Shown: positions 1-64,000 of the stretch, piece after piece | Position numbering within the stretch: position 1 is the first letter of the stretch | Layout of the letters: each line of letters opens with the position of its first letter | Origin: Escherichia phage APCEc01 | Strand: one strand, 5' to 3' | Sequence record: NC_029091.1 | Length of the DNA: 64,000 bases | Program-made: the position numbers and the translations under genes | Notes under the pieces: model-generated | The model's database searches: none | Seen by the model: the letters and a program-made list of their open reading frames with translations, nothing else | Told to the model about the DNA's origin: nothing

Positions 1-976
1 CTGTTTGGTCCATTGCCATAATAACAGGTGGTCGGTTTTCCATATAAATCATTTCACCGGAATGATGTTGCAGGTCTCTAGGGTCGTAATAATCCTTTTC
101 TGCTTTAACATTAGGGTCATTTGGATTTTTCTTAGCTTCTAACGGGTTTGCGATAATTGATATCTGTCTAAAACCCTTGTTACCAGGCAAAGCTGCCTCA
201 GGGAAATAAACAGAATCAAAATATGCTTTAAACCGCATCGTATTAGCTTTAACACGGTAAATCAAACCGTAGTCATCTTGTTGCCAAGTTAAGTTATTTT
301 CATATCCCCAACGGGTGGGGTCTTCTTTAATTTCTTCCGGCCATGGAACTACAAGATATTCGTTAGTGCAACGGTTAATTGACACATCGGCAGGAATCTC
401 ATAAAGATATTCCCAAATATATCCATCACCGGTTTCGATAACCCCATTAGCATCGCCTCTGCCTTCAGGAGGAGACATAGAACGAACAGACGGAGTCCAT
501 TTACCACCCAATTTAAGACATTCATCTTTATTATCTAAAGATTCTATTGAACAGAGCCCTACGTCAGGGACATCTAAACAACGGTAAATTAACCAACCAG
601 CTCCAACTTCTGTCGCGTTGTACGGAGCAGTATTACATGCGACTATATCGTTAATTCTAAACGTGTAAGGGTCTGGATATCGCACATCTCCCCAATCACG
701 TCTAGGAATAACAGAATCTAACATTGAAGGTAAAACTTTAACGGTGCCCATCATATGGGTCCACATATCAGTAACACCAAGAACAGAATCTGTAGGATAA
801 GGTGGGGCGAAGCCCACCTCATTTTCATTTGACGCCCAAGGCTCTGAACGTCCAAACGTAATATAAATGGAGTTCTTATCATCTCCATCCCCAACTGAAT
901 TATAAAAATTCAGCATTTTCTCTGTTCTAAATTTTGATGTAACTATTGCACGATAGATAACACTTGAATCATTCAT
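1..976 (-). CDS. 8: baseplate wedge protein gp8 (C-terminal end cut by window edge)
   Basis: Minus-strand ATG at 976-974; translation begins MNDSSVIYRAIVTSKFRTEKMLNFYNS, the T4-type gp8 N-terminus; start overlaps gp7 stop; ORF runs to position 1. Confidence 0.9.
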   Translation of the reverse strand, partial: MNDSSVIYRAIVTSKFRTEKMLNFYNSVGDGDDKNSIYITFGRSEPWASNENEVGFAPPYPTDSVLGVTDMWTHMMGTVKVLPSMLDSVIPRRDWGDVRYPDPYTFRINDIVACNTAPYNATEVGAGWLIYRCLDVPDVGLCSIESLDNKDECLKLGGKWTPSVRSMSPPEGRGDANGVIETGDGYIWEYLYEIPADVSINRCTNEYLVVPWPEEIKEDPTRWGYENNLTWQQDDYGLIYRVKANTMRFKAYFDSVYFPEAALPGNKGFRQISIIANPLEAKKNPNDPNVKAEKDYYDPRDLQHHSGEMIYMENRPPVIMAMDQT

Positions 977-3900
977 CTAATTTAACCTGTGGTGGATTCA
1001 CGGGGTCTCTTGGATTTCCTACATTATCGATTAACCGTTGTTCAACCAAATCTCTAAATCTAGAGAATGTTGTTCCGGACGCATCAAATAATGGGCTCAT
1101 CAGTTTACGTCGTTCCGATGGAAGTTGACCTTGAAATATGGAGTTATTGTTTTCAGCGTTATAATCTTCAGGTAATGGATAATCTTGACCAGCCATAGGG
1201 CCTATTTCATATATCGCTTTACCTGTAATAGGGTCAAACTCAACATTTCCTTGTGGGTCTAATTTAGCCACTCGGTCTGCATATTTAGTCGGTAATCCAG
1301 AATCCCACTTATAGTTTTTGTATTTATTAATAATGGTTTCAACATGTTTAAGTGTTAATCCGGTGTTAATAAACATTGTGAGAAGGGTAATTGCGATAAA
1401 TCCAAATCCAACCGGATGAACAAAACGTAATACGTCTGATTTCCAACGAGATGATGGAAGTTTAGATTTAATCTTCATTACGTAGTATGCTCTACCACGA
1501 TTTATGTAATCGATGTTGTTCTGAGAAAGCTCTTTACCTTTAATACCACGAACAATTTCGCCTTCAAAACCAGGGAGTCTTTCAGCTTTAACTTCCTGTC
1601 CTTGGATTAAACGACCTAAGAGGTTGTGAATTGTTACAGTCCATTGTAATTTACCTTTAGAGTAACTTCTCTCGATATACGTCACATTACAACGTCCTGT
1701 AGCGGTGTATATGGTTTGTCCGACCAAATCTTCTGTCAACGAATCAGATTCAATGATGATATCATATTCGGTCCCGGAACTAGATTCAATTTCAATTTCA
1801 ACATCTTCGTTATAAAGCACTTTAAACAAGAATTTATACGATGCTTCAGTTCCTTTAGTTGAATAGAAGTCATAACTTCTTGATTCAAAGAAACGAGACA
1901 CTAAATCGCGTTTTTCGGCGTTTAAGTAAATGTTTCGTTTATAAATCTCAGACCATAAATATTCCCACGCATGTTCTTCGCGCGGATATTGATTTTTAAT
2001 AAGATTTAAAAGGTTGTTATAATGGGTCCCATAACCGTCAGAAAGATACTGAATATAAGCCTCGCAGAATGCTTCAAAGTTTGTATTATCTAAAAGATAA
2101 GACTCCGGCATCATTGTAGTGAGCAATGGTCGTAAATCCGGGTCTGCAATACCGTCCTCTTCTACAGGAGTCCATGTGGTATCTTTTTCTTGGTTTTGTA
2201 ACGATGCTGTTAAGAATATATTAGTAGGCTTCCAAATTATAGAAACATTATCTCTAACACGATAACTAAAATCATAATAAGAAATAATCTCACCTGATGA
2301 TTTATAGAAAATCATGCCGGATGCATATTTTTTAAATCCGGCGAAATCTACGTTAGGCATCACTATTGTACAGTCACCGTCCTTCCAATATTCATGAACT
2401 TCACGGTCTGAAGAACTAAGTGGATGATTCTCAATAACCTTAGTGTAAAGTAAATCAGAATAAATTACAACAGCCTTGTCTGAGTTATTAATCCAACATC
2501 GAGTACCGGACTTTCTAGAATAACTAAAGAATGGCTCAGCATAGTATTCCATCGGTTGAGGAGTGAACGATTCCCATTGAGAGTCTTCAGTTGAAATAAA
2601 TGCCATCATATGATAATGTTTATCAGCCAACCATTCGCGAGGATACTCATATTTAACAGCACCGATTAAACCGTACTTGATTTGTGTTTTTGGGTCATCA
2701 ACAATATCCGATTCTAGAAATTTAAAATTACTAGATGAAATAGATAACTCAACACCATCAGTAGACATACTGGTGTACCCAGGTTCAATACGACGGCGTT
2801 CTTCTTCAGTATTACCAAACACACGTTTAAATGTGCCAGCATCATGGTCTAGAACGTAAACGCCCTTATCAGCAGAATCAACAATAGGAGTAGTCCTCGG
2901 GTCGTCATTAAGATTAACAACTTCACCGATAATCAGTGCAAATATTTTACCGCCGACAGAATCCATTTTATAGCAAACTGCCTTAGGGTTACCTGTGATG
3001 TTAAATGTTTCTTGTTCAAACAAACGTTCGGAATACGTCGGAGATAACGGGTCTGAATCAATAGGGGCATTACTAGTTTTAATAAAACGAACTTTATCTC
3101 GAGCAGCAACGTATACATAATCGTCATTGCAAACGATAGCTTCTGCAATACGTGACACGTTAGCAGGTAATGATGCGTAGTTACCAAATATTTCTACATC
3201 AAATCCTAAATTTAACTGGTCACCAATTTTAGCAAATGTTATATCTTGAGAACTAAATCTCACATCACCAGCAGACCAACGAACGTCAGTTGATTTACGG
3301 CCGTAAAATAATTTATCATACCCAAGAACATACGTGGTATAACCTGTCTGGTAATACACTGTTCTTGATACAGGGTACCCTACACGGTCATTAAACAATT
3401 TAACCGATTTCCAGGTTTGTCCCTTATCATTAGAGACTTTAACCACAGGCTGATACCGTTCAAACAAATAAAGAATTCCTTCGGATTCCATCAAATAAAC
3501 ACGGTTTATATCATGACACACCTGTTGAATCGAACCTTGAATTTCATGATACTCATTTTCGCCAATAATGAAATTTTTAATAGATGAAATATCCGCATAA
3601 GCAGGGCTAAATTGGAACGATTCATTCATTAGAGCTGCCATTATAGTGTCGTTATTAAAATCGACATAAGACATGTTGTTATTTGTAAATTTTTCTCTAA
3701 TAAAAGTGTTAGCCAATTGCATTTCAATCATATGTTGAAATGTATACGCGTTAGTCTGAAATGATTCAAATATTTCGGTATATACCCAATCAGATCTCTC
3801 GAAGCCTTCGGCGGCAGTTGATACACGAATAATATAAGAAGTTAATGGGTCTAAGCTACTTTCGAACCAGTTGCTATTAGGAGTATATCCTAAATTTATC

Positions 3901-4067
3901 CATCTGTAGCTGGCAGGGGGAATTATTTCCCCGTCTGCCGTTTTAGTCTCAGCGATTTCTACGAAATAGTAGAAATTAGCACCAACGTCATCCCAGCGTA
4001 TTTGAACTTGGTTAGCGGACAACTTGGATATTCTGAGACTTGTGACTGCTGGCGCTTTTACTGTCAT
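969..4067 (-). CDS. 7: baseplate wedge initiator protein gp7
   Basis: 1032-aa ORF, same length as T4 gp7, in conserved 53-5-6-7-8 order with overlapping stop/start junctions. Confidence 0.9.
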   Translation of the reverse strand: MTVKAPAVTSLRISKLSANQVQIRWDDVGANFYYFVEIAETKTADGEIIPPASYRWINLGYTPNSNWFESSLDPLTSYIIRVSTAAEGFERSDWVYTEIFESFQTNAYTFQHMIEMQLANTFIREKFTNNNMSYVDFNNDTIMAALMNESFQFSPAYADISSIKNFIIGENEYHEIQGSIQQVCHDINRVYLMESEGILYLFERYQPVVKVSNDKGQTWKSVKLFNDRVGYPVSRTVYYQTGYTTYVLGYDKLFYGRKSTDVRWSAGDVRFSSQDITFAKIGDQLNLGFDVEIFGNYASLPANVSRIAEAIVCNDDYVYVAARDKVRFIKTSNAPIDSDPLSPTYSERLFEQETFNITGNPKAVCYKMDSVGGKIFALIIGEVVNLNDDPRTTPIVDSADKGVYVLDHDAGTFKRVFGNTEEERRRIEPGYTSMSTDGVELSISSSNFKFLESDIVDDPKTQIKYGLIGAVKYEYPREWLADKHYHMMAFISTEDSQWESFTPQPMEYYAEPFFSYSRKSGTRCWINNSDKAVVIYSDLLYTKVIENHPLSSSDREVHEYWKDGDCTIVMPNVDFAGFKKYASGMIFYKSSGEIISYYDFSYRVRDNVSIIWKPTNIFLTASLQNQEKDTTWTPVEEDGIADPDLRPLLTTMMPESYLLDNTNFEAFCEAYIQYLSDGYGTHYNNLLNLIKNQYPREEHAWEYLWSEIYKRNIYLNAEKRDLVSRFFESRSYDFYSTKGTEASYKFLFKVLYNEDVEIEIESSSGTEYDIIIESDSLTEDLVGQTIYTATGRCNVTYIERSYSKGKLQWTVTIHNLLGRLIQGQEVKAERLPGFEGEIVRGIKGKELSQNNIDYINRGRAYYVMKIKSKLPSSRWKSDVLRFVHPVGFGFIAITLLTMFINTGLTLKHVETIINKYKNYKWDSGLPTKYADRVAKLDPQGNVEFDPITGKAIYEIGPMAGQDYPLPEDYNAENNNSIFQGQLPSERRKLMSPLFDASGTTFSRFRDLVEQRLIDNVGNPRDPVNPPQVKLDE

Positions 4068-6037
4068 TGTGAAATAGGCTCCAAATCTATAGTTAAGTAC
4101 TGAGGACGTAAGTCATTTTCGAATACGATTAAAGAACCATCCTTTGTAAAAATAATATCATCTGCAGGGTCGGAATAAAGTTCAATTGTTTGAACTTCAA
4201 AACGGTCTGAAGTGAGGTCAATTTTAGCAATGTTCCAATAAATCGAATCGGCAGGATAATTCACTTCACCAATTGAATAGTATTTGTTTCGTCCGTCAGT
4301 AACAGTAAGTTTATTAAAATCATTACCTGTATAAGGTTGTATATTTTCGTTTTCAACAACATCACCGTCCGCAAATGGACCAATAATAACTTGACCTATG
4401 CCACGGTCATTACGGTCAGAAGATACTATGCGAACACCATATTTAATAGTTTCGTTTGCATTTTCTGGATTAGGTCTGTGCGAATCAAACGAGAATATAT
4501 TAGATTCCATCGATCTATCTTTAATCTGATTATTGTATTTAATACCGGCCTCAGGCGTTTTATAGAAGTTTTGTACTTCGCGAACCATTTGAATAGTAGC
4601 TGAAGAACCAATAATAGAAATATCTGCATCATCGACATAAGTTAGCATTTTAGATTTTGCAAACGATGAGTTAAAAATTTCTACATCTTCAATATAATAT
4701 CGGTCAATTTTATTAATAATTTGCCCTTCAAGATATTGCTCTGATTCTTGAAGTTTATTCAACGCGTATGTAACTTTGATATTCATTTTGATAAACAAAT
4801 AATCAGGCGAAATAACAACAGGTGTAATAGTCCCTAAGTTATAATCATTCAAATAGTTTTTGATATCATCACGTTGGACAGAAGTCAAATACAATCCAGA
4901 TTTAGGCTTAGCAGCAATATATGCGTACCCTGGTTTAGATGAATCTGTGAATGTTTGAACCGCCTGAATAATAGAACCAAACCGCTCAGAAACGAATGTG
5001 TCATAGTCGGGAGCGGTTACACAACGTTGTTGAGTTTCGCGTTTAATTGTGCCTAATTCGCGGATACGTTCAATATCTTCAGGGTCACCACCGCCGTCGG
5101 CCCCAACAAAGTCTGGGTTATTGCTAGGGTTCTCATTAATATCTATTACCGTGATATTAGCTAATGTATCAGCATAAGAAAATCCTACAGCACCGTTAGC
5201 ATCTGCGCCATTAGTAGAAATATACTCAATTACGATTTTAGAACCCTGAACAGGTTTAAGGCCACCAATATAGTTAGATGTTAACGCACCTTCTGACGTG
5301 TTAATAGAGATTTCGCCTTCACCAAAATAAAATTCGGTGTTCCCATCAACTGTTTCACGCATATAATAGATTGTTGACGTAGAACCAGCGTGAACCATCG
5401 ACTTACGAGTCCAGTTAATCCATTCTGCTCCGTCAACATACAACTTAACCAAATTACGGTCAATATTCTTATCACGAATAATGATAGGTTTTAATCTATC
5501 AAATGTTAATTCAGTGCGAACAATACGTCCTTGAGCTAATCGAAGACGTGGAAAATATTGGTTATTTTTGTCTTTAACTACAATGACATCTTCAGTAGAA
5601 ACAAAGTTATACGGGTTAACAGAAGTATCTTTAGCGTATGCTAAGAAACGAGTGCCACGTGGAATGGTGATATAGTTTCTATTTAATGCATCTGTACATG
5701 TGAGCATAATTTCTGTTTGTGCTGCTGATTTAGATGAAGGCAGATATCCGTTATCTTGAGCCGCTTGTACAACAGAACTACGCAAGTTTGCAGTACGCAT
5801 AAAACTTTCATACACTGCACTATTACTGAACTGTTGGATGTAAAGAGTGTTATATGCTAAAAGGTCGCACAATACGTTTAAGCGTGAACCTTCAAAATCA
5901 TAATCAAGAAATTCATTCTGTCCATTGAGCCATTCGATAATGTTCTGTTTGATTTCGGCAAATGTGCCCCCGATAAAAATCTCGGGAATAGCATTCGCTG
6001 TTCGGGTTAATTGATAATTTACAGGAGTGTTTGCCAT
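4064..6037 (-). CDS. 6: baseplate wedge protein gp6
   Basis: ORF track 4064..6094; in-frame ATG at 6037 gives MANTPVNYQLTRTANAIPEIF..., the T4 gp6 N-terminus; 657 aa. Confidence 0.9.
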   Translation of the reverse strand: MANTPVNYQLTRTANAIPEIFIGGTFAEIKQNIIEWLNGQNEFLDYDFEGSRLNVLCDLLAYNTLYIQQFSNSAVYESFMRTANLRSSVVQAAQDNGYLPSSKSAAQTEIMLTCTDALNRNYITIPRGTRFLAYAKDTSVNPYNFVSTEDVIVVKDKNNQYFPRLRLAQGRIVRTELTFDRLKPIIIRDKNIDRNLVKLYVDGAEWINWTRKSMVHAGSTSTIYYMRETVDGNTEFYFGEGEISINTSEGALTSNYIGGLKPVQGSKIVIEYISTNGADANGAVGFSYADTLANITVIDINENPSNNPDFVGADGGGDPEDIERIRELGTIKRETQQRCVTAPDYDTFVSERFGSIIQAVQTFTDSSKPGYAYIAAKPKSGLYLTSVQRDDIKNYLNDYNLGTITPVVISPDYLFIKMNIKVTYALNKLQESEQYLEGQIINKIDRYYIEDVEIFNSSFAKSKMLTYVDDADISIIGSSATIQMVREVQNFYKTPEAGIKYNNQIKDRSMESNIFSFDSHRPNPENANETIKYGVRIVSSDRNDRGIGQVIIGPFADGDVVENENIQPYTGNDFNKLTVTDGRNKYYSIGEVNYPADSIYWNIAKIDLTSDRFEVQTIELYSDPADDIIFTKDGSLIVFENDLRPQYLTIDLEPISQ

Positions 6038-6045
6038 TTTAATTC

Positions 6046-6339
6046 CTATTTTATAAAGACTTTTGACGAGGCCTGAGAAACAGTATCCCCGCATGAAATT
6101 GGGTCAGCCATTTGAACGGCCTTTTTACCGGTGACGTATACTTTAGATGTACGAGGTTCAGTAACACCTCCATGAGTCTCGTATGGTTTTTTAATTTCTG
6201 TATGAGGTGTTATTTGGTCTCCTGCCACAAGAACAGGAATACCACCGGTGAACACTTTAGATTGGGAAGCATTTATTACAGTAGGAGGCCATGCTTCATG
6301 ACCTGTTGTAACACACTTGTCGTAACTTAAGCCAGACAT
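6046..6339 (-). CDS. 5.4: PAAR-repeat spike-tip protein gp5.4
   Basis: 97-aa product from in-frame ATG at 6339 ([19 protein letters not shown]...); size and position just downstream of gene 5 match T4 gp5.4. Confidence 0.75.
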
Positions 6340-6341
6340 TT

Positions 6342-6857
6342 TCACGGCCTCACATAAACATAGTTTCGTAATTGATGAGCCCATTTGCTCCAATTTCCTA
6401 CTATAGTTTTTGTATAAACCTTAGTAAGAGTTTTTTGTACTGGAGCCGGTGGAGGTTCTGTACCAGAGTCACTTCTAGAACCGCCTGATGAACTTTCTTC
6501 TTGGTAGTTATAAATCATTTCAACCGTATAACTAAACACTTTACGAAGATTCTGAGGAGCTCTCCACAAATATAACTGTGTGGACTCATCTTTTGGTAAA
6601 TCATCCCATGAAGATGCGGTTTCAAAATCATCATTTAATCGGTATTTCAATGCGTCCGAAGAAAAGCTAAACACACTTTCATATGTTCCATATAAACGAT
6701 TACCATCTACCGTAATGCCTTGTGTCGGTTCATAATCTGTTATATTTATTGACACTAAAGTTTCGGTTGTTTCTAACTGTGGAGTAAAAAGGGCGTCTAT
6801 TGACGCCCCTTCCATGTCTTCTCCTAAGTCGGTATTTAAAGGAAGTATTTGTGCCAT
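6342..6857 (-). CDS. conserved baseplate-region protein (gene 5.1-like by position)
   Basis: 171-aa acidic ORF packed between gene 5 and gene 5.4. Confidence 0.55.
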
Positions 6858-6860
6858 ATA

Positions 6861-8594
6861 TTACCCAATATCAATACGAGATCCGTCAACAGTGTATTGT
6901 CCTGAAGCTACTGAGCTCATTGTAGACATTGTTTCTGCCCAATCCCCGGCAACAGTCATATCAACATTACCATTAACAGTCCATTTAACGTTTCCGTTGA
7001 CGGTGTAATCATGATTCCCTTCGACCTGAGTTTTTGCATCACCTTTAACAAGAATATCTGCATTTCCGTCAACAACTATTTTGATATTACCCTTAACGTA
7101 AAGAGTTCCATCGCCTTCAACAGTTTTAGATTGATTACCACGAATAAAGATTGTGTCATTGCCGTCTATTTGATGGAGGCGGTCTGCCATGTTATAATAT
7201 ATTTCATTAGCACCAACGTTAACAAGCTTATCGCCAGAAATCAAAAAGTTCCCATCGCCATTAGTGATGTCAAAAAGGTCTTCTACAGTTTTACGAGTAC
7301 GACGCCCAGACGGAGAAACTTCCTCATATGACCCTGTTGGATGAACTAAGCGATAACGTTCATTACCTGGAGTATCGTCAAATTCTTGGATATGACCGCT
7401 TTCTGTTTCCATAGCATGAACGTATGGATACTCACCACGATAACTTGATTCCGGTTCTTTAAAAAGGATGCGTGAATCTAATGGAACAGGAGGACCAGCT
7501 GGGTCTTCTGGATCGGTATTTCTAGTAACTAAATCGGCACCAACTCCTGGTGAAGGCGGCGTTTTAACAGGAACACCATATGATTCCATGTTACCGGTTA
7601 AAATAATTGTTGTTACACGTGAAGCGCGTCCTTTAGTCTGTTGGAACCATAATGAATCGCGTCCAGATTTGTATGCAGTTTTCCAATCGCCTGCGGCCAT
7701 TGCTTTAAGCATAGTATTGAATTTTGCTACACCACCAACGCCCATTTGGAAACACATGTTTTCTAATGCCATTTGACGAGACCTGTTCATTTTAGCATAA
7801 ACAGGACCTACTTTAGAATTAGAACGAATGTCTTTCTGCATCTTAGCAAGGTCTTTCTCAAATAACGCTGTTGCTTCTTCTAATGTAATAGTTCCCGGAT
7901 TTCCTGTTACTTCACGCCCTACTTGATCGGATAACAATTTATTAATTCGAGACATATCTCGGGTCTTTTCCATTACGATAAGGTGTCCAATACCTACGGT
8001 AGGATATCCGAGATGGTCCCAATACACTTTATCACGAAGACCTTCGTCACGACGTAACATTTCTGTTATTGTAAAATTAGGGTCATCATCTTCTGGAATA
8101 TTTGCTAAATCTGTATCATCTGGGTTTATACCATAATCCAAGTTGTTATCTTGAATTACGTTAGAGTTTGAATAATAACCAGCTTCACCACCTTGGTTTA
8201 ATACGTTCGTATCATTACCTAAACGTCGTGGATACTGGCCTGTCGGGTCTGAAAAACCTTCAAGTCTATTAGGCTTTTCACGTACGATTCCACCGTATGT
8301 ACCAAGTACAATCCCGTTTGTTTTCCATTTGTCTAAGAAATGACCATATACTCGAGTTCCTTCAACAGGACCTGTAACAGAACCACCAATACCTGACATT
8401 GATGCAGACGTAATAGGTTGAATAACAGTCATCCATGGAAGTTTTTCTGTAGGAATACCTTGTACATCACCTTGTGCTCTCTGTGCTGGATGAAGACCAA
8501 CGACTCGAACTCGAACTCGCCCTTGTTTTAATGGGTCCATTCTGTCCTCGACAACACCCACGAACCAATTAAGGCTACTGCTAATCATTTCCAT
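6861..8594 (-). CDS. 5: baseplate central spike / tail lysozyme gp5
   Basis: 577-aa ORF with a T4-lysozyme-like domain (YPTVGIGHLIVMEKTRDMSRINKLLSDQVGREVTGNPGTITLEEA) and C-terminal VxGNxxxxVxGN beta-helix repeats. Confidence 0.92.
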   Translation of the reverse strand: MEMISSSLNWFVGVVEDRMDPLKQGRVRVRVVGLHPAQRAQGDVQGIPTEKLPWMTVIQPITSASMSGIGGSVTGPVEGTRVYGHFLDKWKTNGIVLGTYGGIVREKPNRLEGFSDPTGQYPRRLGNDTNVLNQGGEAGYYSNSNVIQDNNLDYGINPDDTDLANIPEDDDPNFTITEMLRRDEGLRDKVYWDHLGYPTVGIGHLIVMEKTRDMSRINKLLSDQVGREVTGNPGTITLEEATALFEKDLAKMQKDIRSNSKVGPVYAKMNRSRQMALENMCFQMGVGGVAKFNTMLKAMAAGDWKTAYKSGRDSLWFQQTKGRASRVTTIILTGNMESYGVPVKTPPSPGVGADLVTRNTDPEDPAGPPVPLDSRILFKEPESSYRGEYPYVHAMETESGHIQEFDDTPGNERYRLVHPTGSYEEVSPSGRRTRKTVEDLFDITNGDGNFLISGDKLVNVGANEIYYNMADRLHQIDGNDTIFIRGNQSKTVEGDGTLYVKGNIKIVVDGNADILVKGDAKTQVEGNHDYTVNGNVKWTVNGNVDMTVAGDWAETMSTMSSVASGQYTVDGSRIDIG

Positions 8595-9169
8595 TATGCA
8601 ATCTCCATCTCACGAATCAAATCAGTAATAAACGAGTTTATATCTTCTTTTGCAACAATTTTTATTTTACGAAGTTTTTCGTTATCTAATACAGCCGCTT
8701 CATAAATATCTACTGCAGCTAAAGGTCCTTTATATTGCGGATACTTACGAGCTTCATCACCTTTATCGTACCACACTAAAGGCTCGTCAGGATATGAAAC
8801 TAAATTGTAAAATTTCTCACGGTTCTCGTTAATATGATAAAGAATTTGGTCGCCGCCTGCATTAGCATATTTCTGAATAGAAGCTTGATACGCTGCTTCC
8901 TGAGATGTAATCCAACCATAATACGGGTCGTAGTTGTCATTACACATCAAAAGGACCCAGTATAATTGAGGGTTGCCATAAATGATATTCGCTAGTTCTT
9001 CAGGACGCGGAGAGCCTTTAATATAATAAGAACGTAATCTATAATTGGCAGCAACACGCTTAAAGTACTCTTTATAGTTACGAAATATGTCTGTCATAGG
9101 AATAGTAGGTGCATTCTTATCAACTGTTTTAGCACTATATCCTATTGGGTCGAAGAATGTAAATAACAA
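8594..9169 (-). CDS. 53: baseplate wedge protein gp53
   Basis: 191-aa ORF immediately upstream of gene 5 with 1-nt overlap; apparent TTG start preceded by GGAGG-like RBS; size and position match T4 gp53. Confidence 0.8.
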   Translation of the reverse strand: MLFTFFDPIGYSAKTVDKNAPTIPMTDIFRNYKEYFKRVAANYRLRSYYIKGSPRPEELANIIYGNPQLYWVLLMCNDNYDPYYGWITSQEAAYQASIQKYANAGGDQILYHINENREKFYNLVSYPDEPLVWYDKGDEARKYPQYKGPLAAVDIYEAAVLDNEKLRKIKIVAKEDINSFITDLIREMEIA

Positions 9170-9196
9170 GATAGTCTCCTTCCAATATGAAATTGG

Positions 9197-9204
9197 TATA
9201 AATA
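9197..9204 (+). promoter_or_regulatory. T4-type late promoter (TATAAATA) for gene 4
   Basis: Exact TATAAATA octamer about 27 nt upstream of the gene 4 ATG. Confidence 0.6.
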
Positions 9205-9211
9205 ATAATAC

Positions 9212-9219
9212 TATTTATA
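9212..9219 (-). promoter_or_regulatory. T4-type late promoter (TATAAATA on minus strand) for gene 53
   Basis: Plus-strand TATTTATA is TATAAATA on the minus strand, about 43 nt upstream of the gene 53 start; divergent from the gene 4 promoter. Confidence 0.55.
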
Positions 9220-9230
9220 AGGAGGACAAC

Positions 9231-9680
9231 ATGGCCTACTCTGGTAAATGGGTCCCAAAAAATTTAAAAAAATACCGTGGAGACCATACCAAAATAACGT
9301 ATCGTTCAAACTGGGAAAAATTCTTTTTCGAATGGTTGGATAAAAATCCAGAAATTATTGCATGGGGTAGTGAAACAGCAGTAATTCCATATTTTTGTAA
9401 TGCTGAAGGTAAGAAACGTCGATACTATATGGACATATGGATGAAAGATGCATCAGGTCAAGAGTTCTTTGTAGAAATAAAACCAAAGAAAGAAACTCAG
9501 CCACCTATTAAACCGGTGAATCTTACAACTGCGGCTAAGAAACGTTATATGAATGAAATCTACACGTGGTCTGTGAACTGTGACAAATGGAAAGCTGCCT
9601 CAGCTGTTGCTGAAAAGAGAAATATAAAATTTCGAGTTCTAACCGAAGATGGTCTTAGAAAACTCGGATACAAGGGGTAA
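9231..9680 (+). CDS. 4: head completion protein gp4
   Basis: 150-aa product from ATG at 9231 ([11 protein letters not shown]...) after RBS AAGGAGG; divergent from gene 53 as in T4. Confidence 0.8.
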
Positions 9681-9682
9681 TT

Positions 9683-10504
9683 ATGAGCATATTCCAAATT
9701 ATATCTGAAGGCGTACAAGCCCCTAAGATTGCTCAGTCTATGAATGAAAGAAAATGGATTGAGATAGGATTAGAATACAAGAAAGCTAAAGAGAAAGGAA
9801 TCACTGCAAAAGCATTTGCAGAATCAAAAGGAATAAAATACTCGTCGTTTACATCTGCAATGTCTAGATATGCATCATCTATTAAGACTGCACAGAAAAT
9901 TGAAACGCTTGAATCTAAACCTAAAAATAAACTCAATAAGCAAGAACGTCAACTTCTGATGATAAACTCGTTTCGCAGTTCAATACGAGAAAAGATTAGA
10001 AATGAAGGCGCAGCAGTAAACAACAAATCATCTAAGTGGTTTGTTGAAACAATTAAAAAAAGTGTAAAAGGTCATAAAGTAGTCAAGCCTACGCCAGGCA
10101 AAATTTATACTTACGTGTATGATGCTAAACATAAAGATACTCTGCCATACTGGGACCGATATCCTTTGATTATTTATTTAGGATTAGGTAAACATAATTT
10201 GATGTATGGGTTAAACTTGCACTATATCCCACCTAAAGCACGTCAACAGTTTCTTGAAGAATTGCTGAAGCAATATGCTAGCACAACTACTATTACTAAT
10301 AACACAAAGTTGAAGATAGACTGGAGCAAGGTGAAAGGATTTCAAGGTGCTGACAAAATGATTAAAGCATACCTGCCAGGCCACATTAGAGGAACAATAA
10401 CAGAAATAGCTCCTAAAGACTGGGCTAACATAATCATGTTACCTACTCAGCAGTTTATGTCAAAAGGAAAACGTTTCTCTGCGAATACTGTTTGGAAATC
10501 TTAA
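9683..10504 (+). CDS. 2: DNA end protector protein gp2
   Basis: 273-aa ORF (T4 gp2 is 274 aa) in conserved 4-2-3-1 order. Confidence 0.8.
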
Positions 10505-10606
10505 TTCTATTCTCTTCCGTTCTTCTGATATTCTGTTGAACCGGATTAATGGAAGAGACCTAAAACCATTATACTGCATTTTTATTAAAGCGTTTTTGAG
10601 GTGCTT

Positions 10607-11191
10607 ATGACTCGTCCAACGAGACAGATTTTTAACCAAACAAATATAACAAACTTTGTTGTGGATATCCCAGATAGTACACGAACTTCAGGTTTTGTGC
10701 TCAATGCCCAAACAGCTCCATTGCCAGGTGTGAGAATTCCTGTTGTTGAAACTGTGACAGGCACAATGGGGTTAGGACGTGCAATGCGTGCAGGCACCAC
10801 ATTTGAATACGACCCTTTTGTTGTACGATTTATAGTTGATGAAGACATGACGTCCTGGATGAACATGTATAAATGGATGCTCAGCACTAATAACTATATA
10901 ACCGGACATAATACGGCCCACTCCGATGGTCCTGAGTTTGTTACTTTGCACATTTTAAACAACAATAAGACTGAAGTAGTTTTGACGGCGAATTTCTATA
11001 AACCATGGATTTCTGATTTGAGTGAAATTGAATTTAGTTACACCGAAGACTCTGACCCTGCCGTTACGTGCGTAGCAACTATTCACTATGCGTACATGAC
11101 GATAGAAAAGGATGGTGAAGTCATTGTATCTCAACAACCACGTCAAGCAGTCGAATCTAAATCCATTTCTAGACACCCTTCCTTGCGTTAA
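10607..11191 (+). CDS. 3: tail completion / sheath stabiliser protein gp3
   Basis: 194-aa product from first ATG; position after gene 2. Confidence 0.7.
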   Translation: MTRPTRQIFNQTNITNFVVDIPDSTRTSGFVLNAQTAPLPGVRIPVVETVTGTMGLGRAMRAGTTFEYDPFVVRFIVDEDMTSWMNMYKWMLSTNNYITGHNTAHSDGPEFVTLHILNNNKTEVVLTANFYKPWISDLSEIEFSYTEDSDPAVTCVATIHYAYMTIEKDGEVIVSQQPRQAVESKSISRHPSLR

Positions 11192-11244
11192 TCGCTTCTA
11201 GCTCCGTATGTTATAATCACTCATAAATTATATGAGGAAAACCT

Positions 11245-11979
11245 ATGGAGCTAATCTTTTTAAGTGGCATCAAACGTAGTGGTAAAGACACCACTGCTGA
11301 TTACATCAATTCAAACTTTAAATCCGTAAAATACCAATTAGCATATCCAATTAAAGACGCTCTAGCAATAGCCTGGGGACGTAGGCATGCTGAAAATCCT
11401 GATGTATTCACAGAGTTGAAATACGAATACTTTGAAGGCATTGGATACGACCGTGAAACACCATTAAATCTCAATAAGTTGGATGTTATTGAATTATTGG
11501 AAGAAGCGCTAATTTATTTGCAAAGTCAATATTTACCGATTAATAATGTTAAAGTATTATCATCGTTAGAAGGTGGATATTCGTATCTAGATATTAAACC
11601 ATATGAAGCCCTGCGTGAAGCTATAAATAATATCAACGACACATGGTCAATCCGCCGTCTTATGCAAGCCCTCGGTACGGATGTTGTCGTTAATTTATTT
11701 GACCGTATGTATTGGGTTAAACTTTTTGCATTAAACTATATGGATTATATTGGAAGTGATTTCGATTACTATGTTGTGACCGATACACGCCAAGTCCATG
11801 AAATGGAAACCGCTAGAGCGATGGGTGCTACAGTTATTCATGTGGTTCGCTCTGGTACGGAATCCACCGATAAACATATTACAGAAGCTGGGTTGCCTAT
11901 TGAAGAAGGCGATTTAGTTATTACAAACGACGGCTCTTTAGAAGAGCTTTATTCTAAAATTGAAACAATCTTAAGGTAA
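11245..11979 (+). CDS. 1: deoxynucleoside monophosphate kinase gp1
   Basis: 244-aa ORF starting MELIFLSGIKRSGKDTTADYINS with P-loop GxKRSGKDT, as in T4 gp1. Confidence 0.9.
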   Translation: MELIFLSGIKRSGKDTTADYINSNFKSVKYQLAYPIKDALAIAWGRRHAENPDVFTELKYEYFEGIGYDRETPLNLNKLDVIELLEEALIYLQSQYLPINNVKVLSSLEGGYSYLDIKPYEALREAINNINDTWSIRRLMQALGTDVVVNLFDRMYWVKLFALNYMDYIGSDFDYYVVTDTRQVHEMETARAMGATVIHVVRSGTESTDKHITEAGLPIEEGDLVITNDGSLEELYSKIETILR

Positions 11980-11983
11980 TAAA

Positions 11984-12669
<686 letters not shown>

Positions 12670-12682
12670 TTTTCACAAAACA

Positions 12683-12716
12683 GTTTACATAAAGATGATG
12701 GTGTGTTACTATCATC
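12683..12716 (+). promoter_or_regulatory. early promoter with stem-loop (GTTTACA -35, TACTAT -10)
   Basis: GTTTACA at 12683-12689, 17-bp spacer carrying inverted repeat GATGAT/ATCATC, -10 at 12707-12712. Confidence 0.55.
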
Positions 12717-12746
12717 CTATCAAATAAACAGCCTCAAGGAAATAAA

Positions 12747-13034
12747 ATGAAATCCTATAAAGAATTTATATCACCTTTTGCTAACGTTTCTACTCTGACC
12801 GAAGCAACCCTTACTTCCGAAGTTATTAAAGCAAATAAAGGACGTGAGGGTAAACCAATGATTAGCCTGGTTGACGGCGAAGAAGTAAAAGGTACTGTTT
12901 ACTTAGGGGATGGATGGTCTGCTAAGAAAGACGGCGCTACTATTGTTATCTCTCCGGCCGAAGAGACTGCACTGTTTAAAGCTAAGCATATTTCTGTAGC
13001 TCAGCTTAAAATTATTGCAAAAACTCTTCTGTAA
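12747..13034 (+). CDS. internal protein candidate with capsid-targeting N-terminus (IPI-like by position)
   Basis: 95-aa ORF starting MKSYKEFIS, resembling the T4 internal-protein leader MKTYQEFIAE; sits next to 57B where T4 has ipI. Confidence 0.7.
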   Translation: MKSYKEFISPFANVSTLTEATLTSEVIKANKGREGKPMISLVDGEEVKGTVYLGDGWSAKKDGATIVISPAEETALFKAKHISVAQLKIIAKTLL

Positions 13035-13037
13035 GTA

Positions 13038-13080
13038 GTTTACATGCTGATAGGACTATGTTATAGTAGTCCTATCAAAA
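13038..13080 (+). promoter_or_regulatory. early promoter with stem-loop, repeat family A
   Basis: GTTTACA at 13038-13044, TATAGT at 13062-13067, palindrome ATAGGACTAT...ATAGTAGTCCTAT spanning the -10. Confidence 0.6.
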
Positions 13081-13104
13081 CAAATGAGTAAATGGAGAAA
13101 TAAA

Positions 13105-13290
13105 ATGAAACGCGCTGAACTGATTCGTAATGTTGCTGTAGTAATTGCTTCAATGGCTTTTAGTTTTTCGATGTTTGTAGGATTCATTTGCGGACTACTG
13201 ACAACAACTGAAAATTCTATCTCATTGGTAGTAGCATTTCTAATCGGTTTAATCGCTATCGTTATGGATAAAATTGCAAAAGGTGAGTAA
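13105..13290 (+). CDS. small hydrophobic membrane protein
   Basis: 61-aa product from ATG after GGAG; single hydrophobic segment. Confidence 0.5.
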   Translation: MKRAELIRNVAVVIASMAFSFSMFVGFICGLLTTTENSISLVVAFLIGLIAIVMDKIAKGE

Positions 13291-13291
13291 A

Positions 13292-13654
13292 ATGAAATAT
13301 CACGTATATGCGGATTTTGAAGCAAATCCTTCTAAAGACCCTGATTGTCGTTTGATACGCAAACCATTTGATTCAGCAGCTCAAGCATGGACTTGGATTA
13401 AATCTAAATCGCCTGGTTATATGTTCTTTGAAGTAGTCGATGACAATGGTACACTGCATCCAGAACCTACAGAAACTATTAATTTCCTTCTGTTTGCTGG
13501 TTACGACTGTTATCCTCTTGGTGGTATTGATGATCTTGTTGCTACAGGAAAAACTGTTGAGGCTCTTCGCGAAATTTATAAAAACGCAGAAGAAAATTTT
13601 GACTGGTACCAGATTGTCAGTGCACATACTTTTGAAGTGGTGGAACACTCATGA
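13292..13654 (+). CDS. hypothetical protein
   Basis: 120-aa product from ATG after GGTGAG RBS; no recognisable family. Confidence 0.55.
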   Translation: MKYHVYADFEANPSKDPDCRLIRKPFDSAAQAWTWIKSKSPGYMFFEVVDDNGTLHPEPTETINFLLFAGYDCYPLGGIDDLVATGKTVEALREIYKNAEENFDWYQIVSAHTFEVVEHS

Positions 13655-13941
13655 TTCTTTACGCTAAAGTAAAATCTGTCGAGAACGGATATGAAAGCGA
13701 TCAACGTGCAGCTAAAGCACTAGTCGATGACTATGGTATTTTGACTAATTTTGAAGTTGAAAAGGTTTATATCGACCGTTCATCTTCGCAAGTTAAATTA
13801 CTCTGTGAAGATGATAAATTTAACACAGTTAACTTTGATTTCTTTATTGAAACAGAAAAAGGCCCTCTTGAATATGATATTTTCAAGAATCCTTTGAAAT
13901 TACGTTGCATTGAATATAATTACATTAATATGGTACGGTGA
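13651..13941 (+). CDS. hypothetical protein
   Basis: 96-aa ORF, start overlaps upstream stop. Confidence 0.5.
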   Translation: MILYAKVKSVENGYESDQRAAKALVDDYGILTNFEVEKVYIDRSSSQVKLLCEDDKFNTVNFDFFIETEKGPLEYDIFKNPLKLRCIEYNYINMVR

Positions 13942-13945
13942 GTAA

Positions 13946-14461
13946 ATGAATATTTGTTTAGGCAGTACAATTCCTAAGGGTTACGTAATTGATGTCACTA
14001 CTTGGGAAAATGACGGCGACAACTATAAAACTAAAACGTTGTTTGGTGTAGAAGAGCATGAGCTCCAACAGTTTAAATATCTCTTGAAGAAATTTAAGAG
14101 TCGTCATTCCAGCACTAAAGCTGAACGTTACTGTGGTAATACACCATTCAGTGATTGCTCGCTTTTAATCTATGAATACTTGGTTGAAGGACTGTTCTCA
14201 GACCAGCTTTATCCAGAATTCATTAAAAAGGTCTTTGGTATTGAAGTCGACCTTGGTAATAAATCTGAAGAAGACGAATCGCGTGTATTTGACCTGTTCC
14301 ATGAGAATGGATATTTAGTATCAGAAGGTCTCATTGATATTCTTGGCCATGCTTCTGAATATTATGATTATGATTTCTTGCGTGTAGTTGAATGTGTTGA
14401 ATTTGCTTATATTGAAGAAGAAATCGTTTTGCCGACTGTTAAAATGATTGATTTGCTTTAA
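13946..14461 (+). CDS. hypothetical protein
   Basis: 171-aa ORF after GGTGAG RBS. Confidence 0.55.
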   Translation: MNICLGSTIPKGYVIDVTTWENDGDNYKTKTLFGVEEHELQQFKYLLKKFKSRHSSTKAERYCGNTPFSDCSLLIYEYLVEGLFSDQLYPEFIKKVFGIEVDLGNKSEEDESRVFDLFHENGYLVSEGLIDILGHASEYYDYDFLRVVECVEFAYIEEEIVLPTVKMIDLL

Positions 14462-14540
14462 GAATTATGTGTTATTATTAATTCATACCCTCTATTACCA
14501 AAGGTGCTCTAAAGTGCCTTTCATAATAGAAAGTTATTTA

Positions 14541-14614
14541 GGCCCTGTAGCTCAATGGTTAGCAGCAGTCCCCTCATAAGGGAAAGGTTACCAGTTCGAA
14601 TCTGGTCTGGGTCA
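14541..14614 (+). tRNA. tRNA with CAT anticodon (Met, or Ile if C34 is modified)
   Basis: Cloverleaf: acceptor GGCCCTG/CTGGGTC, T-arm ACCAG-TTCGAAT-CTGGT, anticodon loop CTCATAA; no encoded CCA. Confidence 0.75.
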
Positions 14615-14620
14615 TATATT

Positions 14621-14697
<77 letters not shown>

Positions 14698-14715
14698 ACT
14701 TTAAGTGAGGAAAAT

Positions 14716-15060
14716 ATGAAAGGTAATATTTATCTGGTAGTTCATGATTTAACGTTTTATTTTAATGAACAGGATACAGTTATTTCCGACCGGTTGATTA
14801 ATTCGTTATATCAACACGCTGATTACGTTTATTTCCAAAATGAATTTGGCCATTGGAAGTTTCTTAAAAACCGTTCCGGGTTAACTAGTTTTGAATACTT
14901 TGACCGTAAAGACCTTTTAAACGAAATTCCATTACAACATCGGTTCCAGAAACGCGAATCACTATACTATTGTCGTCATATACCAAATGCTGAATGTGTT
15001 TATGAAGCGATTAATCTATGGCGTCGGCGTCGAGAGCAAATTGATGATATGCCAAAATAA
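14716..15060 (+). CDS. hypothetical protein
   Basis: 114-aa product from first ATG after RBS; the upstream ORF-track extension overlaps tRNA-Arg and is rejected. Confidence 0.5.
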   Translation: MKGNIYLVVHDLTFYFNEQDTVISDRLINSLYQHADYVYFQNEFGHWKFLKNRSGLTSFEYFDRKDLLNEIPLQHRFQKRESLYYCRHIPNAECVYEAINLWRRRREQIDDMPK

Positions 15061-15371
15061 GAAGCCGGGTCGCTACCGGCAAGTCGTCGGACTGATGTTC
15101 CCTGAGTAAGGACTGGTCTTAATAAATCTTTACGATTTGTTAATATCCCCTTACATCACAGCAGAAACGGCGCACAGAATTATCGATTCGAGGAAATATC
15201 TTTGTCGTAAGCCGAGTAGCGTTTTTGACGGAACGTTCGGATATGGTCGAGATATGGCCTTTTAAAAATATTGAGTAGCGTCAACTGCTTAATAACCGGG
15301 TTCGAATCCCGGCGTTTCGTACAAACACTTGCCTTAGCAGGTGGAACCCCGACAAGGTTGCCGCAAGGCTT
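15061..15371 (+). ncRNA. candidate small stable RNA region
   Basis: About 300 bp without a credible ORF, GC-rich paired segments and a tRNA-like T-arm (CCGGG-TTCGAAT-CCCGG), closed by a terminator; T4 has small stable RNAs next to its tRNAs. Confidence 0.3.
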
Positions 15372-15399
15372 AGCCCCTTCCGAAAGGTCGGGGCTTTTT
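15372..15399 (+). terminator. intrinsic terminator (GCCCC..GGGGC plus T5)
   Basis: AGCCCCTTCCGAAAGGTCGGGGCTTTTT. Confidence 0.7.
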
Positions 15400-15444
15400 G
15401 GCATAATAATAAATAGATAAGTTAATTAACTTAGGAAAAGCAAC

Positions 15445-15909
15445 ATGAAATCATACGCTGAATTTTTGACTGAACAATCTAGTTCAGATGTAAAAGCCGC
15501 TGCGATTGCAGCAATTCAAGCAGGTAAATATTCTTACAAAGACGCCTCTGATGAAGAACGTTTCCGTTTTATTAGAGATTTTAAAGCCGAAGGTTTTACT
15601 AATGCTAATACTGTTAGCCGAGTTTTTAAAAGCCTAGCTGCATCAGGTGAATTGTTCCAGAAAGCTACAGGTAAAGCACCTGCGCCAAAAACAGACCCTA
15701 AAGCAGCTCAAGAAAAAAATATCGCCAAAGGAATTATTTCTAAGTATGAAGCAATTCTTAAAGAGCTTTTAGTAATCAAAACAGAAGGCCAGAAACTGGC
15801 ACGAGCACATAGCTTCAAAGATAATCCTCACGCTCATAGCCTTGAGTATGTTGAAGATATCCAAAAACTTATTAAAGACCGTATCTGGTCTGCTAAACAA
15901 ATTAAATAA
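15445..15909 (+). CDS. internal protein candidate with capsid-targeting N-terminus
   Basis: 154-aa ORF starting MKSYAEFLTEQ. Confidence 0.65.
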   Translation: MKSYAEFLTEQSSSDVKAAAIAAIQAGKYSYKDASDEERFRFIRDFKAEGFTNANTVSRVFKSLAASGELFQKATGKAPAPKTDPKAAQEKNIAKGIISKYEAILKELLVIKTEGQKLARAHSFKDNPHAHSLEYVEDIQKLIKDRIWSAKQIK

Positions 15910-15914
15910 TAGAA

Positions 15915-15942
15915 TGCCCCTTCCTTATGGTTGGGGCCTTTT
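15915..15942 (+). terminator. intrinsic terminator-like hairpin
   Basis: TGCCCCTTCCTTATGGTTGGGGCCTTTTGG, variant of the hairpin at 15372. Confidence 0.5.
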
Positions 15943-15975
15943 GGTATCTAGGGCATAAAAATATTTCATAAAGAT

Positions 15976-16010
15976 GTTTACTTCTTCTAAGGACATGATA
16001 CTATAGACTT
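15976..16010 (+). promoter_or_regulatory. early promoter (GTTTACT -35, TACTAT -10)
   Basis: GTTTACT at 15976-15982, TACTAT at 15999-16004. Confidence 0.5.
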
Positions 16011-16032
16011 ATCAACCATAGAGGAAAATGTT

Positions 16033-16536
16033 ATGAGTCTTTACACTGAACTGAATAAAAAATCTGAAGAATCTGCTGAAACTATTTTTAAAAACGTGCA
16101 AAAGCGTATTTTGGAAAAGATGTACGATGCAGCATCTAAAGGTGAAAAATCTTGCCGGTTTCCGATGAGGTGTTCTTCTGATTTATGCGCAAATACTATT
16201 GAATGGCTGGAAAGTGAAGGTCTTACGGTAGAGAAAAACCCGGCGACTTCTATTGACGGCGAATCATATATTAGTATTTCTTGGGATAAATCAAGGGTAG
16301 AAGAGAAAGATGGTGATTGGGTTGTAGATGTTAAAACTTCTGATGGTGGACGTTCTGTTGAAGTTTCAGCTGTAGTTAAAGGCACCCACGAACAAAGGAC
16401 TTGGGGTTGGGGTGGTGAAGAAAAAGAAATTGTTCTTAGTGTGATTGCCAGGTCAACTAGTAATAAAATTGCACAAAGCATCATTGACGCTGCAATTGCT
16501 GAAGCAGAAAAAATTTGCAAAATTAAAAATAAATGA
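16033..16536 (+). CDS. hypothetical protein
   Basis: 167-aa ORF after AGAGGAAA RBS. Confidence 0.55.
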   Translation: MSLYTELNKKSEESAETIFKNVQKRILEKMYDAASKGEKSCRFPMRCSSDLCANTIEWLESEGLTVEKNPATSIDGESYISISWDKSRVEEKDGDWVVDVKTSDGGRSVEVSAVVKGTHEQRTWGWGGEEKEIVLSVIARSTSNKIAQSIIDAAIAEAEKICKIKNK

Positions 16537-16570
16537 TGTACAAACGCCAAGGATGGTGGTACTATAGACT
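16536..16570 (+). promoter_or_regulatory. early promoter with stem-loop
   Basis: ATGTACA -35, 17-bp spacer containing CCAAGGATGGTGG, TACTAT -10 at 16560-16565. Confidence 0.45.
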
Positions 16571-16595
16571 TATCAACTACAGAGGAGTAAACAAA

Positions 16596-16760
16596 ATGAC
16601 TACTTTAATTATTTGGTTCGATGAAAATGAAGAAACATACTGTGTGAATATTGGTGAAAGTCCAATGCCTGAATTTGAATCCTCGGATAAAAACTCTGTT
16701 GTATCTTGGGCTGAAGGTTATAAAGCAGCTAAAGGTGACGTTGAAATAATTTACATCTAA
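16596..16760 (+). CDS. hypothetical small protein
   Basis: 54-aa product from ATG after AGAGGAG; the longer ORF-track version would overlap the promoter. Confidence 0.45.
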   Translation: MTTLIIWFDENEETYCVNIGESPMPEFESSDKNSVVSWAEGYKAAKGDVEIIYI

Positions 16761-16806
16761 GTAAGTTTATGTTATAGTAATCACATCAAATCAAGAGGAA
16801 AATAAA

Positions 16807-17034
16807 ATGGCTAAAGTTAGTATTGATGTCGTTGATTATGAATACACCGAAGAAGTTATTCGCAACCGACACCCTGAAGTTCGTATCGATTCAGTCCAAG
16901 ATTCCAAGTTCTGGACAACTGAGCTTAATCTGAGTGGTCCTTATGAAGCTGTTAAGAAGTTCATGGTTGAAGAATACTGCGAAGGCATGCACCCCGAAGA
17001 CGCCAAGTTTTATGTCAATTTGATTAAAAAATAA
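16807..17034 (+). CDS. hypothetical protein
   Basis: 75-aa ORF after AGAGGAAAA RBS. Confidence 0.5.
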   Translation: MAKVSIDVVDYEYTEEVIRNRHPEVRIDSVQDSKFWTTELNLSGPYEAVKKFMVEEYCEGMHPEDAKFYVNLIKK

Positions 17035-17071
17035 TTTACAAACTCTTGAGAGCAGAGTATAATGCTCTCAT
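17034..17071 (+). promoter_or_regulatory. early promoter with stem-loop
   Basis: TTTACA at 17035-17040, TATAAT at 17058-17063, inverted repeat TGAGAGCA/TGCTCTCA across the -10. Confidence 0.55.
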
Positions 17072-17104
17072 CGGATAACAAACCACCAATTGAAAGGTAA
17101 TAAT

Positions 17105-17698
17105 ATGAACACACTGAAGAAACTTGTTGAATTCATCCGCACTAAACTTGGTACTGCTATGGCTAAAAATCTGACTGTCGAAGAACAGTATAACGCAGCT
17201 GCAGATAAGTTGATTACCCAAATCAAAGAACTAAAAACGGCTTCTGTTAAATCTATTAATGAAGAAAAACGTATTCGCGAACTTGTTAATGAAAAGAACA
17301 AACAAGCCGCTTCTAAGGAACGTGAAATTCGTAAGCTCTTGGCTGAAGGACAAGATGTTACCATGCATGCTAAGCTTGGTCTTCTGTATCGTCGAACTGC
17401 CGAACAACTTAATACAAAGGCTGACGGGTATGCCGCTATGCGAATTGAAATTGCTCGTAAGGTGGTTGAACTTGATGATGCTCGTCAGAATCTGGCAATC
17501 AAACTCGAATACATTCGTGAAACTCGAGCAGCCAATGCCCTTGGTATCTCTACGGCTGATGATGTAATTGAAATCGCTGCACTGACTAAGGTTGATATCG
17601 AAGACACTCTGACTCGTGTTGAAACGTTCAATGGCACTCCAGCCGGTGTCGAAACCACTTCTGCTGATGTACAAGAATATATTAACTCTTTGAAATAA
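17105..17698 (+). CDS. hypothetical coiled-coil protein
   Basis: 197-aa product, Lys/Glu/Ala-rich heptad-like sequence. Confidence 0.55.
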
Positions 17699-17705
17699 AA
17701 TAATA

Positions 17706-17728
17706 CGGAGGACTCCGGTCCTCCTTTT
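17706..17728 (+). terminator. intrinsic terminator
   Basis: GGAGGAC-TCCG-GTCCTCC followed by TTTT. Confidence 0.65.
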
Positions 17729-17747
17729 GGATAATAAAGGAGTTAAC

Positions 17748-18350
17748 ATGCGAAACCAAAATAATGATATTGACTCAATGTTCGAAGAGTTCCGAGATAA
17801 GGTAAATCCACCTACGTCTTTAGTTGATTCATTACGATATGTTGCAACCGGACGTAAATGGTACTGGTCGTCTTCTTATGAGACTACTGAGAAAACGGCT
17901 AGCCATAGCAGAAAATCTTTATTAGCCCCAGGTATTATGATTCATGATATCGGAGCTATTGCTAAACTAGTTGCAGACCATGATATTAGATTCACCGATT
18001 TCGTTGCTCCTACATGGTCTGTTTGTTGTTTAAACACTGAATGGGAATATATCAGCGAACGCTCTAAAGATTATTATGGTTTTAGAGATAAGCTTCTGAG
18101 GTCTAACATGTTTTATATTGATACAGAAGTTCTGGTCAATAATAAAAAATACTACTTCACTTTAATCGTCGATTCTGAAACTATGTATGAAGGCGGGCCT
18201 TTGCTTAAGAGAGTTGATGCTTTAAGTGCTATTGATGCGCTTTATGAAACTATGGTTGTTAGTCCTAATTTCACTAACAATTTAATCCTTGAGCAATTTA
18301 TTATGGAATGTAGAGAATATGTCAAAGCCAACCCTGTACATGCCAATTAA
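17748..18350 (+). CDS. hypothetical protein; C-terminus has FIMECR motif
   Basis: 200-aa product from ATG after GGAG; ends ...EQFIMECREYVKANPVHAN. Confidence 0.5.
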   Translation: MRNQNNDIDSMFEEFRDKVNPPTSLVDSLRYVATGRKWYWSSSYETTEKTASHSRKSLLAPGIMIHDIGAIAKLVADHDIRFTDFVAPTWSVCCLNTEWEYISERSKDYYGFRDKLLRSNMFYIDTEVLVNNKKYYFTLIVDSETMYEGGPLLKRVDALSAIDALYETMVVSPNFTNNLILEQFIMECREYVKANPVHAN

Positions 18351-18714
18351 GCCCTGGGCATACGAATACAAGCGTAAATTAATCCCAAATGAAGTACTAT
18401 TTGGCCCTATTTTAGCTTTAGCATTTTTAATCTTTATGATTATAGGAGCTGTTTTAGATTCCAATAAAGTTATATCGTCTGATGCAGCATTTTCATTAAT
18501 GTTCGTCGCACCACTTATTGTACCGTTTTTATTAATGCCTATTAATTGGGTAGGATATTGGCACCAAGGCCGTCATCACAGAGCTCGAGTAAGAGAATGG
18601 AAAGTTCAGTGCGCAAAAGCCCAAGCTCAGTATGATGAAGCTGTTAAAAAGTATGAATATGAAGAAGCTATGGAATTCGTTAAGGAAATAAGATGCAAAA
18701 GCCTCAACTCTTAA
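18319..18714 (+). CDS. hypothetical membrane protein
   Basis: 131-aa product with two hydrophobic segments; overlaps the upstream gene end. Confidence 0.45.
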   Translation: MSKPTLYMPIKPWAYEYKRKLIPNEVLFGPILALAFLIFMIIGAVLDSNKVISSDAAFSLMFVAPLIVPFLLMPINWVGYWHQGRHHRARVREWKVQCAKAQAQYDEAVKKYEYEEAMEFVKEIRCKSLNS

Positions 18715-19052
18715 CCGTATGGCCTTCTCTTGGTGAGAACATTCTAATTTTTATTATGAGTATTGGCATGGGATTTGCCTTTGGATTAGTTGGATTTCTT
18801 ATTGACGGCGTTGTGTTAGGATTTATAGGGAACACTGGTGGATTCACAGACCAATGGCAGGACTTACGGTATACCCAAGCCTTTGCATCCATCGCATCAT
18901 TTTGTACTGTAGTCTATTTTTACTACGATTTTATAAACCACAACAAGAAAAATAAAAAGGTTTACGCTTCTCAAATGATTAGTTATAATGAACTCCTAGC
19001 TAGACGTGAAAATGAAACAATCGAAAACTTTATTAAGGAATGTAGAAAATGA
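18693..19052 (+). CDS. hypothetical membrane protein; C-terminal NFIKECR motif
   Basis: 119 aa, hydrophobic N-terminal half, ends ...ETIENFIKECRK. Confidence 0.5.
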   Translation: MQKPQLLTVWPSLGENILIFIMSIGMGFAFGLVGFLIDGVVLGFIGNTGGFTDQWQDLRYTQAFASIASFCTVVYFYYDFINHNKKNKKVYASQMISYNELLARRENETIENFIKECRK

Positions 19053-19354
19053 GTAAGATTATTGAAATTAAAGTACCAGAGTTTAATGATGCCAAATCCG
19101 CTTCAGATGCAATTTATAAACTTCTGAATCAAGCTGAACGTATCGAAGAAGAAGCAACAAAGATCGCAGACCAATATGCCGTATCATTTTCTGTAGGTGA
19201 TTATGGTAGCGGTCGTACTTATTATCCTAAGGGTGAAATCGTATCCCAGTGGATGAAAGATGAAATTGAAAATAATGGCGGCGATGTTAAGCGTGAAGGT
19301 AATGGATACGTTATTACTGAAGGTGCTTGGGTTTCGTCTTCTGCGTTGTGCTAA
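19049..19354 (+). CDS. small protein, tandem paralog A (C-terminal GAWVSSSALC)
   Basis: 101 aa; shares DYGSGRTYYP and GWVxSS..C motifs with the next two ORFs. Confidence 0.5.
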   Translation: MSKIIEIKVPEFNDAKSASDAIYKLLNQAERIEEEATKIADQYAVSFSVGDYGSGRTYYPKGEIVSQWMKDEIENNGGDVKREGNGYVITEGAWVSSSALC

Positions 19355-19363
19355 GGAATCATT

Positions 19364-19636
19364 ATGTCTAAAGAACAAACCGAACTGGCTGAAGCTGTAG
19401 CAAAAATCTATGCAGCTATTGAGGCTGCCAAAGAAATTGCTGATAAACAAAACACAACATTCAACTTGTACCCAGCTTATGGTATGGGTGGAACCTATCA
19501 TTCACCCGGACATCTTAAAGCCGATCTTGAACGTTGTACAAAAAACGGCTATGCTGAATGGGCTGACGTTTACCAATACGACTACAACCTGAGCCTCGAA
19601 ACTGGTGGTTGGGTCGCATCTTCTCACACTTGCTAA
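19364..19636 (+). CDS. small protein, tandem paralog B (C-terminal GGWVASSHTC)
   Basis: 90 aa; gene junction TGCTAAGGAAnCAnTATGTCT identical to paralog A. Confidence 0.5.
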   Translation: MSKEQTELAEAVAKIYAAIEAAKEIADKQNTTFNLYPAYGMGGTYHSPGHLKADLERCTKNGYAEWADVYQYDYNLSLETGGWVASSHTC

Positions 19637-19645
19637 GGAAACAAT

Positions 19646-19843
19646 ATGTCTCGTGAATTAGATTGTGCTGTACGTACGGCAGTAGCTGCTCTGGAAAACC
19701 TGTTCCAAATTGCAACAGAAGAACGCGAAGAAGTTACATTATGGATTGAAGATAACGCAGGTCTGAATCTCCAGGACGCGATCTCATTATCCCACAATAG
19801 TATCACTGTTCAAGGCTGGGTATCATCTAGTTATTCTTGCTAA
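19646..19843 (+). CDS. small protein, tandem paralog C (C-terminal QGWVSSSYSC)
   Basis: 65 aa, same C-terminal motif. Confidence 0.45.
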   Translation: MSRELDCAVRTAVAALENLFQIATEEREEVTLWIEDNAGLNLQDAISLSHNSITVQGWVSSSYSC

Positions 19844-19847
19844 AACA

Positions 19848-19890
19848 GTTTACAACAAGATAGGGCTATGTTATAGTAGTCCTATCAAAA
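19848..19890 (+). promoter_or_regulatory. early promoter with stem-loop, repeat family A
   Basis: GTTTACA at 19848-19854, TATAGT at 19872-19877, palindrome ATAGGGCTAT...ATAGTAGTCCTAT. Confidence 0.6.
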
Positions 19891-19905
19891 CAAATGGAGT
19901 CCACA

Positions 19906-20145
19906 ATGATTTATTACGAAAGTATCGGAACCAAAGTGGTTAGTAAAACCATTACTCGTGAAAAGTTTGCAAAGATATTCGATATGCGTTATAAAAAATC
20001 TGAACACAAAGGCATCCGATTCGAAGATGCGCACTGTACAATTTGCCCTTATAATGAAGACATAAACGGTACAATCGTTCCATTGGTAGAGGCTTCACAT
20101 GATGACCTCTGGGATGAATATAATATCGCATGTCGTGAAATTTAA
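19906..20145 (+). CDS. hypothetical protein
   Basis: 79-aa product from ATG after GGAG. Confidence 0.5.
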   Translation: MIYYESIGTKVVSKTITREKFAKIFDMRYKKSEHKGIRFEDAHCTICPYNEDINGTIVPLVEASHDDLWDEYNIACREI

Positions 20146-20173
20146 GTTAATGAATTAATCCGAGGAAAATATT

Positions 20174-21130
20174 ATGATGTTAGTTATTGGTTCTCGTGCA
20201 CTTCACTATCACGGTCTTATTGATTCTAGCGCTATTAAAAATAGTGATTGGGACTTTATTGCGGACCAAGGTTCTTGGAATGCATTCAAAAATCAAATGA
20301 TGGGTGTATATGTTCACCAAGATAACCCTGATGTCCAAGTTTTCAAATGCTTCCATAATGGACGCGAAACTCATTTTGAAGCATATATTGTTCCGGCAAT
20401 CACTAATGTCCGTGAATTAGTCGGTGAACTCACTCCTGAAGATTTCACGTCTTCTTATGACCTTTTAAAATACGCCAAGAAAAATTTGACTAAAGACCGT
20501 TTGAACGGGTTTTACTGGGCAACTCCTGAGATATGTCTTGCAATTAAGATGTCTCATCGTTTCAAGAAAAATAATCCATTCTTTTTAAAGACTATGAACC
20601 ATATTCAGTATCTTCGTGGTAAAGGTGTTACACTGAACGATGAACTTACTGAAATTATGCTGAAACGCCAGAAAGAAACCTTGAATTATGCTCACCCAGT
20701 TCTTGACACTTCTAAAAGTGCGTTCTTTAAAGATGACATCTATACATATGACCATGATACTATTCATGAAGCCATTGCACTAACAGACCGTCCAGCGTAT
20801 ACATTTTATATGAAAGATGGTTCTGAAGTCATGACCTCACGCGAGAAGTTCGAATCATTACCAGAAATGGTCAAATTGGCCGGCGTATACGAAGAATCAT
20901 GTGTACTAGCGTTAGAACGTTCTCAGATTCCTAATAACTTTGAAATCCATCCACGTGATAGTTTTATGATGGCCCTTGAAAAGGTCTGTACATCAATCAC
21001 ATCAGGATGGTTCCGTGAGTTCGCTTGGGAAAATTATAGCAAAGTAGTAAGTATGTACCAAAGCTTAGGACACGACGATTACGTCAAGCGTTTCAAACAA
21101 AACTTTCATATGGTAAAACCTTTCAAATAA
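20174..21130 (+). CDS. hypothetical protein, possible minimal nucleotidyltransferase fold
   Basis: 318-aa ORF; N-terminal IGSRALHYHGL...DWDFI resembles a G-S...D-x-D motif (weak). Confidence 0.5.
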   Translation: MMLVIGSRALHYHGLIDSSAIKNSDWDFIADQGSWNAFKNQMMGVYVHQDNPDVQVFKCFHNGRETHFEAYIVPAITNVRELVGELTPEDFTSSYDLLKYAKKNLTKDRLNGFYWATPEICLAIKMSHRFKKNNPFFLKTMNHIQYLRGKGVTLNDELTEIMLKRQKETLNYAHPVLDTSKSAFFKDDIYTYDHDTIHEAIALTDRPAYTFYMKDGSEVMTSREKFESLPEMVKLAGVYEESCVLALERSQIPNNFEIHPRDSFMMALEKVCTSITSGWFREFAWENYSKVVSMYQSLGHDDYVKRFKQNFHMVKPFK

Positions 21131-21142
21131 TTTCACAAAACA

Positions 21143-21185
21143 GTTTACAAGGTCTGTAGTTGTTGATACTATAGACCTATCAAAA
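21143..21185 (+). promoter_or_regulatory. early promoter with stem-loop
   Basis: GTTTACA at 21143-21149, TACTAT at 21167-21172, inverted repeat AGGTCT/AGACCT; upstream TTTCACAAAACAGTTTACA is identical to the 12670 promoter. Confidence 0.55.
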
Positions 21186-21210
21186 CAAATGAGTGAATGG
21201 AGATATAAAA

Positions 21211-21411
21211 ATGACTACTTTGAATAAACGTTTCGGTAAAGCTAAACCTGGTTGTGCAGCAGAACGTCGTTATGTTTTCGCTCAGTTAGAAGATGTAGAG
21301 TATCAGATTAATCAAGTTCACATTACTGGCATCGAGCCTATGTGTGGCCTTGAAGCTCTTCGTGAAGTTCGTGATGGGTATCGTCGTGACATCGAAGAAA
21401 TGTCAAAATAA
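21211..21411 (+). CDS. hypothetical protein
   Basis: 66-aa product from ATG after GGAG. Confidence 0.5.
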   Translation: MTTLNKRFGKAKPGCAAERRYVFAQLEDVEYQINQVHITGIEPMCGLEALREVRDGYRRDIEEMSK

Positions 21412-21455
21412 GTGTACAAACTGATAGGACTATGTTATAGTAGTCCTATTAAAAC
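21412..21455 (+). promoter_or_regulatory. early promoter with stem-loop, repeat family A
   Basis: GTGTACA -35, TATAGT at 21436-21441, palindrome ATAGGACTAT...ATAGTAGTCCTAT. Confidence 0.6.
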
Positions 21456-21469
21456 ATGAGGAGAATATT

Positions 21470-21775
21470 ATGAAATTAGGCGAAACCAACCGAATTGGTC
21501 TTTTAACAATATTTGTATCACTTTTTTACGCAGCTCTTTCTGTTGCAGTATTACAAAAGGCTTACAGTATGGATGGTGTTCCTGGTTTTGTATTCTTATC
21601 GCCGTTTTTGCTATTCGTTGGAGCATTGTTATTATATGCCACGACTAGTTTCGACCATAACGTCTGGGTCAATTATAAATGTAAATTGTCTGAAGAAGAA
21701 CACGCAGAAGCTCGTAAAAAAGCTATTGAATCTACCAATCTAGAAAATTTCATTAAAGAATGTCGAGGAAAATAA
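21470..21775 (+). CDS. hypothetical membrane protein; C-terminal NFIKECR motif
   Basis: 101 aa, two hydrophobic segments, ends ...NLENFIKECRGK. Confidence 0.5.
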   Translation: MKLGETNRIGLLTIFVSLFYAALSVAVLQKAYSMDGVPGFVFLSPFLLFVGALLLYATTSFDHNVWVNYKCKLSEEEHAEARKKAIESTNLENFIKECRGK

Positions 21776-21776
21776 T

Positions 21777-22463
21777 ATGAATAGTTCTAAAGTGTTTAAT
21801 AGTCAAGCTCGTGCAGTAGGTGGTTTTGCTCATGCGATTAAAAATGACCAGATTAAAAACGAGCCTATGTTCTTTAATTGCGATTTGAATTTTGCTTTTG
21901 ATAACGGCGGTCCAATTACTCGTAGCTTTATCCAAAATCTCCCTGACGATTGGAAAGACTCGGATGTAGTATTTGATTCACGAGTCCATATGCTGATGCC
22001 TGGTTGGTATCCTGCTATTCCTGGTTATCACCATGATGACGTACCACGCCCGGATATTCCGGTTGGTCAACATTTTATTACTGCAGGACAACCTGACTAT
22101 GACAATCCTCGCTATTTGTCTGAACATATTCTTGGTCTTGTTAACGCTGATGTGTGTCCTACTCATTTTGCAACAGGAACTGCAGAGTTCAGTCAGATTC
22201 CTGATGGCGAACTTATCTATCGCCAGTGGCACAAAGAAGTCCTCGAAAAAATCGAAAAAGGCGAACTAGAGAAATGGGAAGCTCCAGATCGTACTCTTCT
22301 TCAGTTTGATTGGCAAACATGGCACACTGGTTCTCGTGCAATTAGTAACGGATGGCGTTGGTTCGGACGTGTATCTCGTAATACAGACCGAGTTAAAAAG
22401 ATTACCAATGAAATTCGTGTCAATGCCCAAGTTTATCTGGAATTCCCTATGGAAGGATGGTAA
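21777..22463 (+). CDS. hypothetical protein
   Basis: 228-aa ORF, His/Asp-rich (PGYHHDDVP); no confident family assignment. Confidence 0.55.
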   Translation: MNSSKVFNSQARAVGGFAHAIKNDQIKNEPMFFNCDLNFAFDNGGPITRSFIQNLPDDWKDSDVVFDSRVHMLMPGWYPAIPGYHHDDVPRPDIPVGQHFITAGQPDYDNPRYLSEHILGLVNADVCPTHFATGTAEFSQIPDGELIYRQWHKEVLEKIEKGELEKWEAPDRTLLQFDWQTWHTGSRAISNGWRWFGRVSRNTDRVKKITNEIRVNAQVYLEFPMEGW

Positions 22464-22954
22464 TGATTAACAAAACATATTGGTCTAATATAGACGATGG
22501 CAACGAAGGTATTTCATACTATTCAGTAGATTGGACAGGATGTCCATCCTACTTAGTGAAACATATTTGCCAAGAATTTAAAATCGACCAGCCAGCAGGT
22601 ATTATCGTGAACAGATACATTAATGGATATCAACCTATCGATGAAGTAATACGAACAACTCAAGCTGAGCTTGAAAAGTTTTTCAATAAGTGCCAATGGA
22701 TAACAGGATGGATTATATTTGTACCGTCGGTATGGTTTTTTAGTACTAAGGTGAGTTCTTTCGGTTTTGTTGATATTATTGCTATCTTATTAGCATCTGC
22801 TATCGTAAGTATAATTGGCGGTATAATTGGTGGAGGTACTGTAGGCATCATTATTAATCTTGTTAAAAGTAGTTTACAAGAACGTAAAGACAAGATAAAG
22901 GCCAAGAATAATGAAGTTGAACGTTTTATTACCGAATGCAGGAATTTGAGATGA
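22457..22954 (+). CDS. hypothetical membrane protein; C-terminal RFITECR motif
   Basis: 165 aa, hydrophobic central region with GGxIGG repeats, ends ...NEVERFITECRNLR. Confidence 0.5.
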   Translation: MVMINKTYWSNIDDGNEGISYYSVDWTGCPSYLVKHICQEFKIDQPAGIIVNRYINGYQPIDEVIRTTQAELEKFFNKCQWITGWIIFVPSVWFFSTKVSSFGFVDIIAILLASAIVSIIGGIIGGGTVGIIINLVKSSLQERKDKIKAKNNEVERFITECRNLR

Positions 22955-23187
22955 GTATAGCAATTTACATTAAATCAGAATCATGTGATAGTTATCTGTA
23001 CACATATGATAAAGATGTGTCAGAAGAAAAAATCAAAGACGACCTTAATATGGACCTTGATATGTTCTGTCCTATTGCAGATTACAAACTTGCGGTCTCT
23101 AATAGTGAAAGTCCATCTAAAGAAACGCGCATTGAAGAATTTATGTCCGAATTAATGGCCAAATCATGGGACCGAGATGATGAGTAA
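22951..23187 (+). CDS. hypothetical acidic protein
   Basis: 78-aa product from second ATG. Confidence 0.45.
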   Translation: MSIAIYIKSESCDSYLYTYDKDVSEEKIKDDLNMDLDMFCPIADYKLAVSNSESPSKETRIEEFMSELMAKSWDRDDE

Positions 23188-23635
23188 GAAAAATAAAGTG
23201 AAAGAACTATCAGCCGGTATTATTTTCCTTACCGAAGATAAAGAATTATTCATGGGGCGTGTAACTGGTTCTCGTCCTAAAGGTGCATTAGCTCATCGGT
23301 GGGATATTCCTAAAGGCCGTGTCGAACCTGGCGAATCTCCTATTGAAGCCGCTATTCGTGAATGCGAAGAAGAAACTGGGTTTACACAATATGACCCTGC
23401 CTTCCTGAAAGACCTAGGTGAACATCATTACTCAGACAATAAGAATATTCATCTGTTCCTATATACCATCCCTGTAGAGCACGAGCAATTCAGAAACAGT
23501 GTTTGTAATTCCTATCATACATTCCCAGACGGACGACAGATTCCTGAATTTGATGCATTCGCTTTAATTAAACCTTCTCAATGGGAATATGTAATGGGTA
23601 AATCATTATATAAGGTGCTCACTACACTCCTATAA
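23177..23635 (+). CDS. nudE: Nudix hydrolase (NudE-like)
   Basis: 152 aa with Nudix box GRVEPGESPIEAAIRECEEETGF; directly upstream of lysozyme as in T4 (e.1). Confidence 0.85.
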   Translation: MMSKKNKVKELSAGIIFLTEDKELFMGRVTGSRPKGALAHRWDIPKGRVEPGESPIEAAIRECEEETGFTQYDPAFLKDLGEHHYSDNKNIHLFLYTIPVEHEQFRNSVCNSYHTFPDGRQIPEFDAFALIKPSQWEYVMGKSLYKVLTTLL

Positions 23636-23642
23636 GTAATAA

Positions 23643-23668
23643 ATACCTCCTATAAACGTGGGAGGTAT
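23643..23668 (+). promoter_or_regulatory. hairpin sequestering the gene e ribosome-binding site, late-promoter-like loop
   Basis: Perfect 8-bp stem ATACCTCC/GGAGGTAT; 3' arm is the Shine-Dalgarno 2 nt before the ATG; loop TATAAACGTG resembles TATAAATA. Confidence 0.6.
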
Positions 23669-23669
23669 T

Positions 23670-24158
23670 ATGAATATATTTGAAATGCTTCGTAATGACG
23701 AAGGTCTTAGACTGACTTTATACAAAGACACTGAAGGCTTTTGGACGATTGGCATAGGCCATTTAGTAACAAAGAACCCGTCTTTAGCCGTAGCTAAAGC
23801 TGAACTTGACAGAATGATCGGTCGTAAATGCAACGGTACAATTACCCTTGATGAGGCTGAAAAGCTATTTAATGAAGACGTTGATAAAGCCGTCCGCGGA
23901 ATCTTGGGTAATGCTAAACTTAAACCGGTATATGATTCTTTAGACGCAGTTCGTCGGTGTGCATTGGTCAATATGGTCTTCCAAATGGGTGTAGCAGGAG
24001 TCGCCGGTTTTACTAATTCTCTTCGTATGCTTCAACAGAAACGTTGGGATGAAGCGGCAGTAAATCTAGCCCAATCTAAATGGTATCGTCAGACACCTAA
24101 TCGCGCGAAACGCGTAATCTCAACATTTAAAACAGGAACTTGGAAAGCGTATATATGA
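23670..24158 (+). CDS. e: endolysin, T4 lysozyme family
   Basis: 162-aa product [32 protein letters not shown]..., close to T4 lysozyme. Confidence 0.95.
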
Positions 24159-24436
24159 AAACATATAGTGAATTTTTATCAGAATCTATTCTTAACGAAG
24201 CTACTGACACATTTGCAACTAAGCTAGGTGCAGCTTTGGTTGAAGCTGAAAGTCTATTAGCACGTATTTCTGAACTTGCTAGTAAGATAGATACTCGCAA
24301 ATTTGAACGTACCAGCGATATCGCTAAGCTTGAAGCCTTGTTGCGTATGTGCGATAAACCAGAAGAAATCGCTAAGAACGGCTCGCTGATGAAACAACGT
24401 CTTGAAAAATATATTTCAGGCGCTTCAGAAAAATAG
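24155..24436 (+). CDS. internal protein candidate with capsid-targeting N-terminus
   Basis: 93 aa starting [11 protein letters not shown]; start overlaps lysozyme stop (ATGA). Confidence 0.65.
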
Positions 24437-24437
24437 T

Positions 24438-24490
24438 GTTTACTTCCTCCAAGGGTTTTGATACTATACATTCATCAACTACTTGGAGGA
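24438..24490 (+). promoter_or_regulatory. early promoter with stem-loop
   Basis: GTTTACT at 24438-24444, TACTAT at 24462-24467, inverted repeat TTCCTCCAAG/CTTGGAGGAA whose 3' arm is the denV RBS. Confidence 0.55.
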
Positions 24491-24494
24491 AATT

Positions 24495-24908
24495 ATGACT
24501 CGTATCAATTTAACACTTGTTTCTGAACTGTCCGACCAACATCTTATGGCTGAGTATCGTGAATTACCACGCGTATTTGGTGCAGTCCGTAAACATGTTC
24601 AAAACGGTAAACGTGTAAAGGATTTTAAAATCTCTCCAACATTTATCTTAGGCACAGGTCACGTAACATTCTTTTACGACAAACTCGAATTTTTACGTTT
24701 ACGTCAAATCGAGCTAATCGCTGAATGCTTGAAACGTGGTTTCAAAATCAAGGACACGACTGTCCAGGATATTTCCGACATTCCTGTAGAATTTCGTAAT
24801 AATTACGTCCCGTCCGAAGCGTCCATTGCGATAAGTCAAGCACGCTTAGATGAAAAAATTGCTCAACGTCCGACTTGGTACAAATACTATGGTAAATCAA
24901 TTTACTAA
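24495..24908 (+). CDS. denV: endonuclease V (pyrimidine-dimer DNA glycosylase)
   Basis: 137-aa product [34 protein letters not shown]..., close to T4 DenV. Confidence 0.92.
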
Positions 24909-24915
24909 GGAAAAA

Positions 24916-25176
24916 ATGAAAATGTATCAAGAATTTATCATTGAAGTAGATGCCAAAGACCCCAAATTTAAAGTTAAAGCTTTCATTGGTGATGCGGAAG
25001 ACTTTGGCTCATTAAAACGTAATGGGTATTCTTTCTTGGGTGGCGATGGTAAAGAAATCAACACCTATGCAAAACGTAGTGAAATTGCTTATGTTGTAGT
25101 AAGTCCTAAAGTAGATGTTGACGATATTGGATACGATTTTAACAACTTCGGAATTATTTCTGGCGGTAAAGCTTAA
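24916..25176 (+). CDS. internal protein candidate with capsid-targeting N-terminus
   Basis: 86 aa starting MKMYQEFIIEV. Confidence 0.6.
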   Translation: MKMYQEFIIEVDAKDPKFKVKAFIGDAEDFGSLKRNGYSFLGGDGKEINTYAKRSEIAYVVVSPKVDVDDIGYDFNNFGIISGGKA

Positions 25177-25179
25177 ATT

Positions 25180-25215
25180 GTTTACGCTTAAGTATTAATA
25201 TGGTATAATTACTCT
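25180..25215 (+). promoter_or_regulatory. early promoter (GTTTACG -35, TATAAT -10)
   Basis: GTTTACG at 25180-25186, TGGTATAAT at 25201-25209. Confidence 0.55.
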
Positions 25216-25239
25216 ATCAAAACAAACAAGGAAACAAAA

Positions 25240-25554
25240 ATGAAAACGTATAAAGAATTTATTGCAGAATCCGCCAACCAACGCGTTGAAGGTGGTTATA
25301 TTTGGATTGAACAAGTTGAGCCACCGAGCCGCACTTCTACAGGTAAATGGAAAATTACTGTTGACGGTCCTGGCGGTAAACGTAGGACTCTTAAAGAAAT
25401 TAACGGGTACTATGAAGAAGCTCTTTCGGATGCAGGAACTTACATGATGCAAATCATGATTAAAAACCCTGAAAACCGTTTTGCAGCTAAAGTCTTCCGT
25501 CGTATTGGTAATAAACTTTATGATGCATACTCTAAAAACTTCCCTAAAGAATAA
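25240..25554 (+). CDS. internal protein candidate with capsid-targeting N-terminus
   Basis: 104 aa starting MKTYKEFIAES. Confidence 0.65.
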   Translation: MKTYKEFIAESANQRVEGGYIWIEQVEPPSRTSTGKWKITVDGPGGKRRTLKEINGYYEEALSDAGTYMMQIMIKNPENRFAAKVFRRIGNKLYDAYSKNFPKE

Positions 25555-25579
25555 CATAAATTAAAACAATAGGAACAAA

Positions 25580-25909
25580 ATGAAAACATATCAGGAGTTT
25601 ATCACTGAAGTTACATTATCTGCGGAACAGAAAGCTGCTATCGAAGAAGGTAAAAATCCCAAAGTAACATACAAAGTAAATAGTAAAGGCGTTTTTGATG
25701 GCTTGGTTCAAGACCCTGAATTGAAAAAAGCTCTTTCTAAAACTAATGCGTACTTTGCTCCTAAATTTAACACAGCCGGTGTACTTATTGGATTGGACGT
25801 ATTCAACTCTAAAGGTGTTCTATCTAATGCCTTTGGTTATGCCGCTAACAAAATTACCAAAGCAGCATGGGAATCCAATACCAAACAAGCTCAAAAGCCT
25901 AGAGTATAA
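25580..25909 (+). CDS. internal protein candidate with capsid-targeting N-terminus
   Basis: 109 aa starting MKTYQEFITEV. Confidence 0.65.
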   Translation: MKTYQEFITEVTLSAEQKAAIEEGKNPKVTYKVNSKGVFDGLVQDPELKKALSKTNAYFAPKFNTAGVLIGLDVFNSKGVLSNAFGYAANKITKAAWESNTKQAQKPRV

Positions 25910-26082
25910 TTCTTGCCTAATAAAGGGAAACGCAACCTCTCCTCATGAACGTCGAGTCCTCTGAGTGATGTACCTTTTCCAACCTGTAATAAGGTCGAGC
26001 CCAAGTGCGGTAATGGGTTTACATAGCGAGTCGAAGGACCTAACATGTGCCACGGAATGGCCCAAACCTTAAGAGAAATAAT

Positions 26083-26622
26083 ATGAGAACATTTTTAACT
26101 GGACCTTATCTATCCCTGATGAATGCTTTTACACACCATTCTGATGCTAGAGTAGAAGAAATTTGTAAGAACGGTTATGTCCCACCATTTGAAGACGTAC
26201 TCAAGCAGTACTGTACACTTCGTTTAGACGGCGGCCGACAATCAGGTAAATCAATTGCTGTGACTAACTTTGCTGCTAATTGGCTGTATGATGGCGGAAC
26301 AGTTATTGTTCTTTCTAATACTTCAGCTTATGCTAAAATTTCTGCTGGCAACATTGAAAAAGAATTTTCGCGTTATTCTAGCGACGATATTCGATTCCGT
26401 TTATTTACTGATTCTGTTCGTAGTTTTATTGGCAATGAAGGTTCTAAATTCCGTGGATTAACGCTTTCTCGTATTCTGTATATAATTGACGAGCCTATTA
26501 AAGCTCCTGATATGGATAAGATTTACAATGTACATATTAAAACAGTCCAACACTGTTGCAAAAGCAAATATTGCATCGGCGGTAATGCTCGTCCTCAATT
26601 TTTTGTGATTGGAATGCAATGA
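26083..26622 (+). CDS. hypothetical protein with P-loop-like motif
   Basis: 179-aa product; LDGGRQSGKSIAV resembles a Walker A motif. Confidence 0.5.
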   Translation: MRTFLTGPYLSLMNAFTHHSDARVEEICKNGYVPPFEDVLKQYCTLRLDGGRQSGKSIAVTNFAANWLYDGGTVIVLSNTSAYAKISAGNIEKEFSRYSSDDIRFRLFTDSVRSFIGNEGSKFRGLTLSRILYIIDEPIKAPDMDKIYNVHIKTVQHCCKSKYCIGGNARPQFFVIGMQ

Positions 26623-26927
26623 TGACCACTATTGAAGTTTTTGAATATTGTTATAACAGCCCAGTATGCAATAAAAGGGCCCTTGTAGAAAATTACGAGA
26701 TTTACCATTTTAAACCTAAACGATACCGTTTGACTAAAGGTCCGTTCGCAGGGCAGCAGGTTCTTTGTACTGCTCCTAATGCACGGTTGATGACTAGTAT
26801 TCCACATTTCAAAATGGAATTTATTGACGGGCCATTTAAGGGATTAATCACTCAAAGTTTAATGGCGTTTAATTCCGACCCATTTTTGATTAAAGAAAAA
26901 ACTTGGATAAATTTATTTTCTAATTGA
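26619..26927 (+). CDS. hypothetical protein
   Basis: 102-aa ORF, start overlaps upstream stop. Confidence 0.5.
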   Translation: MMTTIEVFEYCYNSPVCNKRALVENYEIYHFKPKRYRLTKGPFAGQQVLCTAPNARLMTSIPHFKMEFIDGPFKGLITQSLMAFNSDPFLIKEKTWINLFSN

Positions 26928-26933
26928 GGTTAT

Positions 26934-27296
26934 ATGAAAGCATATCAAATTCTTGAAGGCACACACAAAGGCACTATTTATTTTGAAGACGGTACTCAAG
27001 CCCGGATTATTGTCTCTAAGACTTTTAAAGAAGACGCTATTGTAGACCCGGAAATTTTCTACGGTTTGCATGCCCGTGAAATTGAAATTGAACATCACCC
27101 TAAAGTTAAAATTGAAGGTGGTCAACATCTGAACGTTAACGTTCTGCGTCGTGAAACTCTAGAAGATGCAGTTAAGCATCCAGAAAAATATCCGCAGCTG
27201 ACCATCCGTGTATCTGGTTATGCAGTTCGCTTTAACTCTCTGACTCCGGAACAGCAGCGCGACGTTATCGCTCGCACCTTTACTGAGAGTCTATAA
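26934..27296 (+). CDS. autonomous glycyl-radical cofactor (GrcA/YfiD-like)
   Basis: 120 aa; C-terminal [20 protein letters not shown] carries the glycyl-radical fingerprint RVSGYAV. Confidence 0.75.
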
Positions 27297-27520
27297 TGGC
27301 TAAATTGATTATAGAAGGGTCTGAAGATGTTTTAAAATGTTTTGCCGCCTGGTTTAGTTGCTCAGGCGAGCAATCATTCACTGAAGCATTTAGAATGGGT
27401 GATATTACCGGAAACTATCCGGCAACTGATATCACTGTACGTGGATATGGTATTAATGAGCCTATCCAATTGGTCGAATATGACCTTGCCACTGATGAGG
27501 AAATTCCTTATGTCGATTGA
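27296..27520 (+). CDS. hypothetical protein
   Basis: 74-aa ORF. Confidence 0.45.
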   Translation: MAKLIIEGSEDVLKCFAAWFSCSGEQSFTEAFRMGDITGNYPATDITVRGYGINEPIQLVEYDLATDEEIPYVD

Positions 27521-27776
27521 AGACATCAAAGGCTACAAGCCGCATACCGATGATAAAATCGGTAAAGTGAACGCTATTAAAGATGCAGAAGTCCGTCTTG
27601 GATTGTTGTTTGATGCTCTGATTGAAGAAGCATATATCTTGAAAGAAAATGAAACAGAGCAACAAACCAAAGAAGATATGGATGCAGTGCAGGCTCTTAA
27701 GTATGCTAAGCAACATCTAAAAGAAGCCAGCATGTGGGCGTGTCGTGCAGTATTTCGACCTGAGGAAAAATACTAA
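27510..27776 (+). CDS. hypothetical protein
   Basis: 88-aa product from internal ATG (MSIEDIKGYKPHTDDK...). Confidence 0.45.
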   Translation: MSIEDIKGYKPHTDDKIGKVNAIKDAEVRLGLLFDALIEEAYILKENETEQQTKEDMDAVQALKYAKQHLKEASMWACRAVFRPEEKY

Positions 27777-27991
27777 TGGCTTCTACTATTACTGGGTTAT
27801 TGGACTTTCAAGAAAAGGTCAACAAAATTTGTAGTGAATACTTAAAGTATCTTGAAGAAGACCTTGAAGATTGTAAGGAAGAAGGCGAAGAAGACTATGC
27901 TGACCAGCGTCGACGCCAAATCGAAGAGATGAGGCATTTCGCCAATATGGTATCTAAAGAATCTTGGGCTTTAACTCCATTTTATCAATAA
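27776..27991 (+). CDS. hypothetical acidic protein
   Basis: 71-aa ORF. Confidence 0.45.
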   Translation: MASTITGLLDFQEKVNKICSEYLKYLEEDLEDCKEEGEEDYADQRRRQIEEMRHFANMVSKESWALTPFYQ

Positions 27992-27995
27992 AGTA

Positions 27996-28046
27996 GTTTA
28001 CTTCTCCTCTAGTTGTGTTACTATAGACCTGTCAACTAGAGGAGAA
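27996..28046 (+). promoter_or_regulatory. early promoter with stem-loop
   Basis: GTTTACT at 27996-28002, TACTAT at 28019-28024, 13-bp inverted repeat TCTCCTCTAGTTG/CAACTAGAGGAGA; 3' arm contains the regB RBS. Confidence 0.6.
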
Positions 28047-28052
28047 ATCAAA

Positions 28053-28511
28053 ATGACTATCAATTCAGACGTTTTTATCCGCCGTAATAAACTCCGTCGA
28101 ATCTTTGAAACGGAGTTCCGCAAAATAAATGCCGGTATAAAAGATGCTGCAAAGTCTCTTGGACTACCAGGCTTTCATATCAAGTATTCTCAACATCTCT
28201 TAGATCGTGCCATCCAGAGAGAAATAGATGAGAATTACGTTTTTGAATTATTTCATAAAGTAAAAAATCATGTTAAAGAAGTTGCAGAATTTTTATCAAT
28301 GCCGGCACGTCCAGATGTTGATGAAGATTTTGTCGAAGGTGTCGAATATCGCCCAGGCCGTTTAGAAATAACTGATGGAAATCTTTGGTTAGGACTTACA
28401 GTTTGTCGCGAAAATCCGGCATTCAAAATGAAGACTCTTCAATGCAGAATGGCTATTATTAACAATAAACGACTACCAGGAAAAGCTTCTAAAGCAGTGA
28501 TTAAAATCTAG
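28053..28511 (+). CDS. regB: site-specific endoribonuclease RegB
   Basis: 152 aa, MTINSDVFIRRNKLRRIFETEFRKIN...AIINNKRLPGKASKAVIKI, close to T4 RegB. Confidence 0.9.
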   Translation: MTINSDVFIRRNKLRRIFETEFRKINAGIKDAAKSLGLPGFHIKYSQHLLDRAIQREIDENYVFELFHKVKNHVKEVAEFLSMPARPDVDEDFVEGVEYRPGRLEITDGNLWLGLTVCRENPAFKMKTLQCRMAIINNKRLPGKASKAVIKI

Positions 28512-28519
28512 AGGTAAAC

Positions 28520-29062
28520 ATGAGAAAAGCACTACTCGCTGGTCTATTTGCTCTTTCATTATCAGCACATAGCTCCGAGCATACTTTTAGTAATGTCCAA
28601 CTCGATAACTTGAATTATGCTTATCAGTTTGGGGAACAGTTTTCTAAGGATGGAAAATTTAAAACGCATGAAAATATGCATAAGAAAGGACTTGGATACA
28701 TAATGGCCGCAATACTATGGCAGGAATCATCTGCCGGTATTAATCTTAAAGATAAGAAAGGTCACCATGCGTATGGAATGTTCCAAAATTATCTACCGAC
28801 AATGAGGGCAAGAATTAACCAGCTTGGTTATAATATGACTGATGCCCAAATTAAGAAAATGCTATCTAAGCGGTCTAATTCAGCCAGATGGGCTTATATC
28901 GAATTTTCTTATTGGTTAAATATACATAACGGGGATATAAGAAAAGCTATATCCTCATATAATGCGGGATGGAAGACAAGTGCCGGAAGTAAATATGCTT
29001 CTGAAGTCCTAGAAAAGGCTAATTACCTTAAATCAAATAAACTACTGGAAATAAAAGAATGA
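28520..29062 (+). CDS. secreted lytic-transglycosylase-like protein
   Basis: 180 aa, N-terminal signal peptide, WQESSAG...YGMFQ resembles the SLT catalytic motif. Confidence 0.55.
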   Translation: MRKALLAGLFALSLSAHSSEHTFSNVQLDNLNYAYQFGEQFSKDGKFKTHENMHKKGLGYIMAAILWQESSAGINLKDKKGHHAYGMFQNYLPTMRARINQLGYNMTDAQIKKMLSKRSNSARWAYIEFSYWLNIHNGDIRKAISSYNAGWKTSAGSKYASEVLEKANYLKSNKLLEIKE

Positions 29063-29406
29063 CCAAAATGTTGGCTTTAATAGTTGGCTTGGTTTCATTT
29101 AACGCTCTTGCTAATACTACATATACTGATGTAACGGAGTATACAAACAGAACGGCGTCTGATTACTGTGGTAAAAGTCAAGAGTGTAAAGTAGATTTTT
29201 CACAAAAATTGTTATATGCGTATAAAGACGGAGAAAAAGACGGGGCGTCTAGTAGGTTCAAGGCGTCTACCTTAATTAAAAGATACTATAAAAAATGGCA
29301 AATATTAGAATGCTCGGTGGCGGAACCTAAAGATAAGGCAGCATGCAATTCTATGGTGGACCGTCTAGTTGACTCTTATAATAGAGGACTTGCAGCAAGT
29401 GATTAA
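29059..29406 (+). CDS. small secreted protein (Vs-like by position)
   Basis: 115 aa with signal peptide, several Cys; adjacent to regB. Confidence 0.5.
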   Translation: MTKMLALIVGLVSFNALANTTYTDVTEYTNRTASDYCGKSQECKVDFSQKLLYAYKDGEKDGASSRFKASTLIKRYYKKWQILECSVAEPKDKAACNSMVDRLVDSYNRGLAASD

Positions 29407-29866
29407 AAACTATATCAAGGGCGATATTGTCGCCCTGTTTTCTAAAGGTAATAATATTGCTCATGGGTGTAATTGTTTTCATACAATGGGCGCGGGTGTG
29501 GCAGGACAATTAGCAAAGGCTTATCCAAAAATTCTGGAAGCCGATAAACTTCAAACCGAATTCGGAGACGAGTCTAAACTCGGGACTTATTCGGTTTATG
29601 AAAAATATTTTAAGACCCATAAAGCTTATTGCTTTAATCTTTATACACAGTTTGAGCCGGGACCTAATTTTGAGTACTCTGCTTTAATGAATTGTATAAT
29701 AGAATTAAATGAATTCGGAAAGAATAAGATAATAAAGCCTGTAATTTATATGCCAAGAATTGGTGCAGGTATTGGTGGTGGAAACTGGGATGTCATCGAA
29801 GAGATTTTAGATACGTATTCTACTAAACTAGAAATTGTGATTGTTGATTGGGAACCGTTATTATGA
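29399..29866 (+). CDS. macro-domain protein (ADP-ribose binding/processing)
   Basis: KGDIVALFSKGNNIAHGCNCFHTMGAGVAGQLAKAYP matches the macro-domain pattern GDI...N..N...GxGVxG.L..A; no in-frame ATG near the N-terminus, GTG at 29399 assumed. Confidence 0.5.
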   Translation: MIKNYIKGDIVALFSKGNNIAHGCNCFHTMGAGVAGQLAKAYPKILEADKLQTEFGDESKLGTYSVYEKYFKTHKAYCFNLYTQFEPGPNFEYSALMNCIIELNEFGKNKIIKPVIYMPRIGAGIGGGNWDVIEEILDTYSTKLEIVIVDWEPLL

Positions 29867-30075
29867 ATATACATTATCCACATCCATATGACCCAAAGAA
29901 TAAGGCAGTAATTATTCGTCAATGGGAACGCATTTGTCGTACCAAATGTCCAATTAATAGTCCACATGATGTAGATAAAGACTACATCGGAACATTCGTT
30001 GAATATACCTTTATTGATAAGAAAGGCCGTAAACAACATGTAGAAGAATATTGCTTAAAGGTGACATGGCTATGA
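29863..30075 (+). CDS. hypothetical protein
   Basis: 70 aa, start overlaps upstream stop. Confidence 0.45.
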   Translation: MNIHYPHPYDPKNKAVIIRQWERICRTKCPINSPHDVDKDYIGTFVEYTFIDKKGRKQHVEEYCLKVTWL

Positions 30076-30278
30076 GTCAAACAAAAATTCTTACAGGTGC
30101 TAAATGCGAAAAATGCGAATGGCCTGTAGTTTTTGCTTTATGCAATGACGAAATGGCTTGTGATTTTGATTATTGGTGTTACTGTTCGAACAAAGGTTGT
30201 AGCAATCATAAAGGTGAAGGGTTTTACTCAGGATTTTACCCTTACCCAGATTTCGTTAAAGAAGGTGAACCTAAATGA
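30072..30278 (+). CDS. small Cys-rich (zinc-binding) protein
   Basis: 68 aa with CEKCEW...CNDEMACDFDYWCYCSNKGC. Confidence 0.5.
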   Translation: MSQTKILTGAKCEKCEWPVVFALCNDEMACDFDYWCYCSNKGCSNHKGEGFYSGFYPYPDFVKEGEPK

Positions 30279-30457
30279 AATTGACTAAAGAAGAGAAAAC
30301 TAAACTGTTCGAACTTATCCATGACCTATTGGATGAGCAAGCAGCCACCAATGCGTACGATGAATATGCTCCTTTGACGGACGAAGAATATCAAGCATTG
30401 TTGGAATCATTTGACAGGAAAGAACAAGAACTCATTGACTATGTGAATTCACTATAA
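30275..30457 (+). CDS. hypothetical acidic protein
   Basis: 60-aa ORF. Confidence 0.4.
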   Translation: MKLTKEEKTKLFELIHDLLDEQAATNAYDEYAPLTDEEYQALLESFDRKEQELIDYVNSL

Positions 30458-30466
30458 GGGACTCTT

Positions 30467-31048
30467 ATGGCTAGTTTAATTTTTACCTATGCCGCTATGA
30501 ACGCTGGTAAGTCTGCTTCATTACTTACTGCTGCACATAACTATAAAGAACGTGGCATGGGTGTATTAGTTCTTAAACCGGCTATTGATACTCGCGATTC
30601 AAAAGGTGAAATAGTCTCTCGTATTGGTATTCGTCAGGATGCCAATATAATTACAAAAGACATGGATATCTTTGAATTTTATAAATGGGCTGCAGCACAA
30701 AAGGATATTCATTGTGTATTTGTTGACGAAGCTCAGTTCTTAACTACTGAAAAGGTGTATCAACTTAGTCGTATTGTTGACGTGTACAATGTGCCGGTAA
30801 TGGCATATGGACTACGAACAGATTTTAAAGGTAATCTATTTGAAGGTTCTCAAGCATTAATGGCTATTGCCGATAAGCTTGTTGAACTTAAAGGTGTCTG
30901 TCATTGTGGTAAAAAGGCCACAATGGTAGCTAGAGTCACGGAAGACGGACTTCCAATTACAGATGGCAGTCAAATTGAAATTGGTGATACCGATAGATAT
31001 GTGTCATTATGCCGGAAGCATTGGAATGATTTGACAGGGTTGTTATAA
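30467..31048 (+). CDS. tk: thymidine kinase
   Basis: 193 aa, P-loop MNAGKSASLL, VDEAQF, C-terminal CHCGKKAT...LCRKH zinc site. Confidence 0.92.
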   Translation: MASLIFTYAAMNAGKSASLLTAAHNYKERGMGVLVLKPAIDTRDSKGEIVSRIGIRQDANIITKDMDIFEFYKWAAAQKDIHCVFVDEAQFLTTEKVYQLSRIVDVYNVPVMAYGLRTDFKGNLFEGSQALMAIADKLVELKGVCHCGKKATMVARVTEDGLPITDGSQIEIGDTDRYVSLCRKHWNDLTGLL

Positions 31049-31075
31049 ATACTAATATCTAACCAAGAGGTATAT

Positions 31076-31288
31076 ATGCAGCAATTAAACGAAAGACAAC
31101 TTCGTAATCTTACTGTAACCCAATTAGATGAAATCCGAAGAGAATTAGGACATTCTATTTCTCATTTAAACGAGGATATCCGTCAAACTGGTTCTAAAGC
31201 TGATTATACACGCAAGCGCAAGCTGGAAAAATACCTCACAGATGTTAAGGCCGTCCAAAGGCGAAAAATAAATACTGGCCAAAATTAA
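31076..31288 (+). CDS. hypothetical basic protein
   Basis: 70-aa ORF. Confidence 0.45.
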
Positions 31289-31300
31289 CAGGAGGCCTAT

Positions 31301-31603
31301 ATGGCCTTAAGAGCGATAGCTGTCATAGCGATGCTGGGGTTTTTTGCAGCAACAACTCCTATCGTTGGTACTGCACATATCGACCCATATTTTGATAACT
31401 TTATGGAATCAGGGATTAAAAACGTATATACTTTGTTTGAAATTCAAAATGTCGAGAATTCTGAAAAATTCTATAAGTATATGGCAAAGCATTACAAAAA
31501 TAGCCCCTGTGATGATGCATTTGAATGTCATGAACAAGGCATAAAAACTGCCAGACAATTTGCCGAGTTCATGAAAATAAAATTAGAGCCTACATCTATC
31601 TAA
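31301..31603 (+). CDS. rI: lysis inhibition regulator rI
   Basis: 100 aa, N-terminal membrane anchor, ...DPYFDNFMESGIKNVYTLFE...CDDAFEC..., close to T4 RI. Confidence 0.88.
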   Translation: MALRAIAVIAMLGFFAATTPIVGTAHIDPYFDNFMESGIKNVYTLFEIQNVENSEKFYKYMAKHYKNSPCDDAFECHEQGIKTARQFAEFMKIKLEPTSI

Positions 31604-31609
31604 TTTACT

Positions 31610-31637
31610 AGCCCCTTCCGAAAGGTTGGGGCTTTTT
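31610..31637 (+). terminator. intrinsic terminator, near-copy of the 15372 element
   Basis: TAGCCCCTTCCGAAAGGTTGGGGCTTTTT. Confidence 0.7.
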
Positions 31638-31648
31638 GGCATCTATCA

Positions 31649-31700
31649 GTTTACTTCTCCTCAGGTTGTGTTATAGTAAACCTTACTTACTAGAGGAGAA
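31649..31700 (+). promoter_or_regulatory. early promoter with stem-loop
   Basis: GTTTACT at 31649-31655, TATAGT at 31672-31677, inverted repeat TTCTCCTC/GAGGAGAA. Confidence 0.55.
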
Positions 31701-31704
31701 CGTT

Positions 31705-31884
31705 ATGTCACGTAAAGAAAAAATTTCTAAGTTAATGTTTTTGATTGAAGAGTACGCTAATGCGGTATCTGATTGGGAAAATGCTCATGGTTGCGAAGAT
31801 GGAGACATCGACATTAACAGAGCTATGAAAAAGATGGCTGAAGCCCACACCGAATTGCAAATGTATGTTAACGAGATTATGTGA
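31705..31884 (+). CDS. hypothetical small protein
   Basis: 59-aa product from ATG after AGAGGAGAA. Confidence 0.45.
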   Translation: MSRKEKISKLMFLIEEYANAVSDWENAHGCEDGDIDINRAMKKMAEAHTELQMYVNEIM

Positions 31885-31891
31885 GGATATT

Positions 31892-32098
31892 ATGCTTTAC
31901 GATTATACTGGAAAATCTGAAGACGGTGTACTTGAACTTTTACCTGAAAGCGCTGAAGATGATGATACGGTGGTGATGTTTTGTAAAAATGGCCCTGGGG
32001 ATAAGGGATGGATTTATCTTCGTCAAGAAAATGACTTAATTGTTTTGGGCCCAAAACAAGTTGAAGAACTTTATCAACATTTAAAACACAATCGGTAG
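31892..32098 (+). CDS. hypothetical acidic protein
   Basis: 68-aa product. Confidence 0.45.
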   Translation: MLYDYTGKSEDGVLELLPESAEDDDTVVMFCKNGPGDKGWIYLRQENDLIVLGPKQVEELYQHLKHNR

Positions 32099-32140
32099 TT
32101 TACATCTTGGTAGGACTATGTTATAGTAGTCCTATCAAAA
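32098..32140 (+). promoter_or_regulatory. early promoter with stem-loop, repeat family A
   Basis: GTTTACA at 32098-32104, TATAGT at 32122-32127, palindrome TAGGACTAT...ATAGTAGTCCTAT. Confidence 0.6.
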
Positions 32141-32443
32141 CAAACGGAGAACAAAATGAAACTTTTGCTTATCGCTTATGTTGTAGTACAATACAATTAT
32201 CCGATGTTTACTTATAACATGGTAAACGGCATAGTGAATCTTATTGAAACGAGTATGGTAAAATGACCCGTGAACAAGCTAATAAATTGATGGAACTTAT
32301 CCGTAACTTACGTGAAGCCGATTCAGATTTGAATGATGTAGCTTATCATGCAGTAAATGATAACGAAGACTTTTATGAAAATCAGGTTGATGCTTGTCTG
32401 AATGATTTGGTGAATTTTGTTGAAACTTTAATTGGTGAATAAT

Positions 32444-32974
32444 ATGAAAACTGTAATTGAAACAACCGAGTTGTTTGGCGATTTATGTATCGAAAAACGT
32501 GGTTATGCTTACGTTCTGACACAAGAAGATGATGCTGTTACTATTCTTCCTATGGAACTGGACAAGATTTTGAAACTCAATCCGCCCGGCCATGCATCTG
32601 TAATTAACATTGATGAAGACCTTCAAGTTCGTTTTTATCACGGTCTTTATAGTGGGGTTAATATCGAAACAGAAGATGAATGCCTTTCTATCAATAATTG
32701 GAAAACATTCGTCACTAAGGTGAAAGAATTCATAGAATCTGAAACTGCCAAAAAGGCCAAACTTCAATGGGCTAAATGCCGTAATGCTTTTATTACAAAT
32801 CAGGACCGCCCTGACTATACAACAGTCCTAGGCGTTAATCCTTCTTATGAAGACGGTGATGTCGTAGTTATTCGCCAAATTGATGACCTTCGTCAACATA
32901 TCATTACATTAGACAAAGATGAAGCAGTTGCTCTTAAAGCTTATCTTGATTCTATTATCCCAACCTTGAAATAA
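32444..32974 (+). CDS. hypothetical protein
   Basis: 176-aa product. Confidence 0.5.
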   Translation: MKTVIETTELFGDLCIEKRGYAYVLTQEDDAVTILPMELDKILKLNPPGHASVINIDEDLQVRFYHGLYSGVNIETEDECLSINNWKTFVTKVKEFIESETAKKAKLQWAKCRNAFITNQDRPDYTTVLGVNPSYEDGDVVVIRQIDDLRQHIITLDKDEAVALKAYLDSIIPTLK

Positions 32975-32984
32975 GGAAATTATT

Positions 32985-33458
32985 ATGATTATCAATGAAA
33001 ACTCTTGGCACTTTAAAATTTATGCCGCGTTCAATAGTACATGGAATCGTCCGAAAACGTTGTGTGCTTATTTTTGGAAAACGCTAATCCCGGTATTGGC
33101 TGCTTCAATTATTGGATTTGCGATTTTAGCAGCAGTCACAATCATTGGCCAGGAAATTTTAACTAAATTCTTTGTTTTTAGCAGTCTATGGACATTAGTT
33201 CCAGCCTCAATTGGTGTAGGCATTTTGATTGTAGCAGTCATGGCTTTTATTGCTACCGGGTTGGTAATTGGTCCGTCTTGGTTGTTAGACAAATATAACG
33301 ACAGAAAATATTATAAAGAAATTGAGCTCATTGCGCAAAACCAAGAACGAATTAAAAATGGACTTGAGCCTATTGAACGTAAGAAATCATTAATAGGCGA
33401 ATACCTTAAAGCTCGTAAAGAAAAAGTCTGTCCTACTCTTGAATATAAGGCTAAATGA
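32985..33458 (+). CDS. hypothetical membrane protein
   Basis: 157 aa with three hydrophobic segments. Confidence 0.5.
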   Translation: MIINENSWHFKIYAAFNSTWNRPKTLCAYFWKTLIPVLAASIIGFAILAAVTIIGQEILTKFFVFSSLWTLVPASIGVGILIVAVMAFIATGLVIGPSWLLDKYNDRKYYKEIELIAQNQERIKNGLEPIERKKSLIGEYLKARKEKVCPTLEYKAK

Positions 33459-34444
33459 TGAAAACAATTATGAAAGGCTACTTTGGTAGCCACCTTTATG
33501 GAACGTCTACTCCTGAATCTGACGTCGATTTTAAAGAAATTTATGTCCCTCATGCTCGTGATATCTTGACCGGTAACGTTAAAGAACACATGAGCAAGAA
33601 CACGAATAACACATCTTCTAAGAACACAAAAGACGACGTGGACCATGAGTTATATAGTCTCAAATATTTCTTTAAACTAGCTGCGGATGGTGAAACCGTC
33701 GCATTAGATATGCTTCACACTCCACAAAGTCTAGTAGTTAAATCTGATTTGCCTGATGTATGGAAGTATATTCAAGATAACAGGTCTCGTTTCTATACCA
33801 CTAACATGAAATCTTATTTAGGGTATGTCCGTAAGCAAGCTTCTAAATACGGTGTCAAGGGTTCTCGACTGGCCGTTCTTCGTCAAGCCCTTAAACGTTC
33901 TAATGAATGGGGACAATACTTTGATAATGGTGCAGTAATTCGTTTATCACATATGAAGAATGTTCTGCCCGTAGGTGAATTTGCTTCGTGGGTTGAAACC
34001 GAAAACAAGAAAACAGGTAAGCAAACATTCTATAATCTGTTAGACCGTAAATTCCAAGATACGTTAACCAATAAAGAGTTCAATGCCATCCTGGTTAAAC
34101 TTGAAGAGAACTATGGCGAACGTGCTCGTAAGGCAGAAGCCAACGAAGGTATTGACTGGAAAGCATTGAGTCATGCATGTCGTGGTGGACTTCAATTATT
34201 GGAAATTTACAAAACCGGCGACCTGGTTTACCCACTTCAGGATGCTCCATTTATTCTCGATGTTAAGCTTGGTAAACATACGTTTAAAACTGTACAAGAA
34301 TTCCTAGAAGATATCGTTGACCAAGTTGAACATGCGTCAGAACAAGCCGCTAAGAACGGTATGCAACAAAAAGTAGATATGAGTTTCTGGGATGATTTCC
34401 TTGAGCAAGTCTATCTCGAAAATCATAATTCTTACTATAAATAA
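33455..34444 (+). CDS. predicted nucleotidyltransferase (Pol-beta-like fold)
   Basis: 329 aa; N-terminal GYFGSHLYGTSTPESDVDF is the classic G-S-x(9-13)-D-x-D signature. Confidence 0.6.
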   Translation: MMKTIMKGYFGSHLYGTSTPESDVDFKEIYVPHARDILTGNVKEHMSKNTNNTSSKNTKDDVDHELYSLKYFFKLAADGETVALDMLHTPQSLVVKSDLPDVWKYIQDNRSRFYTTNMKSYLGYVRKQASKYGVKGSRLAVLRQALKRSNEWGQYFDNGAVIRLSHMKNVLPVGEFASWVETENKKTGKQTFYNLLDRKFQDTLTNKEFNAILVKLEENYGERARKAEANEGIDWKALSHACRGGLQLLEIYKTGDLVYPLQDAPFILDVKLGKHTFKTVQEFLEDIVDQVEHASEQAAKNGMQQKVDMSFWDDFLEQVYLENHNSYYK

Positions 34445-34475
34445 ATAGATAAATAACCATTAACTTGAGGTAAAT

Positions 34476-34742
34476 ATGAAAAAATTAGTAATTGGTTTAT
34501 TCGCGGTAATGATGGCATTCTCTGTTGGTGCTACCACGGGCGCAGGAGCTGATGGTAACCAGTCTTCTGCGCCTTCTAACGGTTCGGTAAATGCATCACA
34601 TTCTCAGGGTATTGAGAACATTAAATCAAGCTATATTAATAGCACGGCCGGACAAGCAACTGAAGCATGGTCAAAGGGTCGAGTAGTTACTCGCTCTGTA
34701 TTCTGTGATATGCCTAATTATGTTGCTAAGTGTGATAAGTAA
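34476..34742 (+). CDS. small secreted protein
   Basis: 88 aa with signal peptide MKKLVIGLFAVMMAFSVGA. Confidence 0.5.
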   Translation: MKKLVIGLFAVMMAFSVGATTGAGADGNQSSAPSNGSVNASHSQGIENIKSSYINSTAGQATEAWSKGRVVTRSVFCDMPNYVAKCDK

Positions 34743-34746
34743 ATGT

Positions 34747-34766
34747 GGGGACCTTCGGGTCCCTTT
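34747..34766 (+). terminator. intrinsic terminator-like hairpin (UUCG loop)
   Basis: GGGGACC-TTCG-GGTCCC then TTT. Confidence 0.55.
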
Positions 34767-34793
34767 AGGGGGTTAAAATATTTTTAAAAAGTA

Positions 34794-34830
34794 GTGTACA
34801 TGCTTTTAGGATATGATACTATAGACCTAT
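34794..34830 (+). promoter_or_regulatory. early promoter
   Basis: GTGTACA at 34794-34800, TACTAT at 34817-34822. Confidence 0.5.
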
Positions 34831-34860
34831 CGAAACGAAATGAGTAAATTGGAGAATAAA

Positions 34861-35841
34861 ATGTTCAACGTTCAAATCAAAAAAGGTATCTATCGTAATA
34901 ACGAAATCTCTGGTTCTTATGTTGCCACAAAGACCTGGTTCCCGGCAAAGCTTAATCCTGAATGTTCCCACTTAGGTGATGGTAAAATTTTCGTTATTAT
35001 TGATGGTTCTGAACGTGGAGTATGGGTCTTCAAATCAGACATCGTAATGGAAGGAGTTGAGACATCACCAGTTGCAGTTGTTGAAAGCACTGAAGATATG
35101 AAAACCCGTATCAACAAACGCTTTAAAGTAATGAACATGATGACGAATGGTATTATCGATGGCAAAATTCGTTCACTCATTATTTCAGGTGCAGCTGGTA
35201 TTGGTAAGACGTATTCTCTGGATAAAGCACTTAATAATGCTAATGATAATGGTTTCATCAAATACAAAAGCATTAATGGTAAAATCTCTGGTATTGGCCT
35301 TTACGAACAACTTTGGCTCAACCGTGATGCAGACAGCGTTCTCTTAATCGATGACGTTGACGTATTCTCAGATATGGACATCCTGAACCTTCTTAAAGCA
35401 GCATTAGATACCGGAGATAAACGCAAAGTTTGTTGGAGCACTGCGTCATCTTATCTCGAGGATAAGGGTATTGATAAAGAATTTGAGTTTGAAGGTACTA
35501 TCGTTTTCATTACAAACGTTGATATCGATAAAGAGTTAGAACGGGGTTCGAAACTTGCTCCACATCTTCAAGCTTTAGTATCTCGTTCAGTGTATCTCGA
35601 CCTTGGAGTACACTCTAATGAAGAGATTATGGTTCGAGTTGAAGATGTAATATTATCTACTGACATGATGCAGAAACGTGGTCTGACGGATGCAGAAACG
35701 TATAAAGCATTGTCCTGGATGAAGGCTAACGTATCTCGTCTTCGCAATGTATCATTACGTACGGCTCTTTATGTAGCAGATTTTATTTCAACTGATAAAG
35801 ATGGTTGGGAGGAAATCTCTGAAGTAACTTTACTGAAATAA
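34861..35841 (+). CDS. AAA+/P-loop ATPase
   Basis: 326-aa product; Walker A ISGAAGIGKT, Walker B SVLLIDDVD. Confidence 0.65.
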   Translation: MFNVQIKKGIYRNNEISGSYVATKTWFPAKLNPECSHLGDGKIFVIIDGSERGVWVFKSDIVMEGVETSPVAVVESTEDMKTRINKRFKVMNMMTNGIIDGKIRSLIISGAAGIGKTYSLDKALNNANDNGFIKYKSINGKISGIGLYEQLWLNRDADSVLLIDDVDVFSDMDILNLLKAALDTGDKRKVCWSTASSYLEDKGIDKEFEFEGTIVFITNVDIDKELERGSKLAPHLQALVSRSVYLDLGVHSNEEIMVRVEDVILSTDMMQKRGLTDAETYKALSWMKANVSRLRNVSLRTALYVADFISTDKDGWEEISEVTLLK

Positions 35842-35979
35842 GCTTATAGGAAGTTCTGAGGTAACAAAAGCCATAAAGATGAATAATCATATGGCTTACC
35901 TCAAAGAAGGACACCAGGAACCTACTGAGGGCATAGAAATATTTAAAAATAATGATGTACAAATCAAAGAGGATATGTT

Positions 35980-36267
35980 ATGGATTTTATGCAAAAAATT
36001 AAAGCCGCAGTCGAACTCTATGCTCATCGTATGGTTAGTTCTACAATGCAATATAGCGAGGAGGTTCGCCAGGACTCTTCCTTGAAAGGAAAAACTAAAG
36101 CCTTAATTACCTTAGATCGTTTGCAAAAGAATGCCATAGAGATGCTCCAGTACGACAAGGGTGTATATAAGAAAGAACAGGAAGAGAAACTTAAATCTGA
36201 AAAATTACAAAAAATCCCGAAGTCTGTTTGGTTCAGTGGAAAAAATACCGAAAAAAGTTTCTTTTAG
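35980..36267 (+). CDS. hypothetical protein
   Basis: 95-aa ORF; start uncertain. Confidence 0.4.
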   Translation: MDFMQKIKAAVELYAHRMVSSTMQYSEEVRQDSSLKGKTKALITLDRLQKNAIEMLQYDKGVYKKEQEEKLKSEKLQKIPKSVWFSGKNTEKSFF

Positions 36268-36269
36268 TT

Positions 36270-36310
36270 GTTTACAAGGTCTATGGTTATGTTATTATAG
36301 ACCTATCAAC
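36270..36310 (+). promoter_or_regulatory. early promoter with stem-loop
   Basis: GTTTACA at 36270-36276, TATTAT at 36293-36298, inverted repeat AGGTCTAT/ATAGACCT. Confidence 0.55.
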
Positions 36311-36325
36311 TACTGGAGGTAAAAC

Positions 36326-36853
36326 ATGAACGCTAAAGATATTTTCAACCTGGTAAATTATAACGACGGTAAATTTAAATCTGAAGCACAAAGCAAGTTC
36401 TTTAATGACGTTGCTTATGGTAACGAGATTACCGTGGACGGAGGTCAGATTTTCAAATCTCGCTGGAATTGGATTGTTATCATCGATTCAGTTGGAATTG
36501 TGGAAGTCTACAAAAACACTAACAAAAAACGTACATTATTCTGGTCTCGTGAAACTAACGAGCAGTACAAAAAGGATAAAGCATCTCGTTTATCCAAAGT
36601 AACCCAGGAAGATATCGAGTTTATCAAGAAAGATATCGAGATGTACGAAAATTTAATCGCTGAAGACCAGGCAGTACTCGATAAGTTTGATGAAATTAAA
36701 GCTTCTCGTGAAATCCCTGACTTCATGAAAGAAACAGTAAACGAACGATACGCTCTCACTTCAGAACGTATTGCAAACTATACAAAACAGAAAGCAGAAC
36801 GTATTAGTACTCTTCGGAAATTTGAAGAACGTTTAAAGACGGTTCACGCATAA
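36326..36853 (+). CDS. hypothetical protein
   Basis: 175-aa ORF. Confidence 0.55.
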   Translation: MNAKDIFNLVNYNDGKFKSEAQSKFFNDVAYGNEITVDGGQIFKSRWNWIVIIDSVGIVEVYKNTNKKRTLFWSRETNEQYKKDKASRLSKVTQEDIEFIKKDIEMYENLIAEDQAVLDKFDEIKASREIPDFMKETVNERYALTSERIANYTKQKAERISTLRKFEERLKTVHA

Positions 36854-36881
36854 ACGCTTTACCCAAGGACGGGTTATAATG
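36851..36881 (+). promoter_or_regulatory. MotA-dependent middle promoter candidate
   Basis: MotA-box-like AAACGCTTTA, 13 nt, then TATAAT at 36875-36880. Confidence 0.5.
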
Positions 36882-36915
36882 GTTTTGAGTTCCAATTCAA
36901 TCTGAGGAAATAGTT

Positions 36916-37911
36916 ATGAGCATTACATCTGATGCGGTAAAACATGAAATTAACGGTTTATGTGCTTCACAGATTAAAGTATGGTTTAAAGACCATAACG
37001 ATCGCAGAGCACTTAATTATGAGCAAATTGCTATCCAAGTTCATCAATTACTGACTAGTAAATTTGATTTTCATATGCCGTCTGAAATCTATACTAATCT
37101 GCCGCGAGCACTTATTAAAGCGTGTAAAGGTTATGGAAAATCAATGGCTGATGGAATCTTCAGCGCGCTGAATAAACTTAACGTTCTGTCGATGATTAAC
37201 TCTAACAACATCCTGCGTAATCTAGGACGTACTGATTTGTTCGGCCGTGAACAGGGTAAAATGCCTTTGAAATGGATTGTTGCTCATCTTAACGAGAACC
37301 AAACACGTTTTATGGCCGTAACAGCACGTTTACAAATGGGCCTAGATCGTCAGATGAACTTTAAAACTCATCCATGTTATTCAGGTTCAACAAACTTTTA
37401 TAAATGTGAGCTTCAAAAGGTCGGTGGCAAAACCGTCTTAGTAGTTCGTGTAACGTTTGAAGGACGACGTCAAGGATATTTTGACATAATCGGCTCTGGA
37501 CTTAAACATTGTGGATTTATCGACGAAGTTGATATCAAGCGAGACGGCGTTGGATACCGTATTGGGTATGTTTGTACTCTTAAAGAAGAGATTTCAGGAC
37601 CAGCTCCAGGACTAAAAGACGTTAGATATAAAGACGAGCTCGTTGAAGAAATAAAAGAAGTTGAATATGATATCAACCAAGAAGATGCTCTTAAAGACCT
37701 TATTGATGAACTGAACCAAGACGTTATTCCGGTTCAGAAATTTGAATCAAAACATGCTGAGCAAATCAAATACTTTGAAGCTTTGATTAACGAACTTAAT
37801 GTAACTATTCAACAGACTGACGATGAAATCTCACGATTAGCAGGCTTAAACGGTAAAAATAAAACAGAACGAGCTAATCTTATTCAAGTAGTAAAACTTC
37901 TTAAGGAATGA
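36916..37911 (+). CDS. hypothetical protein with C-terminal coiled coil
   Basis: 331-aa ORF. Confidence 0.55.
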   Translation: MSITSDAVKHEINGLCASQIKVWFKDHNDRRALNYEQIAIQVHQLLTSKFDFHMPSEIYTNLPRALIKACKGYGKSMADGIFSALNKLNVLSMINSNNILRNLGRTDLFGREQGKMPLKWIVAHLNENQTRFMAVTARLQMGLDRQMNFKTHPCYSGSTNFYKCELQKVGGKTVLVVRVTFEGRRQGYFDIIGSGLKHCGFIDEVDIKRDGVGYRIGYVCTLKEEISGPAPGLKDVRYKDELVEEIKEVEYDINQEDALKDLIDELNQDVIPVQKFESKHAEQIKYFEALINELNVTIQQTDDEISRLAGLNGKNKTERANLIQVVKLLKE

Positions 37912-37950
37912 TGTACAACCAAGGATGGTTGGAGTATAATAAATTTTTCA
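37911..37950 (+). promoter_or_regulatory. early promoter with stem-loop, repeat family B
   Basis: TGTACA -35, TATAAT at 37935-37940; 32 bp (ACAACCAAGGATGGTTGGAGTATAATAAATTT) identical to 38911-38942. Confidence 0.55.
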
Positions 37951-37966
37951 ACATGAGGAATATAAA

Positions 37967-38902
37967 ATGGCTTTTATTACACGTAGAGAACTTATCAAAG
38001 AATTTACCTCGAACGCATATACTCCAGGACCTAATCCTATCCGTATGCCTGTAAAGACTCCTGAAGAGATTGAGGAAATCTGTTCGTATTATGGGATTAA
38101 TTCTCGTAAGTTTACTCAATTTGAATGCGTTACTAACACACCCGTTAAAGAGTTCATTAAAAATGGCGAGTTCAGCCGTTTATTGGCCAAACAGAAACTT
38201 CGTAATTTTTGTATTGGCGGTGAAGGACAATATTTCGCTAAGCAGTTCCGGAATAACCTTAACAATCTGATGGCCATTGCTTCTCGTATTCGTCCTCAAG
38301 CAATTAACATGAAACATTTGAAATATACTTACGATAAGTTGGAAATCATGGTTATCAGTGAGAACGAGTTCACTCTCACGTATAAACCTAAGAATGATAA
38401 CGTTGCTCGTGTATTCCACCAAGCGTTGGAAGTGTTAGGTGATAATATTCACCAGATTAAAGCAATTTATTCTCGTGAGCTTAATATTATCAACCCTATC
38501 AAGAATAAGGGCCATATCGCTATCCAGGCTCGTGTATCTATTGGTAAAAAGGTTCCTGCGCCATGGTGGCACAAAGACTCTGAATACTATCAAAATCTTA
38601 AAAAGGAAAATGCAACGTTCGAAGCGTCAATTACTGCAACCCCAATTGGCCATGCTGAAGTTCTAGGTGCATATTCTACTGCTCCATCTATACACATTTC
38701 ACCGTCGACTAAACTGGAAATCTCTAACGGTCTTCTTCCTGCCGAAGATTACCATTATAATCAAATCAAGGCCACTGTAGACCAACTATCCGTTGAACTT
38801 GACAAAGCACAAGCTAAGCTTCGTGATGCTCAACAAGTAGTTACCAAGCTCCAGTTGCAGTACTCTAAACTTTTTAACGCAATGAATGCGTTAAAATCAT
38901 AA
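37967..38902 (+). CDS. hypothetical protein with C-terminal coiled coil
   Basis: 311-aa ORF. Confidence 0.55.
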   Translation: MAFITRRELIKEFTSNAYTPGPNPIRMPVKTPEEIEEICSYYGINSRKFTQFECVTNTPVKEFIKNGEFSRLLAKQKLRNFCIGGEGQYFAKQFRNNLNNLMAIASRIRPQAINMKHLKYTYDKLEIMVISENEFTLTYKPKNDNVARVFHQALEVLGDNIHQIKAIYSRELNIINPIKNKGHIAIQARVSIGKKVPAPWWHKDSEYYQNLKKENATFEASITATPIGHAEVLGAYSTAPSIHISPSTKLEISNGLLPAEDYHYNQIKATVDQLSVELDKAQAKLRDAQQVVTKLQLQYSKLFNAMNALKS

Positions 38903-38906
38903 ATCA

Positions 38907-38945
38907 GTTTACAACCAAGGATGGTTGGAGTATAATAAATTTATC
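38907..38945 (+). promoter_or_regulatory. early promoter with stem-loop, repeat family B
   Basis: GTTTACA at 38907-38913, TATAAT at 38931-38936. Confidence 0.6.
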
Positions 38946-38964
38946 TTAACGAGAGGAAAATATT

Positions 38965-39915
38965 ATGACACGTTCACATTACATTGAATACTTTGCAGGT
39001 CTTATCGCTAACGTTCATGCCCAACGTGCTTCTGGTGTACTAGGATTTGATGTTCCACACCGAGATGTAGTAAGTGGTATTCTTCGAGATTTTGGTACAT
39101 ACATAGGCCAAGAAAATCATATCTGTAAAGATACTCAAAATGCATATTCTCATTCATTAGGGACACTGCTTCAATGGTTCAAACGTTCTCGTTTATTATC
39201 TTCTACTGTAGCTCGCGATAACATTAAAAACTTTATGAAGCCGAGCTTCATTAAATCTGTGACATCTAAAACCGATTTGGTTGAATTCACTATTGTTAAT
39301 GATGTTAAAAAGACTCATTTGGCTGATTGGTTATCTACCATTCCTGAAACTAAATTTGCTGATAAATTTGCTTGTGAATTCAATAACCAAGTGAATATGC
39401 TTTTTAAACATTCTCGTAAATTATTCACAGGCGGCGATGATCGTACAAATACAGTTCATGCTAAAGATTGGGTTACTGCAGTGTTCAAACCAACCGGTAA
39501 TGGTACCGCATCATTATCAATTGATATTCAGGTTCCTTATTATTACTCACGTAATCTCGGCACCATGAAAGCTGAAGAAATTAAGAAGCACAATAAAACC
39601 ATTCGTTCGCTGTCTTATAAACTTCGCATGATGTTAAGAGTCATGGACGTGGTAGAAATGTATGATGAAACCGAAGATAATGGTTCAATGTTATACAGTT
39701 CTCGCATTCAAATTAAGTTGAAGAACCCTAACGAGTATAAGCCTAAGCCTATTAAAGAGCCTAAAGCAGAAAAAGTTGATAACTTAAGAGAAGAACGCGA
39801 ATATCTCAAATCTCGTCTGAAAGAAGTCGAAGCCCAGATTGCAGAACAAACTAAATCGTTAAAAGCTCTGAATGCGAAAGCGGATGGTTTACGAAATGCC
39901 ATTGAGGTGTTATAA
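38965..39915 (+). CDS. hypothetical protein with C-terminal coiled coil
   Basis: 316-aa ORF. Confidence 0.55.
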   Translation: MTRSHYIEYFAGLIANVHAQRASGVLGFDVPHRDVVSGILRDFGTYIGQENHICKDTQNAYSHSLGTLLQWFKRSRLLSSTVARDNIKNFMKPSFIKSVTSKTDLVEFTIVNDVKKTHLADWLSTIPETKFADKFACEFNNQVNMLFKHSRKLFTGGDDRTNTVHAKDWVTAVFKPTGNGTASLSIDIQVPYYYSRNLGTMKAEEIKKHNKTIRSLSYKLRMMLRVMDVVEMYDETEDNGSMLYSSRIQIKLKNPNEYKPKPIKEPKAEKVDNLREEREYLKSRLKEVEAQIAEQTKSLKALNAKADGLRNAIEVL

Positions 39916-40220
39916 TGAAACTACGTCTTTTAGAGGATATTGATATGAGCACTAATCATGGCTTGGTTAAGTTTATTGACGATAGTTCAAAGATTGAATT
40001 TGTTCAGCGAGATAAAATCCACGGTGAAGAAGAGTTTGTTCCTCCGGCATGGAACGAAATAATGAAAATGGTTGAACGACGTGAAAATGCTGCCAAATCG
40101 GCAGCAAAACATCCATGCCCGGAATGTGGAACTATCCAAGTCCAACTGGTTAACTGGACAACTGATAACTTGAAATTGAAATGCCGTAAATGCTTCCACA
40201 AATTTGAGAGAACATTATAA
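39915..40220 (+). CDS. small zinc-ribbon protein
   Basis: 101 aa with CPECG...CRKC. Confidence 0.5.
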   Translation: MKLRLLEDIDMSTNHGLVKFIDDSSKIEFVQRDKIHGEEEFVPPAWNEIMKMVERRENAAKSAAKHPCPECGTIQVQLVNWTTDNLKLKCRKCFHKFERTL

Positions 40221-40633
40221 TGAGATATAGCCTTCGTTGTTTTATCGCAGCTTTAGTTTTTGCTATTATTCCATTCATTTGGAACAGCCAGAATACTTAC
40301 ATGGAAACTAAAGTAATTCCTGTGGAGGTAGTGGAATTAATCTCAGGCCAATCTACAGGAAAATATTCTAAATTAGAATTTATTGCAGTCTATAAAGATG
40401 AGCAAGGACGAGTTTTTGACAGGCATGTATCACCGTCGTTTTATACGCTTCTGAATAAAGGTGATACGATAGCTATAGAAATTCGTGAGATGGATATCAA
40501 ACAAACTACTAAAGATAACTTGATTTGGTTCTTTGGTACGGTGTTGTTGGTTTCTATCTGTATCACAGGTTTTATTACATGTATTGTATTTGGCGTTGCA
40601 TATTTAATCGATGAAAGGAAAAATAATGTTTAA
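40220..40633 (+). CDS. hypothetical membrane protein
   Basis: 137 aa, N- and C-terminal hydrophobic segments. Confidence 0.5.
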   Translation: MRYSLRCFIAALVFAIIPFIWNSQNTYMETKVIPVEVVELISGQSTGKYSKLEFIAVYKDEQGRVFDRHVSPSFYTLLNKGDTIAIEIREMDIKQTTKDNLIWFFGTVLLVSICITGFITCIVFGVAYLIDERKNNV

Positions 40634-40889
40634 AGTGTACGGGTATGACTCTACTATTCATAAATGCGTTTATTGTGATAATGCGAAACGATTGCTGACT
40701 GTTAAGAAACAGCCATTCGAATTCATTAATGTTATGCCAGAAAAAGGTGTGTTCGACGATGAGAAAATTACTGAGCTTCTGACTAAGCTCGGGCGTGAAA
40801 CAAAAGTCGGATTGACAATGCCACAGGTATTTGCTCCTGATGGAACTTTGATCGGCGGATTTGACCAACTGCGAGAATATTTTAAATGA
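40626..40889 (+). CDS. nrdC: thioredoxin/glutaredoxin NrdC
   Basis: 87-aa product MFKVYGYDSTIHKCVYCDNAKRLL... with CVYC active site, close to T4 NrdC. Confidence 0.9.
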   Translation: MFKVYGYDSTIHKCVYCDNAKRLLTVKKQPFEFINVMPEKGVFDDEKITELLTKLGRETKVGLTMPQVFAPDGTLIGGFDQLREYFK

Positions 40890-41182
40890 GTATTGATTTA
40901 ACTTTCCCGGGCCCTTATGACCTGGGTGAATTAGAAGCTTTATTATATCAAGAAATGTGCTCTCGTGCTAAGAACGATATTCAGTATGCTATCGATAATC
41001 CATGGGGTGAATTTCGTATATTAATGGGTAATCGAATCATCGGTGTCCAATGGCGATTCGTTGGCCTTGAGCCTGAGGACTATGAAGAAAACGAGCACGG
41101 TGACTGGATTCCTGTTGGTGAATACCACTGGGAATACGGTGGTCCTGATTTTGAAGTCTCTTGTTCATGGGTAGAACAATAA
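40886..41182 (+). CDS. hypothetical acidic protein
   Basis: 98-aa ORF. Confidence 0.5.
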   Translation: MSIDLTFPGPYDLGELEALLYQEMCSRAKNDIQYAIDNPWGEFRILMGNRIIGVQWRFVGLEPEDYEENEHGDWIPVGEYHWEYGGPDFEVSCSWVEQ

Positions 41183-41200
41183 CCTGCGAGAAAATTTTAA

Positions 41201-41557
41201 ATGACATATTCATTAAATCTTAAAGATTTCCAAGATGTATACGAAGTTTGTGCCAATGAACTTGGACCTGATGCTCCAACTATTATTGAAGTTTTAAATG
41301 TGCTCCCTTCATCATTAGCTTACGAAGCCAAATCATGGGGTTGGAACGACACTGTCGTTCGTGATGACCTTTACGTCCTGATGAACGATATGATGGTTAA
41401 AAAGGCAGAACCGGTTGCGCCAATGGTTACCATTACCGTTGAAGAATATAATCGCCTGCAAGCCATTGAAGAGCTTCTGTGGAACATTGAATGTGACCTG
41501 CCGTCAGGGCTAGAATCCTGGATTGATTATGAAGAGCTCAATAAACTCCGGGGTTAA
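41201..41557 (+). CDS. hypothetical protein
   Basis: 118-aa ORF. Confidence 0.5.
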   Translation: MTYSLNLKDFQDVYEVCANELGPDAPTIIEVLNVLPSSLAYEAKSWGWNDTVVRDDLYVLMNDMMVKKAEPVAPMVTITVEEYNRLQAIEELLWNIECDLPSGLESWIDYEELNKLRG

Positions 41558-41857
41558 ACCGTGGTATTCTGCTCGATGGGAGACTGTCGAGCCAGACGTC
41601 GAAACGGTTTACAACGACGAAGAACCATGTTATGATGAACCTTCAATAAATGAATTAATTGATATGGAAATGGGAAGAGATTATTATGCAAGTTAAATTA
41701 TTGTACCGTTTATTAAAAAATGGCAAACACGATTGGTATTTGCTTATTAAAACCGATCCGAATTTTTTCTCTGGACAACCATTTACAGTTCGTCCTACTA
41801 AACGTCAGCTTCGCAAAGCTAAACGTTCTCATCGTAACTTTTATAGAGAATATTGAT

Positions 41858-42283
41858 ATGAATATTTCTGAAACTCGCGGTAAATGGTTCAAGATTGTTA
41901 AAGAAGATGAAGAACTACAAGTCAAGTTTCCTGAATTAAAGAAAGATACGATCATCAAGGTAATTGGTACTACTACCGAAGATGGTTATGGCGACCATGG
42001 CATTATTGAAGTGATGTTGTCTACCGGTGAGAAACTTTGCATCTATGACCGTGATACTTCTCTTTGGTGCTTCTGGGAATCACATTCAATAGATGAACTC
42101 GAAGAAATTGATTCGGCTGATATTGCGGATGTGCTAGGTAGTAAACTTGGTGAATTCGAAGGTGAACGAATTTCTTATGCATTAGCTAAATTAGCTGGAC
42201 AAGAAAATAACGACGGCTATGAAGGTAACCTGATGCAAGCAGCCGCAGAATACATTGAATATTTAGAAAGACGTTTAAGTTAA
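41858..42283 (+). CDS. hypothetical acidic protein
   Basis: 141-aa product from internal ATG (MNISETRGKWFKIVKE...); directly upstream of gene 49. Confidence 0.5.
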   Translation: MNISETRGKWFKIVKEDEELQVKFPELKKDTIIKVIGTTTEDGYGDHGIIEVMLSTGEKLCIYDRDTSLWCFWESHSIDELEEIDSADIADVLGSKLGEFEGERISYALAKLAGQENNDGYEGNLMQAAAEYIEYLERRLS

Positions 42284-42288
42284 TAAAT

Positions 42289-42313
42289 ACCCTTATCTAT
42301 TTAAGGTAAGGGT
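42289..42313 (+). promoter_or_regulatory. hairpin over the gene 49 translation initiation region
   Basis: 7-bp stem ACCCTTA/TAAGGGT; the 3' arm overlaps the RBS 6 nt before the ATG. Confidence 0.5.
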
Positions 42314-42318
42314 TTATC

Positions 42319-42792
42319 ATGTTATTATCAGGCGCAAAATATAAAGAAGAAAAACAAAAATTTTATGATGCACAGAACGGTAAGTGTCCTATTTGCCACC
42401 GTGAATTAGACCCTGATGTTCAAGGTAACCATCTTGACCACGACCACGAATTAAACGGGCCAAAAGCCGGTAGAGTTCGTGGATTACTCTGTAATCTGTG
42501 CAACGCAGCAGAAGGCCAAATGAAGCATAAGTTCAATCGTTCCGGTCTTAAAGGACGTGATGTTGACTACCTCGAATGGCTTGAAGCTCTTCTTGCTTAT
42601 TTGAAACAAGATTATTCTGATAATAATATCCATCCTAATTTTGTTCCAGACAAAACTAAAGAGTTCTCAAGACTAGGTAAAGAGGAAATGATGGCTGAGA
42701 TGCTTCAAAGAGGATTTGAATATAATGAATCTGACACCAAAACACAGTTAATAGCTTCATTTAAGAAGCAGCTTAGAAAGAGTTTAAAATGA
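42319..42792 (+). CDS. 49: endonuclease VII (Holliday junction resolvase) gp49
   Basis: 157 aa, MLLSGAKYKEEKQKFYDAQNGKCPICHREL...HLDHDHELNGPKAG..., close to T4 gp49. Confidence 0.93.
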   Translation: MLLSGAKYKEEKQKFYDAQNGKCPICHRELDPDVQGNHLDHDHELNGPKAGRVRGLLCNLCNAAEGQMKHKFNRSGLKGRDVDYLEWLEALLAYLKQDYSDNNIHPNFVPDKTKEFSRLGKEEMMAEMLQRGFEYNESDTKTQLIASFKKQLRKSLK

Positions 42793-44606
42793 CAATTGAA
42801 AAAGAAATTGAAGGATTGATTCATAAAACTAATAAAGACCTTTTAAACGAGAATGCTAATAAAGATTCTCGTGTTTTTCCAACTCAACGGGACCTTATGG
42901 CTGGTATTGTGTCTAAACACATTGCCAAAAATATGGTCCCGTCTTTTATTATGAAAGCACATGAAAGCGGAATTATCCATTTCCACGATATTGATTATTC
43001 CCCTGCTCTTCCGTTTACTAATTGCTGTTTAGTCGATTTAAAGGGGATGCTTGAGAACGGATTTAAATTAGGCAATGCTCAAATTGAAACGCCTAAATCT
43101 ATTGGCGTTGCTACTGCAATTATGGCACAAATTACTGCACAAGTTGCTTCCCATCAATACGGCGGAACGACTTTTGCTAATGTAGATAAAGTACTTTCTC
43201 CTTATGTTAAACGCACCTATGCAAAACATATTGAGGATGCAGAAAAATGGCAAATCGCTGATGCGTTAAATTATGCTCAATCTAAAACAGAAAAAGACGT
43301 ATACGATGCATTCCAAGCTTATGAATATGAAGTAAATACTCTCTTTAGTTCAAACGGACAAACGCCTTTTGTAACAATTACATTTGGTACGGGAACTGAC
43401 TGGACTGAACGAATGATTCAGAAAGCAATTCTGAAAAATCGTATTAAAGGTCTTGGTCGTGATGGGATAACTCCTATTTTTCCTAAACTTGTTATGTTCG
43501 TTGAAGAAGGTGTTAATCTTTATAAAGACGATCCGAACTATGATATTAAGCAGCTTGCGTTAGAATGTGCAAGCAAAAGAATGTATCCTGACATTATTTC
43601 GGTTAAGAATAATAAAGCTATCACCGGCTCATCTATTCCTGTTTCTCCAATGGGTTGTCGTAGTTTCTTGAGTGCATGGAAAGATTCAACTGGAAATGAA
43701 ATTCTTGACGGTCGTAATAATCTTGGCGTTGTAACACTGAATCTTCCTCGTATAGCATTAGATTCTTATATTGGAACACAGTTCAATGAACAGAAATTTG
43801 TTGAGCTATTTAACGAACGAATGGACCTGTGTTTTGAAGCCTTGATGTGTAGAATTAGTTCCTTAAAAGGAGTTAAAGCGACTGTTGCTCCTATTCTTTA
43901 CCAAGAAGGTGCATTCGGGGTTCGTCTTAAACCTGATGACGACATAATTGAGTTATTTAAAAACGGTAGAAGTTCAGTGTCTTTAGGATACATTGGTATT
44001 CACGAATTGAATATTCTTGTCGGTCGTGATATTGGGCAAGAAATTTTAACTAAAATGAATGCTCATCTTAAACAGTGGTCCGAAAGAACTGGATTTGCTT
44101 TTAGTTTGTATTCTACTCCTGCTGAAAACCTTTGTTACAGCTTCTGTAAACTTGATACAGAAAAATATGGAAGTGTAAAGGATGTTACTGATAAAGGTTG
44201 GTACACTAATAGTTTCCATGTTTCAGTAGAAGAAAATATTACTCCGTTTGAAAAGATTTCTCGTGAAGCGCCATATCATTTCATAGCGACAGGTGGTCAC
44301 ATTTCTTATGTTGAACTTCCAGATATGAAAAACAATTTAAAGGGACTTGAGGCCGTCTGGGATTATGCTGCACAACATTTAGATTATTTTGGTGTTAATA
44401 TGCCAGTGGATAAATGTTTTACATGTGGAAGTACCCATGAAATGACTCCTACTGAAAACGGATTTGTTTGTTCTATTTGTGGAGAAACTGATCCTAAAAA
44501 GATGAACACAATAAGAAGAACATGTGGTTATTTGGGAAATCCGAACGAACGCGGATTTAATCTCGGTAAAAATAAAGAAATCATGCATAGGGTTAAACAC
44601 CAATGA
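42789..44606 (+). CDS. nrdD: anaerobic ribonucleoside-triphosphate reductase NrdD
   Basis: 605-aa uninterrupted ORF (same length as T4 NrdD); C-terminal glycyl-radical motif RRTCGYLG. Confidence 0.93.
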   Translation: MTIEKEIEGLIHKTNKDLLNENANKDSRVFPTQRDLMAGIVSKHIAKNMVPSFIMKAHESGIIHFHDIDYSPALPFTNCCLVDLKGMLENGFKLGNAQIETPKSIGVATAIMAQITAQVASHQYGGTTFANVDKVLSPYVKRTYAKHIEDAEKWQIADALNYAQSKTEKDVYDAFQAYEYEVNTLFSSNGQTPFVTITFGTGTDWTERMIQKAILKNRIKGLGRDGITPIFPKLVMFVEEGVNLYKDDPNYDIKQLALECASKRMYPDIISVKNNKAITGSSIPVSPMGCRSFLSAWKDSTGNEILDGRNNLGVVTLNLPRIALDSYIGTQFNEQKFVELFNERMDLCFEALMCRISSLKGVKATVAPILYQEGAFGVRLKPDDDIIELFKNGRSSVSLGYIGIHELNILVGRDIGQEILTKMNAHLKQWSERTGFAFSLYSTPAENLCYSFCKLDTEKYGSVKDVTDKGWYTNSFHVSVEENITPFEKISREAPYHFIATGGHISYVELPDMKNNLKGLEAVWDYAAQHLDYFGVNMPVDKCFTCGSTHEMTPTENGFVCSICGETDPKKMNTIRRTCGYLGNPNERGFNLGKNKEIMHRVKHQ

Positions 44607-45073
44607 ATTATGATAGATTTTATCCTTGCGATTTTGTGAATGGCCCTGGATGCAGGGTCGTTCTTTTCGTTACGGGTTGTTTGCATAAATGCGAAGGGTG
44701 TTATAATAAATCAACATGGAATGCTAGAAATGGTGTTCCATTCACTGGTGAAACACTAGAACAATTAATTGAATGTTTGAATAATGATTATATAGAAGGA
44801 TTAACTATAACCGGAGGTGACCCTCTCTATCCTGATAACCGAGATGTTATTCATTGCATTGCTCAAACAGTAAAAAATCTTTATCCCAATAAAAGCATTT
44901 GGTTGTGGACAGGATATAAGTTTGAAGATATTAAACAACTAGAAATGCTTAAATATGTTGATGTTATTATTGATGGGAAGTATGAGAAAAATCTTCCGAC
45001 TAAAAAGCTGTGGCGAGGATCAGATAATCAGCGACTTTGGTCAAATACCGATGGGGTGTGGAAACATGATTAA
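44603..45073 (+). CDS. nrdG: anaerobic RNR activating enzyme NrdG (radical SAM)
   Basis: 156 aa with CLHKCEGC cluster motif; start overlaps nrdD stop. Confidence 0.9.
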   Translation: MNYDRFYPCDFVNGPGCRVVLFVTGCLHKCEGCYNKSTWNARNGVPFTGETLEQLIECLNNDYIEGLTITGGDPLYPDNRDVIHCIAQTVKNLYPNKSIWLWTGYKFEDIKQLEMLKYVDVIIDGKYEKNLPTKKLWRGSDNQRLWSNTDGVWKHD

Positions 45074-45183
45074 ATTGAATTACATTATGGATACTATAAA
45101 TGATATGATTTTTCGTTTTGGTCCAGAATTTTATTCGCAATATAGTTTAATGATTATCAATGTTTAGTTAATTAAGGGTAAAT

Positions 45184-45399
45184 ATGTACAAATTTCGTAA
45201 AGGTTTAGCTGATTTTCTTACATCTGTAACGTTCTTTTTGTTTATGGCAGTTGGAGCTATTTTTCTTATTCCTTTTACTGGTGTATTTTTCGTGATTAGT
45301 TTAATTTCTCCAGAAAAGGGTTTATCCTCCAGCGAATTCAATGAACGTTTGGACAAAATTACTAATAAACTGAATTCTGTTCTTGATAAAAAGGCTTAA
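45184..45399 (+). CDS. small membrane protein
   Basis: 71 aa, two hydrophobic segments. Confidence 0.5.
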   Translation: MYKFRKGLADFLTSVTFFLFMAVGAIFLIPFTGVFFVISLISPEKGLSSSEFNERLDKITNKLNSVLDKKA

Positions 45400-45401
45400 T
45401 T

Positions 45402-45719
45402 ATGATTAGTTTTGAGCGGTATGTAGTAGAGAGTTGGAATGGTTTTGATATGTTCGGTAATGACTATTATTTCTATGAATGTAGTCTGAACCCAAGCTTC
45501 TGGGCTGGACGTGAACAAGACCTCGAAGAAATCAACGCTCGTGCCGATTTGTTAGGTGAACTGCCTACGGTTTATTTTACCTTTGATGAATCCGGCTTCG
45601 TTATCCAGGTTTATTTTCCTGAAGAAAACTCTGGTGAGGATTCTGTTAATCCTCCTTATTGGGCTTACCAAGGAATTATTTCTCGTGGAACAAAACTCGA
45701 ACTTAAAGAACAAGATTGA
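45402..45719 (+). CDS. hypothetical protein
   Basis: 105-aa ORF. Confidence 0.5.
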   Translation: MISFERYVVESWNGFDMFGNDYYFYECSLNPSFWAGREQDLEEINARADLLGELPTVYFTFDESGFVIQVYFPEENSGEDSVNPPYWAYQGIISRGTKLELKEQD

Positions 45720-46008
45720 AATTTATGGCATCCCTGAAGAAGTAGGACGTTGTCCAGGATGTTATGCTGTTACAAAACTTTTAAAGGATCTCAATGCTCC
45801 TTATACATTTTATAAAGTCCTCACTAATAATGGTAAGATTGAATATGACCGTCCTTTAATCGTATCTCTTGCTAAACGTGCAGGATTCACTTCACTTAAT
45901 ATTCGTTATCCTGTCATATTTTTAAATGATAAGAAACAAAAGAATATTGCAGAGTTTAAAAAGTCCTTGATTTCATTAGGATATGACTCTGATATCATAG
46001 AAGATTGA
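45715..46008 (+). CDS. glutaredoxin-like protein (NrdH-like); start codon unresolved
   Basis: Thioredoxin-fold sequence KIEIYGIPEEVGRCPGCYAVTKLL with CPGC site; no in-frame ATG at the expected N-terminus. Confidence 0.5.
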   Translation: MEIYGIPEEVGRCPGCYAVTKLLKDLNAPYTFYKVLTNNGKIEYDRPLIVSLAKRAGFTSLNIRYPVIFLNDKKQKNIAEFKKSLISLGYDSDIIED

Positions 46009-46035
46009 CCAGGTGCCGCCTGGTCTTCTTTATCT
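46009..46035 (+). terminator. terminator-like hairpin
   Basis: CCAGG-TGCCG-CCTGG followed by a T-rich run. Confidence 0.45.
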
Positions 46036-46176
46036 CATTTCTAATATAATCCATTGGAATCTTCACTTCACTATCTCCTTGTGCCCCTCTCAAATCAAAA
46101 AATATTTTCATAAAACCAGTTTACATCCTCGATAGATATGTTAAGATTAACACCATCTACCGCAGAGGAAAACAAA

Positions 46177-46359
46177 ATGACAATTGAAGATAAAGAAATT
46201 AAGGTTGACCAGTACTATTCTGTCAATGGTAATGCCATACAGATAACCAGAGTTTCAAGCCTGGATGTTTGGTACCGTTCAATCAAATATCCAGAAATTG
46301 GTGAAATGCTTTGTGACCGTGGTATATTCTGTTCAATTGCGAAGGAAATTAAGTCATGA
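46177..46359 (+). CDS. hypothetical small protein
   Basis: 60-aa product from ATG after GAGGAAAA. Confidence 0.45.
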   Translation: MTIEDKEIKVDQYYSVNGNAIQITRVSSLDVWYRSIKYPEIGEMLCDRGIFCSIAKEIKS

Positions 46360-46604
46360 TTAGTTTAGATTCAAAGAAAGTTGTTCTATCTCTTAATGTA
46401 AATAACGAACGTCCGATATTCATTACCATTTCCGATTTGAACGTTGAAATTGCTAATGGAGTCCGTACTTATCAAACGTCTAAAACACATTGGGATTATA
46501 TCCCGATGTTGACGCTTACTCAGCGTTTAGAATCAATCGGTCTTAAAGACCTTTCAGTAAGTGAAGTGAATTTTATCAAACGCGTTGTATCAATCAACCT
46601 CTGA
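46356..46604 (+). CDS. hypothetical protein
   Basis: 82-aa ORF. Confidence 0.45.
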   Translation: MISLDSKKVVLSLNVNNERPIFITISDLNVEIANGVRTYQTSKTHWDYIPMLTLTQRLESIGLKDLSVSEVNFIKRVVSINL

Positions 46605-46611
46605 GGTACTT

Positions 46612-46905
46612 ATGGGTAAAACATATCGTCGTAAAGATTTGAAAGTTCGCGATTACGACTATTTTGGTAAGCGTAAAGCTCCTGATGGTGTTAGCCACAA
46701 AGACATGGTTGAAAACATTTTCCGCTCAGATAAATGGAAACGTATGAAAGGCGTTGATTCTGAAGTCAAGAATGAAATGAATCGACAACTCCGCAAAGAA
46801 GTTCGTAAGTTGAAAAAAGATGTTTACAGTAAAGAAGAGTATGATTATAATACTTCTCATACTGAAGCCAAACGTAAAGCTAACGAATGTTATCGTTACA
46901 GTTGA
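46612..46905 (+). CDS. hypothetical basic protein
   Basis: 97-aa Lys/Arg-rich product. Confidence 0.45.
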   Translation: MGKTYRRKDLKVRDYDYFGKRKAPDGVSHKDMVENIFRSDKWKRMKGVDSEVKNEMNRQLRKEVRKLKKDVYSKEEYDYNTSHTEAKRKANECYRYS

Positions 46906-46912
46906 GGAAATT

Positions 46913-47047
46913 ATGAATATCAAACGAATGCTTTTTAAGCAGGGATTATATACTTTAAATGTTAATCCAAAGGGTGATACAACTAAATGGTCTGTAAATG
47001 ACTGGATTAAGTTCATCGATGAAAATGGGGCCTGGAACACAAAATGA
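46913..47047 (+). CDS. hypothetical small protein
   Basis: 44-aa product from ATG after GAGGAAA. Confidence 0.35.
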   Translation: MNIKRMLFKQGLYTLNVNPKGDTTKWSVNDWIKFIDENGAWNTK

Positions 47048-47244
47048 ATCCTGAATCTATGTTATCGCAAAAGCTTCGTGAAGAACGTGCCGAATTCTTT
47101 GCCAATATGAAACTCAACGGCGTTGAGGATGAAGACTTCTTACGCTGGTTCTGGATTTACAAATACAAAGAATGCCAGCACGCTGTACTACTGACTTGTG
47201 CAGTTATGTACGAAGGCTGGAAAGGCGCTAAAAAGTTCGGTTAA
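47044..47244 (+). CDS. hypothetical protein
   Basis: 66-aa ORF. Confidence 0.45.
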   Translation: MNPESMLSQKLREERAEFFANMKLNGVEDEDFLRWFWIYKYKECQHAVLLTCAVMYEGWKGAKKFG

Positions 47245-47246
47245 TA

Positions 47247-47290
47247 ATGTACAACGATAGGAAGATATGTTATTATCTTCCTATCGTCTT
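47247..47290 (+). promoter_or_regulatory. early promoter with stem-loop
   Basis: ATGTACA -35, TATTAT at 47271-47276, 12-bp inverted repeat GATAGGAAGATA/TATCTTCCTATC. Confidence 0.55.
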
Positions 47291-47307
47291 AAAATGAGGA
47301 AAATATC

Positions 47308-47547
47308 ATGGCCCAAGAATTAGATTTTATCAAATTCAAAAAACACCTCGACGTTAAAATTGGGGATTCAATTGTTAGGATTGAGTATGACATTTTAACA
47401 GATGCTATTACTGTTGGTTGTGATGGAAATAGTTTCAGCTTCGATACAACCGAAAACAAATACCCAATCTATAAAGGCATCTTTGATATGGGTGTTGATA
47501 TTACTCCACGCGATACAAATTACTTGCTTTTCATGCTTAAAAAATAG
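47308..47547 (+). CDS. hypothetical protein
   Basis: 79-aa ORF. Confidence 0.5.
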   Translation: MAQELDFIKFKKHLDVKIGDSIVRIEYDILTDAITVGCDGNSFSFDTTENKYPIYKGIFDMGVDITPRDTNYLLFMLKK

Positions 47548-47590
47548 TATACAAACTCTTGAGAGCAGAGTATAATTCTCTCGTTGGATA
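47547..47590 (+). promoter_or_regulatory. early promoter with stem-loop (near-copy of the 17034 cassette)
   Basis: GTATACA -35, TATAAT at 47571-47576, shared core AAACTCTTGAGAGCAGAGTATAAT. Confidence 0.55.
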
Positions 47591-47613
47591 ATAAAATAAC
47601 CGAGGAAAATAAT

Positions 47614-47946
47614 ATGTCTACTAAAATCAAAAACGTAGTTAATTCTTTCGCTTTCGATAAAGTTGTTGCTCTTCTGGAATCTGGCAATATTGTTACTCCT
47701 CAAGTTCTTGACGCATGGGAATTCCGTCTTTATGAAATCATGCAAAAACACAACCAGAAAATTGGACGTAATTCTATTCGTGAAATTCTAGTGCAATATA
47801 TTCTTTCTGAATTTGACGTTGCTGCGTTTGGTGTTGAATCTAAAGCTTATCAGAAACATGAAATCTCTGAAAAGACTATCCGTCGTATGAAAAATCAACG
47901 TAAGAAAAAATTCGTTGACCTGAAAATTGTTAAGGCGGCAAAATGA
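47614..47946 (+). CDS. hypothetical protein
   Basis: 110-aa product. Confidence 0.5.
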   Translation: MSTKIKNVVNSFAFDKVVALLESGNIVTPQVLDAWEFRLYEIMQKHNQKIGRNSIREILVQYILSEFDVAAFGVESKAYQKHEISEKTIRRMKNQRKKKFVDLKIVKAAK

Positions 47947-48170
47947 GCGTATTAACAGAAACTTTGATTAATGACCTGCGTCTAGCTGGTTACGAAGTTG
48001 GTACAAATAGTCTAGGTCTTCCTCAGATTGAAGGTCCTGGATTTATTCTAGAATACGAATTCAAACAATGGTGGTTATATGCTACGGTTGACGATGCGTT
48101 GAATATTGATTTCGTTGACCAATTTGATTCGCTGGATGCTGCTCTTGAAGCAGCAAAGGAACTAGAATGA
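47943..48170 (+). CDS. hypothetical acidic protein
   Basis: 75-aa ORF. Confidence 0.5.
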   Translation: MSVLTETLINDLRLAGYEVGTNSLGLPQIEGPGFILEYEFKQWWLYATVDDALNIDFVDQFDSLDAALEAAKELE

Positions 48171-48436
48171 AATTAACTCGAATCAGTATAACTGAAGAAA
48201 AGCTGGGCGAATTTTATGTTGACGAATACATGAAAGTCACGTATTTTCCATTCGTTAAAGGTGTTGGTTTTTGGGAAACTCATGTATCTCAATTAAACGA
48301 AGGCGACTATAACGAAACACATGAGAACTTTTTAGATTTTCTTTATAATGCCGGTCTTACTGAGCTTTATATCGATATCCATGAGTTCAAACGTTTAATG
48401 GAAAAAGTGTTTCAGGCTTATTGTTTGCTCCGATAG
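48167..48436 (+). CDS. hypothetical protein
   Basis: 89-aa ORF. Confidence 0.5.
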   Translation: MKLTRISITEEKLGEFYVDEYMKVTYFPFVKGVGFWETHVSQLNEGDYNETHENFLDFLYNAGLTELYIDIHEFKRLMEKVFQAYCLLR

Positions 48437-48443
48437 TATCTCG

Positions 48444-48490
48444 TGCTTTAAGATAGGTCTCTAAATATTATGATATAATAGACCTATGAA
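48444..48490 (+). promoter_or_regulatory. promoter with stem-loop upstream of gene 55
   Basis: TGCTTTA at 48444-48450, TATAAT at 48474-48479 flanked by inverted repeat ATAGGTCT/AGACCTAT. Confidence 0.4.
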
Positions 48491-48508
48491 TTGAGCCAAG
48501 AGGTACTT

Positions 48509-49066
48509 ATGACTGAACAAAAACCTAAAAATAACTATGTGAATAATAAAGAGCTTCTCGCCGCTATAATCGAGTGGAAAAAGGAGCTCTTAAATAATAA
48601 AGACCCAAACAAAATTATTCGTCAGAATGATACCATCGGTTTAGCAATTATGCTTATCGCCGAAGGCCTGTCCAAACGTTTCAACTTTTCAGGATATACC
48701 CAGTCTTGGAAGCAGGAGATGATTGCAGATGGGATTGAAGCCTCTATTAAGGGACTTCATAATTTCGACGAAACTAAGTACAATAACCCACATGCATACA
48801 TAACTCGAGCTTGTTTTAATGCTTTTGTCCAACGTATCAAAAAAGAACGTAAGGAAGTTGCAAAGAAATATAGTTACTTCGTTCATAATGTCTACGACAG
48901 TCATGACGATGATATGGTAGCGTTGGTAGATGAAACGTTTATTCAAGACATCTACGATAAAATGACGCATTATGAAGAATCCGCTTATAAAGCTCCTGGG
49001 GCTGAAAAGAAGGAAGTTGTTAGCGATTCGCCTAGTTTGGATTTTTTATATGAGGATGACAATTGA
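48509..49066 (+). CDS. 55: late-transcription sigma factor gp55
   Basis: 185-aa product [35 protein letters not shown]...[44 protein letters not shown]..., close to T4 gp55. Confidence 0.93.
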
Positions 49067-49266
49067 CATCTCTAACTACTTAGAAGAACCTTTTGACGAA
49101 GCAATCCCTTATTTGGTAAAACTGTTGGGTCGTGAATTTAAAATTAATTTTGACATCGACCCTTTGAACCCACATGACGTGTCATTTTCGATAAATGGGA
49201 CTCCGGTTGAGTATGAGTTCTGTATTGAAGAGGATGGACGTTTTTATTTTAATTTAATGAGATAAT

Positions 49267-49590
49267 ATGACTACCGAGATTATTGAAAATAAAGAAGCAG
49301 AAGATGCAGTAGCTAAAATGCTACAAGAAATCCAAAAGAAAAATGAAGCTGAAGCACGTAAAAAATCCGAAAAGATTCTTAAAAAGAATCGTTTTGAACT
49401 AAACCGTCTTTATGCTCATGCTCAAGAAGCAGCAATTCAAAACAACTTCGAAGCTTACGAATATGCTATTAAGAAATCTCGGGATATTCTACGACAACCA
49501 TATAATGACAAGTTAATTAAAATCCAGTGGGTTACTACTCGTCAGGCTATTGAGGACATCATTAATGGCGCTAGTTCAAACAAAGTTTAA
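49267..49590 (+). CDS. hypothetical protein
   Basis: 107-aa ORF. Confidence 0.5.
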   Translation: MTTEIIENKEAEDAVAKMLQEIQKKNEAEARKKSEKILKKNRFELNRLYAHAQEAAIQNNFEAYEYAIKKSRDILRQPYNDKLIKIQWVTTRQAIEDIINGASSNKV

Positions 49591-49810
49591 ACGTCTAAAG
49601 CTGAACGCAGGGTTCACCCTTAAATTGGGAGGTCCTCTTTGTGTTAAAATCTCTGAAAAGGAATATCACGACGGTTCTATTACAGAAATTTGTCCGCCTA
49701 TTGTAAAGGCAGACCCAAAACAACTCGTGTGGGTTGATTCATTTCAAGTTAAGAAATGGTGGAAACGATGAGAGAAATCGGTTTAGGTATTTTCTGAGAG
49801 GTGCTTATGC

Positions 49811-49984
49811 ATGACGAACATCCCGACTTCTGAAAATTTCGATAAAATCCGTAAAGGCAAAGCAGAAAGAATGAGACGTTTTAAAGAGTCTTATGATAAA
49901 GCTAAAGCCGAAGGAACTATTACATACAAGCCCATTCGATTTAAAAGTTCAAATGAGCCTCTGTACGGTGTACTATGTGGATAG
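49811..49984 (+). CDS. hypothetical small basic protein
   Basis: 57-aa ORF ending at the terminator hairpin. Confidence 0.35.
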   Translation: MTNIPTSENFDKIRKGKAERMRRFKESYDKAKAEGTITYKPIRFKSSNEPLYGVLCG

Positions 49985-50011
49985 GAACTCTTCGGAGTTC
50001 CTTTTTTTTTT
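49984..50011 (+). terminator. strong intrinsic terminator
   Basis: GGAACTC-TTCG-GAGTTCC followed by T10. Confidence 0.8.
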
Positions 50012-50034
50012 GCTTTATAAACGGATGATAAAAT
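50011..50034 (+). promoter_or_regulatory. MotA-dependent middle promoter candidate for gene 47
   Basis: TGCTTTA at 50011-50017, 11 nt, TAAAAT at 50029-50034. Confidence 0.45.
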
Positions 50035-50057
50035 GAATTAACTAATGAGGAAATAAT

Positions 50058-51077
50058 ATGAAAATTTTGCACTTAGGCGACTTCCATATCGGAGTCAAAC
50101 AAGACGACCCATGGGTTCAAGATATTCAACGTGATGGTATTCGTCAAGCAATTGAATACTCTAAGAAACACGGGATTAAAACTTGGATTCAGTACGGTGA
50201 TTGGTTTGACGTCCGTAAAGCAATAACACATCGTACAATGGAATTCAATCGTGAAATCGTTGATATGATTTCTAAAGCAGGCATTCACGTTCATGTCACG
50301 ATAGGAAACCATGACATGGCGTTTAAGAATACAATAACACCTAACACTGTTTCTGAATTGTTAACTCAATTTGAAAACTTTACTATTTATGAACATCCAA
50401 CTACTGTAGATTTTGACGGATGTCTGATTGATATCGTTCCATGGATGTGTGAAGAAAATACAGGTGAAATCTTAGAGCACATCAAGACTTCTTCCGCAGC
50501 GTATTGTGTTGGGCACTGGGAACTGAATGGCTTTTATTTCTATAAAGGAATGAAGTCTCATGGGCTTGAACCTGATTTCTTAAAGACCTATAAACAAGTC
50601 TGGTCTGGCCACTTCCACACAATCTCTGAAGCTGCTAACGTCAAATATATTGGGACACCATGGACCCTTACTGCAGGTGATGAGAACGACCCGCGCGGAT
50701 TCTGGGTATTTGACACTGATGTTGAACGTATGGAATTTATTCCTAATGAAACAACATGGCATCGACGAATCACTTATCCGTTTAAAGGCAAAATCAATTA
50801 TTCTGATTATACTAATCTAGCCTTACGTGTTATAGTATCAGAAATTGATTCAGAGTTGACTAAGTTTGAATCTGAACTTGAAAAAGTAGTTCACTCTCTT
50901 CGTATGGTTTCTAAAGTTGATAACAGTGTTGAATCTGATGACGACCAGGAAATCGAGATTAAATCACTTCAAGATATCATTAAAGAATATATTGACGCGA
51001 TTCCAGATATCTCAGACGAAGACAGAGAAGCGCTGGTCAAATATTCCAACGAACTTTATATTGAGGCAACACAATGA
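50058..51077 (+). CDS. 47: recombination nuclease subunit gp47 (Mre11/SbcD-like)
   Basis: 339 aa (same as T4 gp47), MKILHLGDFHIG phosphoesterase motif. Confidence 0.93.
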   Translation: MKILHLGDFHIGVKQDDPWVQDIQRDGIRQAIEYSKKHGIKTWIQYGDWFDVRKAITHRTMEFNREIVDMISKAGIHVHVTIGNHDMAFKNTITPNTVSELLTQFENFTIYEHPTTVDFDGCLIDIVPWMCEENTGEILEHIKTSSAAYCVGHWELNGFYFYKGMKSHGLEPDFLKTYKQVWSGHFHTISEAANVKYIGTPWTLTAGDENDPRGFWVFDTDVERMEFIPNETTWHRRITYPFKGKINYSDYTNLALRVIVSEIDSELTKFESELEKVVHSLRMVSKVDNSVESDDDQEIEIKSLQDIIKEYIDAIPDISDEDREALVKYSNELYIEATQ

Positions 51078-51331
51078 CTTTAGATGAATTTAATAATGCT
51101 GGGCTTGGACTTGAAGTTGAAATGGACGTTAAAGACGATGATGGATTCGAGAACACTATCAAGTATTGGATTGAGCCATTACGCGTTGAAGGCAATGAAG
51201 TTAAAGCAGTTCATGTCTGCACCGACTGGGCTATTGAATTTAGCTTTAATATAATGGACAACGATACTCCCGGCTCTATTCTTAAAATGGCTGAAGCGTG
51301 TATTGAGGATGCGTATAATGACGAAGACTGA
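51074..51331 (+). CDS. hypothetical acidic protein
   Basis: 85-aa ORF between genes 47 and 46. Confidence 0.5.
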   Translation: MTLDEFNNAGLGLEVEMDVKDDDGFENTIKYWIEPLRVEGNEVKAVHVCTDWAIEFSFNIMDNDTPGSILKMAEACIEDAYNDED

Positions 51332-51557
51332 TTATGAAATCCATCGTCATGAATTTAGTATTGGTGACGGTTATATTGGTATCGTTGAATGGACTGAGAA
51401 TTACGAGGAATCAACTCCTCGTTTCTTTGGAACAATGTATGTTACCTGTGAGTATGCACCAGGTGTTGTTATGTATGCAGAACTAGATGAATATTTTGCT
51501 GATAGAGATGACATGTTAAAATATGTAGAGGACTTCATTCGAAGAGAATACATATGA
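51318..51557 (+). CDS. hypothetical protein
   Basis: About 79 aa; start ambiguous (ATGs at 51309 and 51318). Confidence 0.45.
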   Translation: MTKTDYEIHRHEFSIGDGYIGIVEWTENYEESTPRFFGTMYVTCEYAPGVVMYAELDEYFADRDDMLKYVEDFIRREYI

Positions 51558-53242
51558 AATCATTTAAATTAAATCGTGTTCGTTATCAAAACATCATGTC
51601 GGTAGGTGGGAATCCTATCGATATCCAATTAGATAAAGTCCAAAAGACCTTAATCACCGGTAAAAATGGCGGTGGTAAATCTACGATGTTAGAAGCCATT
51701 ACTTTCGGACTTTTCGGTAAACCATTTCGTGATGTTAAGAAAGGACAAATCATTAATAGCACGAACAAGAAAGAGCTCTTAGTTGAGCTTTGGATGGAAT
51801 TCGATGATAAAAAATACTTCATTAGACGCGGCCAAAAGCCCAATATTTTCGAAATCTCCGTTGACGGTGTTCGTCTCGATGAATCTGCCAGCAGTCGTGA
51901 CTTCCAAGAAGAATTTGAACGTAGCATCGGAATGTCATACGCGTCTTTTAAACAGATCGTTGTGCTTGGGACGGCAGGGTATACCCCTTTCATGGCTCTT
52001 AGCACCCCTGCTCGTAGAAAACTTGTCGAAGACCTTTTAGAAGTCGGCACACTCGCTGAAATGGATAAAATCAATAAGTCTCAAGTTCGAGAACTTAATT
52101 CCCAGGGACAAGTTCTCGATGCTAAGAAAGATGGTGTTATCCAACAAATTAAGATTTATAACGAGAATATCGAACGTCAAAAGAAATTATCTGGTGATAA
52201 TGTAGCGCGTCTACAGAATATGTATGACGACCTAGCCAAAGAAGCTCGTTCATTAAAAGCAGAAATCGAAGAAGCTAATGAGCGACTACTTAATATCGTT
52301 CTTGATGAAGACCCTACTGAGGCATTCAACAAGATAGGACAAGAAGCATTCTTGATTAAATCTAAAATCGACTCATACAACAAAGTTATTAAGATGTATC
52401 ACGATGGCGGTACATGTCCTACTTGCGCATCACAGTTGCACCAGGGTGACCCTATTGTCTCTAAGATTACCGATAAGCTTCACGAATGTAATCACTCATT
52501 CGAGCAACTTACATGTCACAGAGATAACCTGAGTGTCCTAGTGGACGAATATAGAGCTAATGTTAAGACTAAACAGGACCTTGCATCTGATATTCGTACC
52601 AAGAAACAAGCAATGATTGCCACTATTGATAAAGCTAAGAAAGTTAAAGCTGCAATAGAACAAGCCTCGGCGGAATTTATCGACCATGCCGATGAGATAG
52701 CTTTGCTTCAAAAAGAACTTGATAAAATCATTAAAACAAAATCAGATATCGTTCTTGAAAAATACCATCGTGGTATTATTACAGATATGTTAAAAGATTC
52801 TGGTATTAAAGGTGCTATCATTAAAAAATATGTGCCTCTGTTCAACAAGCAGATTAACCATTATCTTAAAATCATGGAAGCCGATTACGTGTTTTCTATT
52901 GATGAAGAATTCAATGAATCTATAAAATCACGTGGCCGTGAAGATTTTAGTTATGCTTCATTTAGTCAAGGTGAAAAGGCACGTATCGATATCGCATTGT
53001 TGTTTACATGGCGAGATATTGCTGAAAAGGTCTCTGGTGTTAAAATCAACACTCTGATTCTTGATGAGGTTTTTGATGGGGCAGTTGATTCTGAAGCTGT
53101 TAAGGCTATAGATACCATTCTTGGAAGTTTACAAAATACTAACGTGTTCATTATTTCTCATAGGGACCATGACCCTCAACGTTATGGACAACATTTGCAA
53201 ATGAGCAAAGTTGGACGATTTACTGTAATGACTGTTTCATAA
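51554..53242 (+). CDS. 46: recombination ATPase subunit gp46 (Rad50/SbcC-like)
   Basis: 562 aa, Walker A GKNGGGKST, central coiled coil with CPTC zinc hook, C-terminal LILDEVFDG. Confidence 0.93.
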   Translation: MKSFKLNRVRYQNIMSVGGNPIDIQLDKVQKTLITGKNGGGKSTMLEAITFGLFGKPFRDVKKGQIINSTNKKELLVELWMEFDDKKYFIRRGQKPNIFEISVDGVRLDESASSRDFQEEFERSIGMSYASFKQIVVLGTAGYTPFMALSTPARRKLVEDLLEVGTLAEMDKINKSQVRELNSQGQVLDAKKDGVIQQIKIYNENIERQKKLSGDNVARLQNMYDDLAKEARSLKAEIEEANERLLNIVLDEDPTEAFNKIGQEAFLIKSKIDSYNKVIKMYHDGGTCPTCASQLHQGDPIVSKITDKLHECNHSFEQLTCHRDNLSVLVDEYRANVKTKQDLASDIRTKKQAMIATIDKAKKVKAAIEQASAEFIDHADEIALLQKELDKIIKTKSDIVLEKYHRGIITDMLKDSGIKGAIIKKYVPLFNKQINHYLKIMEADYVFSIDEEFNESIKSRGREDFSYASFSQGEKARIDIALLFTWRDIAEKVSGVKINTLILDEVFDGAVDSEAVKAIDTILGSLQNTNVFIISHRDHDPQRYGQHLQMSKVGRFTVMTVS

Positions 53243-53270
53243 ACGCTTTAACACGATGTGGTTATAATGA
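53243..53270 (+). promoter_or_regulatory. MotA-dependent middle promoter candidate
   Basis: AAACGCTTTA at 53241-53250, 12 nt, TATAAT at 53263-53268; inverted repeat GATGTGGT/ACCACATC around the -10. Confidence 0.5.
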
Positions 53271-53296
53271 CCACATCAAATTAAATGGAGAACAAC

Positions 53297-53485
53297 ATGG
53301 AGTATTCAACTGGACAACATCTTCTCGTTGTCCCTGAAATTAAAAAATATGTTTTGACCAATACGTTTTCAGGTGAAGAACATATTGTTACTGAACAAAT
53401 GCTCAAATCTGCTTTTAAAGATGAGTATAATAAAATAATGTCTAATCGCAATTCCGCATGGACAGTTACCGACTTCTACGAATAA
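53297..53485 (+). CDS. hypothetical protein
   Basis: 62-aa product from ATG after GGAG. Confidence 0.45.
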   Translation: MEYSTGQHLLVVPEIKKYVLTNTFSGEEHIVTEQMLKSAFKDEYNKIMSNRNSAWTVTDFYE

Positions 53486-53497
53486 GAGAGAAATAAT

Positions 53498-53914
53498 ATG
53501 TTTACTACTGCTAAAGGTTTTACCGCTGCTGATCTGAAAGTTACTTCTATCCGTACTGACGCTAACCCGCATAACCATAATCGTGTTCGTAAAGCATGGG
53601 TCCTGCATTGTGATGACGCAAGTGCTAAAAAACTCCAATCTTTGCCACAAGAAACTCGTTTTATGATTTATGGTTTTATTGATAACGATGTGTCTGATAT
53701 GTGGATTCATTTGATGCGTAAGCACTATAAAGATTCTATCGAAGCAGGTGCTAAAATCGTTCTTGATAAAGACGGTTCTGAACGCCTTGAAGATTTTTAC
53801 TGTGTTGATGCCGACGAACAACTAATTGCAGCTGGCGAAATTGTTGCTTCTAAAATTCCAGAATATATTGAATCACTGCCTGAAGCTATTAAAAAGCAGA
53901 TTGTTGCTGCATAA
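53498..53914 (+). CDS. rpbA: RNA-polymerase-binding protein RpbA (by position)
   Basis: 138-aa ORF immediately upstream of gene 45. Confidence 0.6.
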   Translation: MFTTAKGFTAADLKVTSIRTDANPHNHNRVRKAWVLHCDDASAKKLQSLPQETRFMIYGFIDNDVSDMWIHLMRKHYKDSIEAGAKIVLDKDGSERLEDFYCVDADEQLIAAGEIVASKIPEYIESLPEAIKKQIVAA

Positions 53915-53956
53915 TAAATTTGTTATAAACTTTGAATTGTCTTGAAAGGAAATAAA

Positions 53957-54643
53957 ATGAAACTGTCTAAAGATACTATCGCTATTCTGAAAAACTTTGC
54001 CTCTATTAACTCTGGCATTCTGCTGAGTCAAGGTAAATTTATTATGACTCGTGCAGTTAATGGCACCACTTATGCGGAAGCAAATATCTCTGATGAAATT
54101 GATTTTGACGTAGCACTTTATGATTTGAATAGCTTCTTAAGCATTTTGAGTCTAGTGTCTGATGATGCCGAAATTTCAATGCATACTGATGGCAATATTA
54201 AAATTGCAGATACACGTTCCACAGTTTATTGGCCTGCTGCCGACAAGAGCACCATTGTTTTTCCTAATAAGCCAATTCAATTCCCAGTGGCTTCTGTGAT
54301 TACTGAAATTAAAGCTGAAGACCTTCAACAATTGCTTCGAGTTTCACGTGGACTTCAGATTGATACAATTGCTATTACAAATAAAGATGGTAAAATTGTT
54401 ATCAATGGCTATAATAAAGTTGAAGATTCCGGACTAACTCGTCCTAAGTATTCTTTGACTCTTACTGATTATGACGGTTCTAATAACTTTAACTTCGTAA
54501 TCAATATGGCTAATATGAAAATCCAGCCAGGTAACTATAAAGTAATGTTGTGGGGAGCTGGTGATAAAGTTGCAGCTAAGTTTGAAAGCTCTCAAGTAAG
54601 TTATGTTATTGCGATGGAAGCCGATTCTACTCACGACTTCTAA
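53957..54643 (+). CDS. 45: sliding clamp gp45
   Basis: 228-aa product MKLSKDTIAILKNFASINSGILLSQGKFIMTRAVNGTTYAEANISDEIDFDVALYDLNSFL..., T4/RB69-type clamp. Confidence 0.95.
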   Translation: MKLSKDTIAILKNFASINSGILLSQGKFIMTRAVNGTTYAEANISDEIDFDVALYDLNSFLSILSLVSDDAEISMHTDGNIKIADTRSTVYWPAADKSTIVFPNKPIQFPVASVITEIKAEDLQQLLRVSRGLQIDTIAITNKDGKIVINGYNKVEDSGLTRPKYSLTLTDYDGSNNFNFVINMANMKIQPGNYKVMLWGAGDKVAAKFESSQVSYVIAMEADSTHDF

Positions 54644-54647
54644 GTCA

Positions 54648-54675
54648 AAGCTTTACGTTTATTGTGATACGATTA
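54648..54675 (+). promoter_or_regulatory. MotA-dependent middle promoter candidate for gene 44
   Basis: AAAGCTTTA box ending 54655, 12 nt, TACGAT at 54668-54673; followed by hairpin TGGAGGA-GAAA-TCCTCCA at 54676-54693. Confidence 0.5.
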
Positions 54676-54718
54676 TGGAGGAGAAATCCTCCAGTTTAAT
54701 GATAATGAGGAAAATTAC

Positions 54719-55681
54719 ATGATTACTATCAATTCCAAAGAACACATTCTAGAACAGAAATATCGTCCTTCTTCCATTGACGAATGTATTCTGCCTGCGT
54801 ATGACCATGAAACATTCAAGTCTTTAGTATCTAAAGGAAAACTTCCTCATATTATTTTACACTCTCCATCTCCTGGTACCGGTAAAACAACCGTAGCAAA
54901 AGCATTATGTAATGATATCAATGCCGAAATGATGTTCGTCAACGGTTCTGATTGTAAGATTGATTTTGTGCGTGGTCCATTAACTGCATTTGCTCGTTCA
55001 GTCTCAATGGAAGGCAAGCCTAAAGTTATCGTTATCGATGAATTTGACCGTAGTGGCCTTGCTGAATCACAACGGCACCTTCGTACGTTTATGGAAGAAT
55101 TCTCTAGTAACTGTTCTATTATTATTACTGCCAACAACATCGATGGAATTATCGAACCATTACGTAGTCGTTGTCGAGTTATCGAATTCGGACGTCCGAC
55201 TGAAGAAGATAAAATCTCGATGATGAAGAAAATGATTCATCGTATGGTTGAAATCTGTAAGAACGAAAATATCGAAATCGCTGATATGAAAGTTGTTGCA
55301 GCTTTGGTTAAAAAGAACTTCCCGGACTTTCGTCGTACAATTGGCCAATTAGACCAGTACTCGTCTAAAGGTGTTCTTGATGCAGGTATTTTGTCAATTG
55401 TAACCAATGATCGTGGCACGGTAGATGATGTCATAGAAGCAATGAAGAACAAAGATATCAAACAACTTCGTGCATTAGCTCCAAAATATGCTGCAGATTA
55501 TTCATGGTTCATCGATAAATTAGTTTCTGAGTGTTATGACAAAGTTGCACCAGGTAAAAGTATTATTTCGCTTTATGAAATTGCAGGCGAAAATAATAAG
55601 TTTCATGGATTAGCAAGTAATATTGAATTACATGTTATGTATATGCTTCTTCAACTGACCTGCGAACTAACTTGGAAATAA
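54719..55681 (+). CDS. 44: clamp loader large subunit gp44
   Basis: 320 aa, Walker [11 protein letters not shown], Walker [10 protein letters not shown]. Confidence 0.95.
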
Positions 55682-55682
55682 T

Positions 55683-56246
55683 ATGAACTTATTCGATGAT
55701 GACGTCCAGCTTAACGAGCACCAAATTGCATGGAAGTCTAATGACGCTGATGCGATTCAAAAATGTGCTGATATGTTTAAAGAAAAACCTGAGAATGAAT
55801 TCTTTAAAATCATTAATGCTATTAATGAAAAGAAATCTATGTCAATTGCTCAGGTCGACTACTCAAAATTTATGGTTGAGAACTCATTATCCCAGTTCCC
55901 GGAATGTATGCCAGCTGTTTACATGATGAACTTAGTCGGTTCTGAATTAAGTGATGAAGCGCACTTCAACTATATGATGGCTGCAATTCCGCGTGGTCGT
56001 CGATTCTCTAAATGGGCTAAACTAGTTGAAGACACTTCAGAGTTACTAGTTATCAAACTGTTGATGAAACATTACACAATCAACATGAATGATGCTACCG
56101 AGTATAAGCGGCTCCTTGAAAAAAATAACAAGTTGCCAATAGTCCTTAAAGAACTGAAGGCCATGGTCACTGATGAGTTTCTCAAAGAAGTTACAAAAAA
56201 TGTGAAAGAACAAAAACAATTTAAAAAATTAGCATTGGAATGGTAA
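55683..56246 (+). CDS. 62: clamp loader small subunit gp62
   Basis: 187 aa (same as T4 gp62). Confidence 0.9.
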
Positions 56247-56248
56247 AA

Positions 56249-56617
56249 ATGATCGAAATTAAATTGAAGAACCCCGAAGATTTTCTGAAAGTCAAAGAGA
56301 CTCTGACCCGTATGGGCATCGCTAATAACAAGGATAAAGTTCTTTATCAGTCCTGTCATATCCTCCAAAAGCAAGGTAAATATTACATCGTCCACTTTAA
56401 AGAAATGCTGCGTATGGACGGACGTCAGGTTGATATTGATGGTGAAGACTATCAGCGACGTGATTCGATTGCTCAGTTGCTTGAAGACTGGGGCTTGATT
56501 GTTATTGAAGACTCTGCTCGTGAAGATCTGTTTGGCCTTACTAATAACTTCCGTGTTATCTCTTTTAAACAGAAAGATGACTGGACTTTGAAAGCAAAAT
56601 ATACAATTGGTAATTAA
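56249..56617 (+). CDS. regA: translational repressor RegA
   Basis: 122-aa product MIEIKLKNPEDFLKVKETLTRMGIANNKDKVLYQSCHILQKQGKYYIVHFKEMLRMDGRQ..., close to T4 RegA. Confidence 0.93.
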   Translation: MIEIKLKNPEDFLKVKETLTRMGIANNKDKVLYQSCHILQKQGKYYIVHFKEMLRMDGRQVDIDGEDYQRRDSIAQLLEDWGLIVIEDSAREDLFGLTNNFRVISFKQKDDWTLKAKYTIGN

Positions 56618-56621
56618 AGCA

Positions 56622-56641
56622 ATGGGACTTCGGTCCCATTT
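56622..56641 (+). terminator. hairpin (UUCG loop) after regA
   Basis: ATGGGAC-TTCG-GTCCCAT followed by TTGG; TATAAT 6 nt downstream. Confidence 0.45.
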
Positions 56642-56698
56642 GGAGTATAATAAGTTCATCAACAAACAAAAGACAATAACTCGTCTAAAGGAAATTAA

Positions 56699-59410
56699 AT
56701 GAAAGAATTTTACTTAACGGTTGAACAGATTGGTGATTCAATTTTTGAACGTTACATCGATTCTAATGGCCGTGAACGTACTCGTGAAGTAGAATATAAA
56801 CCATCACTGTTTGCTCATTGTCCAGAAAGTCAGGCTACGAAATATTTCGATATCTACGGTAAGCCGTGTACTCGTAAGTTGTTCGCTAATATGCGTGATG
56901 CCTCCCAATGGATTAAACGCATGGAAGATATCGGACTTGAAGCACTTGGCATGGACGATTTCAAATTGGCGTATTTGTCTGACACTTATAACTATGAAAT
57001 CAAATACGACCATACAAAAATTCGTGTGGCTAACTTCGACATCGAAGTAACATCTCCGGACGGGTTCCCTGAGCCGTCACAAGCAAAACATCCGATTGAT
57101 GCTATCACCCATTATGACTCAATTGACGACAGGTTCTACGTATTTGATCTATTGAATTCTCCATATGGTAATGTAGAAGAATGGTCTATTGAAATCGCTG
57201 CTAAGCTTCAAGAACAAGGCGGTGATGAAGTTCCATCTGAAATTATCGATAAAATCATTTATATGCCGTTCGATAACGAAAAAGAATTGTTGATGGAATA
57301 TCTCAACTTCTGGCAACAGAAAACTCCTGTCATTTTGACTGGATGGAACGTTGAGTCATTTGATATTCCATATGTGTATAACCGAATCAAGAATATTTTT
57401 GGCGAATCTACTGCGAAACGTTTATCGCCACATCGTAAAACTCGTGTTAAAGTTATCGAAAACATGTATGGTTCTCGTGAAATCATTACATTGTTCGGTA
57501 TCTCTGTTCTTGATTACATTGGCCTTTACAAAAAATTCTCTTTTACCAATCAACCGTCGTATTCTCTGGATTACATTTCAGAATTTGAATTGAACGTTGG
57601 TAAACTGAAATATGACGGCCCTATTTCTAAGCTTCGTGAAAGCAATCACCAACGATATATTTCTTATAACATTATCGACGTGTATCGTGTATTGCAAATT
57701 GATGCTAAGCGTCAGTTCATCAACTTGAGCTTGGACATGGGTTATTATGCTAAGATACAGATTCAATCTGTGTTTAGCCCAATTAAAACATGGGATGCTA
57801 TTATTTTTAATAGCCTTAAAGAGCAGAACAAGGTGATTCCACAAGGTCGTTCTCACCCGGTTCAACCTTATCCCGGCGCTTTTGTTAAGGAACCTATTCC
57901 AAATCGATACAAATATGTAATGAGTTTCGACCTTACATCTCTGTATCCAAGTATTATTCGCCAAGTGAATATTAGCCCGGAAACAATAGCAGGAACGTTT
58001 AAAGTAGCTCCATTGCATGATTATATTAACGCAATCGCTGAACGTCCTTCAGATGTGTACAGTTGCTCTCCTAACGGCATGATGTATTATAAAGACCGTG
58101 ATGGTGTAGTTCCAACTGAAATCACTAAGGTCTTTAATCAACGTAAAGAACATAAAGGTTACATGCTTGCAGCTCAACGTAATGGTGAAATAATTAAAGA
58201 GGCATTGCATAATCCTAATCTTTCTGTTGACGAACCATTAGATGTTGATTATCGTTTCGACTTCAGTGATGAGATTAAAGAAAAGATTAAAAAGTTGTCT
58301 GCTAAATCTCTTAATGAAATGTTGTTTAGAGCTCAACGTACTGAAGTTGCAGGTATGACCGCACAAATTAACCGTAAATTGCTTATCAACTCACTTTATG
58401 GTGCACTTGGCAACGTTTGGTTCCGTTATTATGATTTGCGTAATGCTACTGCAATCACAACATTCGGGCAAATGGCTTTACAGTGGATTGAACGTAAAGT
58501 TAATGAATATCTGAATGAAGTTTGTGGTACAGAAGGTGAAGCTTTCGTTCTATATGGTGATACAGACTCTATTTACGTATCTGCTGATAAAATTATCGAT
58601 AAGGTTGGTGAATCTAAATTCCGTGATACCAACCATTGGGTAGACTTCTTAGATAAGTTTGCACGTGAACGTATGGAACCTGCTATTGATAGAGGTTTCC
58701 GTGAAATGTGTGAATACATGAACAATAAACAACACTTAATGTTCATGGACCGAGAAGCTATCGCTGGTCCTCCGCTCGGTTCTAAAGGTATTGGTGGATT
58801 CTGGACTGGTAAGAAACGTTATGCATTAAACGTGTGGGATATGGAAGGAACCAGATACGCTGAGCCTAAACTCAAAATCATGGGTCTAGAGACTCAGAAA
58901 TCTTCGACCCCTAAAGCAGTACAGAAAGCTCTTAAAGAATGTATTCGTCGTATGCTTCAAGAAGGTGAAGAATCATTACAAGAATATTTTAAAGAGTTTG
59001 AAAAAGAATTCCGTCAATTGAATTATATTAGCATCGCGTCGGTATCTTCTGCGAATAACATTGCTAAATACGACGTAGGTGGATTCCCGGGTCCTAAATG
59101 CCCGTTCCATATTCGTGGAATTCTGACATATAACCGAGCTATCAAAGGTAATATTGATGCACCACAAGTTGTAGAAGGTGAAAAAGTATATGTTCTGCCT
59201 TTACGTGAAGGAAACCCATTCGGTGATAAATGTATCGCATGGCCTTCTGGTACTGAAATCACAGATTTAATTAAAGACGATGTACTTCATTGGATGGACT
59301 ACACTGTTCTCCTTGAGAAGACATTTATTAAACCACTTGAAGGATTCACATCAGCAGCTAAACTCGATTACGAGAAGAAAGCATCTCTGTTCGATATGTT
59401 TGATTTTTGA
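56699..59410 (+). CDS. 43: DNA polymerase gp43 (family B, RB69-type)
   Basis: 903 aa; MKEFYLTVEQIGDSIFERYIDSNGRERTREVEYKPSLFAHCPESQATKYFDIYGKPCTRKLF..., exo motif FDIEV, pol motifs DLTSLYPS and YGDTDS, C-terminal SLFDMFDF. Confidence 0.97.
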   Translation: MKEFYLTVEQIGDSIFERYIDSNGRERTREVEYKPSLFAHCPESQATKYFDIYGKPCTRKLFANMRDASQWIKRMEDIGLEALGMDDFKLAYLSDTYNYEIKYDHTKIRVANFDIEVTSPDGFPEPSQAKHPIDAITHYDSIDDRFYVFDLLNSPYGNVEEWSIEIAAKLQEQGGDEVPSEIIDKIIYMPFDNEKELLMEYLNFWQQKTPVILTGWNVESFDIPYVYNRIKNIFGESTAKRLSPHRKTRVKVIENMYGSREIITLFGISVLDYIGLYKKFSFTNQPSYSLDYISEFELNVGKLKYDGPISKLRESNHQRYISYNIIDVYRVLQIDAKRQFINLSLDMGYYAKIQIQSVFSPIKTWDAIIFNSLKEQNKVIPQGRSHPVQPYPGAFVKEPIPNRYKYVMSFDLTSLYPSIIRQVNISPETIAGTFKVAPLHDYINAIAERPSDVYSCSPNGMMYYKDRDGVVPTEITKVFNQRKEHKGYMLAAQRNGEIIKEALHNPNLSVDEPLDVDYRFDFSDEIKEKIKKLSAKSLNEMLFRAQRTEVAGMTAQINRKLLINSLYGALGNVWFRYYDLRNATAITTFGQMALQWIERKVNEYLNEVCGTEGEAFVLYGDTDSIYVSADKIIDKVGESKFRDTNHWVDFLDKFARERMEPAIDRGFREMCEYMNNKQHLMFMDREAIAGPPLGSKGIGGFWTGKKRYALNVWDMEGTRYAEPKLKIMGLETQKSSTPKAVQKALKECIRRMLQEGEESLQEYFKEFEKEFRQLNYISIASVSSANNIAKYDVGGFPGPKCPFHIRGILTYNRAIKGNIDAPQVVEGEKVYVLPLREGNPFGDKCIAWPSGTEITDLIKDDVLHWMDYTVLLEKTFIKPLEGFTSAAKLDYEKKASLFDMFDF

Positions 59411-59450
59411 TATAATGCCAAGGACGGCCAACTAATTAAATGAGAGAAAT

Positions 59451-60086
59451 ATGAAAACTACTCCTATTACTATCGCTATTGACGCAATCGTAAAACAAGC
59501 TTCATCTCTTGCCACTATGGCTAAAGTAATTAGTCAAAACCCTGCTCGTTATAATGCTATTCTAGAAACTCTTCGACGCCCTGGACTTAGTAATTATGAA
59601 AGCCGGGTAATTATTACAGGTGTTGGTAAGAATGCTAATATCGCAACTAAAGCTTCCGAGACTTTTGCTTCACTAGGTATTCCTAGCATGTATTTGAACA
59701 CCGGGCATTATTCTCATGGTGACGCAGGATTTATTGCGCCTAATGACGTGTTGATTCATATTAGTCGTTCTGGTAAAACTGAAGAAATGATAGGTGTTGC
59801 TAAACATCTTCGTATGATTCGTCCTCAGGTTAAACAGATTCTGTTACATTGTAACCCAGACATTCCACAAGAATACGAAGCTCTTTTTGATTATACGTTC
59901 TGTACCGGTATCGCGGTAGAAGTTGACGAGAACTCTTTAGCTCCGACTATGTCCACTACATTGTTGTTAGCGCTTATCGATACGTTTGCTATCAACCTTT
60001 CGTCTGAACGTGGATTTACCTCTAATGATTTCCTTAAGTTCCATCCAGGCGGTGCACTAGGTGCCATGTTACGAGGCGAACAATGA
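59451..60086 (+). CDS. D-arabinose-5-phosphate isomerase, SIS domain only (KdsD/GutQ-like, no CBS domains)
   Basis: 211 aa; VIITGVGKNANIATKASETFASLGIPSMYLNTGHYSHGDAGFIAPNDVLIHISRSGKTEE and LAPTMSTTLLLALIDTFAINLSSERGFTSNDFLKFHPGGALG parallel the KdsD SIS domain. Confidence 0.8.
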   Translation: MKTTPITIAIDAIVKQASSLATMAKVISQNPARYNAILETLRRPGLSNYESRVIITGVGKNANIATKASETFASLGIPSMYLNTGHYSHGDAGFIAPNDVLIHISRSGKTEEMIGVAKHLRMIRPQVKQILLHCNPDIPQEYEALFDYTFCTGIAVEVDENSLAPTMSTTLLLALIDTFAINLSSERGFTSNDFLKFHPGGALGAMLRGEQ

Positions 60087-60226
60087 AAGCAATAACAATA
60101 GGACTTTTACTATTGATGCTTGTCATGACTATCTACTGGAGCTTAACGGCTCCGGTAATGATTCCAACACTTGTAATTGGATGGATTATGATTGGACTAC
60201 AAGCAAAGTATGAATGCTTTAACTAG
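60083..60226 (+). CDS. small two-helix membrane peptide
   Basis: 47-aa ORF (MKAITIGLLLLMLVMTIYWSLTAPVMIPTLVIGWIMIGLQAKYECFN); start overlaps isomerase stop (ATGA); below the ORF-track length cut-off. Confidence 0.35.
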   Translation: MKAITIGLLLLMLVMTIYWSLTAPVMIPTLVIGWIMIGLQAKYECFN

Positions 60227-60267
60227 AATAGTGTACAATACTCCTACTTACCAATGAGGACTTCAAC

Positions 60268-61953
60268 ATGAAAAAAGCTGTTATTCTTGGTGCTGGACTG
60301 GCAACTCGTTTGTATCCAATAACGCATCATATTCCTAAGGTGCTTGTTAATTATAAACAAGACACTATTCTGAGCAATTTGTATACAATTTATTCTGACC
60401 TTGGCGCAGATGAAATTATTGTAGTAGTTCATTCAAAATTTGCTGAAACTGTTCGAGCTTATTGTGAGCAAGAAGGGTTCAATGTGACTATTCGTACAGT
60501 TGATGAAGCGTATGGTTCTGCTTATGCTCTTGCTAAATTACACAAAGATTTAGACGGCCATAATGTAATTGTTAACTGGTGTGATATTATTCCTGATTTT
60601 GGTTCATGGTCTTGGAATGTTAACGCAATCTATGTTAAGGGTGACGAATGTCGATATAATTTCGACGGTGAAAATATCACTAACGTAGGTTCAACAGGTG
60701 GTAATGTTGTAGGAATTTATCAGTTCAAAGACTGGGAATTCTATATGGGTTCTACCGATGAGGAAATTCATGAATACTGCAAAGGACGTGATTTCGTAGA
60801 ATTCCTTTACGGCAGCGCATTCAATAAATCAGAGCTTATGAATATAATTGATTTAGGTGATATGCCTAAACTTGAAAAGGCTCATGAAGTTCGTGAACTT
60901 AATCGTAGTTTTAATGCAGTTGAAATTGGTGAAGAAACTGTAACTAAATTCGCATTAACCGAACAGGGTCGAGCTCTTCAGAAAGATGAGATTTCGTGGT
61001 ATTTGAAAGTGAAATCAGATTCAGTTCCTCAGTTAGTTTCTGTTAATGAAAATAACTTTGAAATGGAACGCATTAAAGGTAAGCCAGCATTTGAATATAT
61101 TAAATCCAAATCAAGTCTTGCTCGTCCACAAATTGTTGATGCAATTTTAGATGCACTGAAATTCAGCACAGACACTTATTTTGTAAGTCCTGAAACTGTT
61201 CGTCGTGATTTCACTAAAGAATTCTATACGAAAGTTATTGATCGTTGTGAAAGCATTCAACCGTTGATTGATTCATTTGGTAAAATCACACATGTGAACT
61301 ACACTAAGATTGGACGTCTGAAGCCAATGCTGAAACAAGCTTTAGAACACCTTATTCGGTATCATAACCGTTCTCAGGGACAGTACTCTGTTATTCACGG
61401 TGACCCGAACTTCAGTAATACTATGATTACTGATAACGGCGAAGTCAAGTTTATCGACCCTCGTGGATATTTTGGCGAAACCAAGATTTACGGGCCAAAA
61501 TTGTATGATGAAGCTAAAGTGCTTTATGCTGTTTCAGGTTATGATGAATTCAATGCTAATCCGACCTGGGGGCAGTTTACTATTGATGAAACAACTTGTA
61601 ATGTGACTATTAACATCAATCCATTAGTTTACAAATATGGAAAGATGAGTTCGTTTAACGAGTATCATCATTTGGCAGTGGCAATTATCTGGATTGCATT
61701 AGGTGGTTATTTCAAGAATAATCCACTTAAAGCGGTAGCCGCATATTATAAAGGTATGGAACTTCTGACTAAGCAATTACGTAACATGGGCCGTGTACTT
61801 CAGGACGGCTCTATTAGTTATGACGTAGCAGAACCTGTAACGGCTACTCTGATTACAAAAAATCCTGGTAAATGGGTACTAACTGATAAAGAAACTGGTG
61901 TTTCCTATCGTCCAATCGGTGGCGATATCACTCATCAATGGGAACGAATCTAA
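60268..61953 (+). CDS. bifunctional sugar-1-phosphate nucleotidyltransferase / sugar kinase
   Basis: 561 aa; N-terminal MKKAVILGAGLATRLYPIT is the RmlA/GalU/LicC-type G-x-G-T-R-L motif; C-terminal part has kinase motifs HGDPNFSNTMI and FIDPRGYFG (APH/choline-kinase fold). Confidence 0.75.
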   Translation: MKKAVILGAGLATRLYPITHHIPKVLVNYKQDTILSNLYTIYSDLGADEIIVVVHSKFAETVRAYCEQEGFNVTIRTVDEAYGSAYALAKLHKDLDGHNVIVNWCDIIPDFGSWSWNVNAIYVKGDECRYNFDGENITNVGSTGGNVVGIYQFKDWEFYMGSTDEEIHEYCKGRDFVEFLYGSAFNKSELMNIIDLGDMPKLEKAHEVRELNRSFNAVEIGEETVTKFALTEQGRALQKDEISWYLKVKSDSVPQLVSVNENNFEMERIKGKPAFEYIKSKSSLARPQIVDAILDALKFSTDTYFVSPETVRRDFTKEFYTKVIDRCESIQPLIDSFGKITHVNYTKIGRLKPMLKQALEHLIRYHNRSQGQYSVIHGDPNFSNTMITDNGEVKFIDPRGYFGETKIYGPKLYDEAKVLYAVSGYDEFNANPTWGQFTIDETTCNVTININPLVYKYGKMSSFNEYHHLAVAIIWIALGGYFKNNPLKAVAAYYKGMELLTKQLRNMGRVLQDGSISYDVAEPVTATLITKNPGKWVLTDKETGVSYRPIGGDITHQWERI

Positions 61954-62339
61954 TGCACCGTGTAGAAAACATGCTTAATCTTTGTTTTGATGTCGATGAT
62001 TGTATAACAGAGTGGAATAACAATCGTGATTACGTGAACTTCAAACCTGACGTCGAAATGGTGTCTGCCATTAATGCCCTGTATGATGCAGGGCATACCA
62101 TAACGCTTTACACTGCTCGCGGTATGAAGTCAGTAGGTCCTGGTCGTATAGCAATTGACATTCTCCCAAGTCTTATTCAGAACTTGGCAAACATTGGCTT
62201 GAAGTACCATAATTTGCTAACACATAAACCAGTATATGATTGGATTATCGACGACAAAGCTATGCGTCCTGACGAATTCAAAGCTCTTATGAATAAAGGC
62301 GAATTCGAAACATTTAAATCATATAAACCGAATCTATAA
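61953..62339 (+). CDS. small HAD-superfamily phosphatase
   Basis: 128-aa product from ATG overlapping the upstream stop (TAATG); HAD motifs FDVDDCIT, TLYTARG, K, WIIDDK. Confidence 0.7.
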   Translation: MHRVENMLNLCFDVDDCITEWNNNRDYVNFKPDVEMVSAINALYDAGHTITLYTARGMKSVGPGRIAIDILPSLIQNLANIGLKYHNLLTHKPVYDWIIDDKAMRPDEFKALMNKGEFETFKSYKPNL

Positions 62340-62399
62340 TAATTTAAGTAAGACCTGCAAAAAAAAACCATCGCATCAATTAACGCGAGATGCAAAAAA

Positions 62400-63560
62400 A
62401 TGAATACTTTTAAAATCGGAACGAATTTTGATTTAGCTCTTCTTGATAAAATCGTAGAGCTCAATAAAACTTATCCTAATAGCTTGATAAATGAAGTATA
62501 CGGCTCTACAAGAGAAATGGCTTTTGTAGCAGCCAGACCTGATTTTAGGCTTCCTGACGTTGACAAAAAGATGTTAGAAGATTACGTTAAACGTTGTAAC
62601 GAATTAGGTATTTGCTTTAACTATACACTCAACACGATAAATCCTGGTTCAAAAAGAGAACTAGTTGAGTGGAAGAAGAAAGCTATTCAGGATTATGTTC
62701 AGTATCTTTGGTCAATAGGCGTATGGCGTATTACTATCGCTAACCCTGTTGTTATGGAAATTGTTCGTGAAGTCAATAAAGACATTGAGATTGAAGTTTC
62801 AACAATTCTACATGTCGATGCTGTAACTCAAATCAAATACTTGCATGACCAATATAATATCAAAAAGGTCTGCTGTGGAATTCATAAGAACCGTTCAGTT
62901 TCTTTCCTGAAGCGTGCAGCAGAGTTTTGCAATAAGAACAATATAATATTTGAAGTTCTTGTAAATGAGTTCTGTTCTAATGCTGGTAAAGGGTATACAA
63001 CACATTGTAGCTATCGTGACTCTTGCTATATTTTCCATAGTACTGATGTTACAGCTGATGATGCTAAATCCTTAAACGGATATCCTATGCAGCACTGTAT
63101 TAAAGCTCGTGATACAGACCCATTTAACTGGTTGAGAACTCGTTTTGTTCGTCCTCAAGATTTGAAACTTTATAATGATATTGGTATCACTCAATTCAAA
63201 GTTTCAGGACGTACAGGTAGCACAGACTACATTTTGAAAGTTCTTGAAGCATACGCTTCTGAAAAGTTTGAAGGTAATTTGTTAGAACTGTGGAAGCCTT
63301 TAGAGACTATTTTCACTCTTGAAAACGAAACTGAGTTTTCACATACAGTAAATATTGAAACCTCTTTGTTAGATGGCTTTTTAGAAAAAAGGTGGTTCAG
63401 ACATCCAGATTTCGATTGTGCTAATGAAATCTGCGGGACGACGTGTACATATTGTGAAAGATATTATAAACGTCAATTATCTAAAAACGGGTTAGCAGAA
63501 AACTCTATATCTATTATTGATATAACTAACTCTGATGACGCTTTGAGGTACCCGGAATGA
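62400..63560 (+). CDS. peptidase U32 family protein (Fe-S, RlhA/TrhP/UbiU-like)
   Basis: 386 aa; ANPVVMEIVREVNKDIEIEVSTILHVDAVTQIKYLH...IIFEVLVNEFCSNAGKGYTTHCSYRDSCY parallels the U32 core; extra C-terminal CANEICGTTCTYC cluster; assignment from memory, not HMM-verified. Confidence 0.5.
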   Translation: MNTFKIGTNFDLALLDKIVELNKTYPNSLINEVYGSTREMAFVAARPDFRLPDVDKKMLEDYVKRCNELGICFNYTLNTINPGSKRELVEWKKKAIQDYVQYLWSIGVWRITIANPVVMEIVREVNKDIEIEVSTILHVDAVTQIKYLHDQYNIKKVCCGIHKNRSVSFLKRAAEFCNKNNIIFEVLVNEFCSNAGKGYTTHCSYRDSCYIFHSTDVTADDAKSLNGYPMQHCIKARDTDPFNWLRTRFVRPQDLKLYNDIGITQFKVSGRTGSTDYILKVLEAYASEKFEGNLLELWKPLETIFTLENETEFSHTVNIETSLLDGFLEKRWFRHPDFDCANEICGTTCTYCERYYKRQLSKNGLAENSISIIDITNSDDALRYPE

Positions 63561-63796
63561 TTTCTAGAAAAACTTTTAACCACCAACTTAATGAAGAGAT
63601 TTTGACTATGAAACTGAACACTAATGAACAAATTCTTAAAAAGGCCCATCAGGGCCTTTTTGAAACTAAAGCGGCTAAAGTGATTAAAGAACCTGTTCAA
63701 TTAGAATACTACGCTGATGCATTTCTTCATAGTGTTCTTGGAAGTATCGATGCCGAAGCTTTACGTTATATCAATATTGCCAAGAAATTCAAATAA
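63557..63796 (+). CDS. hypothetical protein
   Basis: 79-aa ORF, start overlaps upstream stop. Confidence 0.5.
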   Translation: MISRKTFNHQLNEEILTMKLNTNEQILKKAHQGLFETKAAKVIKEPVQLEYYADAFLHSVLGSIDAEALRYINIAKKFK

Positions 63797-63820
63797 GCTT
63801 TACGAATTGAGTATATAATA
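63794..63820 (+). promoter_or_regulatory. MotA-dependent middle promoter candidate
   Basis: TAAGCTTTA box ending 63802, 11 nt, TATAAT at 63814-63819. Confidence 0.5.
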
Positions 63821-63837
63821 ATTGTATTGAGGTAAAC

Positions 63838-64000
63838 ATGGGAAAACATAACACAATGAAATATATCAAAGCCGCAGATTTTCAAACCGCATTTAAAGCA
63901 GTCAATCGTGAAATTTTAGAAAACCCGGAATTCGTAACTGATTCTCGTATTGGACGTTGTAATGAAATTGGGTCTATGACAGTAGTTGTTGACACTCCAT
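63838..64000 (+). CDS. 42: dCMP hydroxymethylase (gene 42-like), 5' part only
   Basis: Partial ORF MGKHNTMKYIKAADFQTAFKAVNREILENPEFVTDSRIGRCNEIGSMTVVVDTP; EFVTD...IG...VVVDTP loosely parallels T4 gp42 DFVVDKTGVKTIEIIGASFVADEP; runs off window. Confidence 0.5.
   Translation, partial: MGKHNTMKYIKAADFQTAFKAVNREILENPEFVTDSRIGRCNEIGSMTVVVDTP

Follow-up and report, generated by a model that had tools for sequence, protein, structure and literature searches.

The window (the whole 64-kb stretch of DNA that was analysed) can be assigned to a Mosigvirus, a T-even phage of the RB69 group, and the locus described here belongs to the hyperplastic nrdC-mobD block of this RB69-like phage. Three consecutive open reading frames of 331, 311 and 316 aa lie at 36916-37911, 37967-38902 and 38965-39915, as a sequence-only reading of this DNA had reported; all are on the plus strand, and each has a Shine-Dalgarno sequence and an ATG. 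They are called w331, w311 and w316 below. The same reading could not place them in a family, but homology and a gene order conserved across four genera of the Tevenvirinae (Tequatrovirus, Mosigvirus, Gaprivervirus, and Dhakavirus) identify them as nrdC.6-, nrdC.5-, and nrdC.3-type genes. They are the positional counterparts of T4 nrdC.6, nrdC.5 (DUF7235), and nrdC.3, and they are accessory rather than core genes. These gene types are already known as uncharacterised early genes of a hypervariable anti-defence region. Compared to T4, the phage of the window lacks a nrdC.4 copy, carries a nrdC.7-like gene in the place of T4 nrdC.1, and has strongly diverged alleles. Nucleotide-metabolism genes surround the block. 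Sequence searches of the PDB gave no match, and PADLOC and NCBIfam profiles gave only sub-threshold coiled-coil noise.

The first gene, w331 (36916..37911, plus strand), codes for a divergent nrdC.6-type protein, with PF26899 found on its homologs and phrog_2257 as the matching PHROGs family. It is ~32% identical to nrdC.6 of about 590 T4-group phages, with 92-100% coverage and E about 1e-25; the match to T4 nrdC.6 itself is confined to the N-terminal 139 aa (37% identity, E 3e-18). Full-length homology and a place after nrdC.8 make it a member of the NrdC.6 family, and its flanks, nrdC.8 and the nrdC.5-type gene, are the same in VR7 and VR5.

The middle gene, w311 (37967..38902, plus strand), lies between two copies of a repeated promoter-like cassette and codes for a protein of the NrdC.5 family. 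Its match to the Pfam family DUF7235 is extensive (E 1.6e-115; 386 bits, the gathering score being 30; residues 15-310 aligned with positions 1-307 of the profile) and comparable to that of T4 NrdC.5 (E 3.7e-125, 418 bits). The two proteins are about 23-27% identical; one alignment puts the figure at 26-27%, with motifs all along it, and the stretch best conserved between them is the C-terminal helix. The place of the gene between nrdC.6-type and nrdC.3/4-type genes is the same in T4, VR7, and VR5. Thus w311 resembles T4 NrdC.5 in its full-length DUF7235 domain, gene position, C-terminal helix, and common motifs. It differs in lacking several insertions and in carrying another variable linker. 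The setting differs as well: T4 nrdC.5 directly follows nrdC.6 and has no cassette of its own, whereas w311 is bounded by two.

The third gene, w316 (38965..39915, plus strand), codes for an ortholog of NrdC.3 and a paralog of T4 nrdC.4 (PF26897 on homologs, phrog_1435). It is 56% identical to T4 NrdC.3 over the full length of 316 aa (E 1e-121), and its alleles fall into three classes, at about 95, 75, and 55% identity. The nrdC.3 and nrdC.4 families are linked by hhalign at 92% probability. Conservation within the nrdC.3 family is, again, highest in the C-terminal helix.

All three proteins had been credited with heptad-like C-termini of 40-50 residues, and this description fits w311 and w316 and fails for w331, in which the segment is shorter and interrupted by GLNGKNK. 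A simple a/d register scan gave heptad scores of 0.95 for residues 259-311 of w311, 0.88 for residues 267-316 of w316, and 0.72 for residues 278-311 of w331. The AlphaFold2 models have long terminal helices at residues 275-315 of w316 (block-mean pLDDT about 63-77) and 258-310 of w311 (about 49-64). On these grounds, the helix with a heptad pattern can be placed at 39763..39912 in w316 (aa 267-316) and at 38738..38899 in w311 (aa 258-311), both on the plus strand. In w331, a helical, heptad-like segment broken by GLNGKNK is placed at 37747..37908 (aa 278-331, plus strand), with the heptad scan, sub-threshold coiled-coil Pfam matches, and a tail motif as its basis. The sub-threshold Pfam matches at the C-termini are mostly to coiled-coil families. 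Heptad periodicity within a long helix suggests that these C-termini are coiled coils, interrupted in the case of w331, and the amphipathic helix probably drives oligomerisation.

The architecture common to the three proteins had suggested a paralogous set of modular early proteins, and how well this idea stands depends on the pair considered. Pairwise BLASTP among the three found no match, a word-indexed homolog search retrieved close relatives only, and Pfam and PHROGs place the proteins in three separate families. Comparing shallow alignments of close homologs by hhalign also gave nothing; at a Neff of 1.2-1.5, this comparison is underpowered. An exhaustive search by HMMER, started from the nrdC.3 profile, found just 5 cluster representatives and reached no further than nrdC.4. 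The BLASTP and HMMER results and the three distinct families would fit three unrelated ORFans that are alike in size, gained a coiled coil independently, and resemble each other at the profile level as an artefact of composition. We consider this very improbable in the light of the profile comparisons. Even before divergent members were added, the nrdC.3/4 and nrdC.5 families formed the top pair among 78 (score 37.7 vs 24.5 for the next). With divergent T4, VR7, and VR5 members added to the profiles, nrdC.3/4 (the family of w316) and nrdC.5/DUF7235 (that of w311) aligned at 93% probability in local mode (E 3.5e-7) and at 96% in global mode, over 266 columns (E 1.6e-9). The global score of 51.3 compares with 14.4 for the best other pair in the same run, a clear outlier against the empirical nulls. 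Homology, and hence paralogy, of these two families is well supported by the profiles.

The nrdC.6 family of w331 is the more distant member. It aligns collinearly with a merged nrdC.3/4/5 profile over 206 columns, with a score of 40.8 and E 6e-5, and the probability of 65% is what the ORFan explanation can claim in its favour. The nulls for this comparison are lower: no control scores above 23.3, reversing the profile gives 15.7, and shuffling its columns gives 13.5 +/- 1.8. Part of the score of 40.8 does come from the coiled-coil segment; the control family nrdC.8, which has a C-terminal coil of its own, scores only 23 against the merged profile. The alignments between the families are collinear and also hold motifs beyond the coil (TR-x-x-Y/L-I-x-x-F, LS...L-x-N-F, F-x-x-N...A-x-R, and G-D-R/K-T/Q), and the C-termini, that of w331 included, have in common the tail motif L-x-x-V-V-K-L-L-K. 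Membership of w331 in the same paralogous set is thus moderately supported at the profile level. No conserved residues of a catalytic type were seen across the families. Structure prediction lends no support to paralogy because both AlphaFold2 models are poor (mean pLDDT 54 for w316 and 40 for w311); in these poor models, the secondary-structure elements follow one another in a similar order. Foldseek searches with them against BFVD and the PDB were uninformative; the BFVD matches of w316 were Serratia and Erwinia T4-like phage proteins of 320-378 aa, with high probability and TM-scores of 0.2-0.4. If the set is accepted, three genes that hundreds of therapeutic-type coliphages carry under the label “hypothetical”, or wrongly as “thioredoxin”, would belong to one paralogous superfamily.

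The second and third genes were said to follow the same 32-bp promoter/stem-loop sequence. The repeat, acaaccaaggatggttggagtataataaattt, is indeed exact at 37915-37946 and 38911-38942, and extends to 33 bp with the preceding T (37914 and 38910). Its 22-nt core is found twice in 64 kb, against 0.00 copies expected from 100 shuffles. Cassette 1 (37912..37946, plus strand; exact repeat 37914-37946) is made up of a -35 hexamer TGTACA (37912-37917), a hairpin (37916-37931), GGAG, and a -10 hexamer TATAAT (37935-37940). Cassette 2 (38908..38942, plus strand; exact repeat 38910-38942) has the same order, with TTTACA (38908-38913), the hairpin (38912-38927), GGAG, and TATAAT (38931-38936). A promoter scan of 34.5-41.5 kb ranks the two highest among the sigma-70-like matches: TTTACA-17-TATAAT at 38908-38936 agrees with the consensus at 11/12 positions and TGTACA-17-TATAAT at 37912-37940 at 10/12. 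The number of promoter-like sites in the same interval, 23 against 23.4 expected, is not above chance. Judged by consensus match, each cassette, already described as a promoter, is a candidate sigma-70 early-type promoter. The further label of “early” genes draws on this consensus and on the description of T4 nrdC.5 as an early gene.

A related cassette lies 5' of w331 (36857..36880, plus strand), with the hairpin ACCC-AAGGAC-GGGT at 36861-36874 followed by TATAAT at 36875-36880. Its TTTACC stands just 11 nt from the -10 hexamer, the cassette is missing from the hits of the promoter scan, and its action as a promoter is uncertain. The cassette type TATACCA-AGGA-TGGTATAAT, as upstream of w331, is found after nrdC.8 in T4, VR7, and VR5, and the type repeated in the window also precedes nrdC.4 in VR7 and VR5 and both nrdC.3 and nrdC.4 in T4.

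The stem-loop CAACCA-AGGA-TGGTTG (37916-37931 and 38912-38927) is weak, at -6.9 kcal/mol with z = -2.05, and its conservation is seen in the pairing. Across cassettes, 88.9% of cells are paired compared to 63.9% in shuffles, and 0/500 shuffles reach the observed value. Four of the six stem pairs have changed on both sides, giving a covariation score of 0.616 against 0.03-0.14 for slid controls, and an unbiased pattern search found complementary 5' stems in 10/10 promoter-context matches and in none of the other matches. A covarying hairpin inside an early-type promoter spacer has thus been brought to light. Reading it as an intrinsic terminator was rejected: it has no T-run and is absent from the terminator scan.

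Another reading of the hairpin, which we regard as rather unlikely, makes it primarily an RNA element on read-through early transcripts, either a CsrA-type site or a structure positioning the GGAG + A-rich RegB/S1 cleavage site next to it, and not a signal for recombination or termination; selection for the RNA role would then have kept the cassettes identical. The compensatory stem changes agree with this, including one variant that pairs via G.U only, as does the GGA in a short hairpin loop, which is like the CsrA SELEX consensus RUACARGGAUGU. The T4 nrdC.4 cassette reads ACAAGGAUGU, and GGAGUAUAAUAAA follows immediately 3' of the hairpin; RegB/S1 acts on 11 single-stranded nt that combine GGA with an A-rich stretch. 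GGA is in the loop of all cassettes, and the ACA/UGU flanks expected of CsrA are confined to the T4 nrdC.4 cassette, those of the window being CCA/UGG. Against an RNA role, the hairpin lies 5' of the predicted transcription start of its own cassette and would be present in read-through RNA only, and Rfam gives no match for it. An RNA role would also be compatible with a role in recombination rather than exclusive of it.

The stretch between the two cassettes is polymorphic. The indel unit is 996 bp, w311 plus one cassette, at 37947..38942 on the plus strand (equivalently 37914-38909, since its ends are ambiguous within the repeat), as defined by junction matches. Among 152 related genomes, w311 is present in 131 and absent in 21, and these 21 records carry the precise junction inside the repeat. 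A synthetic deletion junction matches p000v, G2469, AV110, and JM17 as single pieces, alignment resolves a base-level chimera at the w311-less junction, and sliding identity has a gap at 37900-38900. This makes the indel a clean, base-resolved natural case of cassette-bounded gene gain or loss. The idea that cassettes are general boundaries of allele swaps was rejected: besides the w311 indel, the patches of divergence in sliding identity are intragenic, in the linkers. In the phage moha, further rearrangements are seen at the same cassette sites.

Cassette-mediated shuffling and mini-circles in T4-type phages have a published precedent (PMC2839356, PMC4122927), and by analogy the w311 indel matches modular shuffling of the PeSL type (promoter-early stem-loop; Arbiol et al. 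2010, Comeau et al. 2014). Like PeSLs, the window cassettes are intergenic, lying between an upstream stop codon and a downstream ATG, and combine a sigma-70-type early promoter (by consensus), a stem-loop, a Shine-Dalgarno sequence, and the ATG. Their copies recur in a hyperplastic region and flank an indel that distinguishes close relatives, and the crossover falls within the cassette. They differ in that the stem-loop lies inside the -35/-10 spacer, whereas in PeSLs a terminator or attenuator stem-loop lies upstream of the promoter. It is also short and weak, with a conserved AGGA loop and no T-run. Cassettes of this type are a local feature of the nrdC block, and the 64 kb hold just two exact copies. 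The position of the hairpin within the promoter spacer, its weakness, and its lack of a T-run leave the terminator role ascribed to PeSL stem-loops unsupported here. The two cassettes form identical direct repeats, between which homologous recombination by the phage could excise or insert w311 together with a cassette; PeSL-type shuffling of this kind would account for the natural relatives in which w311 is missing precisely from repeat to repeat.

What these genes do can be approached through their neighbours. T4 nrdC.5 is reported to counteract Dsr1, and its expression alone restores infection on Dsr1 hosts (PMC9391042); nrdC.1 counteracts Septu (bioRxiv 10.1101/2025.11.20.689424), and gp49.2 counteracts OLD (PMC13096335). 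From these reports, a strain-specific counter-defence role is the most likely one for the three proteins, which would act as binding inhibitors of host defence systems that vary between strains. Of the three, w311 is related, at some distance, to the anti-Dsr1 factor of T4; its identity to T4 nrdC.5 is only about 23-27%, so that its target may differ.

The genes could instead be paralogs that serve early host takeover or regulation, acting on host metabolism, transcription, or RNA, with the Dsr1 phenotype of T4 nrdC.5 being indirect or allele-specific. The block is placed among nucleotide-metabolism genes, a literature search found a function for nrdC.5 and none for nrdC.3, nrdC.4, or nrdC.6, and the low identity of w311 to T4 nrdC.5 would also suit this explanation. 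We nevertheless think it unlikely, if a little less so than a primary RNA role for the hairpin: nrdC.5 alone is sufficient for infection of Dsr1 hosts, the neighbours nrdC.1 and 49.2 are likewise defence inhibitors, and the presence/absence polymorphism, the 55/75/95% allele classes, and the hypervariable linkers fit the pattern of accessory genes in an arms race.

Gene identities, synteny, profile homology, the repeat, the indel and its junction, and covariation in the hairpin are observed, and the account that we hold to be probable, with some reserve, builds on them. The nrdC.6/5/3-type genes would stand in tandem as three early genes that are not essential. They would be deeply diverged paralogs whose products follow one plan: a helical region at the N-terminus, then an alpha/beta body, a hypervariable linker, and the C-terminal amphipathic helix. 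Of these, w311 and w316 would each be transcribed from a sigma-70 early-type promoter in a 33-bp cassette of their own, w311 would be gained or lost between the identical cassettes, and counter-defence would most likely be the function. A bolder version, which seems doubtful to us, is that NrdC.3/4/5/6 form a modular counter-defence battery, in which a variable body recognises differing immune proteins (Dsr1 for NrdC.5), the common coiled coil oligomerises or acts as effector, and the cassettes are dedicated to exchange; the hairpin would then be a functional signal, as a CsrA or RegB/S1 RNA site or in recombination, and no by-product of the promoter. With a counter-defence phenotype already reported for one member of the putative superfamily, the others are concrete candidates for new defence inhibitors, and the 21 natural w311 knock-outs can be used in host-range tests. 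Retrieval of the locus from IMG/VR gave only 7 loci.

Three consecutive open reading frames, named w331, w311 and w316 after their lengths in amino acids, lie on the + strand at 36916-37911, 37967-38902 and 38965-39915, each with a Shine-Dalgarno sequence in front. The sequence-only reading described them correctly but could assign no family, and families can be found. The window DNA is 97-98% identical to RB69-group Mosigvirus phages (among them MM02, mar005P1, p000v, and O157 typing phage 3). Compared to T4, the ORFs of the block (also named by length) are w333, nrdC.10 (78% identity); w95, nrdC.9-like (35%); w175, nrdC.8 (83%); w331, nrdC.6-type (37% over the N-terminal 139 aa); w311, nrdC.5-type (23%); w316, nrdC.3 (56%); w101, nrdC.2 (51%); w137, nrdC.7-like (41%); and w92, nrdC (91%). 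In addition, w331 is ~32% identical to the nrdC.6 of about 590 phages, with 92-100% of its length covered. Both w311 (E 1.6e-115) and T4 NrdC.5 (E 3.7e-125) belong to Pfam DUF7235 over their full length, and the RB69 homolog of w311 carries the annotation NrdC.5. The w316 family is very small: when 1.8 billion representatives were searched exhaustively with HMMER, five matched, the most distant being a nrdC.4 relative. The order nrdC.8, nrdC.6, nrdC.5, nrdC.4 or nrdC.3, nrdC.2 is kept in Gaprivervirus VR7 and Dhakavirus VR5. This order and the homologies identify w331, w311, and w316 as nrdC.6, nrdC.5, and nrdC.3 types, known but uncharacterised Tevenvirinae accessory genes that many records wrongly label “thioredoxin.”

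The proposal that the three form a paralogous set finds nothing in pairwise BLASTP, which gives no match among them, and Pfam and PHROGs keep them as three families. Profile comparison by hhalign was underpowered with close-homolog alignments (Neff 1.2-1.5). Family alignments of greater diversity were then drawn from T4, IMG/VR loci, VR7, and VR5, with control families taken from the same loci. The nrdC.3 and nrdC.4 profiles match at 92% probability. The nrdC.3/4 against nrdC.5/w311 comparison is the top of 78 pairs (score 37.7; next pair 24.5; reversed profiles 12-17), and in global mode it scores 36.8, compared to 8.1 or less for 35 other pairs. With enriched profiles it reaches 93% (E 3.5e-7) locally and 96% (E 1.6e-9, 266 columns) globally, so that paralogy of w311 and w316 is well supported at the profile level. 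The nrdC.6/w331 family gives only marginal matches to each family singly; these are exactly transitive residue by residue, which is not independent evidence because the other two families are already homologous. Against a merged nrdC.3/4/5 profile, it scores 40.8 (probability 65%, E 6e-5) in a collinear alignment of 206 columns, compared to 23.3 for the best of 10 controls, 15.7 for the reversed profile, and 13.5 +/- 1.8 for column-shuffled ones. Membership of w331 in the set is moderately supported. The earlier interpretation was largely right, although the genes are known ones; the profile-level unification of the nrdC.3/4/5/6 families is new.

Several motifs recur across these families. An N-terminal TR-x-x-(Y/L)-I-x-x-F is found in nrdC.3, nrdC.4, and nrdC.5, and a helix motif F-x-x-N...A-x-R followed by G-D-(R/K)-(T/Q) in nrdC.3/4 and nrdC.6; nrdC.5 and nrdC.6 have P-x-E-x-x-H-x-x-x-I ahead of the coil. 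Also shared are F-K-x-S-R-L-L-S...L-x-N-F, a strand motif F-K-P-x-x-N, and a tail motif L-x-x-A/V-h-x-L-L-K. No catalytic-type residue is conserved across the families, which favours binding proteins over enzymes. The structural models are of low confidence (mean pLDDT 54 for w316 and 40 for w311) and do not confirm the relationship: secondary-structure elements come in a similar order, but fold searches were uninformative. BFVD matches to the w316 model are 318-378-aa proteins of Serratia phages PS2 and CBH8 and Erwinia phage Cronus, and the adjacent-accession pair E5EYP0/E5EYP1, with Foldseek probabilities of 0.75-1.0 and TM of just 0.17-0.4. They may be more distant superfamily members in other T4-like genera.

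The heptad-like C-termini reported for all three hold up in a register scan (w331 278-311, w311 259-311, w316 267-316), in the long terminal helices of the AlphaFold2 models of w316 and w311, and in sub-threshold C-terminal Pfam matches, which are for the most part coiled-coil families. The upstream nrdC.8 homolog (36326-36853, 175 aa) has a heptad-like end too (aa 146-175), and its score of 23 against the superfamily profile is confined to that segment. In Pinarejo (PP925831.1) and ACG-C40 (NC_019399.1), unannotated remnants encode nothing of a w331-type gene (60% identity) or a nrdC.3-type gene (85%) beyond its C-terminal helix, and look like footprints of deletions of gene bodies. The end of w316 contains a promoter-like site (39888-39917), TTTACG-17-TATAAT with TG, and its stop codon shares one base with the ATG of the nrdC.2 homolog (TAATG), suggesting translational coupling.

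The 32-bp repeat noticed before the second and third ORFs is exact at 37915-37946 (cassette 1) and 38911-38942 (cassette 2), or 33 bp counting the preceding T; its 22-nt core occurs twice, with 0.00 copies expected from shuffles. The repeats hold the best sigma-70-like promoter matches in 34.5-41.5 kb, TTTACA-17-TATAAT (11/12) and TGTACA-17-TATAAT (10/12). Within the spacer lies a 6-bp hairpin, CAACCA-AGGA-TGGTTG (-6.9 kcal/mol, z -2.05), which lacks a T-run and matches nothing in Rfam; it does not resemble a terminator. Cassettes with the core CCA-AGGA-TGG precede nrdC.3, nrdC.4, and nrdC.7 in T4, nrdC.6 and nrdC.4 in VR7 and VR5, and all three ORFs in the window. The one before w331 has the hairpin and TATAAT without a properly spaced -35, so its promoter status is uncertain. 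Hairpins of this type are local to the nrdC block; the 64 kb holds just two exact copies.

The cassette stems vary yet pair: AACCA/TGGTT, ATCCA/TGGAT, TTCCA/TGGAG (G.U), TACCA/TGGTA, AGCCA/TGGCT, CCACA/TGTGG, and ACCC/GGGT. Across nine types of cassette, pairing holds in 88.9% of cells, compared to 63.9% when shuffled (0/500 reach 88.9%); both sides vary in four of the six pairs, and covariation scores 0.616 compared to 0.03-0.14 for slid partners, with some selection bias possible since the types were picked by core sequence. In a less biased IMG/VR scan that fixed only the loop and -10 region, a complementary 5' stem accompanied 10/10 promoter-context matches and none of the others. The covarying spacer hairpin is new. 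As RNA on read-through transcripts, it would resemble CsrA targets, which show GGA in a short hairpin loop (SELEX consensus RUACARGGAUGU; the T4 nrdC.4 cassette reads ACAAGGAUGU), or RegB/S1 targets, in which a single-stranded GGA precedes an A-rich stretch (immediately 3' of the hairpin stands GGAGUAUAAUAAA).

These cassettes are also sites of gene gain and loss. A synthetic probe joining the w331 end, one cassette, and the w316 start matches p000v, G2469, AV110, and JM17 in one unbroken 1105-bp piece (~98% identity), and at base level the junction runs from the left flank of cassette 1 through the shared core to the right flank of cassette 2. A short junction probe finds this w311-less arrangement in 21/152 records, whose 91.5-98.1% identity indicates varied backgrounds; the other 131 equal the number carrying w311. 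The base-resolved natural indel and the 21 natural w311 knock-outs are new. Phage moha shows further rearrangements at the same sites. Between its w331 and w311 homologs (locus L014, 3199-3510) it carries an additional predicted membrane ORF of 66 aa, absent from the window and homologous to VR7 ORF094c and VR5 gp087 (43-52% identity). This ORF is followed by moha's upstream cassette, which comes behind a duplicate of the final ~24 nt of the w311-type gene, giving a ~60-bp direct repeat. These events match the published shuffling mediated by promoter-early stem-loop (PeSL) cassettes, in which ORFs are lost and mini-circles form when flanking cassettes recombine (PMC2839356, PMC4122927), but the window stem-loop lies in the promoter spacer and is not terminator-like. 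Both the hyperplastic region and this kind of shuffling cassette were already known.

In the rest of the block, close relatives differ most in the linkers ahead of the C-terminal helices, not at the cassettes. At 38600-38800 and 39600-39800 (and ~37600 compared to moha), identity falls to 73-85% only in the linker just before each helix, in relatives otherwise 97-100% identical; these patches look like mosaic, hypervariable alleles.

As for function, the T4 early gene nrdC.5 is described as non-essential and uncharacterised, and its expression alone lets a deletion mutant infect Dsr1-carrying hosts again (PMC9391042). The nearby nrdC.1 is a Septu inhibitor (bioRxiv 10.1101/2025.11.20.689424) and gp49.2 an OLD inhibitor (PMC13096335). 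Presence/absence polymorphism, allele classes (55, 75, and 95% identity), and hypervariable linkers point in the same direction. Taken together, this suggests that w331, w311, and w316 most likely bind host immune proteins and so provide strain-specific counter-defence; the C-terminal helix would then serve oligomerisation. The w311 protein shares only about 23-27% identity with T4 NrdC.5, and no related solved structure was found for the three. At the position of nrdC.1, the reported Septu inhibitor, the window has the nrdC.7-like membrane protein (40220-40633, between the nrdC.2 homolog and nrdC), and comparison with T4 shows no nrdC.1 homolog in the block.

Other repeats occur in the window. 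Many of its early-type promoters (13036-13098, 19846-19908, 21410-21472, 32096-32158, and others) have a different inverted repeat flanking or overlapping the -10, GATAGGACTA...TAGTCCTATC, so hairpins inside early promoters seem general, with several cassette families. The hairpin GGGAC-TTCG-GTCCC at 56620-56664 stands ahead of a TTGGAGTATAAT module shared with the nrdC cassettes; a good -35 is missing, and the element may be a cassette variant made of a terminator plus a -10. Five ORFs (starts 12747, 15445, 24155, 25240, 25580) have a common 30-nt, ATGAAAACATATAGTGAATTTTTATCAGAA-like 5' end encoding MK(T/S)YxEF..., a hint of a further small family of paralogs. Finally, the window holds three copies (15371-15404, 15914-15947, 31609-31642) of a G+C-rich hairpin, TAGCCCCTTCCGAAAGGTCGGGGCTTTTTGGCAT, that has a T-run and looks like a terminator.

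Follow-up and report, generated by a model that had tools for sequence, protein, structure and literature searches.

In phage T4, hydroxymethylcytosine (hmC) is made by gp42 and is glucosylated by the alpha- and beta-glucosyltransferases (a-gt and b-gt) using UDP-glucose of the host. A different chemistry has been described for phage RB69 in papers from 2025-2026: as revealed by NMR and mass spectrometry, its DNA contains 5-hydroxycytosine bearing one or more arabinose units, attached through an ether bond to the C5 oxygen itself, and gp48 is no hydroxymethylase but a 5-hydroxy-dCMP synthase that depends on flavin and O2 (PMC13326640). Expression of gp48 led to 5hodC, with incorporation of 18O2 and bound flavin (PMC13326640). 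An earlier study from 2018 had reported arabinosyl-hmC for RB69 (PMC6024577), while arabinosyl-5-hydroxy-dC has been independently reported for Bas46/47 and HY126. Whether a phage carries glucosyl-hmC bears on its sensitivity to restriction and CRISPR, on how its DNA can be sequenced and cloned, and on which phages are chosen for therapy.

A 64-kb stretch of the genome of Escherichia phage APCEc01 (NC_029091.1, hereafter the window) was examined. Judged by its sequence, the window is of Mosigvirus origin, i.e. from an RB69-like T-even phage. Results taken together indicate that APCEc01 is very probably a Mosigvirus that lacks the a-gt cassette and arabinosylates 5-hydroxycytosine instead of glucosylating hmC.

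Gene content between genes 55 and 47

Genes 55 and 47 are separated by 991 bases containing four small + strand ORFs. The features of the interval and its flanking genes are as follows.

48509 to 49066, + strand: gene 55, late sigma factor (185 aa; phrog_234, E 4e-68)
49050 to 49265, + strand: a-gt.5 homolog, 71 aa (T4 a-gt.5, tblastn E 1e-14; Pfam DUF5491, E 5e-13)
49267 to 49590, + strand: a-gt.4 homolog, 107 aa (T4 a-gt.4, E 2e-32; Pfam DUF2654, E 1e-27; RB69, 100%)
49565 to 49771, + strand: a-gt.3 homolog, 68 aa (T4 a-gt.3, E 2e-29; phrog_1648, E 2e-34; RB69, 100%)
49811 to 49984, + strand: a-gt.2 homolog, 57 aa (T4 a-gt.2, E 3e-24; Pfam DUF5486, E 5e-28; RB69, 94.7%)
49983 to 50011, + strand: intrinsic terminator (8-bp stem AGGAACTC/GAGTTCCT, UUCG loop, T10 run; terminator scan)
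50011 to 50034, + strand: predicted MotA-type middle promoter for gene 47 (pattern match)
50058 to 51077, + strand: gene 47, SbcD-like recombination nuclease subunit (339 aa; phrog_100, E 7e-135)

The initial annotation had described this interval as about 1 kb of small ORFs of 57 to 107 aa with a terminator and a middle promoter but without a-gt, and this description is borne out, since the only genes present are the homologs of a-gt.5, a-gt.4, a-gt.3, and a-gt.2. The gene 55 product is 90.7% identical to T4 gp55 and 99.5% identical to RB69 gp55, while the gene 47 product shares 75.5% identity with T4 gp47 and 99.7% with its RB69 counterpart. The a-gt.5 homolog is 100% identical to RB69 a-gt.5, and its first 17 nt are shared with the 3' end of gene 55, an overlap also seen in T4. 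An Rfam scan of positions 48400-50400 gave no match.

In T4, 2283 extra bases encoding the homing endonuclease mobB, a-gt, and 47.1 lie between a-gt.2 and gene 47; these are absent from the window, where the spacer measures 73 nt. A recent deletion private to the APCEc01 isolate, or a faulty assembly, could be proposed because this short spacer sits exactly where T4 bears the cassette. Such an event is extremely improbable given the relatives. The order 55, a-gt.5 to a-gt.2, 47 is common to the window, RB69, mar005P1, and JK36, the identical junction occurs in RB69, JK36, mar005P1, and 308Ecol101PP, and at least 145 phage records match the uninterrupted 55-to-47 query over 80% or more of its length. 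Across the interval RB69 has 98% nucleotide identity to the window, and JK36 has 99.7% at 48400-51100 and 98-99% over nearly the whole window. The conserved terminator and promoter at the junction are also found in another genus (VR26), and a repeat search and composition profile at the a-gt.2/47 junction detected no scar, repeat, or compositional break. The layout without a-gt is the normal state of Mosigvirus, a real but ordinary feature that was already known.

Distribution of the a-gt cassette

Homologs of a-gt were found in 657 phage records and homologs of gp47 in 2567. Among the matches listed, the a-gt homologs belonged to Tequatrovirus-type coliphages and, at 60-80% identity, to Klebsiella phages, and the cassette occurs in Tequatrovirus and Jiaodavirus. 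Only small ORFs part genes 55 and 47 in most Straboviridae genera examined, and a-gt was not found between the two genes in Gaprivervirus, Lazarusvirus, or Tulanevirus. The reading of the a-gt absence as a special loss was rejected on this distribution. Rather, a-gt is a lineage-specific cassette, set between two copies of the stem-loop/MotA-promoter module in Tequatrovirus (with mobB and 47.1) and Jiaodavirus, and simply lies outside the gene complement of Mosigvirus. Recombination between copies of this module presumably accounts for the gain or loss of the cassette; the argument for a direction, whether acquisition by the T4 lineage or disappearance from others, draws solely on distribution.

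Terminator and putative middle promoter upstream of gene 47

The stem-loop of the terminator occupies 49983-50002, with the T run extending to 50011, and its predicted fold has a dG of -12.2 kcal/mol (z of -3.2 versus shuffles). The predicted promoter comprises TGCTTTA (50011-50017), an 11-nt spacer, and TAAAAT (50029-50034). The MotA-box pattern occurred 16 times in the window versus 2.7 times expected by chance, and the genes for MotA and AsiA are carried by the nearest genome. From its sequence, the element is likely to act as a promoter for gene 47.

RB69 has the same terminator and promoter module, differing in a terminator run of 6 T versus 10 T in the window, and in T4 a-gt.2 is likewise followed by a hairpin and a MotA-box promoter. 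A homologous hairpin is located 3' of a-gt.2 in T4, VR26, and Mineola. The unit of hairpin, GCTTTA box, and -10 element is present as a single copy in the window, RB69, and VR26, while in T4 and Mineola the hairpin and MotA-box module flanks a-gt on both sides. This arrangement resembles the published PeSLs of T4-type phages, which are early-promoter/stem-loop shuffling modules (PMC2839356, PMC4122927), in that a stem-loop and a promoter border a cassette variably present among relatives. It differs from them in having a MotA middle-type promoter rather than an early one. By analogy, the hairpin/promoter module of the 55-47 locus may have a role in recombination.

Search for glucosyltransferase genes

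Searches by tblastn with T4 a-gt, b-gt, mobB, and 47.1 detected no homolog in the window, and those with a-gt and b-gt detected none in the complete 168,893-base genome of JK36, where the best match to b-gt had an E value of 4.3. These results are in agreement with literature reports that RB69 lacks both a-gt and b-gt (PMC6024577, PMC13326640). The best match to a-gt, at 17835-18014 of the window (E 0.014 over 69 aa), within a 200-aa ORF without a Pfam family, was dismissed as chance. Glycosyltransferase domains were sought in six large uncharacterised ORFs of the region (orthologs of JK36_00091-93, 96, 98, and 133), and none was found. The b-gt position beside gene 42 falls past the end of the window; as read from JK36 and RB69, it is filled by the unrelated gp46:47 and gp45.

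A predicted synthase gene at the gene 42 position

The window ends within a gene at the position of T4 gene 42, and a dNMP kinase gene lies elsewhere in the window.

11245 to 11979, + strand: dNMP kinase, gene 1 (phrog_139, E 2e-59; annotated so in JK36)
63838 to 64000, + strand: predicted 5-hydroxy-dCMP synthase (ThyA superfamily), first 54 codons (100% identical to RB69 gp48 residues 1-54)

With T4 gp42 as the tblastn query, the fragment at the gene 42 position was not detected in the window; it can be identified solely by its match to the N-terminal part of RB69 gp48. The full-length gp48 ortholog of JK36 is 24.8% identical to T4 gp42. At ThyA position 169 the synthases of RB69, JK36, LC53, and PWKp16 have N, the D169N signature of 5hodCMP synthases, and T4 gp42 has D; in the APCEc01 gene this residue lies beyond the window and is expected, from the relatives, to be N. 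RB69 gp159, a dNMP kinase, phosphorylates 5hodCMP.

The initial annotation had taken the gene at the window end for a gene 42 homolog and had concluded that the DNA contains hmC with another sugar or none. The first point holds insofar as the 54 codons are the start of a ThyA-superfamily gene, which is, however, of the RB69 gp48 type and not a hydroxymethylase. The choice of hmC as the base is contradicted by the 5-hydroxycytosine of RB69 and the identification of gp48 as a 5-hydroxy-dCMP synthase (PMC13326640). DNA with hmC made by a T4-type gene 42 enzyme, carrying another sugar on the hydroxymethyl group or left bare, would be consistent with the presence of a ThyA-superfamily gene at this position, with the arabinosyl-hmC assignment of 2018, and with the substitutions N177D and L143E that gp48 shares with T4 gp42. 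It is nonetheless very unlikely, as the NMR and mass spectrometry data place arabinose on 5-hydroxycytosine, gp48 yields 5hodC, the reports for Bas46/47 and HY126 are independent, and gp48, at approximately 25% identity to gp42, carries D169N. A ThyA homolog at the gene 42 position thus does not imply hmC, since the D169N branch makes 5-hydroxy-dCMP.

Arabinose pathway

Genes of an NDP-arabinose pathway of the Afh type (isomerase, kinase/nucleotidyltransferase, and HAD phosphatase) are present at 59.4-62.3 kb of the window, which in T4 is the site of imm and imm.1.

59451 to 60086, + strand: arabinose-5-phosphate isomerase (RB69 gp55 ortholog, 97%; SIS domain; KpsF/GutQ TIGR00393, E 5e-32; phrog_5670)
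60268 to 61953, + strand: bifunctional sugar kinase/nucleotidyltransferase, AfhE-like (RB69 gp53 and gp52, 99%; NTP_transferase domain, weak kinase domains)
61953 to 62339, + strand: HAD-type phosphatase, AfhF-like (RB69 gp51, 99%; capsule biosynthesis phosphatase TIGR01689, E 4e-13)

In RB69, gp52:53 makes UDP-arabinose, and the gp51-type HAD phosphatase has a role in the arabinose pathway (PMC13326640). The kinase/nucleotidyltransferase is one intact ORF in the window but split in the RB69 record, a split that has been attributed to sequencing error (PMC13326640). The completeness of the UDP-arabinose pathway encoded here speaks against DNA that is left unmodified. Of the two options left by the initial annotation, a different sugar is upheld, the sugar being arabinose, and the absence of any sugar is excluded for the Mosigvirus lineage.

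The predicted DNA arabinosyltransferases of RB69, gp46:47 and gp3, have orthologs in JK36 that are 99-100% identical. As both loci fall outside the window, the presence of these enzymes in APCEc01 is inferred from its relatives, and their genes probably lie just beyond the stretch analyzed. For the gp3 and gp46:47 orthologs of JK36, Pfam and NCBIfam searches gave no family; both proteins are assigned as glycosyltransferases from profile and structure comparisons in the literature. Because Pfam misses both proteins entirely, sequence searches are blind to proteins of this kind, and a glucosyltransferase too diverged for tblastn might be imagined elsewhere in a genome whose DNA is still glucosylated, the more so as HHpred and structure prediction give gp3 and gp46:47 a GT-B fold with distant similarity to T4 a-gt. 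This reading is highly improbable: sugar analysis of RB69 DNA gave arabinose, not glucose, NDP-arabinose is made by a pathway that the phage itself encodes, and the related glycosyltransferases of DLP3 have been shown experimentally to transfer arabinose.

Under the preferred reading, arabinosylation of 5-hydroxycytosine, the diverged thymidylate-synthase homolog at the gene 42 position would make 5-hydroxy-dCMP, and 5-hydroxycytosine would enter DNA in place of C. Arabinofuranose from UDP-arabinose would then be transferred onto the 5-hydroxyl of the base in DNA. APCEc01 DNA is thus expected to bear the same modification as that of RB69.

A U32-family gene and possible anaerobic hydroxylation

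Two further genes are located between the arabinose pathway and the synthase.

62400 to 63560, + strand: U32-family protein, RB69 gp50 ortholog (99% identical to gp50; Pfam Peptidase_U32)
63557 to 63796, + strand: small ORF of 79 aa, RB69 gp49 (94% identical to gp49; no Pfam family)

The U32 protein matched PF01136 with an E value of 7e-11 (42.2 bits, cut-off 22.4), and in a 2026 NAR paper the description of gp50 goes no further than "sugar or heterocycle reductase". The gene was found in 220 phage records; among the matches listed, the hosts were Enterobacterales or Shewanella, all facultative anaerobes. It is absent from the cluster of the Acinetobacter phage DLP3, in which the synthase is present, and from some E. 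coli phages (Dhakavirus UP19). In 51 records of related phages the U32 gene and the ThyA homolog are separated by a CM_2 chorismate mutase gene; no chorismate mutase gene was found in the 64-kb window. The small gp49 ORF was considered as a diverged chorismate mutase and rejected, as it resembles none of the chorismate mutases of phages and has no Pfam match, and phiR1-RT and 92A1 have both gp49-type and chorismate mutase genes.

The window protein shares the Peptidase_U32 domain with UbiU/UbiV, TrhP, and RlhA, which are prephenate-dependent, O2-independent hydroxylases, RlhA making 5-hydroxycytidine. In phage relatives the U32 gene is adjacent to that for chorismate mutase, which makes prephenate; this adjacency in 51 records suggests a possible oxygen-independent, prephenate-dependent hydroxylation route. 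The phage proteins differ from these enzymes in lacking the canonical Fe-S motif with its usual spacing: in an alignment, only two of the four Cys positions of the UbiU/V, RlhA, and TrhP motif are Cys in the phage U32 proteins, which have other conserved Cys, including an extra C-terminal CX4CX3CX2C. In addition, BLASTP of the U32 protein against the four E. coli paralogs and PDB sequences gave no significant match. By analogy, it is tentatively proposed that the U32 protein, part of the DNA-modification system found in place of a-gt, could be such a hydroxylase, providing these gut phages with an anaerobic route to 5-hydroxycytosine or another hydroxylated intermediate, a route that may operate alongside gp48, whose reaction needs O2 and flavin. 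Besides family membership and the chorismate mutase genes, the facultatively anaerobic hosts and the lack of U32 in the DLP3 cluster speak for this proposal; its lack in UP19 and the altered Fe-S motif speak against it. If true, prephenate-dependent anaerobic hydroxylation would extend to viral DNA modification.

Comparison with T4 and RB69

The absence of a-gt was a correct diagnostic clue to a T-even-like phage without glucosyl-hmC DNA. For the RB69 lineage the answer, arabinosylated 5-hydroxycytosine, is already published, and the 55-47 locus of APCEc01 adds no new biology. Similarity to RB69 is close throughout: the products of the four small ORFs are each 94.7-100% identical to their RB69 counterparts, and those of gp49 through gp55 and the start of gp48, from the gp45-gp55 arabinosylation cluster of RB69, are 94-100% identical. 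Gene 55, gene 47, and each of the four small ORFs also have T4 orthologs, at 47-91% identity. Both lineages replace C with a C5-oxygenated cytosine derived from a ThyA homolog, which is then glycosylated on DNA. They differ in the enzyme, gp42 and gp48 being roughly one-quarter identical (~25%), and in the product, which is hmC with glucose in T4 whereas in the RB69 lineage it is 5-hydroxycytosine with arabinose supplied by a phage-encoded pathway.

Gene content between genes 55 and 47

Megablast of 48400-51100 returned 99.7% identity to Shigella phage JK36, the nearest complete genome, and at least 99% identity to 28 records; the best matches were all Mosigvirus, and 145 records covered the contiguous 55-to-47 query. 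Identity was 98-99% to JK36 over nearly the full window length and 98% to RB69, the type phage of Mosigvirus, over the 55-47 interval. RB69 is annotated in the same order as the window (55, a-gt.5, a-gt.4, a-gt.3, a-gt.2, 47), and its small proteins of this interval share 94.7-100% identity with those found here. Among Mosigviruses otherwise 98-99% identical, window 13349-14700 is a variable region: the ORFs at 13274-14461 (~1.3 kb) have no close match in JK36, and there are two tRNA genes (Met, 14541-14614; Arg, 14621-14697) compared with ten in JK36.

Features of the 55-47 interval and its borders
48509-49066, gene 55; 90.7% identity to T4 gp55 (tblastn); expected PHROG family
49050-49265, + strand, a-gt.5 ortholog; 71 aa; DUF5491
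49267-49590, + strand, a-gt.4 ortholog; 107 aa; DUF2654
49565-49771, + strand, a-gt.3 ortholog; 68 aa; phrog_1648
49811-49984, + strand, a-gt.2 ortholog; 57 aa; DUF5486
49983-50002 (T run to 50011), intrinsic terminator; 8-bp GC-rich stem, UUCG loop, 3' of the a-gt.2 stop codon
50011-50034, predicted MotA-type middle promoter; TGCTTTA, 11-nt spacer, TAAAAT
50058-51077, gene 47; 75.5% identity to T4 gp47 (tblastn); expected PHROG family

The initial annotation described an interval holding only small ORFs of 57 to 107 aa, a terminator and a middle promoter, and this observation was confirmed in every detail. From the ORF map and the sequence, the gene 55 stop codon (TGA, 49064-49066) and the gene 47 ATG (50058) form its exact limits, and the four intervening ORFs are orthologs of T4 a-gt.5, a-gt.4, a-gt.3 and a-gt.2 (tblastn E 1e-14 to 2e-32). 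The terminator folds with a dG of -12.2 kcal/mol (z -3.2). The window contains the MotA-box pattern 16 times where 2.7 are expected, a six-fold enrichment, and MotA and AsiA are encoded by JK36. Rfam gave no match in the interval, and a repeat search and composition profile found neither repeat nor compositional anomaly at the a-gt.2-to-47 junction. The terminator T run (50002-50011) is longer than that of RB69 (10 T against 6), a homopolymer length difference placed exactly between hairpin and MotA box.

Absence of glucosyltransferase genes

In T4, 2283 bases separate a-gt.2 from gene 47 and contain mobB (an HNH homing endonuclease gene), the alpha-glucosyltransferase gene a-gt, and 47.1, whereas the window has 73. 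Queried by tblastn, T4 a-gt, beta-glucosyltransferase (b-gt), mobB and 47.1 had no credible match in either the window or the complete JK36 genome of 168,893 bases. The search and the 73-base spacer bear out the reported lack of a-gt between genes 55 and 47, and no glucosyltransferase gene was found elsewhere in either sequence. The best a-gt match (E 0.014, 69 aa) was judged to be chance; it falls within an ORF of 200 aa that has no match in Pfam. The same conclusion, no a-gt or b-gt, has been published for RB69 (PMC6024577, PMC13326640). In the T4 record (L003 16580-16640), the -10 element TATAAT of the module following a-gt overlaps the ATG of 47.1, so a transcript from this promoter would exclude the 47.1 start codon.

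Probable arabinosylated 5-hydroxycytosine pathway

Arabinose cluster at the window end
56699-59410, gene 43; 5' border of the cluster
59451-60086, KpsF/GutQ-type arabinose-5-phosphate isomerase; RB69 gp55 match
60268-61953, nucleotidyltransferase/kinase fusion, 561 aa; RB69 gp52:53 match
61953-62339, HAD phosphatase; RB69 gp51 match
62400-63560, U32-family protein; RB69 gp50 match
63557-63796, 79-aa ORF; RB69 gp49 match; phrog_8601
63838-64000 (window end), thymidylate-synthase homolog, first 54 codons; RB69 gp48 match

These proteins share 94-100% identity with RB69 gp55, gp52:53, gp51, gp50, gp49 and gp48. The cluster (59451-63800) lies between genes 43 and 42, a position which in T4 (L003 6374-7014) is occupied by imm and imm.1; in JK36 and RB69 the latter lie beside sp instead. 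The kinase/nucleotidyltransferase gene is one intact 561-codon ORF, in agreement with the literature, which attributes the RB69 gp52/gp53 split to a sequencing error (PMC13326640). Just upstream, a second good MotA-box middle-promoter match (60215-60239) overlaps the end of a 47-aa ORF (60083-60226), for which the RB69 annotation notes similarity to the 42-imm intercistronic region of T4.

RB69 DNA was initially reported to carry arabinose on hydroxymethylcytosine (hmC) (PMC6024577). By MS and NMR, Lee et al. (NAR 2026) found its dC fully replaced by mono-/poly-arabinosylated 5-hydroxycytosine (PMC13326640). In the same work, gp48 with a dNMP kinase produced 5-hydroxydeoxycytidine in E. coli, gp48 bound flavin and incorporated 18O from O2, and the UDP-arabinofuranose pathway was assigned to gp55, gp52:53 and gp51; concordant findings for Bas46/47, HY126 and others are cited there (Mahler 2025; He 2026). 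The full-length JK36 gp48 ortholog has 24.8% identity to T4 gp42. At ThyA position 169 (aligned to an E. coli ThyA reference), RB69 and JK36 gp48 have Asn, the stated signature of 5-hydroxy-dCMP synthases (PMC13326640), and T4 gp42 has Asp.

Of the hmC DNA with a different sugar or none proposed in the initial annotation, the different sugar stands, an unglycosylated base is excluded for this lineage, and hmC gives way to 5-hydroxycytosine, the base that gp48 yields (PMC13326640). The supposed gene 42 homolog at the window end is equivalent to gene 42 in position, but the enzyme is probably a gp48-type 5-hydroxy-dCMP synthase. The predicted arabinosyltransferases RB69 gp46:47 and gp3 map outside the window and are 99-100% conserved in JK36; we infer that APCEc01 carries both and shares the DNA chemistry of RB69. 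Both the lack of a-gt at 55-47 and the arabinosyl-5-hydroxycytosine of this lineage are already known from the literature.

U32-family gene

RB69 gp50 appears in PMC13326640 only as a table label, 'sugar or heterocycle reductase', on which the text is silent. U32 homologs were 82-100% identical across 220 phage records, and the hosts named among the matches listed were all Enterobacterales or Shewanella, all facultative anaerobes. Acinetobacter phages (65 records) and Rhizobium phages carry the gp48-type synthase too; U32 is missing from the DLP3 cluster, gp76-gp83 (PMC13326640). An additional gene separates U32 from the synthase gene in 51 related records (among the relatives, the locus is at L013 5992-7502 and L014 4001-5403); its product in Serratia phage LC53 is assigned by Pfam to the type II chorismate mutases (CM_2, E 2e-11). 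Chorismate mutase produces prephenate. Prephenate is the oxygen donor in U32-dependent, O2-independent hydroxylation by UbiU/V, and is also needed by TrhP and by RlhA, maker of rRNA 5-hydroxycytidine (PMC10990095, PMC6599085, PMC5727448). This role, together with the chorismate mutase gene beside U32, suggests an anaerobic route to 5-hydroxycytosine, and a tentative possibility is that the U32 gene couples prephenate-dependent, O2-independent hydroxylation to the pathway. Against it, the E. coli phage UP19 (Dhakavirus) encodes the synthase without U32, the phage proteins retain only part of the canonical U32 four-cysteine motif in the alignment, and pairwise comparison with the four E. coli paralogs gave no significant similarity. 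A conserved C-terminal CX4CX3CX2C (63417-63455, residues C340-C352) may provide an alternative Fe-S site. Also against the idea, no chorismate mutase gene was found in the window. The gp49 ORF (63557-63796), translationally coupled to the U32 gene and of no known family, was rejected for this function: it lacks similarity to phage chorismate mutases, and Yersinia phage phiR1-RT and Serratia phage 92A1 carry both genes. The U32/chorismate mutase linkage is not discussed in the accessible literature.

Distribution of a-gt and comparison with related phages

Homologs of a-gt were present in 657 phage records and of gp47 in 2567; among the a-gt matches listed, identity was ~90% or higher for Tequatrovirus-type coliphages and 60-80% for Klebsiella phages. 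Lack of a-gt between genes 55 and 47 is not unusual, as the gap holds small ORFs only in Gaprivervirus VR26, Lazarusvirus KARL-1 and Tulanevirus 50AhydR13PP. In Jiaodavirus Mineola, a-gt lies between a-gt.2 and 47 without mobB. The hairpin, GCTTTA box and -10 element flank a-gt on both sides in T4 and Mineola and form a single copy at the junction in the window, RB69 and VR26, so a-gt acts as a cassette set between duplicated modules of terminator and middle promoter. Recombination at this module may either have created the cassette or have removed it.

What the first reader, a model, noticed from the sequence alone, without database searches (positions are those of the whole stretch)
59451..63560. 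Sugar-activation cassette between DNA polymerase 43 and dCMP hydroxymethylase 42: candidate donor pathway for a non-glucose hmC modification
Where T4 has only imm between genes 43 and 42, this window has four tightly packed genes: an arabinose-5-phosphate isomerase, a fused nucleotidyltransferase/kinase, a HAD phosphatase and a U32-family protein. Read together the first three give ribulose-5-P -> arabinose-5-P -> arabinose -> arabinose-1-P -> NDP-arabinose. The region keeps gene 42 but has no alpha-glucosyltransferase between 55 and 47. T4-like phage RB69 is reported to carry arabinosyl-hmC, and the polymerase here is RB69-type. The pathway logic and the link to DNA modification are inference; no glycosyltransferase is visible in this window.
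Basis: partly seen in the sequence, partly recalled or inferred. Interest (0 to 1): 0.9.

Follow-up and report, generated by a model that had tools for sequence, protein, structure and literature searches.

The report
Known arabinose DNA-modification cassette, unexplained U32
This RB69-like phage carries the already published gene set that makes activated arabinose for decorating its DNA cytosines, but one gene in it (a "U32" protein) has no role in the papers I could read and may be an oxygen-free way of making the modified base.

Summary
The genes are real and sit where stated. The window is a Mosigvirus, 99.1% identical to Shigella phage JK42, and 151 phage records carry the same cassette.

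The cassette is already known. Thomas 2018 proposed it for RB69. Lee 2026 summarises the enzymology of He 2026 and Mahler 2025.

Three points are wrong:
- The acceptor base is 5-hydroxycytosine, not hmC.
- "Gene 42" is an FMN/O2-dependent 5-hydroxy-dCMP synthase. It is 25% identical to T4 gp42 and carries the D169N signature.
- The route goes through arabinose-1,5-bisphosphate, not free arabinose.

There are six ORFs between the polymerase and the synthase, not four.

The new lead is the U32 gene.
- It is the most conserved cassette protein (79-87% identity across genera).
- It has nine invariant cysteines.
- In many sister genera it sits next to a chorismate mutase, which makes prephenate.
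- It is absent from Acinetobacter phages.
- Distant homologues lie beside dCMP deaminase, nucleotide kinases and a DNA glycosyltransferase, in anaerobes.

I propose, at about 45% probability, that it is an O2-independent, prephenate-dependent cytosine C5 hydroxylase.

The parts
56699..59410 (+). DNA polymerase gp43, RB69 type (upstream landmark)
   Evidence: 903 aa. Matches RB69 polymerase structures 1clq and 1ig9 full length at 2093 bits.
59451..60086 (+). Single-SIS-domain arabinose-5-phosphate isomerase (equivalent to RB69 gp55). Converts ribulose-5-P to arabinose-5-P.
   Evidence: Pfam SIS 4e-10. NCBIfam KpsF/GutQ 5e-32. PDB 3etn 7e-25, with the GxGK, HGD, SxSGxTxE and HxGGxLG motifs aligned. 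PHROG 5670. Lacks the CBS domains of KdsD.
60083..60226 (+). 47-aa hydrophobic ORF (equivalent to RB69 ORF054c), function unknown. Overlaps the isomerase stop by 4 nt.
   Evidence: PHROG 3610, E 7e-27, full length. Conserved at this position in X20, Entb_45 and JS98.
60268..61953 (+). Bifunctional AfhE-type enzyme (equivalent to RB69 gp52:53). N-terminal sugar-1-P nucleotidyltransferase and C-terminal kinase-fold arabinose-5-P 1-kinase.
   Evidence: NTP_transferase at residues 3-99, 8e-10. Weak kinase-fold hits at residues 344-409. HGDPNFSN...IDPRG motif. 561 aa, as in the corrected RB69 ORF53_52c. At least 99% identical in 138 phage records. Enzymology as summarised in PMC13326640.
61953..62339 (+). 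AfhF-type HAD phosphatase (equivalent to RB69 gp51). Converts arabinose-1,5-bisphosphate to arabinose-1-P.
   Evidence: Identical over 128 residues to PDB 9iqw (E 8e-88). NCBIfam EcbF/BcbF phosphatase 4e-13. DVDD motif. The start at 61953 is set by the crystallised protein and by the JK42 annotation.
62400..63560 (+). U32-family protein with many conserved cysteines (equivalent to RB69 gp50). No role assigned in the papers I could read. Proposed O2-independent pyrimidine C5 hydroxylase.
63557..63796 (+). 79-aa ORF (equivalent to RB69 ORF049c). Overlaps the U32 stop by 4 nt. Function unknown. It sits next to the U32 gene, in the position where some sister genera (Kanagawavirus, Thanatos, Winklervirus) carry a chorismate mutase.
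   Evidence: PHROG 8601. No CM_2 hit. hhalign against the phage chorismate mutases gives probability 0.3%. Orthologues in Tegunavirus TG1 and Serratia 92A1 lie between U32 and the chorismate mutase.
63838..64000 (+). 5' end (54 codons) of the thymidylate-synthase-family 5-hydroxy-dCMP synthase. It runs off the window.
   Evidence: The translation matches the JK42 protein. The full-length JK42 protein matches PDB 9iqc, 9ir2 and 9iqu at 536 bits. It is 25% identical to T4 gp42 and has MRSQN against T4 MRSND.

Best explanation
The region is the sugar-donor half of the published arabinosyl-5-hydroxycytosine DNA hypermodification system of Mosigviruses (RB69, HY126).

Shown elsewhere and transferred by near-identity:
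- The SIS isomerase takes ribulose-5-P from the pentose phosphate pathway and makes D-arabinose-5-P.
- The C-terminal kinase domain of the 561-aa enzyme phosphorylates C1 to give arabinose-1,5-bisphosphate.
- The HAD phosphatase removes the 5-phosphate.
- The N-terminal nucleotidyltransferase domain makes UDP-arabinofuranose.
- Glycosyltransferases encoded outside the window transfer arabinose onto 5-hydroxycytosine in DNA.
- That base is made as 5-hydroxy-dCMP by the thymidylate-synthase homologue that starts at 63838, using FMN and O2.

Inferred here, at about 45% probability:
The U32 gene is a second, O2-independent route to the same hydroxylated cytosine. I propose a prephenate-dependent Fe-S hydroxylase of the RlhA/TrhP/UbiU-V kind. 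It would let the phage modify its DNA in the anoxic gut. The phage also carries an anaerobic ribonucleotide reductase for the same environment.
For: Identity of the cassette:
- 99.1% nucleotide identity to JK42. 151 phage records cover at least 80% of the region.
- The HAD protein is identical to PDB 9iqw. The neighbouring synthase matches PDB 9iqc.
- Domain hits for SIS, NTP_transferase, kinase motif and HAD.
- RB69 gene-by-gene assignments and enzymology are in PMC13326640. The earlier proposal is in PMC6024577.
- AfhE, AfhF, synthase, GT1 and kinase homologues are found in all nine loci compared.

U32 inference:
- Only member of the cassette with no role in the papers I could read. Lee 2026's Table 1 says 'sugar or heterocycle reductase'.
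- 220 phage records, all at least 81.6% identical.
- Pairwise identity across genera is 79-87%, above UvsX in the distant phages.
- An AroQ chorismate mutase above the Pfam cut-off lies beside it in Kanagawavirus, Winklervirus, Bragavirus and Thanatos. tblastn homologues of that mutase lie at the same locus in Marfavirus, Tegunavirus, Edwardsiella, Pectobacterium, Morganella and Providencia phages.
- Prephenate is the O donor or requirement for UbiU-V and RlhA.
- The invariant Glu aligns with RlhA E161. Nine cysteines are invariant, including a C-terminal CX4CX3CX2C.
- hhalign ranks RlhA (86%) above TrhP, UbiU and UbiV.
- 57 Acinetobacter phages have AfhE. None appears among the U32 hits. DLP3 lacks it.
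- Metagenomic homologues at 46-58% identity sit beside dCMP deaminase, Tmk-like kinases, UDG and a TAGT DNA glycosyltransferase. No thymidylate-synthase homologue is nearby.
- All seven loci found in the GTDB genome scan come from anaerobes or from uncultured MAGs.
- NrdD and NrdG are present at 42789-45073.
Against: Sugar pathway:
- I could not read He 2026 or Mahler 2025. The step order rests on Lee 2026's summary. Lee's own Table 1 still lists the free-arabinose order.
- Nothing was assayed for this exact phage.
- SIS is missing from the Potts1, JS98 and Thanatos loci, so it is accessory.

U32:
- No biochemical evidence at all. No U32 hydroxylase has yet been reconstituted in vitro.
- Dhakavirus JS98 infects E. 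coli and lacks U32 and the chorismate mutase.
- This Mosigvirus has U32 but no chorismate mutase.
- One canonical cysteine of the CX6CX15CX3C motif is a glycine in the MAFFT register. hhalign gives a different register.
- The hhalign ranking used single-sequence templates.
- About 6e4 cytosines per genome times burst size means roughly 1e7 hydroxylations per cell (my estimate). That is a very high flux for this enzyme class.
Confidence: 0.85

Rival explanations
1. The cassette makes NDP-arabinose via free arabinose (A5P -> arabinose -> Ara-1-P) for arabinosyl-hydroxymethylcytosine. A T4-type gp42 dCMP hydroxymethylase supplies hmC.
For: Thomas 2018 reported ara-hmC in RB69. Lee 2026's Table 1 still labels gp51 'dephosphorylates Araf5p to Ara' and the C-terminal domain 'phosphorylates Ara to Araf1p'.
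Against: NMR and MS show the sugar ether-linked to C5 through 5-hydroxycytosine. RB69 gp48 makes 5hodCMP with 18O2 incorporation and bound FMN. A later paper calls the hmC assignment erroneous. The synthase is 25% identical to T4 gp42 and has the D169N signature. AfhE is reported as an A5P kinase and AfhF as an Ara-1,5-P2 phosphatase.
Confidence: 0.04
2. The cassette is an auxiliary metabolic module for host surface sugars (Kdo, capsule or LPS), not for DNA.
For: Best NCBIfam names are KpsF/GutQ and 'capsule biosynthesis phosphatase'. GenBank annotations read 'capsule biosynthesis protein' and 'GlmU'.
Against: All hits fall below the curated family cut-offs. The genes are always embedded with the 5hodCMP synthase, a nucleotide kinase and a DNA glycosyltransferase, between gene 43 and uvsX. 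The DNA of RB69, DLP3, NP, Bas46 and LC53 carries arabinose.
Confidence: 0.02
3. The U32 protein is a redox or electron-transfer helper of the aerobic pathway. It might be a flavin reductase for the FMN-dependent synthase, or a 'sugar or heterocycle reductase'. It is not a hydroxylase.
For: It lies directly upstream of the synthase. Two probable metal-cysteine sites are present. Lee 2026 uses this label. The BASEL phage annotation reads 'putative enzyme involved in UDP-arabinose biosynthesis'.
Against: gp48 alone yields 5hodC in E. coli. AfhE plus AfhF are reported to suffice for UDP-Ara from A5P. DLP3 (tri-arabinosylated DNA) lacks U32. JS98 also lacks it and keeps the rest of the cluster, but its DNA was not assayed in any paper I read. 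This reading does not explain the adjacent chorismate mutase. Distant homologues have no thymidylate-synthase partner nearby.
Confidence: 0.2
4. The U32 protein hydroxylates RNA, acting as a phage TrhP- or RlhA-like enzyme on tRNA U34 or rRNA. Its position in the DNA-modification cluster is coincidental.
For: All RNA-active U32 proteins do C5 pyrimidine hydroxylation. RlhA is the best hhalign match.
Against: It lacks the RlhA DUF3656 domain and the C-terminal domains of TrhP. Linkage to the 5hoC cluster persists through rearrangement in Thanatos. Distant homologues sit beside dCMP deaminase, dNK, NT5C, NMP-kinase fusions and TAGT. These are deoxynucleotide and DNA contexts.
Confidence: 0.08
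5. The U32 protein is a collagenase-type peptidase, as annotated.
For: The Pfam family name and many GenBank annotations.
Against: No catalytic mechanism for U32 proteolysis is known. The invariant cysteine clusters and the nucleotide-metabolism context do not fit a protease.
Confidence: 0.02

Closest known systems
Arabinosyl-5-hydroxycytosine (Afh) hypermodification system of RB69, HY126, DLP3, Bas46/47 and LC53 (Lee 2026 PMC13326640; He 2026; Mahler 2025; first proposed by Thomas 2018 PMC6024577)
   Same: Same genes in the same order, at 95-100% identity to Mosigvirus members. They are an SIS isomerase, the bifunctional AfhE, the HAD AfhF, a U32 protein, ORF049c and then the 5hodCMP synthase.
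   Different: Nothing material. This is a member of that system. The window simply stops before the synthase signature, the first arabinosyltransferase and the kinase.
ADP-heptose pathway GmhA / HldE / GmhB of Gram-negative LPS core synthesis (own knowledge)
   Same: Identical logic: an SIS-fold isomerase, a bifunctional kinase plus nucleotidyltransferase, and a HAD phosphatase that removes the distal phosphate of a sugar 1,n-bisphosphate. Lee 2026's best AFDB fold hit for the DLP3 HAD protein (gp81) is a heptose-1,7-bisphosphate phosphatase.
   Different: A pentose, not a heptose. UDP, not ADP. The kinase domain has an APH/choline-kinase fold rather than a ribokinase fold. Domain order is nucleotidyltransferase-N, kinase-C. 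There is no sequence membership.
T4 glucosyl-hmC system (gp42, alpha-gt, beta-gt, host UDP-glucose)
   Same: Same genomic slot between gene 43 and uvsX. Same strategy: a thymidylate-synthase-family enzyme makes a hydroxyl-bearing dCMP, and a post-replicative glycosyltransferase follows.
   Different: The base is 5-hydroxy-, not 5-hydroxymethyl-cytosine. The cofactor is flavin with O2, not folate. The phage must make its own sugar donor. The synthase is only 25% identical to gp42.
U32 prephenate-dependent hydroxylases: RlhA (ho5C2501 of 23S rRNA), TrhP (ho5U34 of tRNA), UbiU-UbiV (anaerobic ubiquinone)
   Same: Peptidase_U32 TIM-barrel core. An invariant Glu equivalent to RlhA E161. Clustered conserved cysteines in the U32 motif plus C-terminal cysteines. 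The required chemistry is the same as RlhA's, C5 hydroxylation of cytosine. A prephenate-making enzyme is encoded next door in sister phages.
   Different: A separate subfamily, 17-21% identical. It lacks DUF3656 and the TrhP C-terminal domains. One canonical cysteine is replaced. It has its own CX4CX3CX2C tail. The presumed substrate is a deoxynucleotide or DNA. Function is untested.
Paired O2-dependent and O2-independent hydroxylases: UbiI/H/F versus UbiU-V; TrhO versus TrhP (own knowledge)
   Same: A flavin or O2 enzyme and a U32 enzyme make the same product in a facultative anaerobe. Here the two candidates are adjacent genes.
   Different: Redundancy is only hypothesised here.

Membership tests
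Afh / arabinosyl-5hoC DNA modification cluster | SIS-domain arabinose-5-phosphate isomerase (RB69 gp55 type) | tested here: met
   PDB 3etn 7e-25, 2xhz 1e-18. NCBIfam KdsD 2e-30. PHROG 5670 1.5e-116.
Afh / arabinosyl-5hoC DNA modification cluster | Bifunctional nucleotidyltransferase and kinase of about 560 aa (AfhE, RB69 gp52:53) | tested here: met
   561 aa. NTP_transferase N-terminus. Kinase motif HGDxxxxN at the C-terminus. At least 99% identical in 138 phage records. DLP3 gp82 is 57% identical over the full length.
Afh / arabinosyl-5hoC DNA modification cluster | HAD phosphatase AfhF (RB69 gp51) | tested here: met
   Identical to the solved structure 9iqw over 128 residues.
Afh / arabinosyl-5hoC DNA modification cluster | Thymidylate-synthase homologue with the D169N signature (5hodCMP synthase) | tested here: inconclusive
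   Only 54 codons lie in the window. In the 99% identical JK42 the full protein has MRSQN and matches PDB 9iqc at 536 bits.
Afh / arabinosyl-5hoC DNA modification cluster | DNA arabinosyltransferases (RB69 gp46:47 and gp3) | not testable with these tools
   They lie beyond the window end. JK42 has a 299-aa ORF directly after the synthase.
Afh / arabinosyl-5hoC DNA modification cluster | Arabinosyl-5-hydroxycytosine present in virion DNA | not testable with these tools
   Shown for RB69, NP, Bas46 and other Mosigviruses, not for this isolate.
KdsD/GutQ arabinose-5-phosphate isomerases | SIS domain followed by tandem CBS domains (about 320-330 aa) | tested here: not met
   211 aa, SIS only. Scores 106 bits against a curated cut-off of 505. 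It resembles the single-domain 3etn type.
T4 gp42 dCMP hydroxymethylase | Folate-binding Asp at the E. coli ThyA D169 position, and close similarity to gp42 | tested here: not met
   Asn at that position. 25% identity to T4 gp42. No T4 gp42 structure among PDB hits at E<=1e-10.
U32 prephenate-dependent hydroxylases (RlhA/TrhP/UbiU/UbiV) | Peptidase_U32 domain and fold | tested here: met
U32 prephenate-dependent hydroxylases (RlhA/TrhP/UbiU/UbiV) | Conserved Glu of the U32 motif (RlhA E161, needed for ho5C) | tested here: met
   E185 is the only invariant acidic residue across the phage proteins and all four E. coli paralogues.
U32 prephenate-dependent hydroxylases (RlhA/TrhP/UbiU/UbiV) | Four-cysteine [4Fe-4S] motif (CX6CX15CX3C, or three of these plus a remote Cys as in UbiU and UbiV) | tested here: inconclusive
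   C192, C203, C209 and C233 are invariant in 64 homologues. MAFFT places three on canonical positions with Gly at the second. hhalign gives another register. No coordinates were available to check geometry.
U32 prephenate-dependent hydroxylases (RlhA/TrhP/UbiU/UbiV) | Dependence on prephenate and independence from O2 | not testable with these tools
   Context only. A chorismate mutase is adjacent in sister genera. Genome-scan homologues come from anaerobes or uncultured MAGs.

The most novel reading that the evidence does not exclude
The U32 gene at 62400-63560 encodes the first U32-family hydroxylase that acts on a DNA precursor or on DNA. In most sister genera it is paired with a phage chorismate mutase. 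I propose an O2-independent, prephenate-dependent Fe-S enzyme that makes 5-hydroxy-dC(MP).

It would be an anaerobic twin of the FMN/O2-dependent 5hodCMP synthase encoded next to it. Related U32 genes in uncultured phages of anaerobes have no thymidylate-synthase homologue nearby, and one is overlapped by a TAGT glycosyltransferase. In those phages the U32 enzyme would be the only hydroxylase feeding base glycosylation.

No paper I could read makes this link. I could not read He 2026 or Mahler 2025.
Probability: 0.45. Interest if true: 0.8.

Novelty: already known. Interest (0 to 1): 0.35.

Why it matters
The sugar cassette as described adds nothing beyond papers from 2018 and 2025-2026. The practical value here is a corrected annotation: 5-hydroxycytosine rather than hmC, a 5hodCMP synthase rather than gp42, and the bisphosphate route.

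The U32 lead matters more. The only known route to 5-hydroxycytosine in these phages needs O2, yet their hosts live largely without it.

If the U32 protein is an anaerobic hydroxylase, three things follow:
- It would explain how gut phages keep their DNA protected under anoxia.
- It would extend prephenate-dependent hydroxylation from RNA and quinones to DNA.
- It would give U32 enzymology a high-flux, LC-MS-readable in vivo assay. No member of the family has been reconstituted in vitro.

It would also flag a large set of metagenomic phages as carrying unknown hydroxylated or glycosylated bases.

Tried and rejected
- **ORF049c as a diverged chorismate mutase.** It sits where some sister genera carry one. 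Rejected: no CM_2 hit at E<=10, hhalign probability 0.3%, and Tegunavirus and 92A1 carry both genes in tandem.
- **Strict rule 'U32 present if and only if the host is a facultative anaerobe'.** Only one direction holds. U32 is absent from Acinetobacter phages, but Dhakavirus JS98 on E. coli also lacks it.
- **Reading He 2026 and Mahler 2025.** Neither is held. The Mahler preprint did not turn up in a bioRxiv search.
- **Literature search for an existing link between U32 or prephenate and phage DNA modification.** Nothing relevant.
- **Transposon-mutagenesis preprint.** It has no gene-level data for the Bas46 cassette.
- **Promoter and terminator scan.** Counts were within about one SD of the shuffle means.
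- **Composition profile.** No sign of foreign origin.
- **Deciding which E. coli paralogue is closest.** hhalign favours RlhA, but NCBIfam's only (weak) hit is UbiU. Not resolved.

Full report
**Observation**

The + strand between the DNA polymerase and the end of the window holds six ORFs, not four:

| Coordinates | Size | Identity |
|---|---|---|
| 59451-60086 | 211 aa | SIS isomerase |
| 60083-60226 | 47 aa | hydrophobic, unknown |
| 60268-61953 | 561 aa | nucleotidyltransferase/kinase |
| 61953-62339 | 128 aa | HAD phosphatase |
| 62400-63560 | 386 aa | U32 protein |
| 63557-63796 | 79 aa | unknown |

The first 54 codons of a thymidylate-synthase homologue follow, from 63838.

- The first ORF hits Pfam SIS and matches solved arabinose-5-phosphate isomerases (3etn 7e-25, 2xhz 1e-18). 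The GxGK, HGD, SxSGxTxE and HxGGxLG motifs align.
- The 561-aa protein has an NTP_transferase N-terminus. Its C-terminus gives only weak kinase-fold hits but shows an HGDxxxxN...D motif.
- The HAD protein has no Pfam hit but is identical over 128 residues to PDB 9iqw. That fixes its start at 61953, 15 nt downstream of the longest ORF.
- The fourth protein is Peptidase_U32.
- The polymerase is RB69 gp43.
- Nothing of alpha-glucosyltransferase size lies between genes 55 and 47.
- T4 has imm.1 and imm in the 43-42 slot.
- Base composition is uniform. Promoter-like and terminator-like sites were within about one SD of the shuffle means.

**What the window is**

The region is 99.1% identical to Shigella phage JK42, genus Mosigvirus. 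151 phage records cover at least 80% of it at 95-99% identity. RB69 and HY126 are among the phages carrying the same U32 gene at 99.5-99.7%.

**What is already known**

- Thomas et al. 2018 found arabinose in RB69 DNA. They showed that ORF053c and ORF052c are a single 561-residue gene. They proposed that gene and ORF055c as UDP-arabinose synthesis candidates (PMC6024577).
- Lee et al. 2026 showed by MS and NMR that RB69 and DLP3 DNA carry mono- and poly-arabinosylated 5-hydroxycytosine. The sugar is ether-linked directly to C5. The thymidylate-synthase homologue (RB69 gp48) makes 5-hydroxy-dCMP, incorporates 18O from O2 and binds FMN (PMC13326640).
- Lee et al. report the enzymology of He et al. 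2026 on HY126. AfhE is both an arabinose-5-phosphate kinase and a UDP-arabinose pyrophosphorylase. AfhF is the Mg-dependent phosphatase that converts arabinose-1,5-bisphosphate to arabinose-1-phosphate.
- A 2026 paper on Mosigvirus NP calls the earlier hmC assignment erroneous (PMC13390438).
- I could not open He 2026 or Mahler 2025.

The central idea is right but not new: an NDP-arabinose donor pathway for a non-glucose cytosine modification. Three specifics are wrong.

1. The acceptor is 5-hydroxycytosine, not hmC.
2. 'Gene 42' is not a hydroxymethylase. The JK42 protein is 25% identical to T4 gp42. It reads MRSQN where T4 reads MRSND, which is the D169N signature Lee et al. give for 5hodCMP synthases. 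It matches PDB 9iqc, 9ir2 and 9iqu at 536 bits, while no T4 gp42 structure reaches E 1e-10. Only its N-terminus is in the window.
3. The order of steps is kinase, then phosphatase, then nucleotidyltransferase, via the 1,5-bisphosphate. This is the logic of the ADP-heptose pathway (GmhA, HldE, GmhB; own knowledge). It does not go through free arabinose.

Comparison across nine related loci shows which genes are core.
- AfhE, AfhF, the synthase, the first glycosyltransferase and a Tmk-like kinase are always present.
- The SIS isomerase is missing from the Potts1, JS98 and Thanatos loci.
- The isomerase is therefore an accessory that the host enzymes KdsD and GutQ can presumably replace (inference).

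**The U32 gene**

This is the one cassette gene with no role in the papers I could read.
- Lee et al. list RB69 gp50 as 'sugar or heterocycle reductase' from fold hits.
- Their discussion mentions the RlhA and TrhP pyrimidine hydroxylation pathways without connecting them to gp50.
- Searches for papers linking U32 or prephenate to phage DNA modification found nothing relevant.

Several observations point the same way.

*(a) Conservation.*
- The protein is in 220 phage records, every one at least 81.6% identical.
- In pairwise comparison it is 79-87% identical across seven genera. AfhE is 43-73%.
- It exceeds the core recombinase UvsX in the distant phages. In phiP4-3 the figures are 83% against 64%.

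*(b) Chorismate mutase next door.*
- In Enterobacter phage Entb_45 the 79-aa ORF overlapping the U32 stop by 4 nt is an AroQ chorismate mutase (CM_2 2.4e-10, 40.9 bits against a cut-off of 27).
- The same domain sits next to U32 in Serratia X20, Proteus phiP4-3 and Shewanella Thanatos-2. In Thanatos the cluster is rearranged but the pair stays together.
- tblastn finds this mutase in 54 phage records from Enterobacterales and Shewanella. In the rows I inspected it lies beside the U32 and synthase genes.
- The phage mutases keep the equivalents of EcCM R11, R28, K39, E52, S84 and Q88. They have N and V at D48 and R51 (residue roles from own knowledge).
- Chorismate mutase makes prephenate. Prephenate is the oxygen donor for UbiU-V and is required for RlhA (PMC10990095, PMC5727448).

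*(c) Metal-binding residues.*
- Aligned with E. coli UbiU, UbiV, RlhA and TrhP, the phage protein keeps the invariant glutamate equivalent to RlhA E161. The E161A mutant nearly abolishes ho5C.
- It also keeps cysteines in the Fe-S motif region.
- Across 64 homologues at 46-85% identity, nine cysteines are invariant: C158, C192, C203, C209, C233 and a C-terminal C340-X4-C345-X3-C349-X2-C352.
- The exact register against CX6CX15CX3C is ambiguous. MAFFT puts three cysteines on canonical positions with Gly at the second. hhalign shifts the register.
- UbiU and UbiV each also use three canonical cysteines plus one remote one (ligand identities from own knowledge; cysteine positions confirmed).

*(d) Nearest paralogue.* hhalign of the family profile ranks RlhA, the 5-hydroxycytidine synthase, first (86%, E 5e-6, 205 columns). 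TrhP, UbiU and UbiV follow. Templates were single sequences, so this ranking is soft.

*(e) Phyletic pattern.*
- 57 Acinetobacter phages have AfhE. None appears among the U32 hits, and DLP3 has none. Acinetobacter is a strict aerobe (own knowledge).
- The correlation is one-sided. Dhakavirus JS98 on E. coli also lacks U32 and the mutase.

*(f) Distant homologues.* The 46-58% identical group comes from metagenomes. Six neighbourhoods were read.

| Locus | Neighbours of the U32 gene |
|---|---|
| L012, L015 | dCMP deaminase immediately upstream, Tmk-like kinase (L012), UDG, PolIII-alpha. L012 is from a 466-kb contig. |
| L017 | Overlapped by a TET-associated glycosyltransferase (TAGT 4e-8, above cut-off). 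Also a second glycosyltransferase, dUTPase/DCD and UDP-galactopyranose mutase. |
| L016 | Choline-kinase-like protein, KdsA-like synthase, epimerase. |
| L018 | Radical SAM protein, Tmk-like kinase, PolIII-alpha. |
| L013/L014 | Bacterial-looking: NT5C, deoxynucleoside kinase, nucleoside deoxyribosyltransferase. |

No thymidylate-synthase domain is recorded in any of these neighbourhoods.

*(g) Genomes.* A scan of one genome per GTDB species found seven loci. All come from anaerobes or uncultured MAGs: Erysipelotrichales, Lachnospiraceae, Romboutsia, Bacillota, BRC1 and Phocaeicola faecalis. In P. faecalis the operon upstream of U32 encodes a guanylate-kinase/methyltransferase fusion.

*(h) The phage's own adaptation.* It encodes the anaerobic ribonucleotide reductase NrdD/NrdG at 42789-45073.

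**Proposed mechanism for U32 (inferred, about 45%)**

- Under anoxia the FMN/O2 synthase cannot work.
- The U32 enzyme would then oxidise the cytosine ring of dCMP, or of cytosine in DNA, through its Fe-S centres. Hydroxide released from prephenate decarboxylation would add at C5, as proposed for UbiU-V.
- The chorismate mutase of sister phages would supply prephenate free of host feedback control (inference).
- The demand is large. About 6e4 cytosines per genome times burst size gives roughly 1e7 hydroxylations per cell (my estimate). That could explain a dedicated mutase. It is also an argument against a slow enzyme class.

This Mosigvirus lacks the mutase. Its 79-aa ORF at that position is a different gene.
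- hhalign against the phage mutases gives 0.3%.
- Tegunavirus and Serratia 92A1 carry both genes in tandem.
- Its N-terminal INHxLNE motif reappears fused to the mutase in X20.

Rival roles for U32 are listed with their evidence in the Rival explanations section: a redox helper of the aerobic synthase, an RNA hydroxylase, or a protease. The redox-helper idea is the most serious. Four things count against it.
- gp48 works alone in E. coli.
- DLP3, whose DNA is tri-arabinosylated, lacks U32.
- It does not explain the adjacent mutase.
- Distant homologues have no synthase nearby.

**Structure**

**Verdict**

- The finding is real.
- Its core interpretation is correct and already published.
- Three details need correcting.

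Noticed in passing
window 60083-60226 (+): A conserved 47-aa hydrophobic ORF (MKAITIGLLLLMLVMTIYW...), equivalent to RB69 ORF054c and PHROG 3610. It overlaps the isomerase stop by 4 nt. Homologues sit just upstream of AfhE in X20, Entb_45 and JS98. It is a likely small membrane protein riding in a cytoplasmic sugar pathway. Function unknown.
   Followed up: partly
window 63557-63796 (+); L020 ~3010-3246; L021 3019-3243; L006 5158-5502: The 79-aa ORF049c is translationally coupled to U32. Its N-terminal motif INHxLNE is shared with orthologues in Tegunavirus and Serratia 92A1. The motif also appears in the N-terminus of the 114-aa X20 protein, whose C-terminus is the chorismate mutase. This suggests a U32 accessory protein that is sometimes fused to the mutase.
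   Followed up: partly
L002 6158-6397; L005 7134-7391; L006 5158-5502; L004 5530-5904; L020 3230-3523; L021 3240-3497: Phage-encoded AroQ chorismate mutases sit next to U32 in arabinosyl-5hoC clusters of many genera. PHROGs lists them as unknown (phrog_10027). They keep most catalytic residues but have N and V at the EcCM D48 and R51 positions.
   Followed up: yes
L017 7001-8997 and flanks: An uncultured phage has the U32 homologue overlapped by a TET-associated glycosyltransferase (TAGT). Nearby are another glycosyltransferase, dUTPase/DCD, a Tmk-like kinase and UDP-galactopyranose mutase. No thymidylate-synthase homologue is nearby. It looks like a U32-based base hydroxylation and glycosylation system.
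   Followed up: partly
L012 7447-9086; L015 6504-8083: In a 466-kb phage-like contig (L012) and a related 60-kb contig (L015), the U32 homologue directly follows a dCMP deaminase, beside UDG and PolIII-alpha, with a Tmk-like kinase in L012. This hints at hydroxylation of a uracil or cytosine deoxynucleotide in jumbo phages.
   Followed up: no
L028 2996-7089; L013 5135-9098: Phocaeicola faecalis and a dockerin-encoding, bacterial-looking metagenome contig (L013) share an operon: GP88, a methyltransferase, an unknown protein of about 265 aa, then U32. In P. faecalis the methyltransferase is fused to a guanylate kinase. In L013 it is followed by NT5C, a PnuC-like transporter, deoxynucleoside kinase and nucleoside deoxyribosyltransferase. 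It may be a hydroxylate-then-methylate nucleotide pathway, by analogy with ho5U to mo5U.
   Followed up: no
L016 5545-9804: A U32 homologue is flanked by a choline-kinase-like protein, a KdsA/DAHP-synthase-family protein (6e-44) and an NAD epimerase, in a phage-like contig. It is possibly a different activated sugar for DNA decoration.
   Followed up: no
L003, L005, L010 (Potts1, Thanatos-2, JS98): The SIS arabinose-5-phosphate isomerase is absent from these otherwise complete clusters. These phages presumably rely on the host enzymes KdsD and GutQ for arabinose-5-P.
   Followed up: partly
window 42319-44606 versus JK42 44873-47972: The window has endonuclease VII (42319-42792) abutting nrdD (42789-44606). 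JK42 has a SegG homing endonuclease inserted between them.
   Followed up: no
window 62313-62340 and 62371-62388: The 60-nt gap before U32 is the only sizeable intergenic space in the cassette. It holds a good sigma-70-like match (TTTAAA-16-TATAAT) and a short inverted repeat. U32 and ORF049c may be transcribed separately from the sugar genes. The scan as a whole is at chance level.
   Followed up: no
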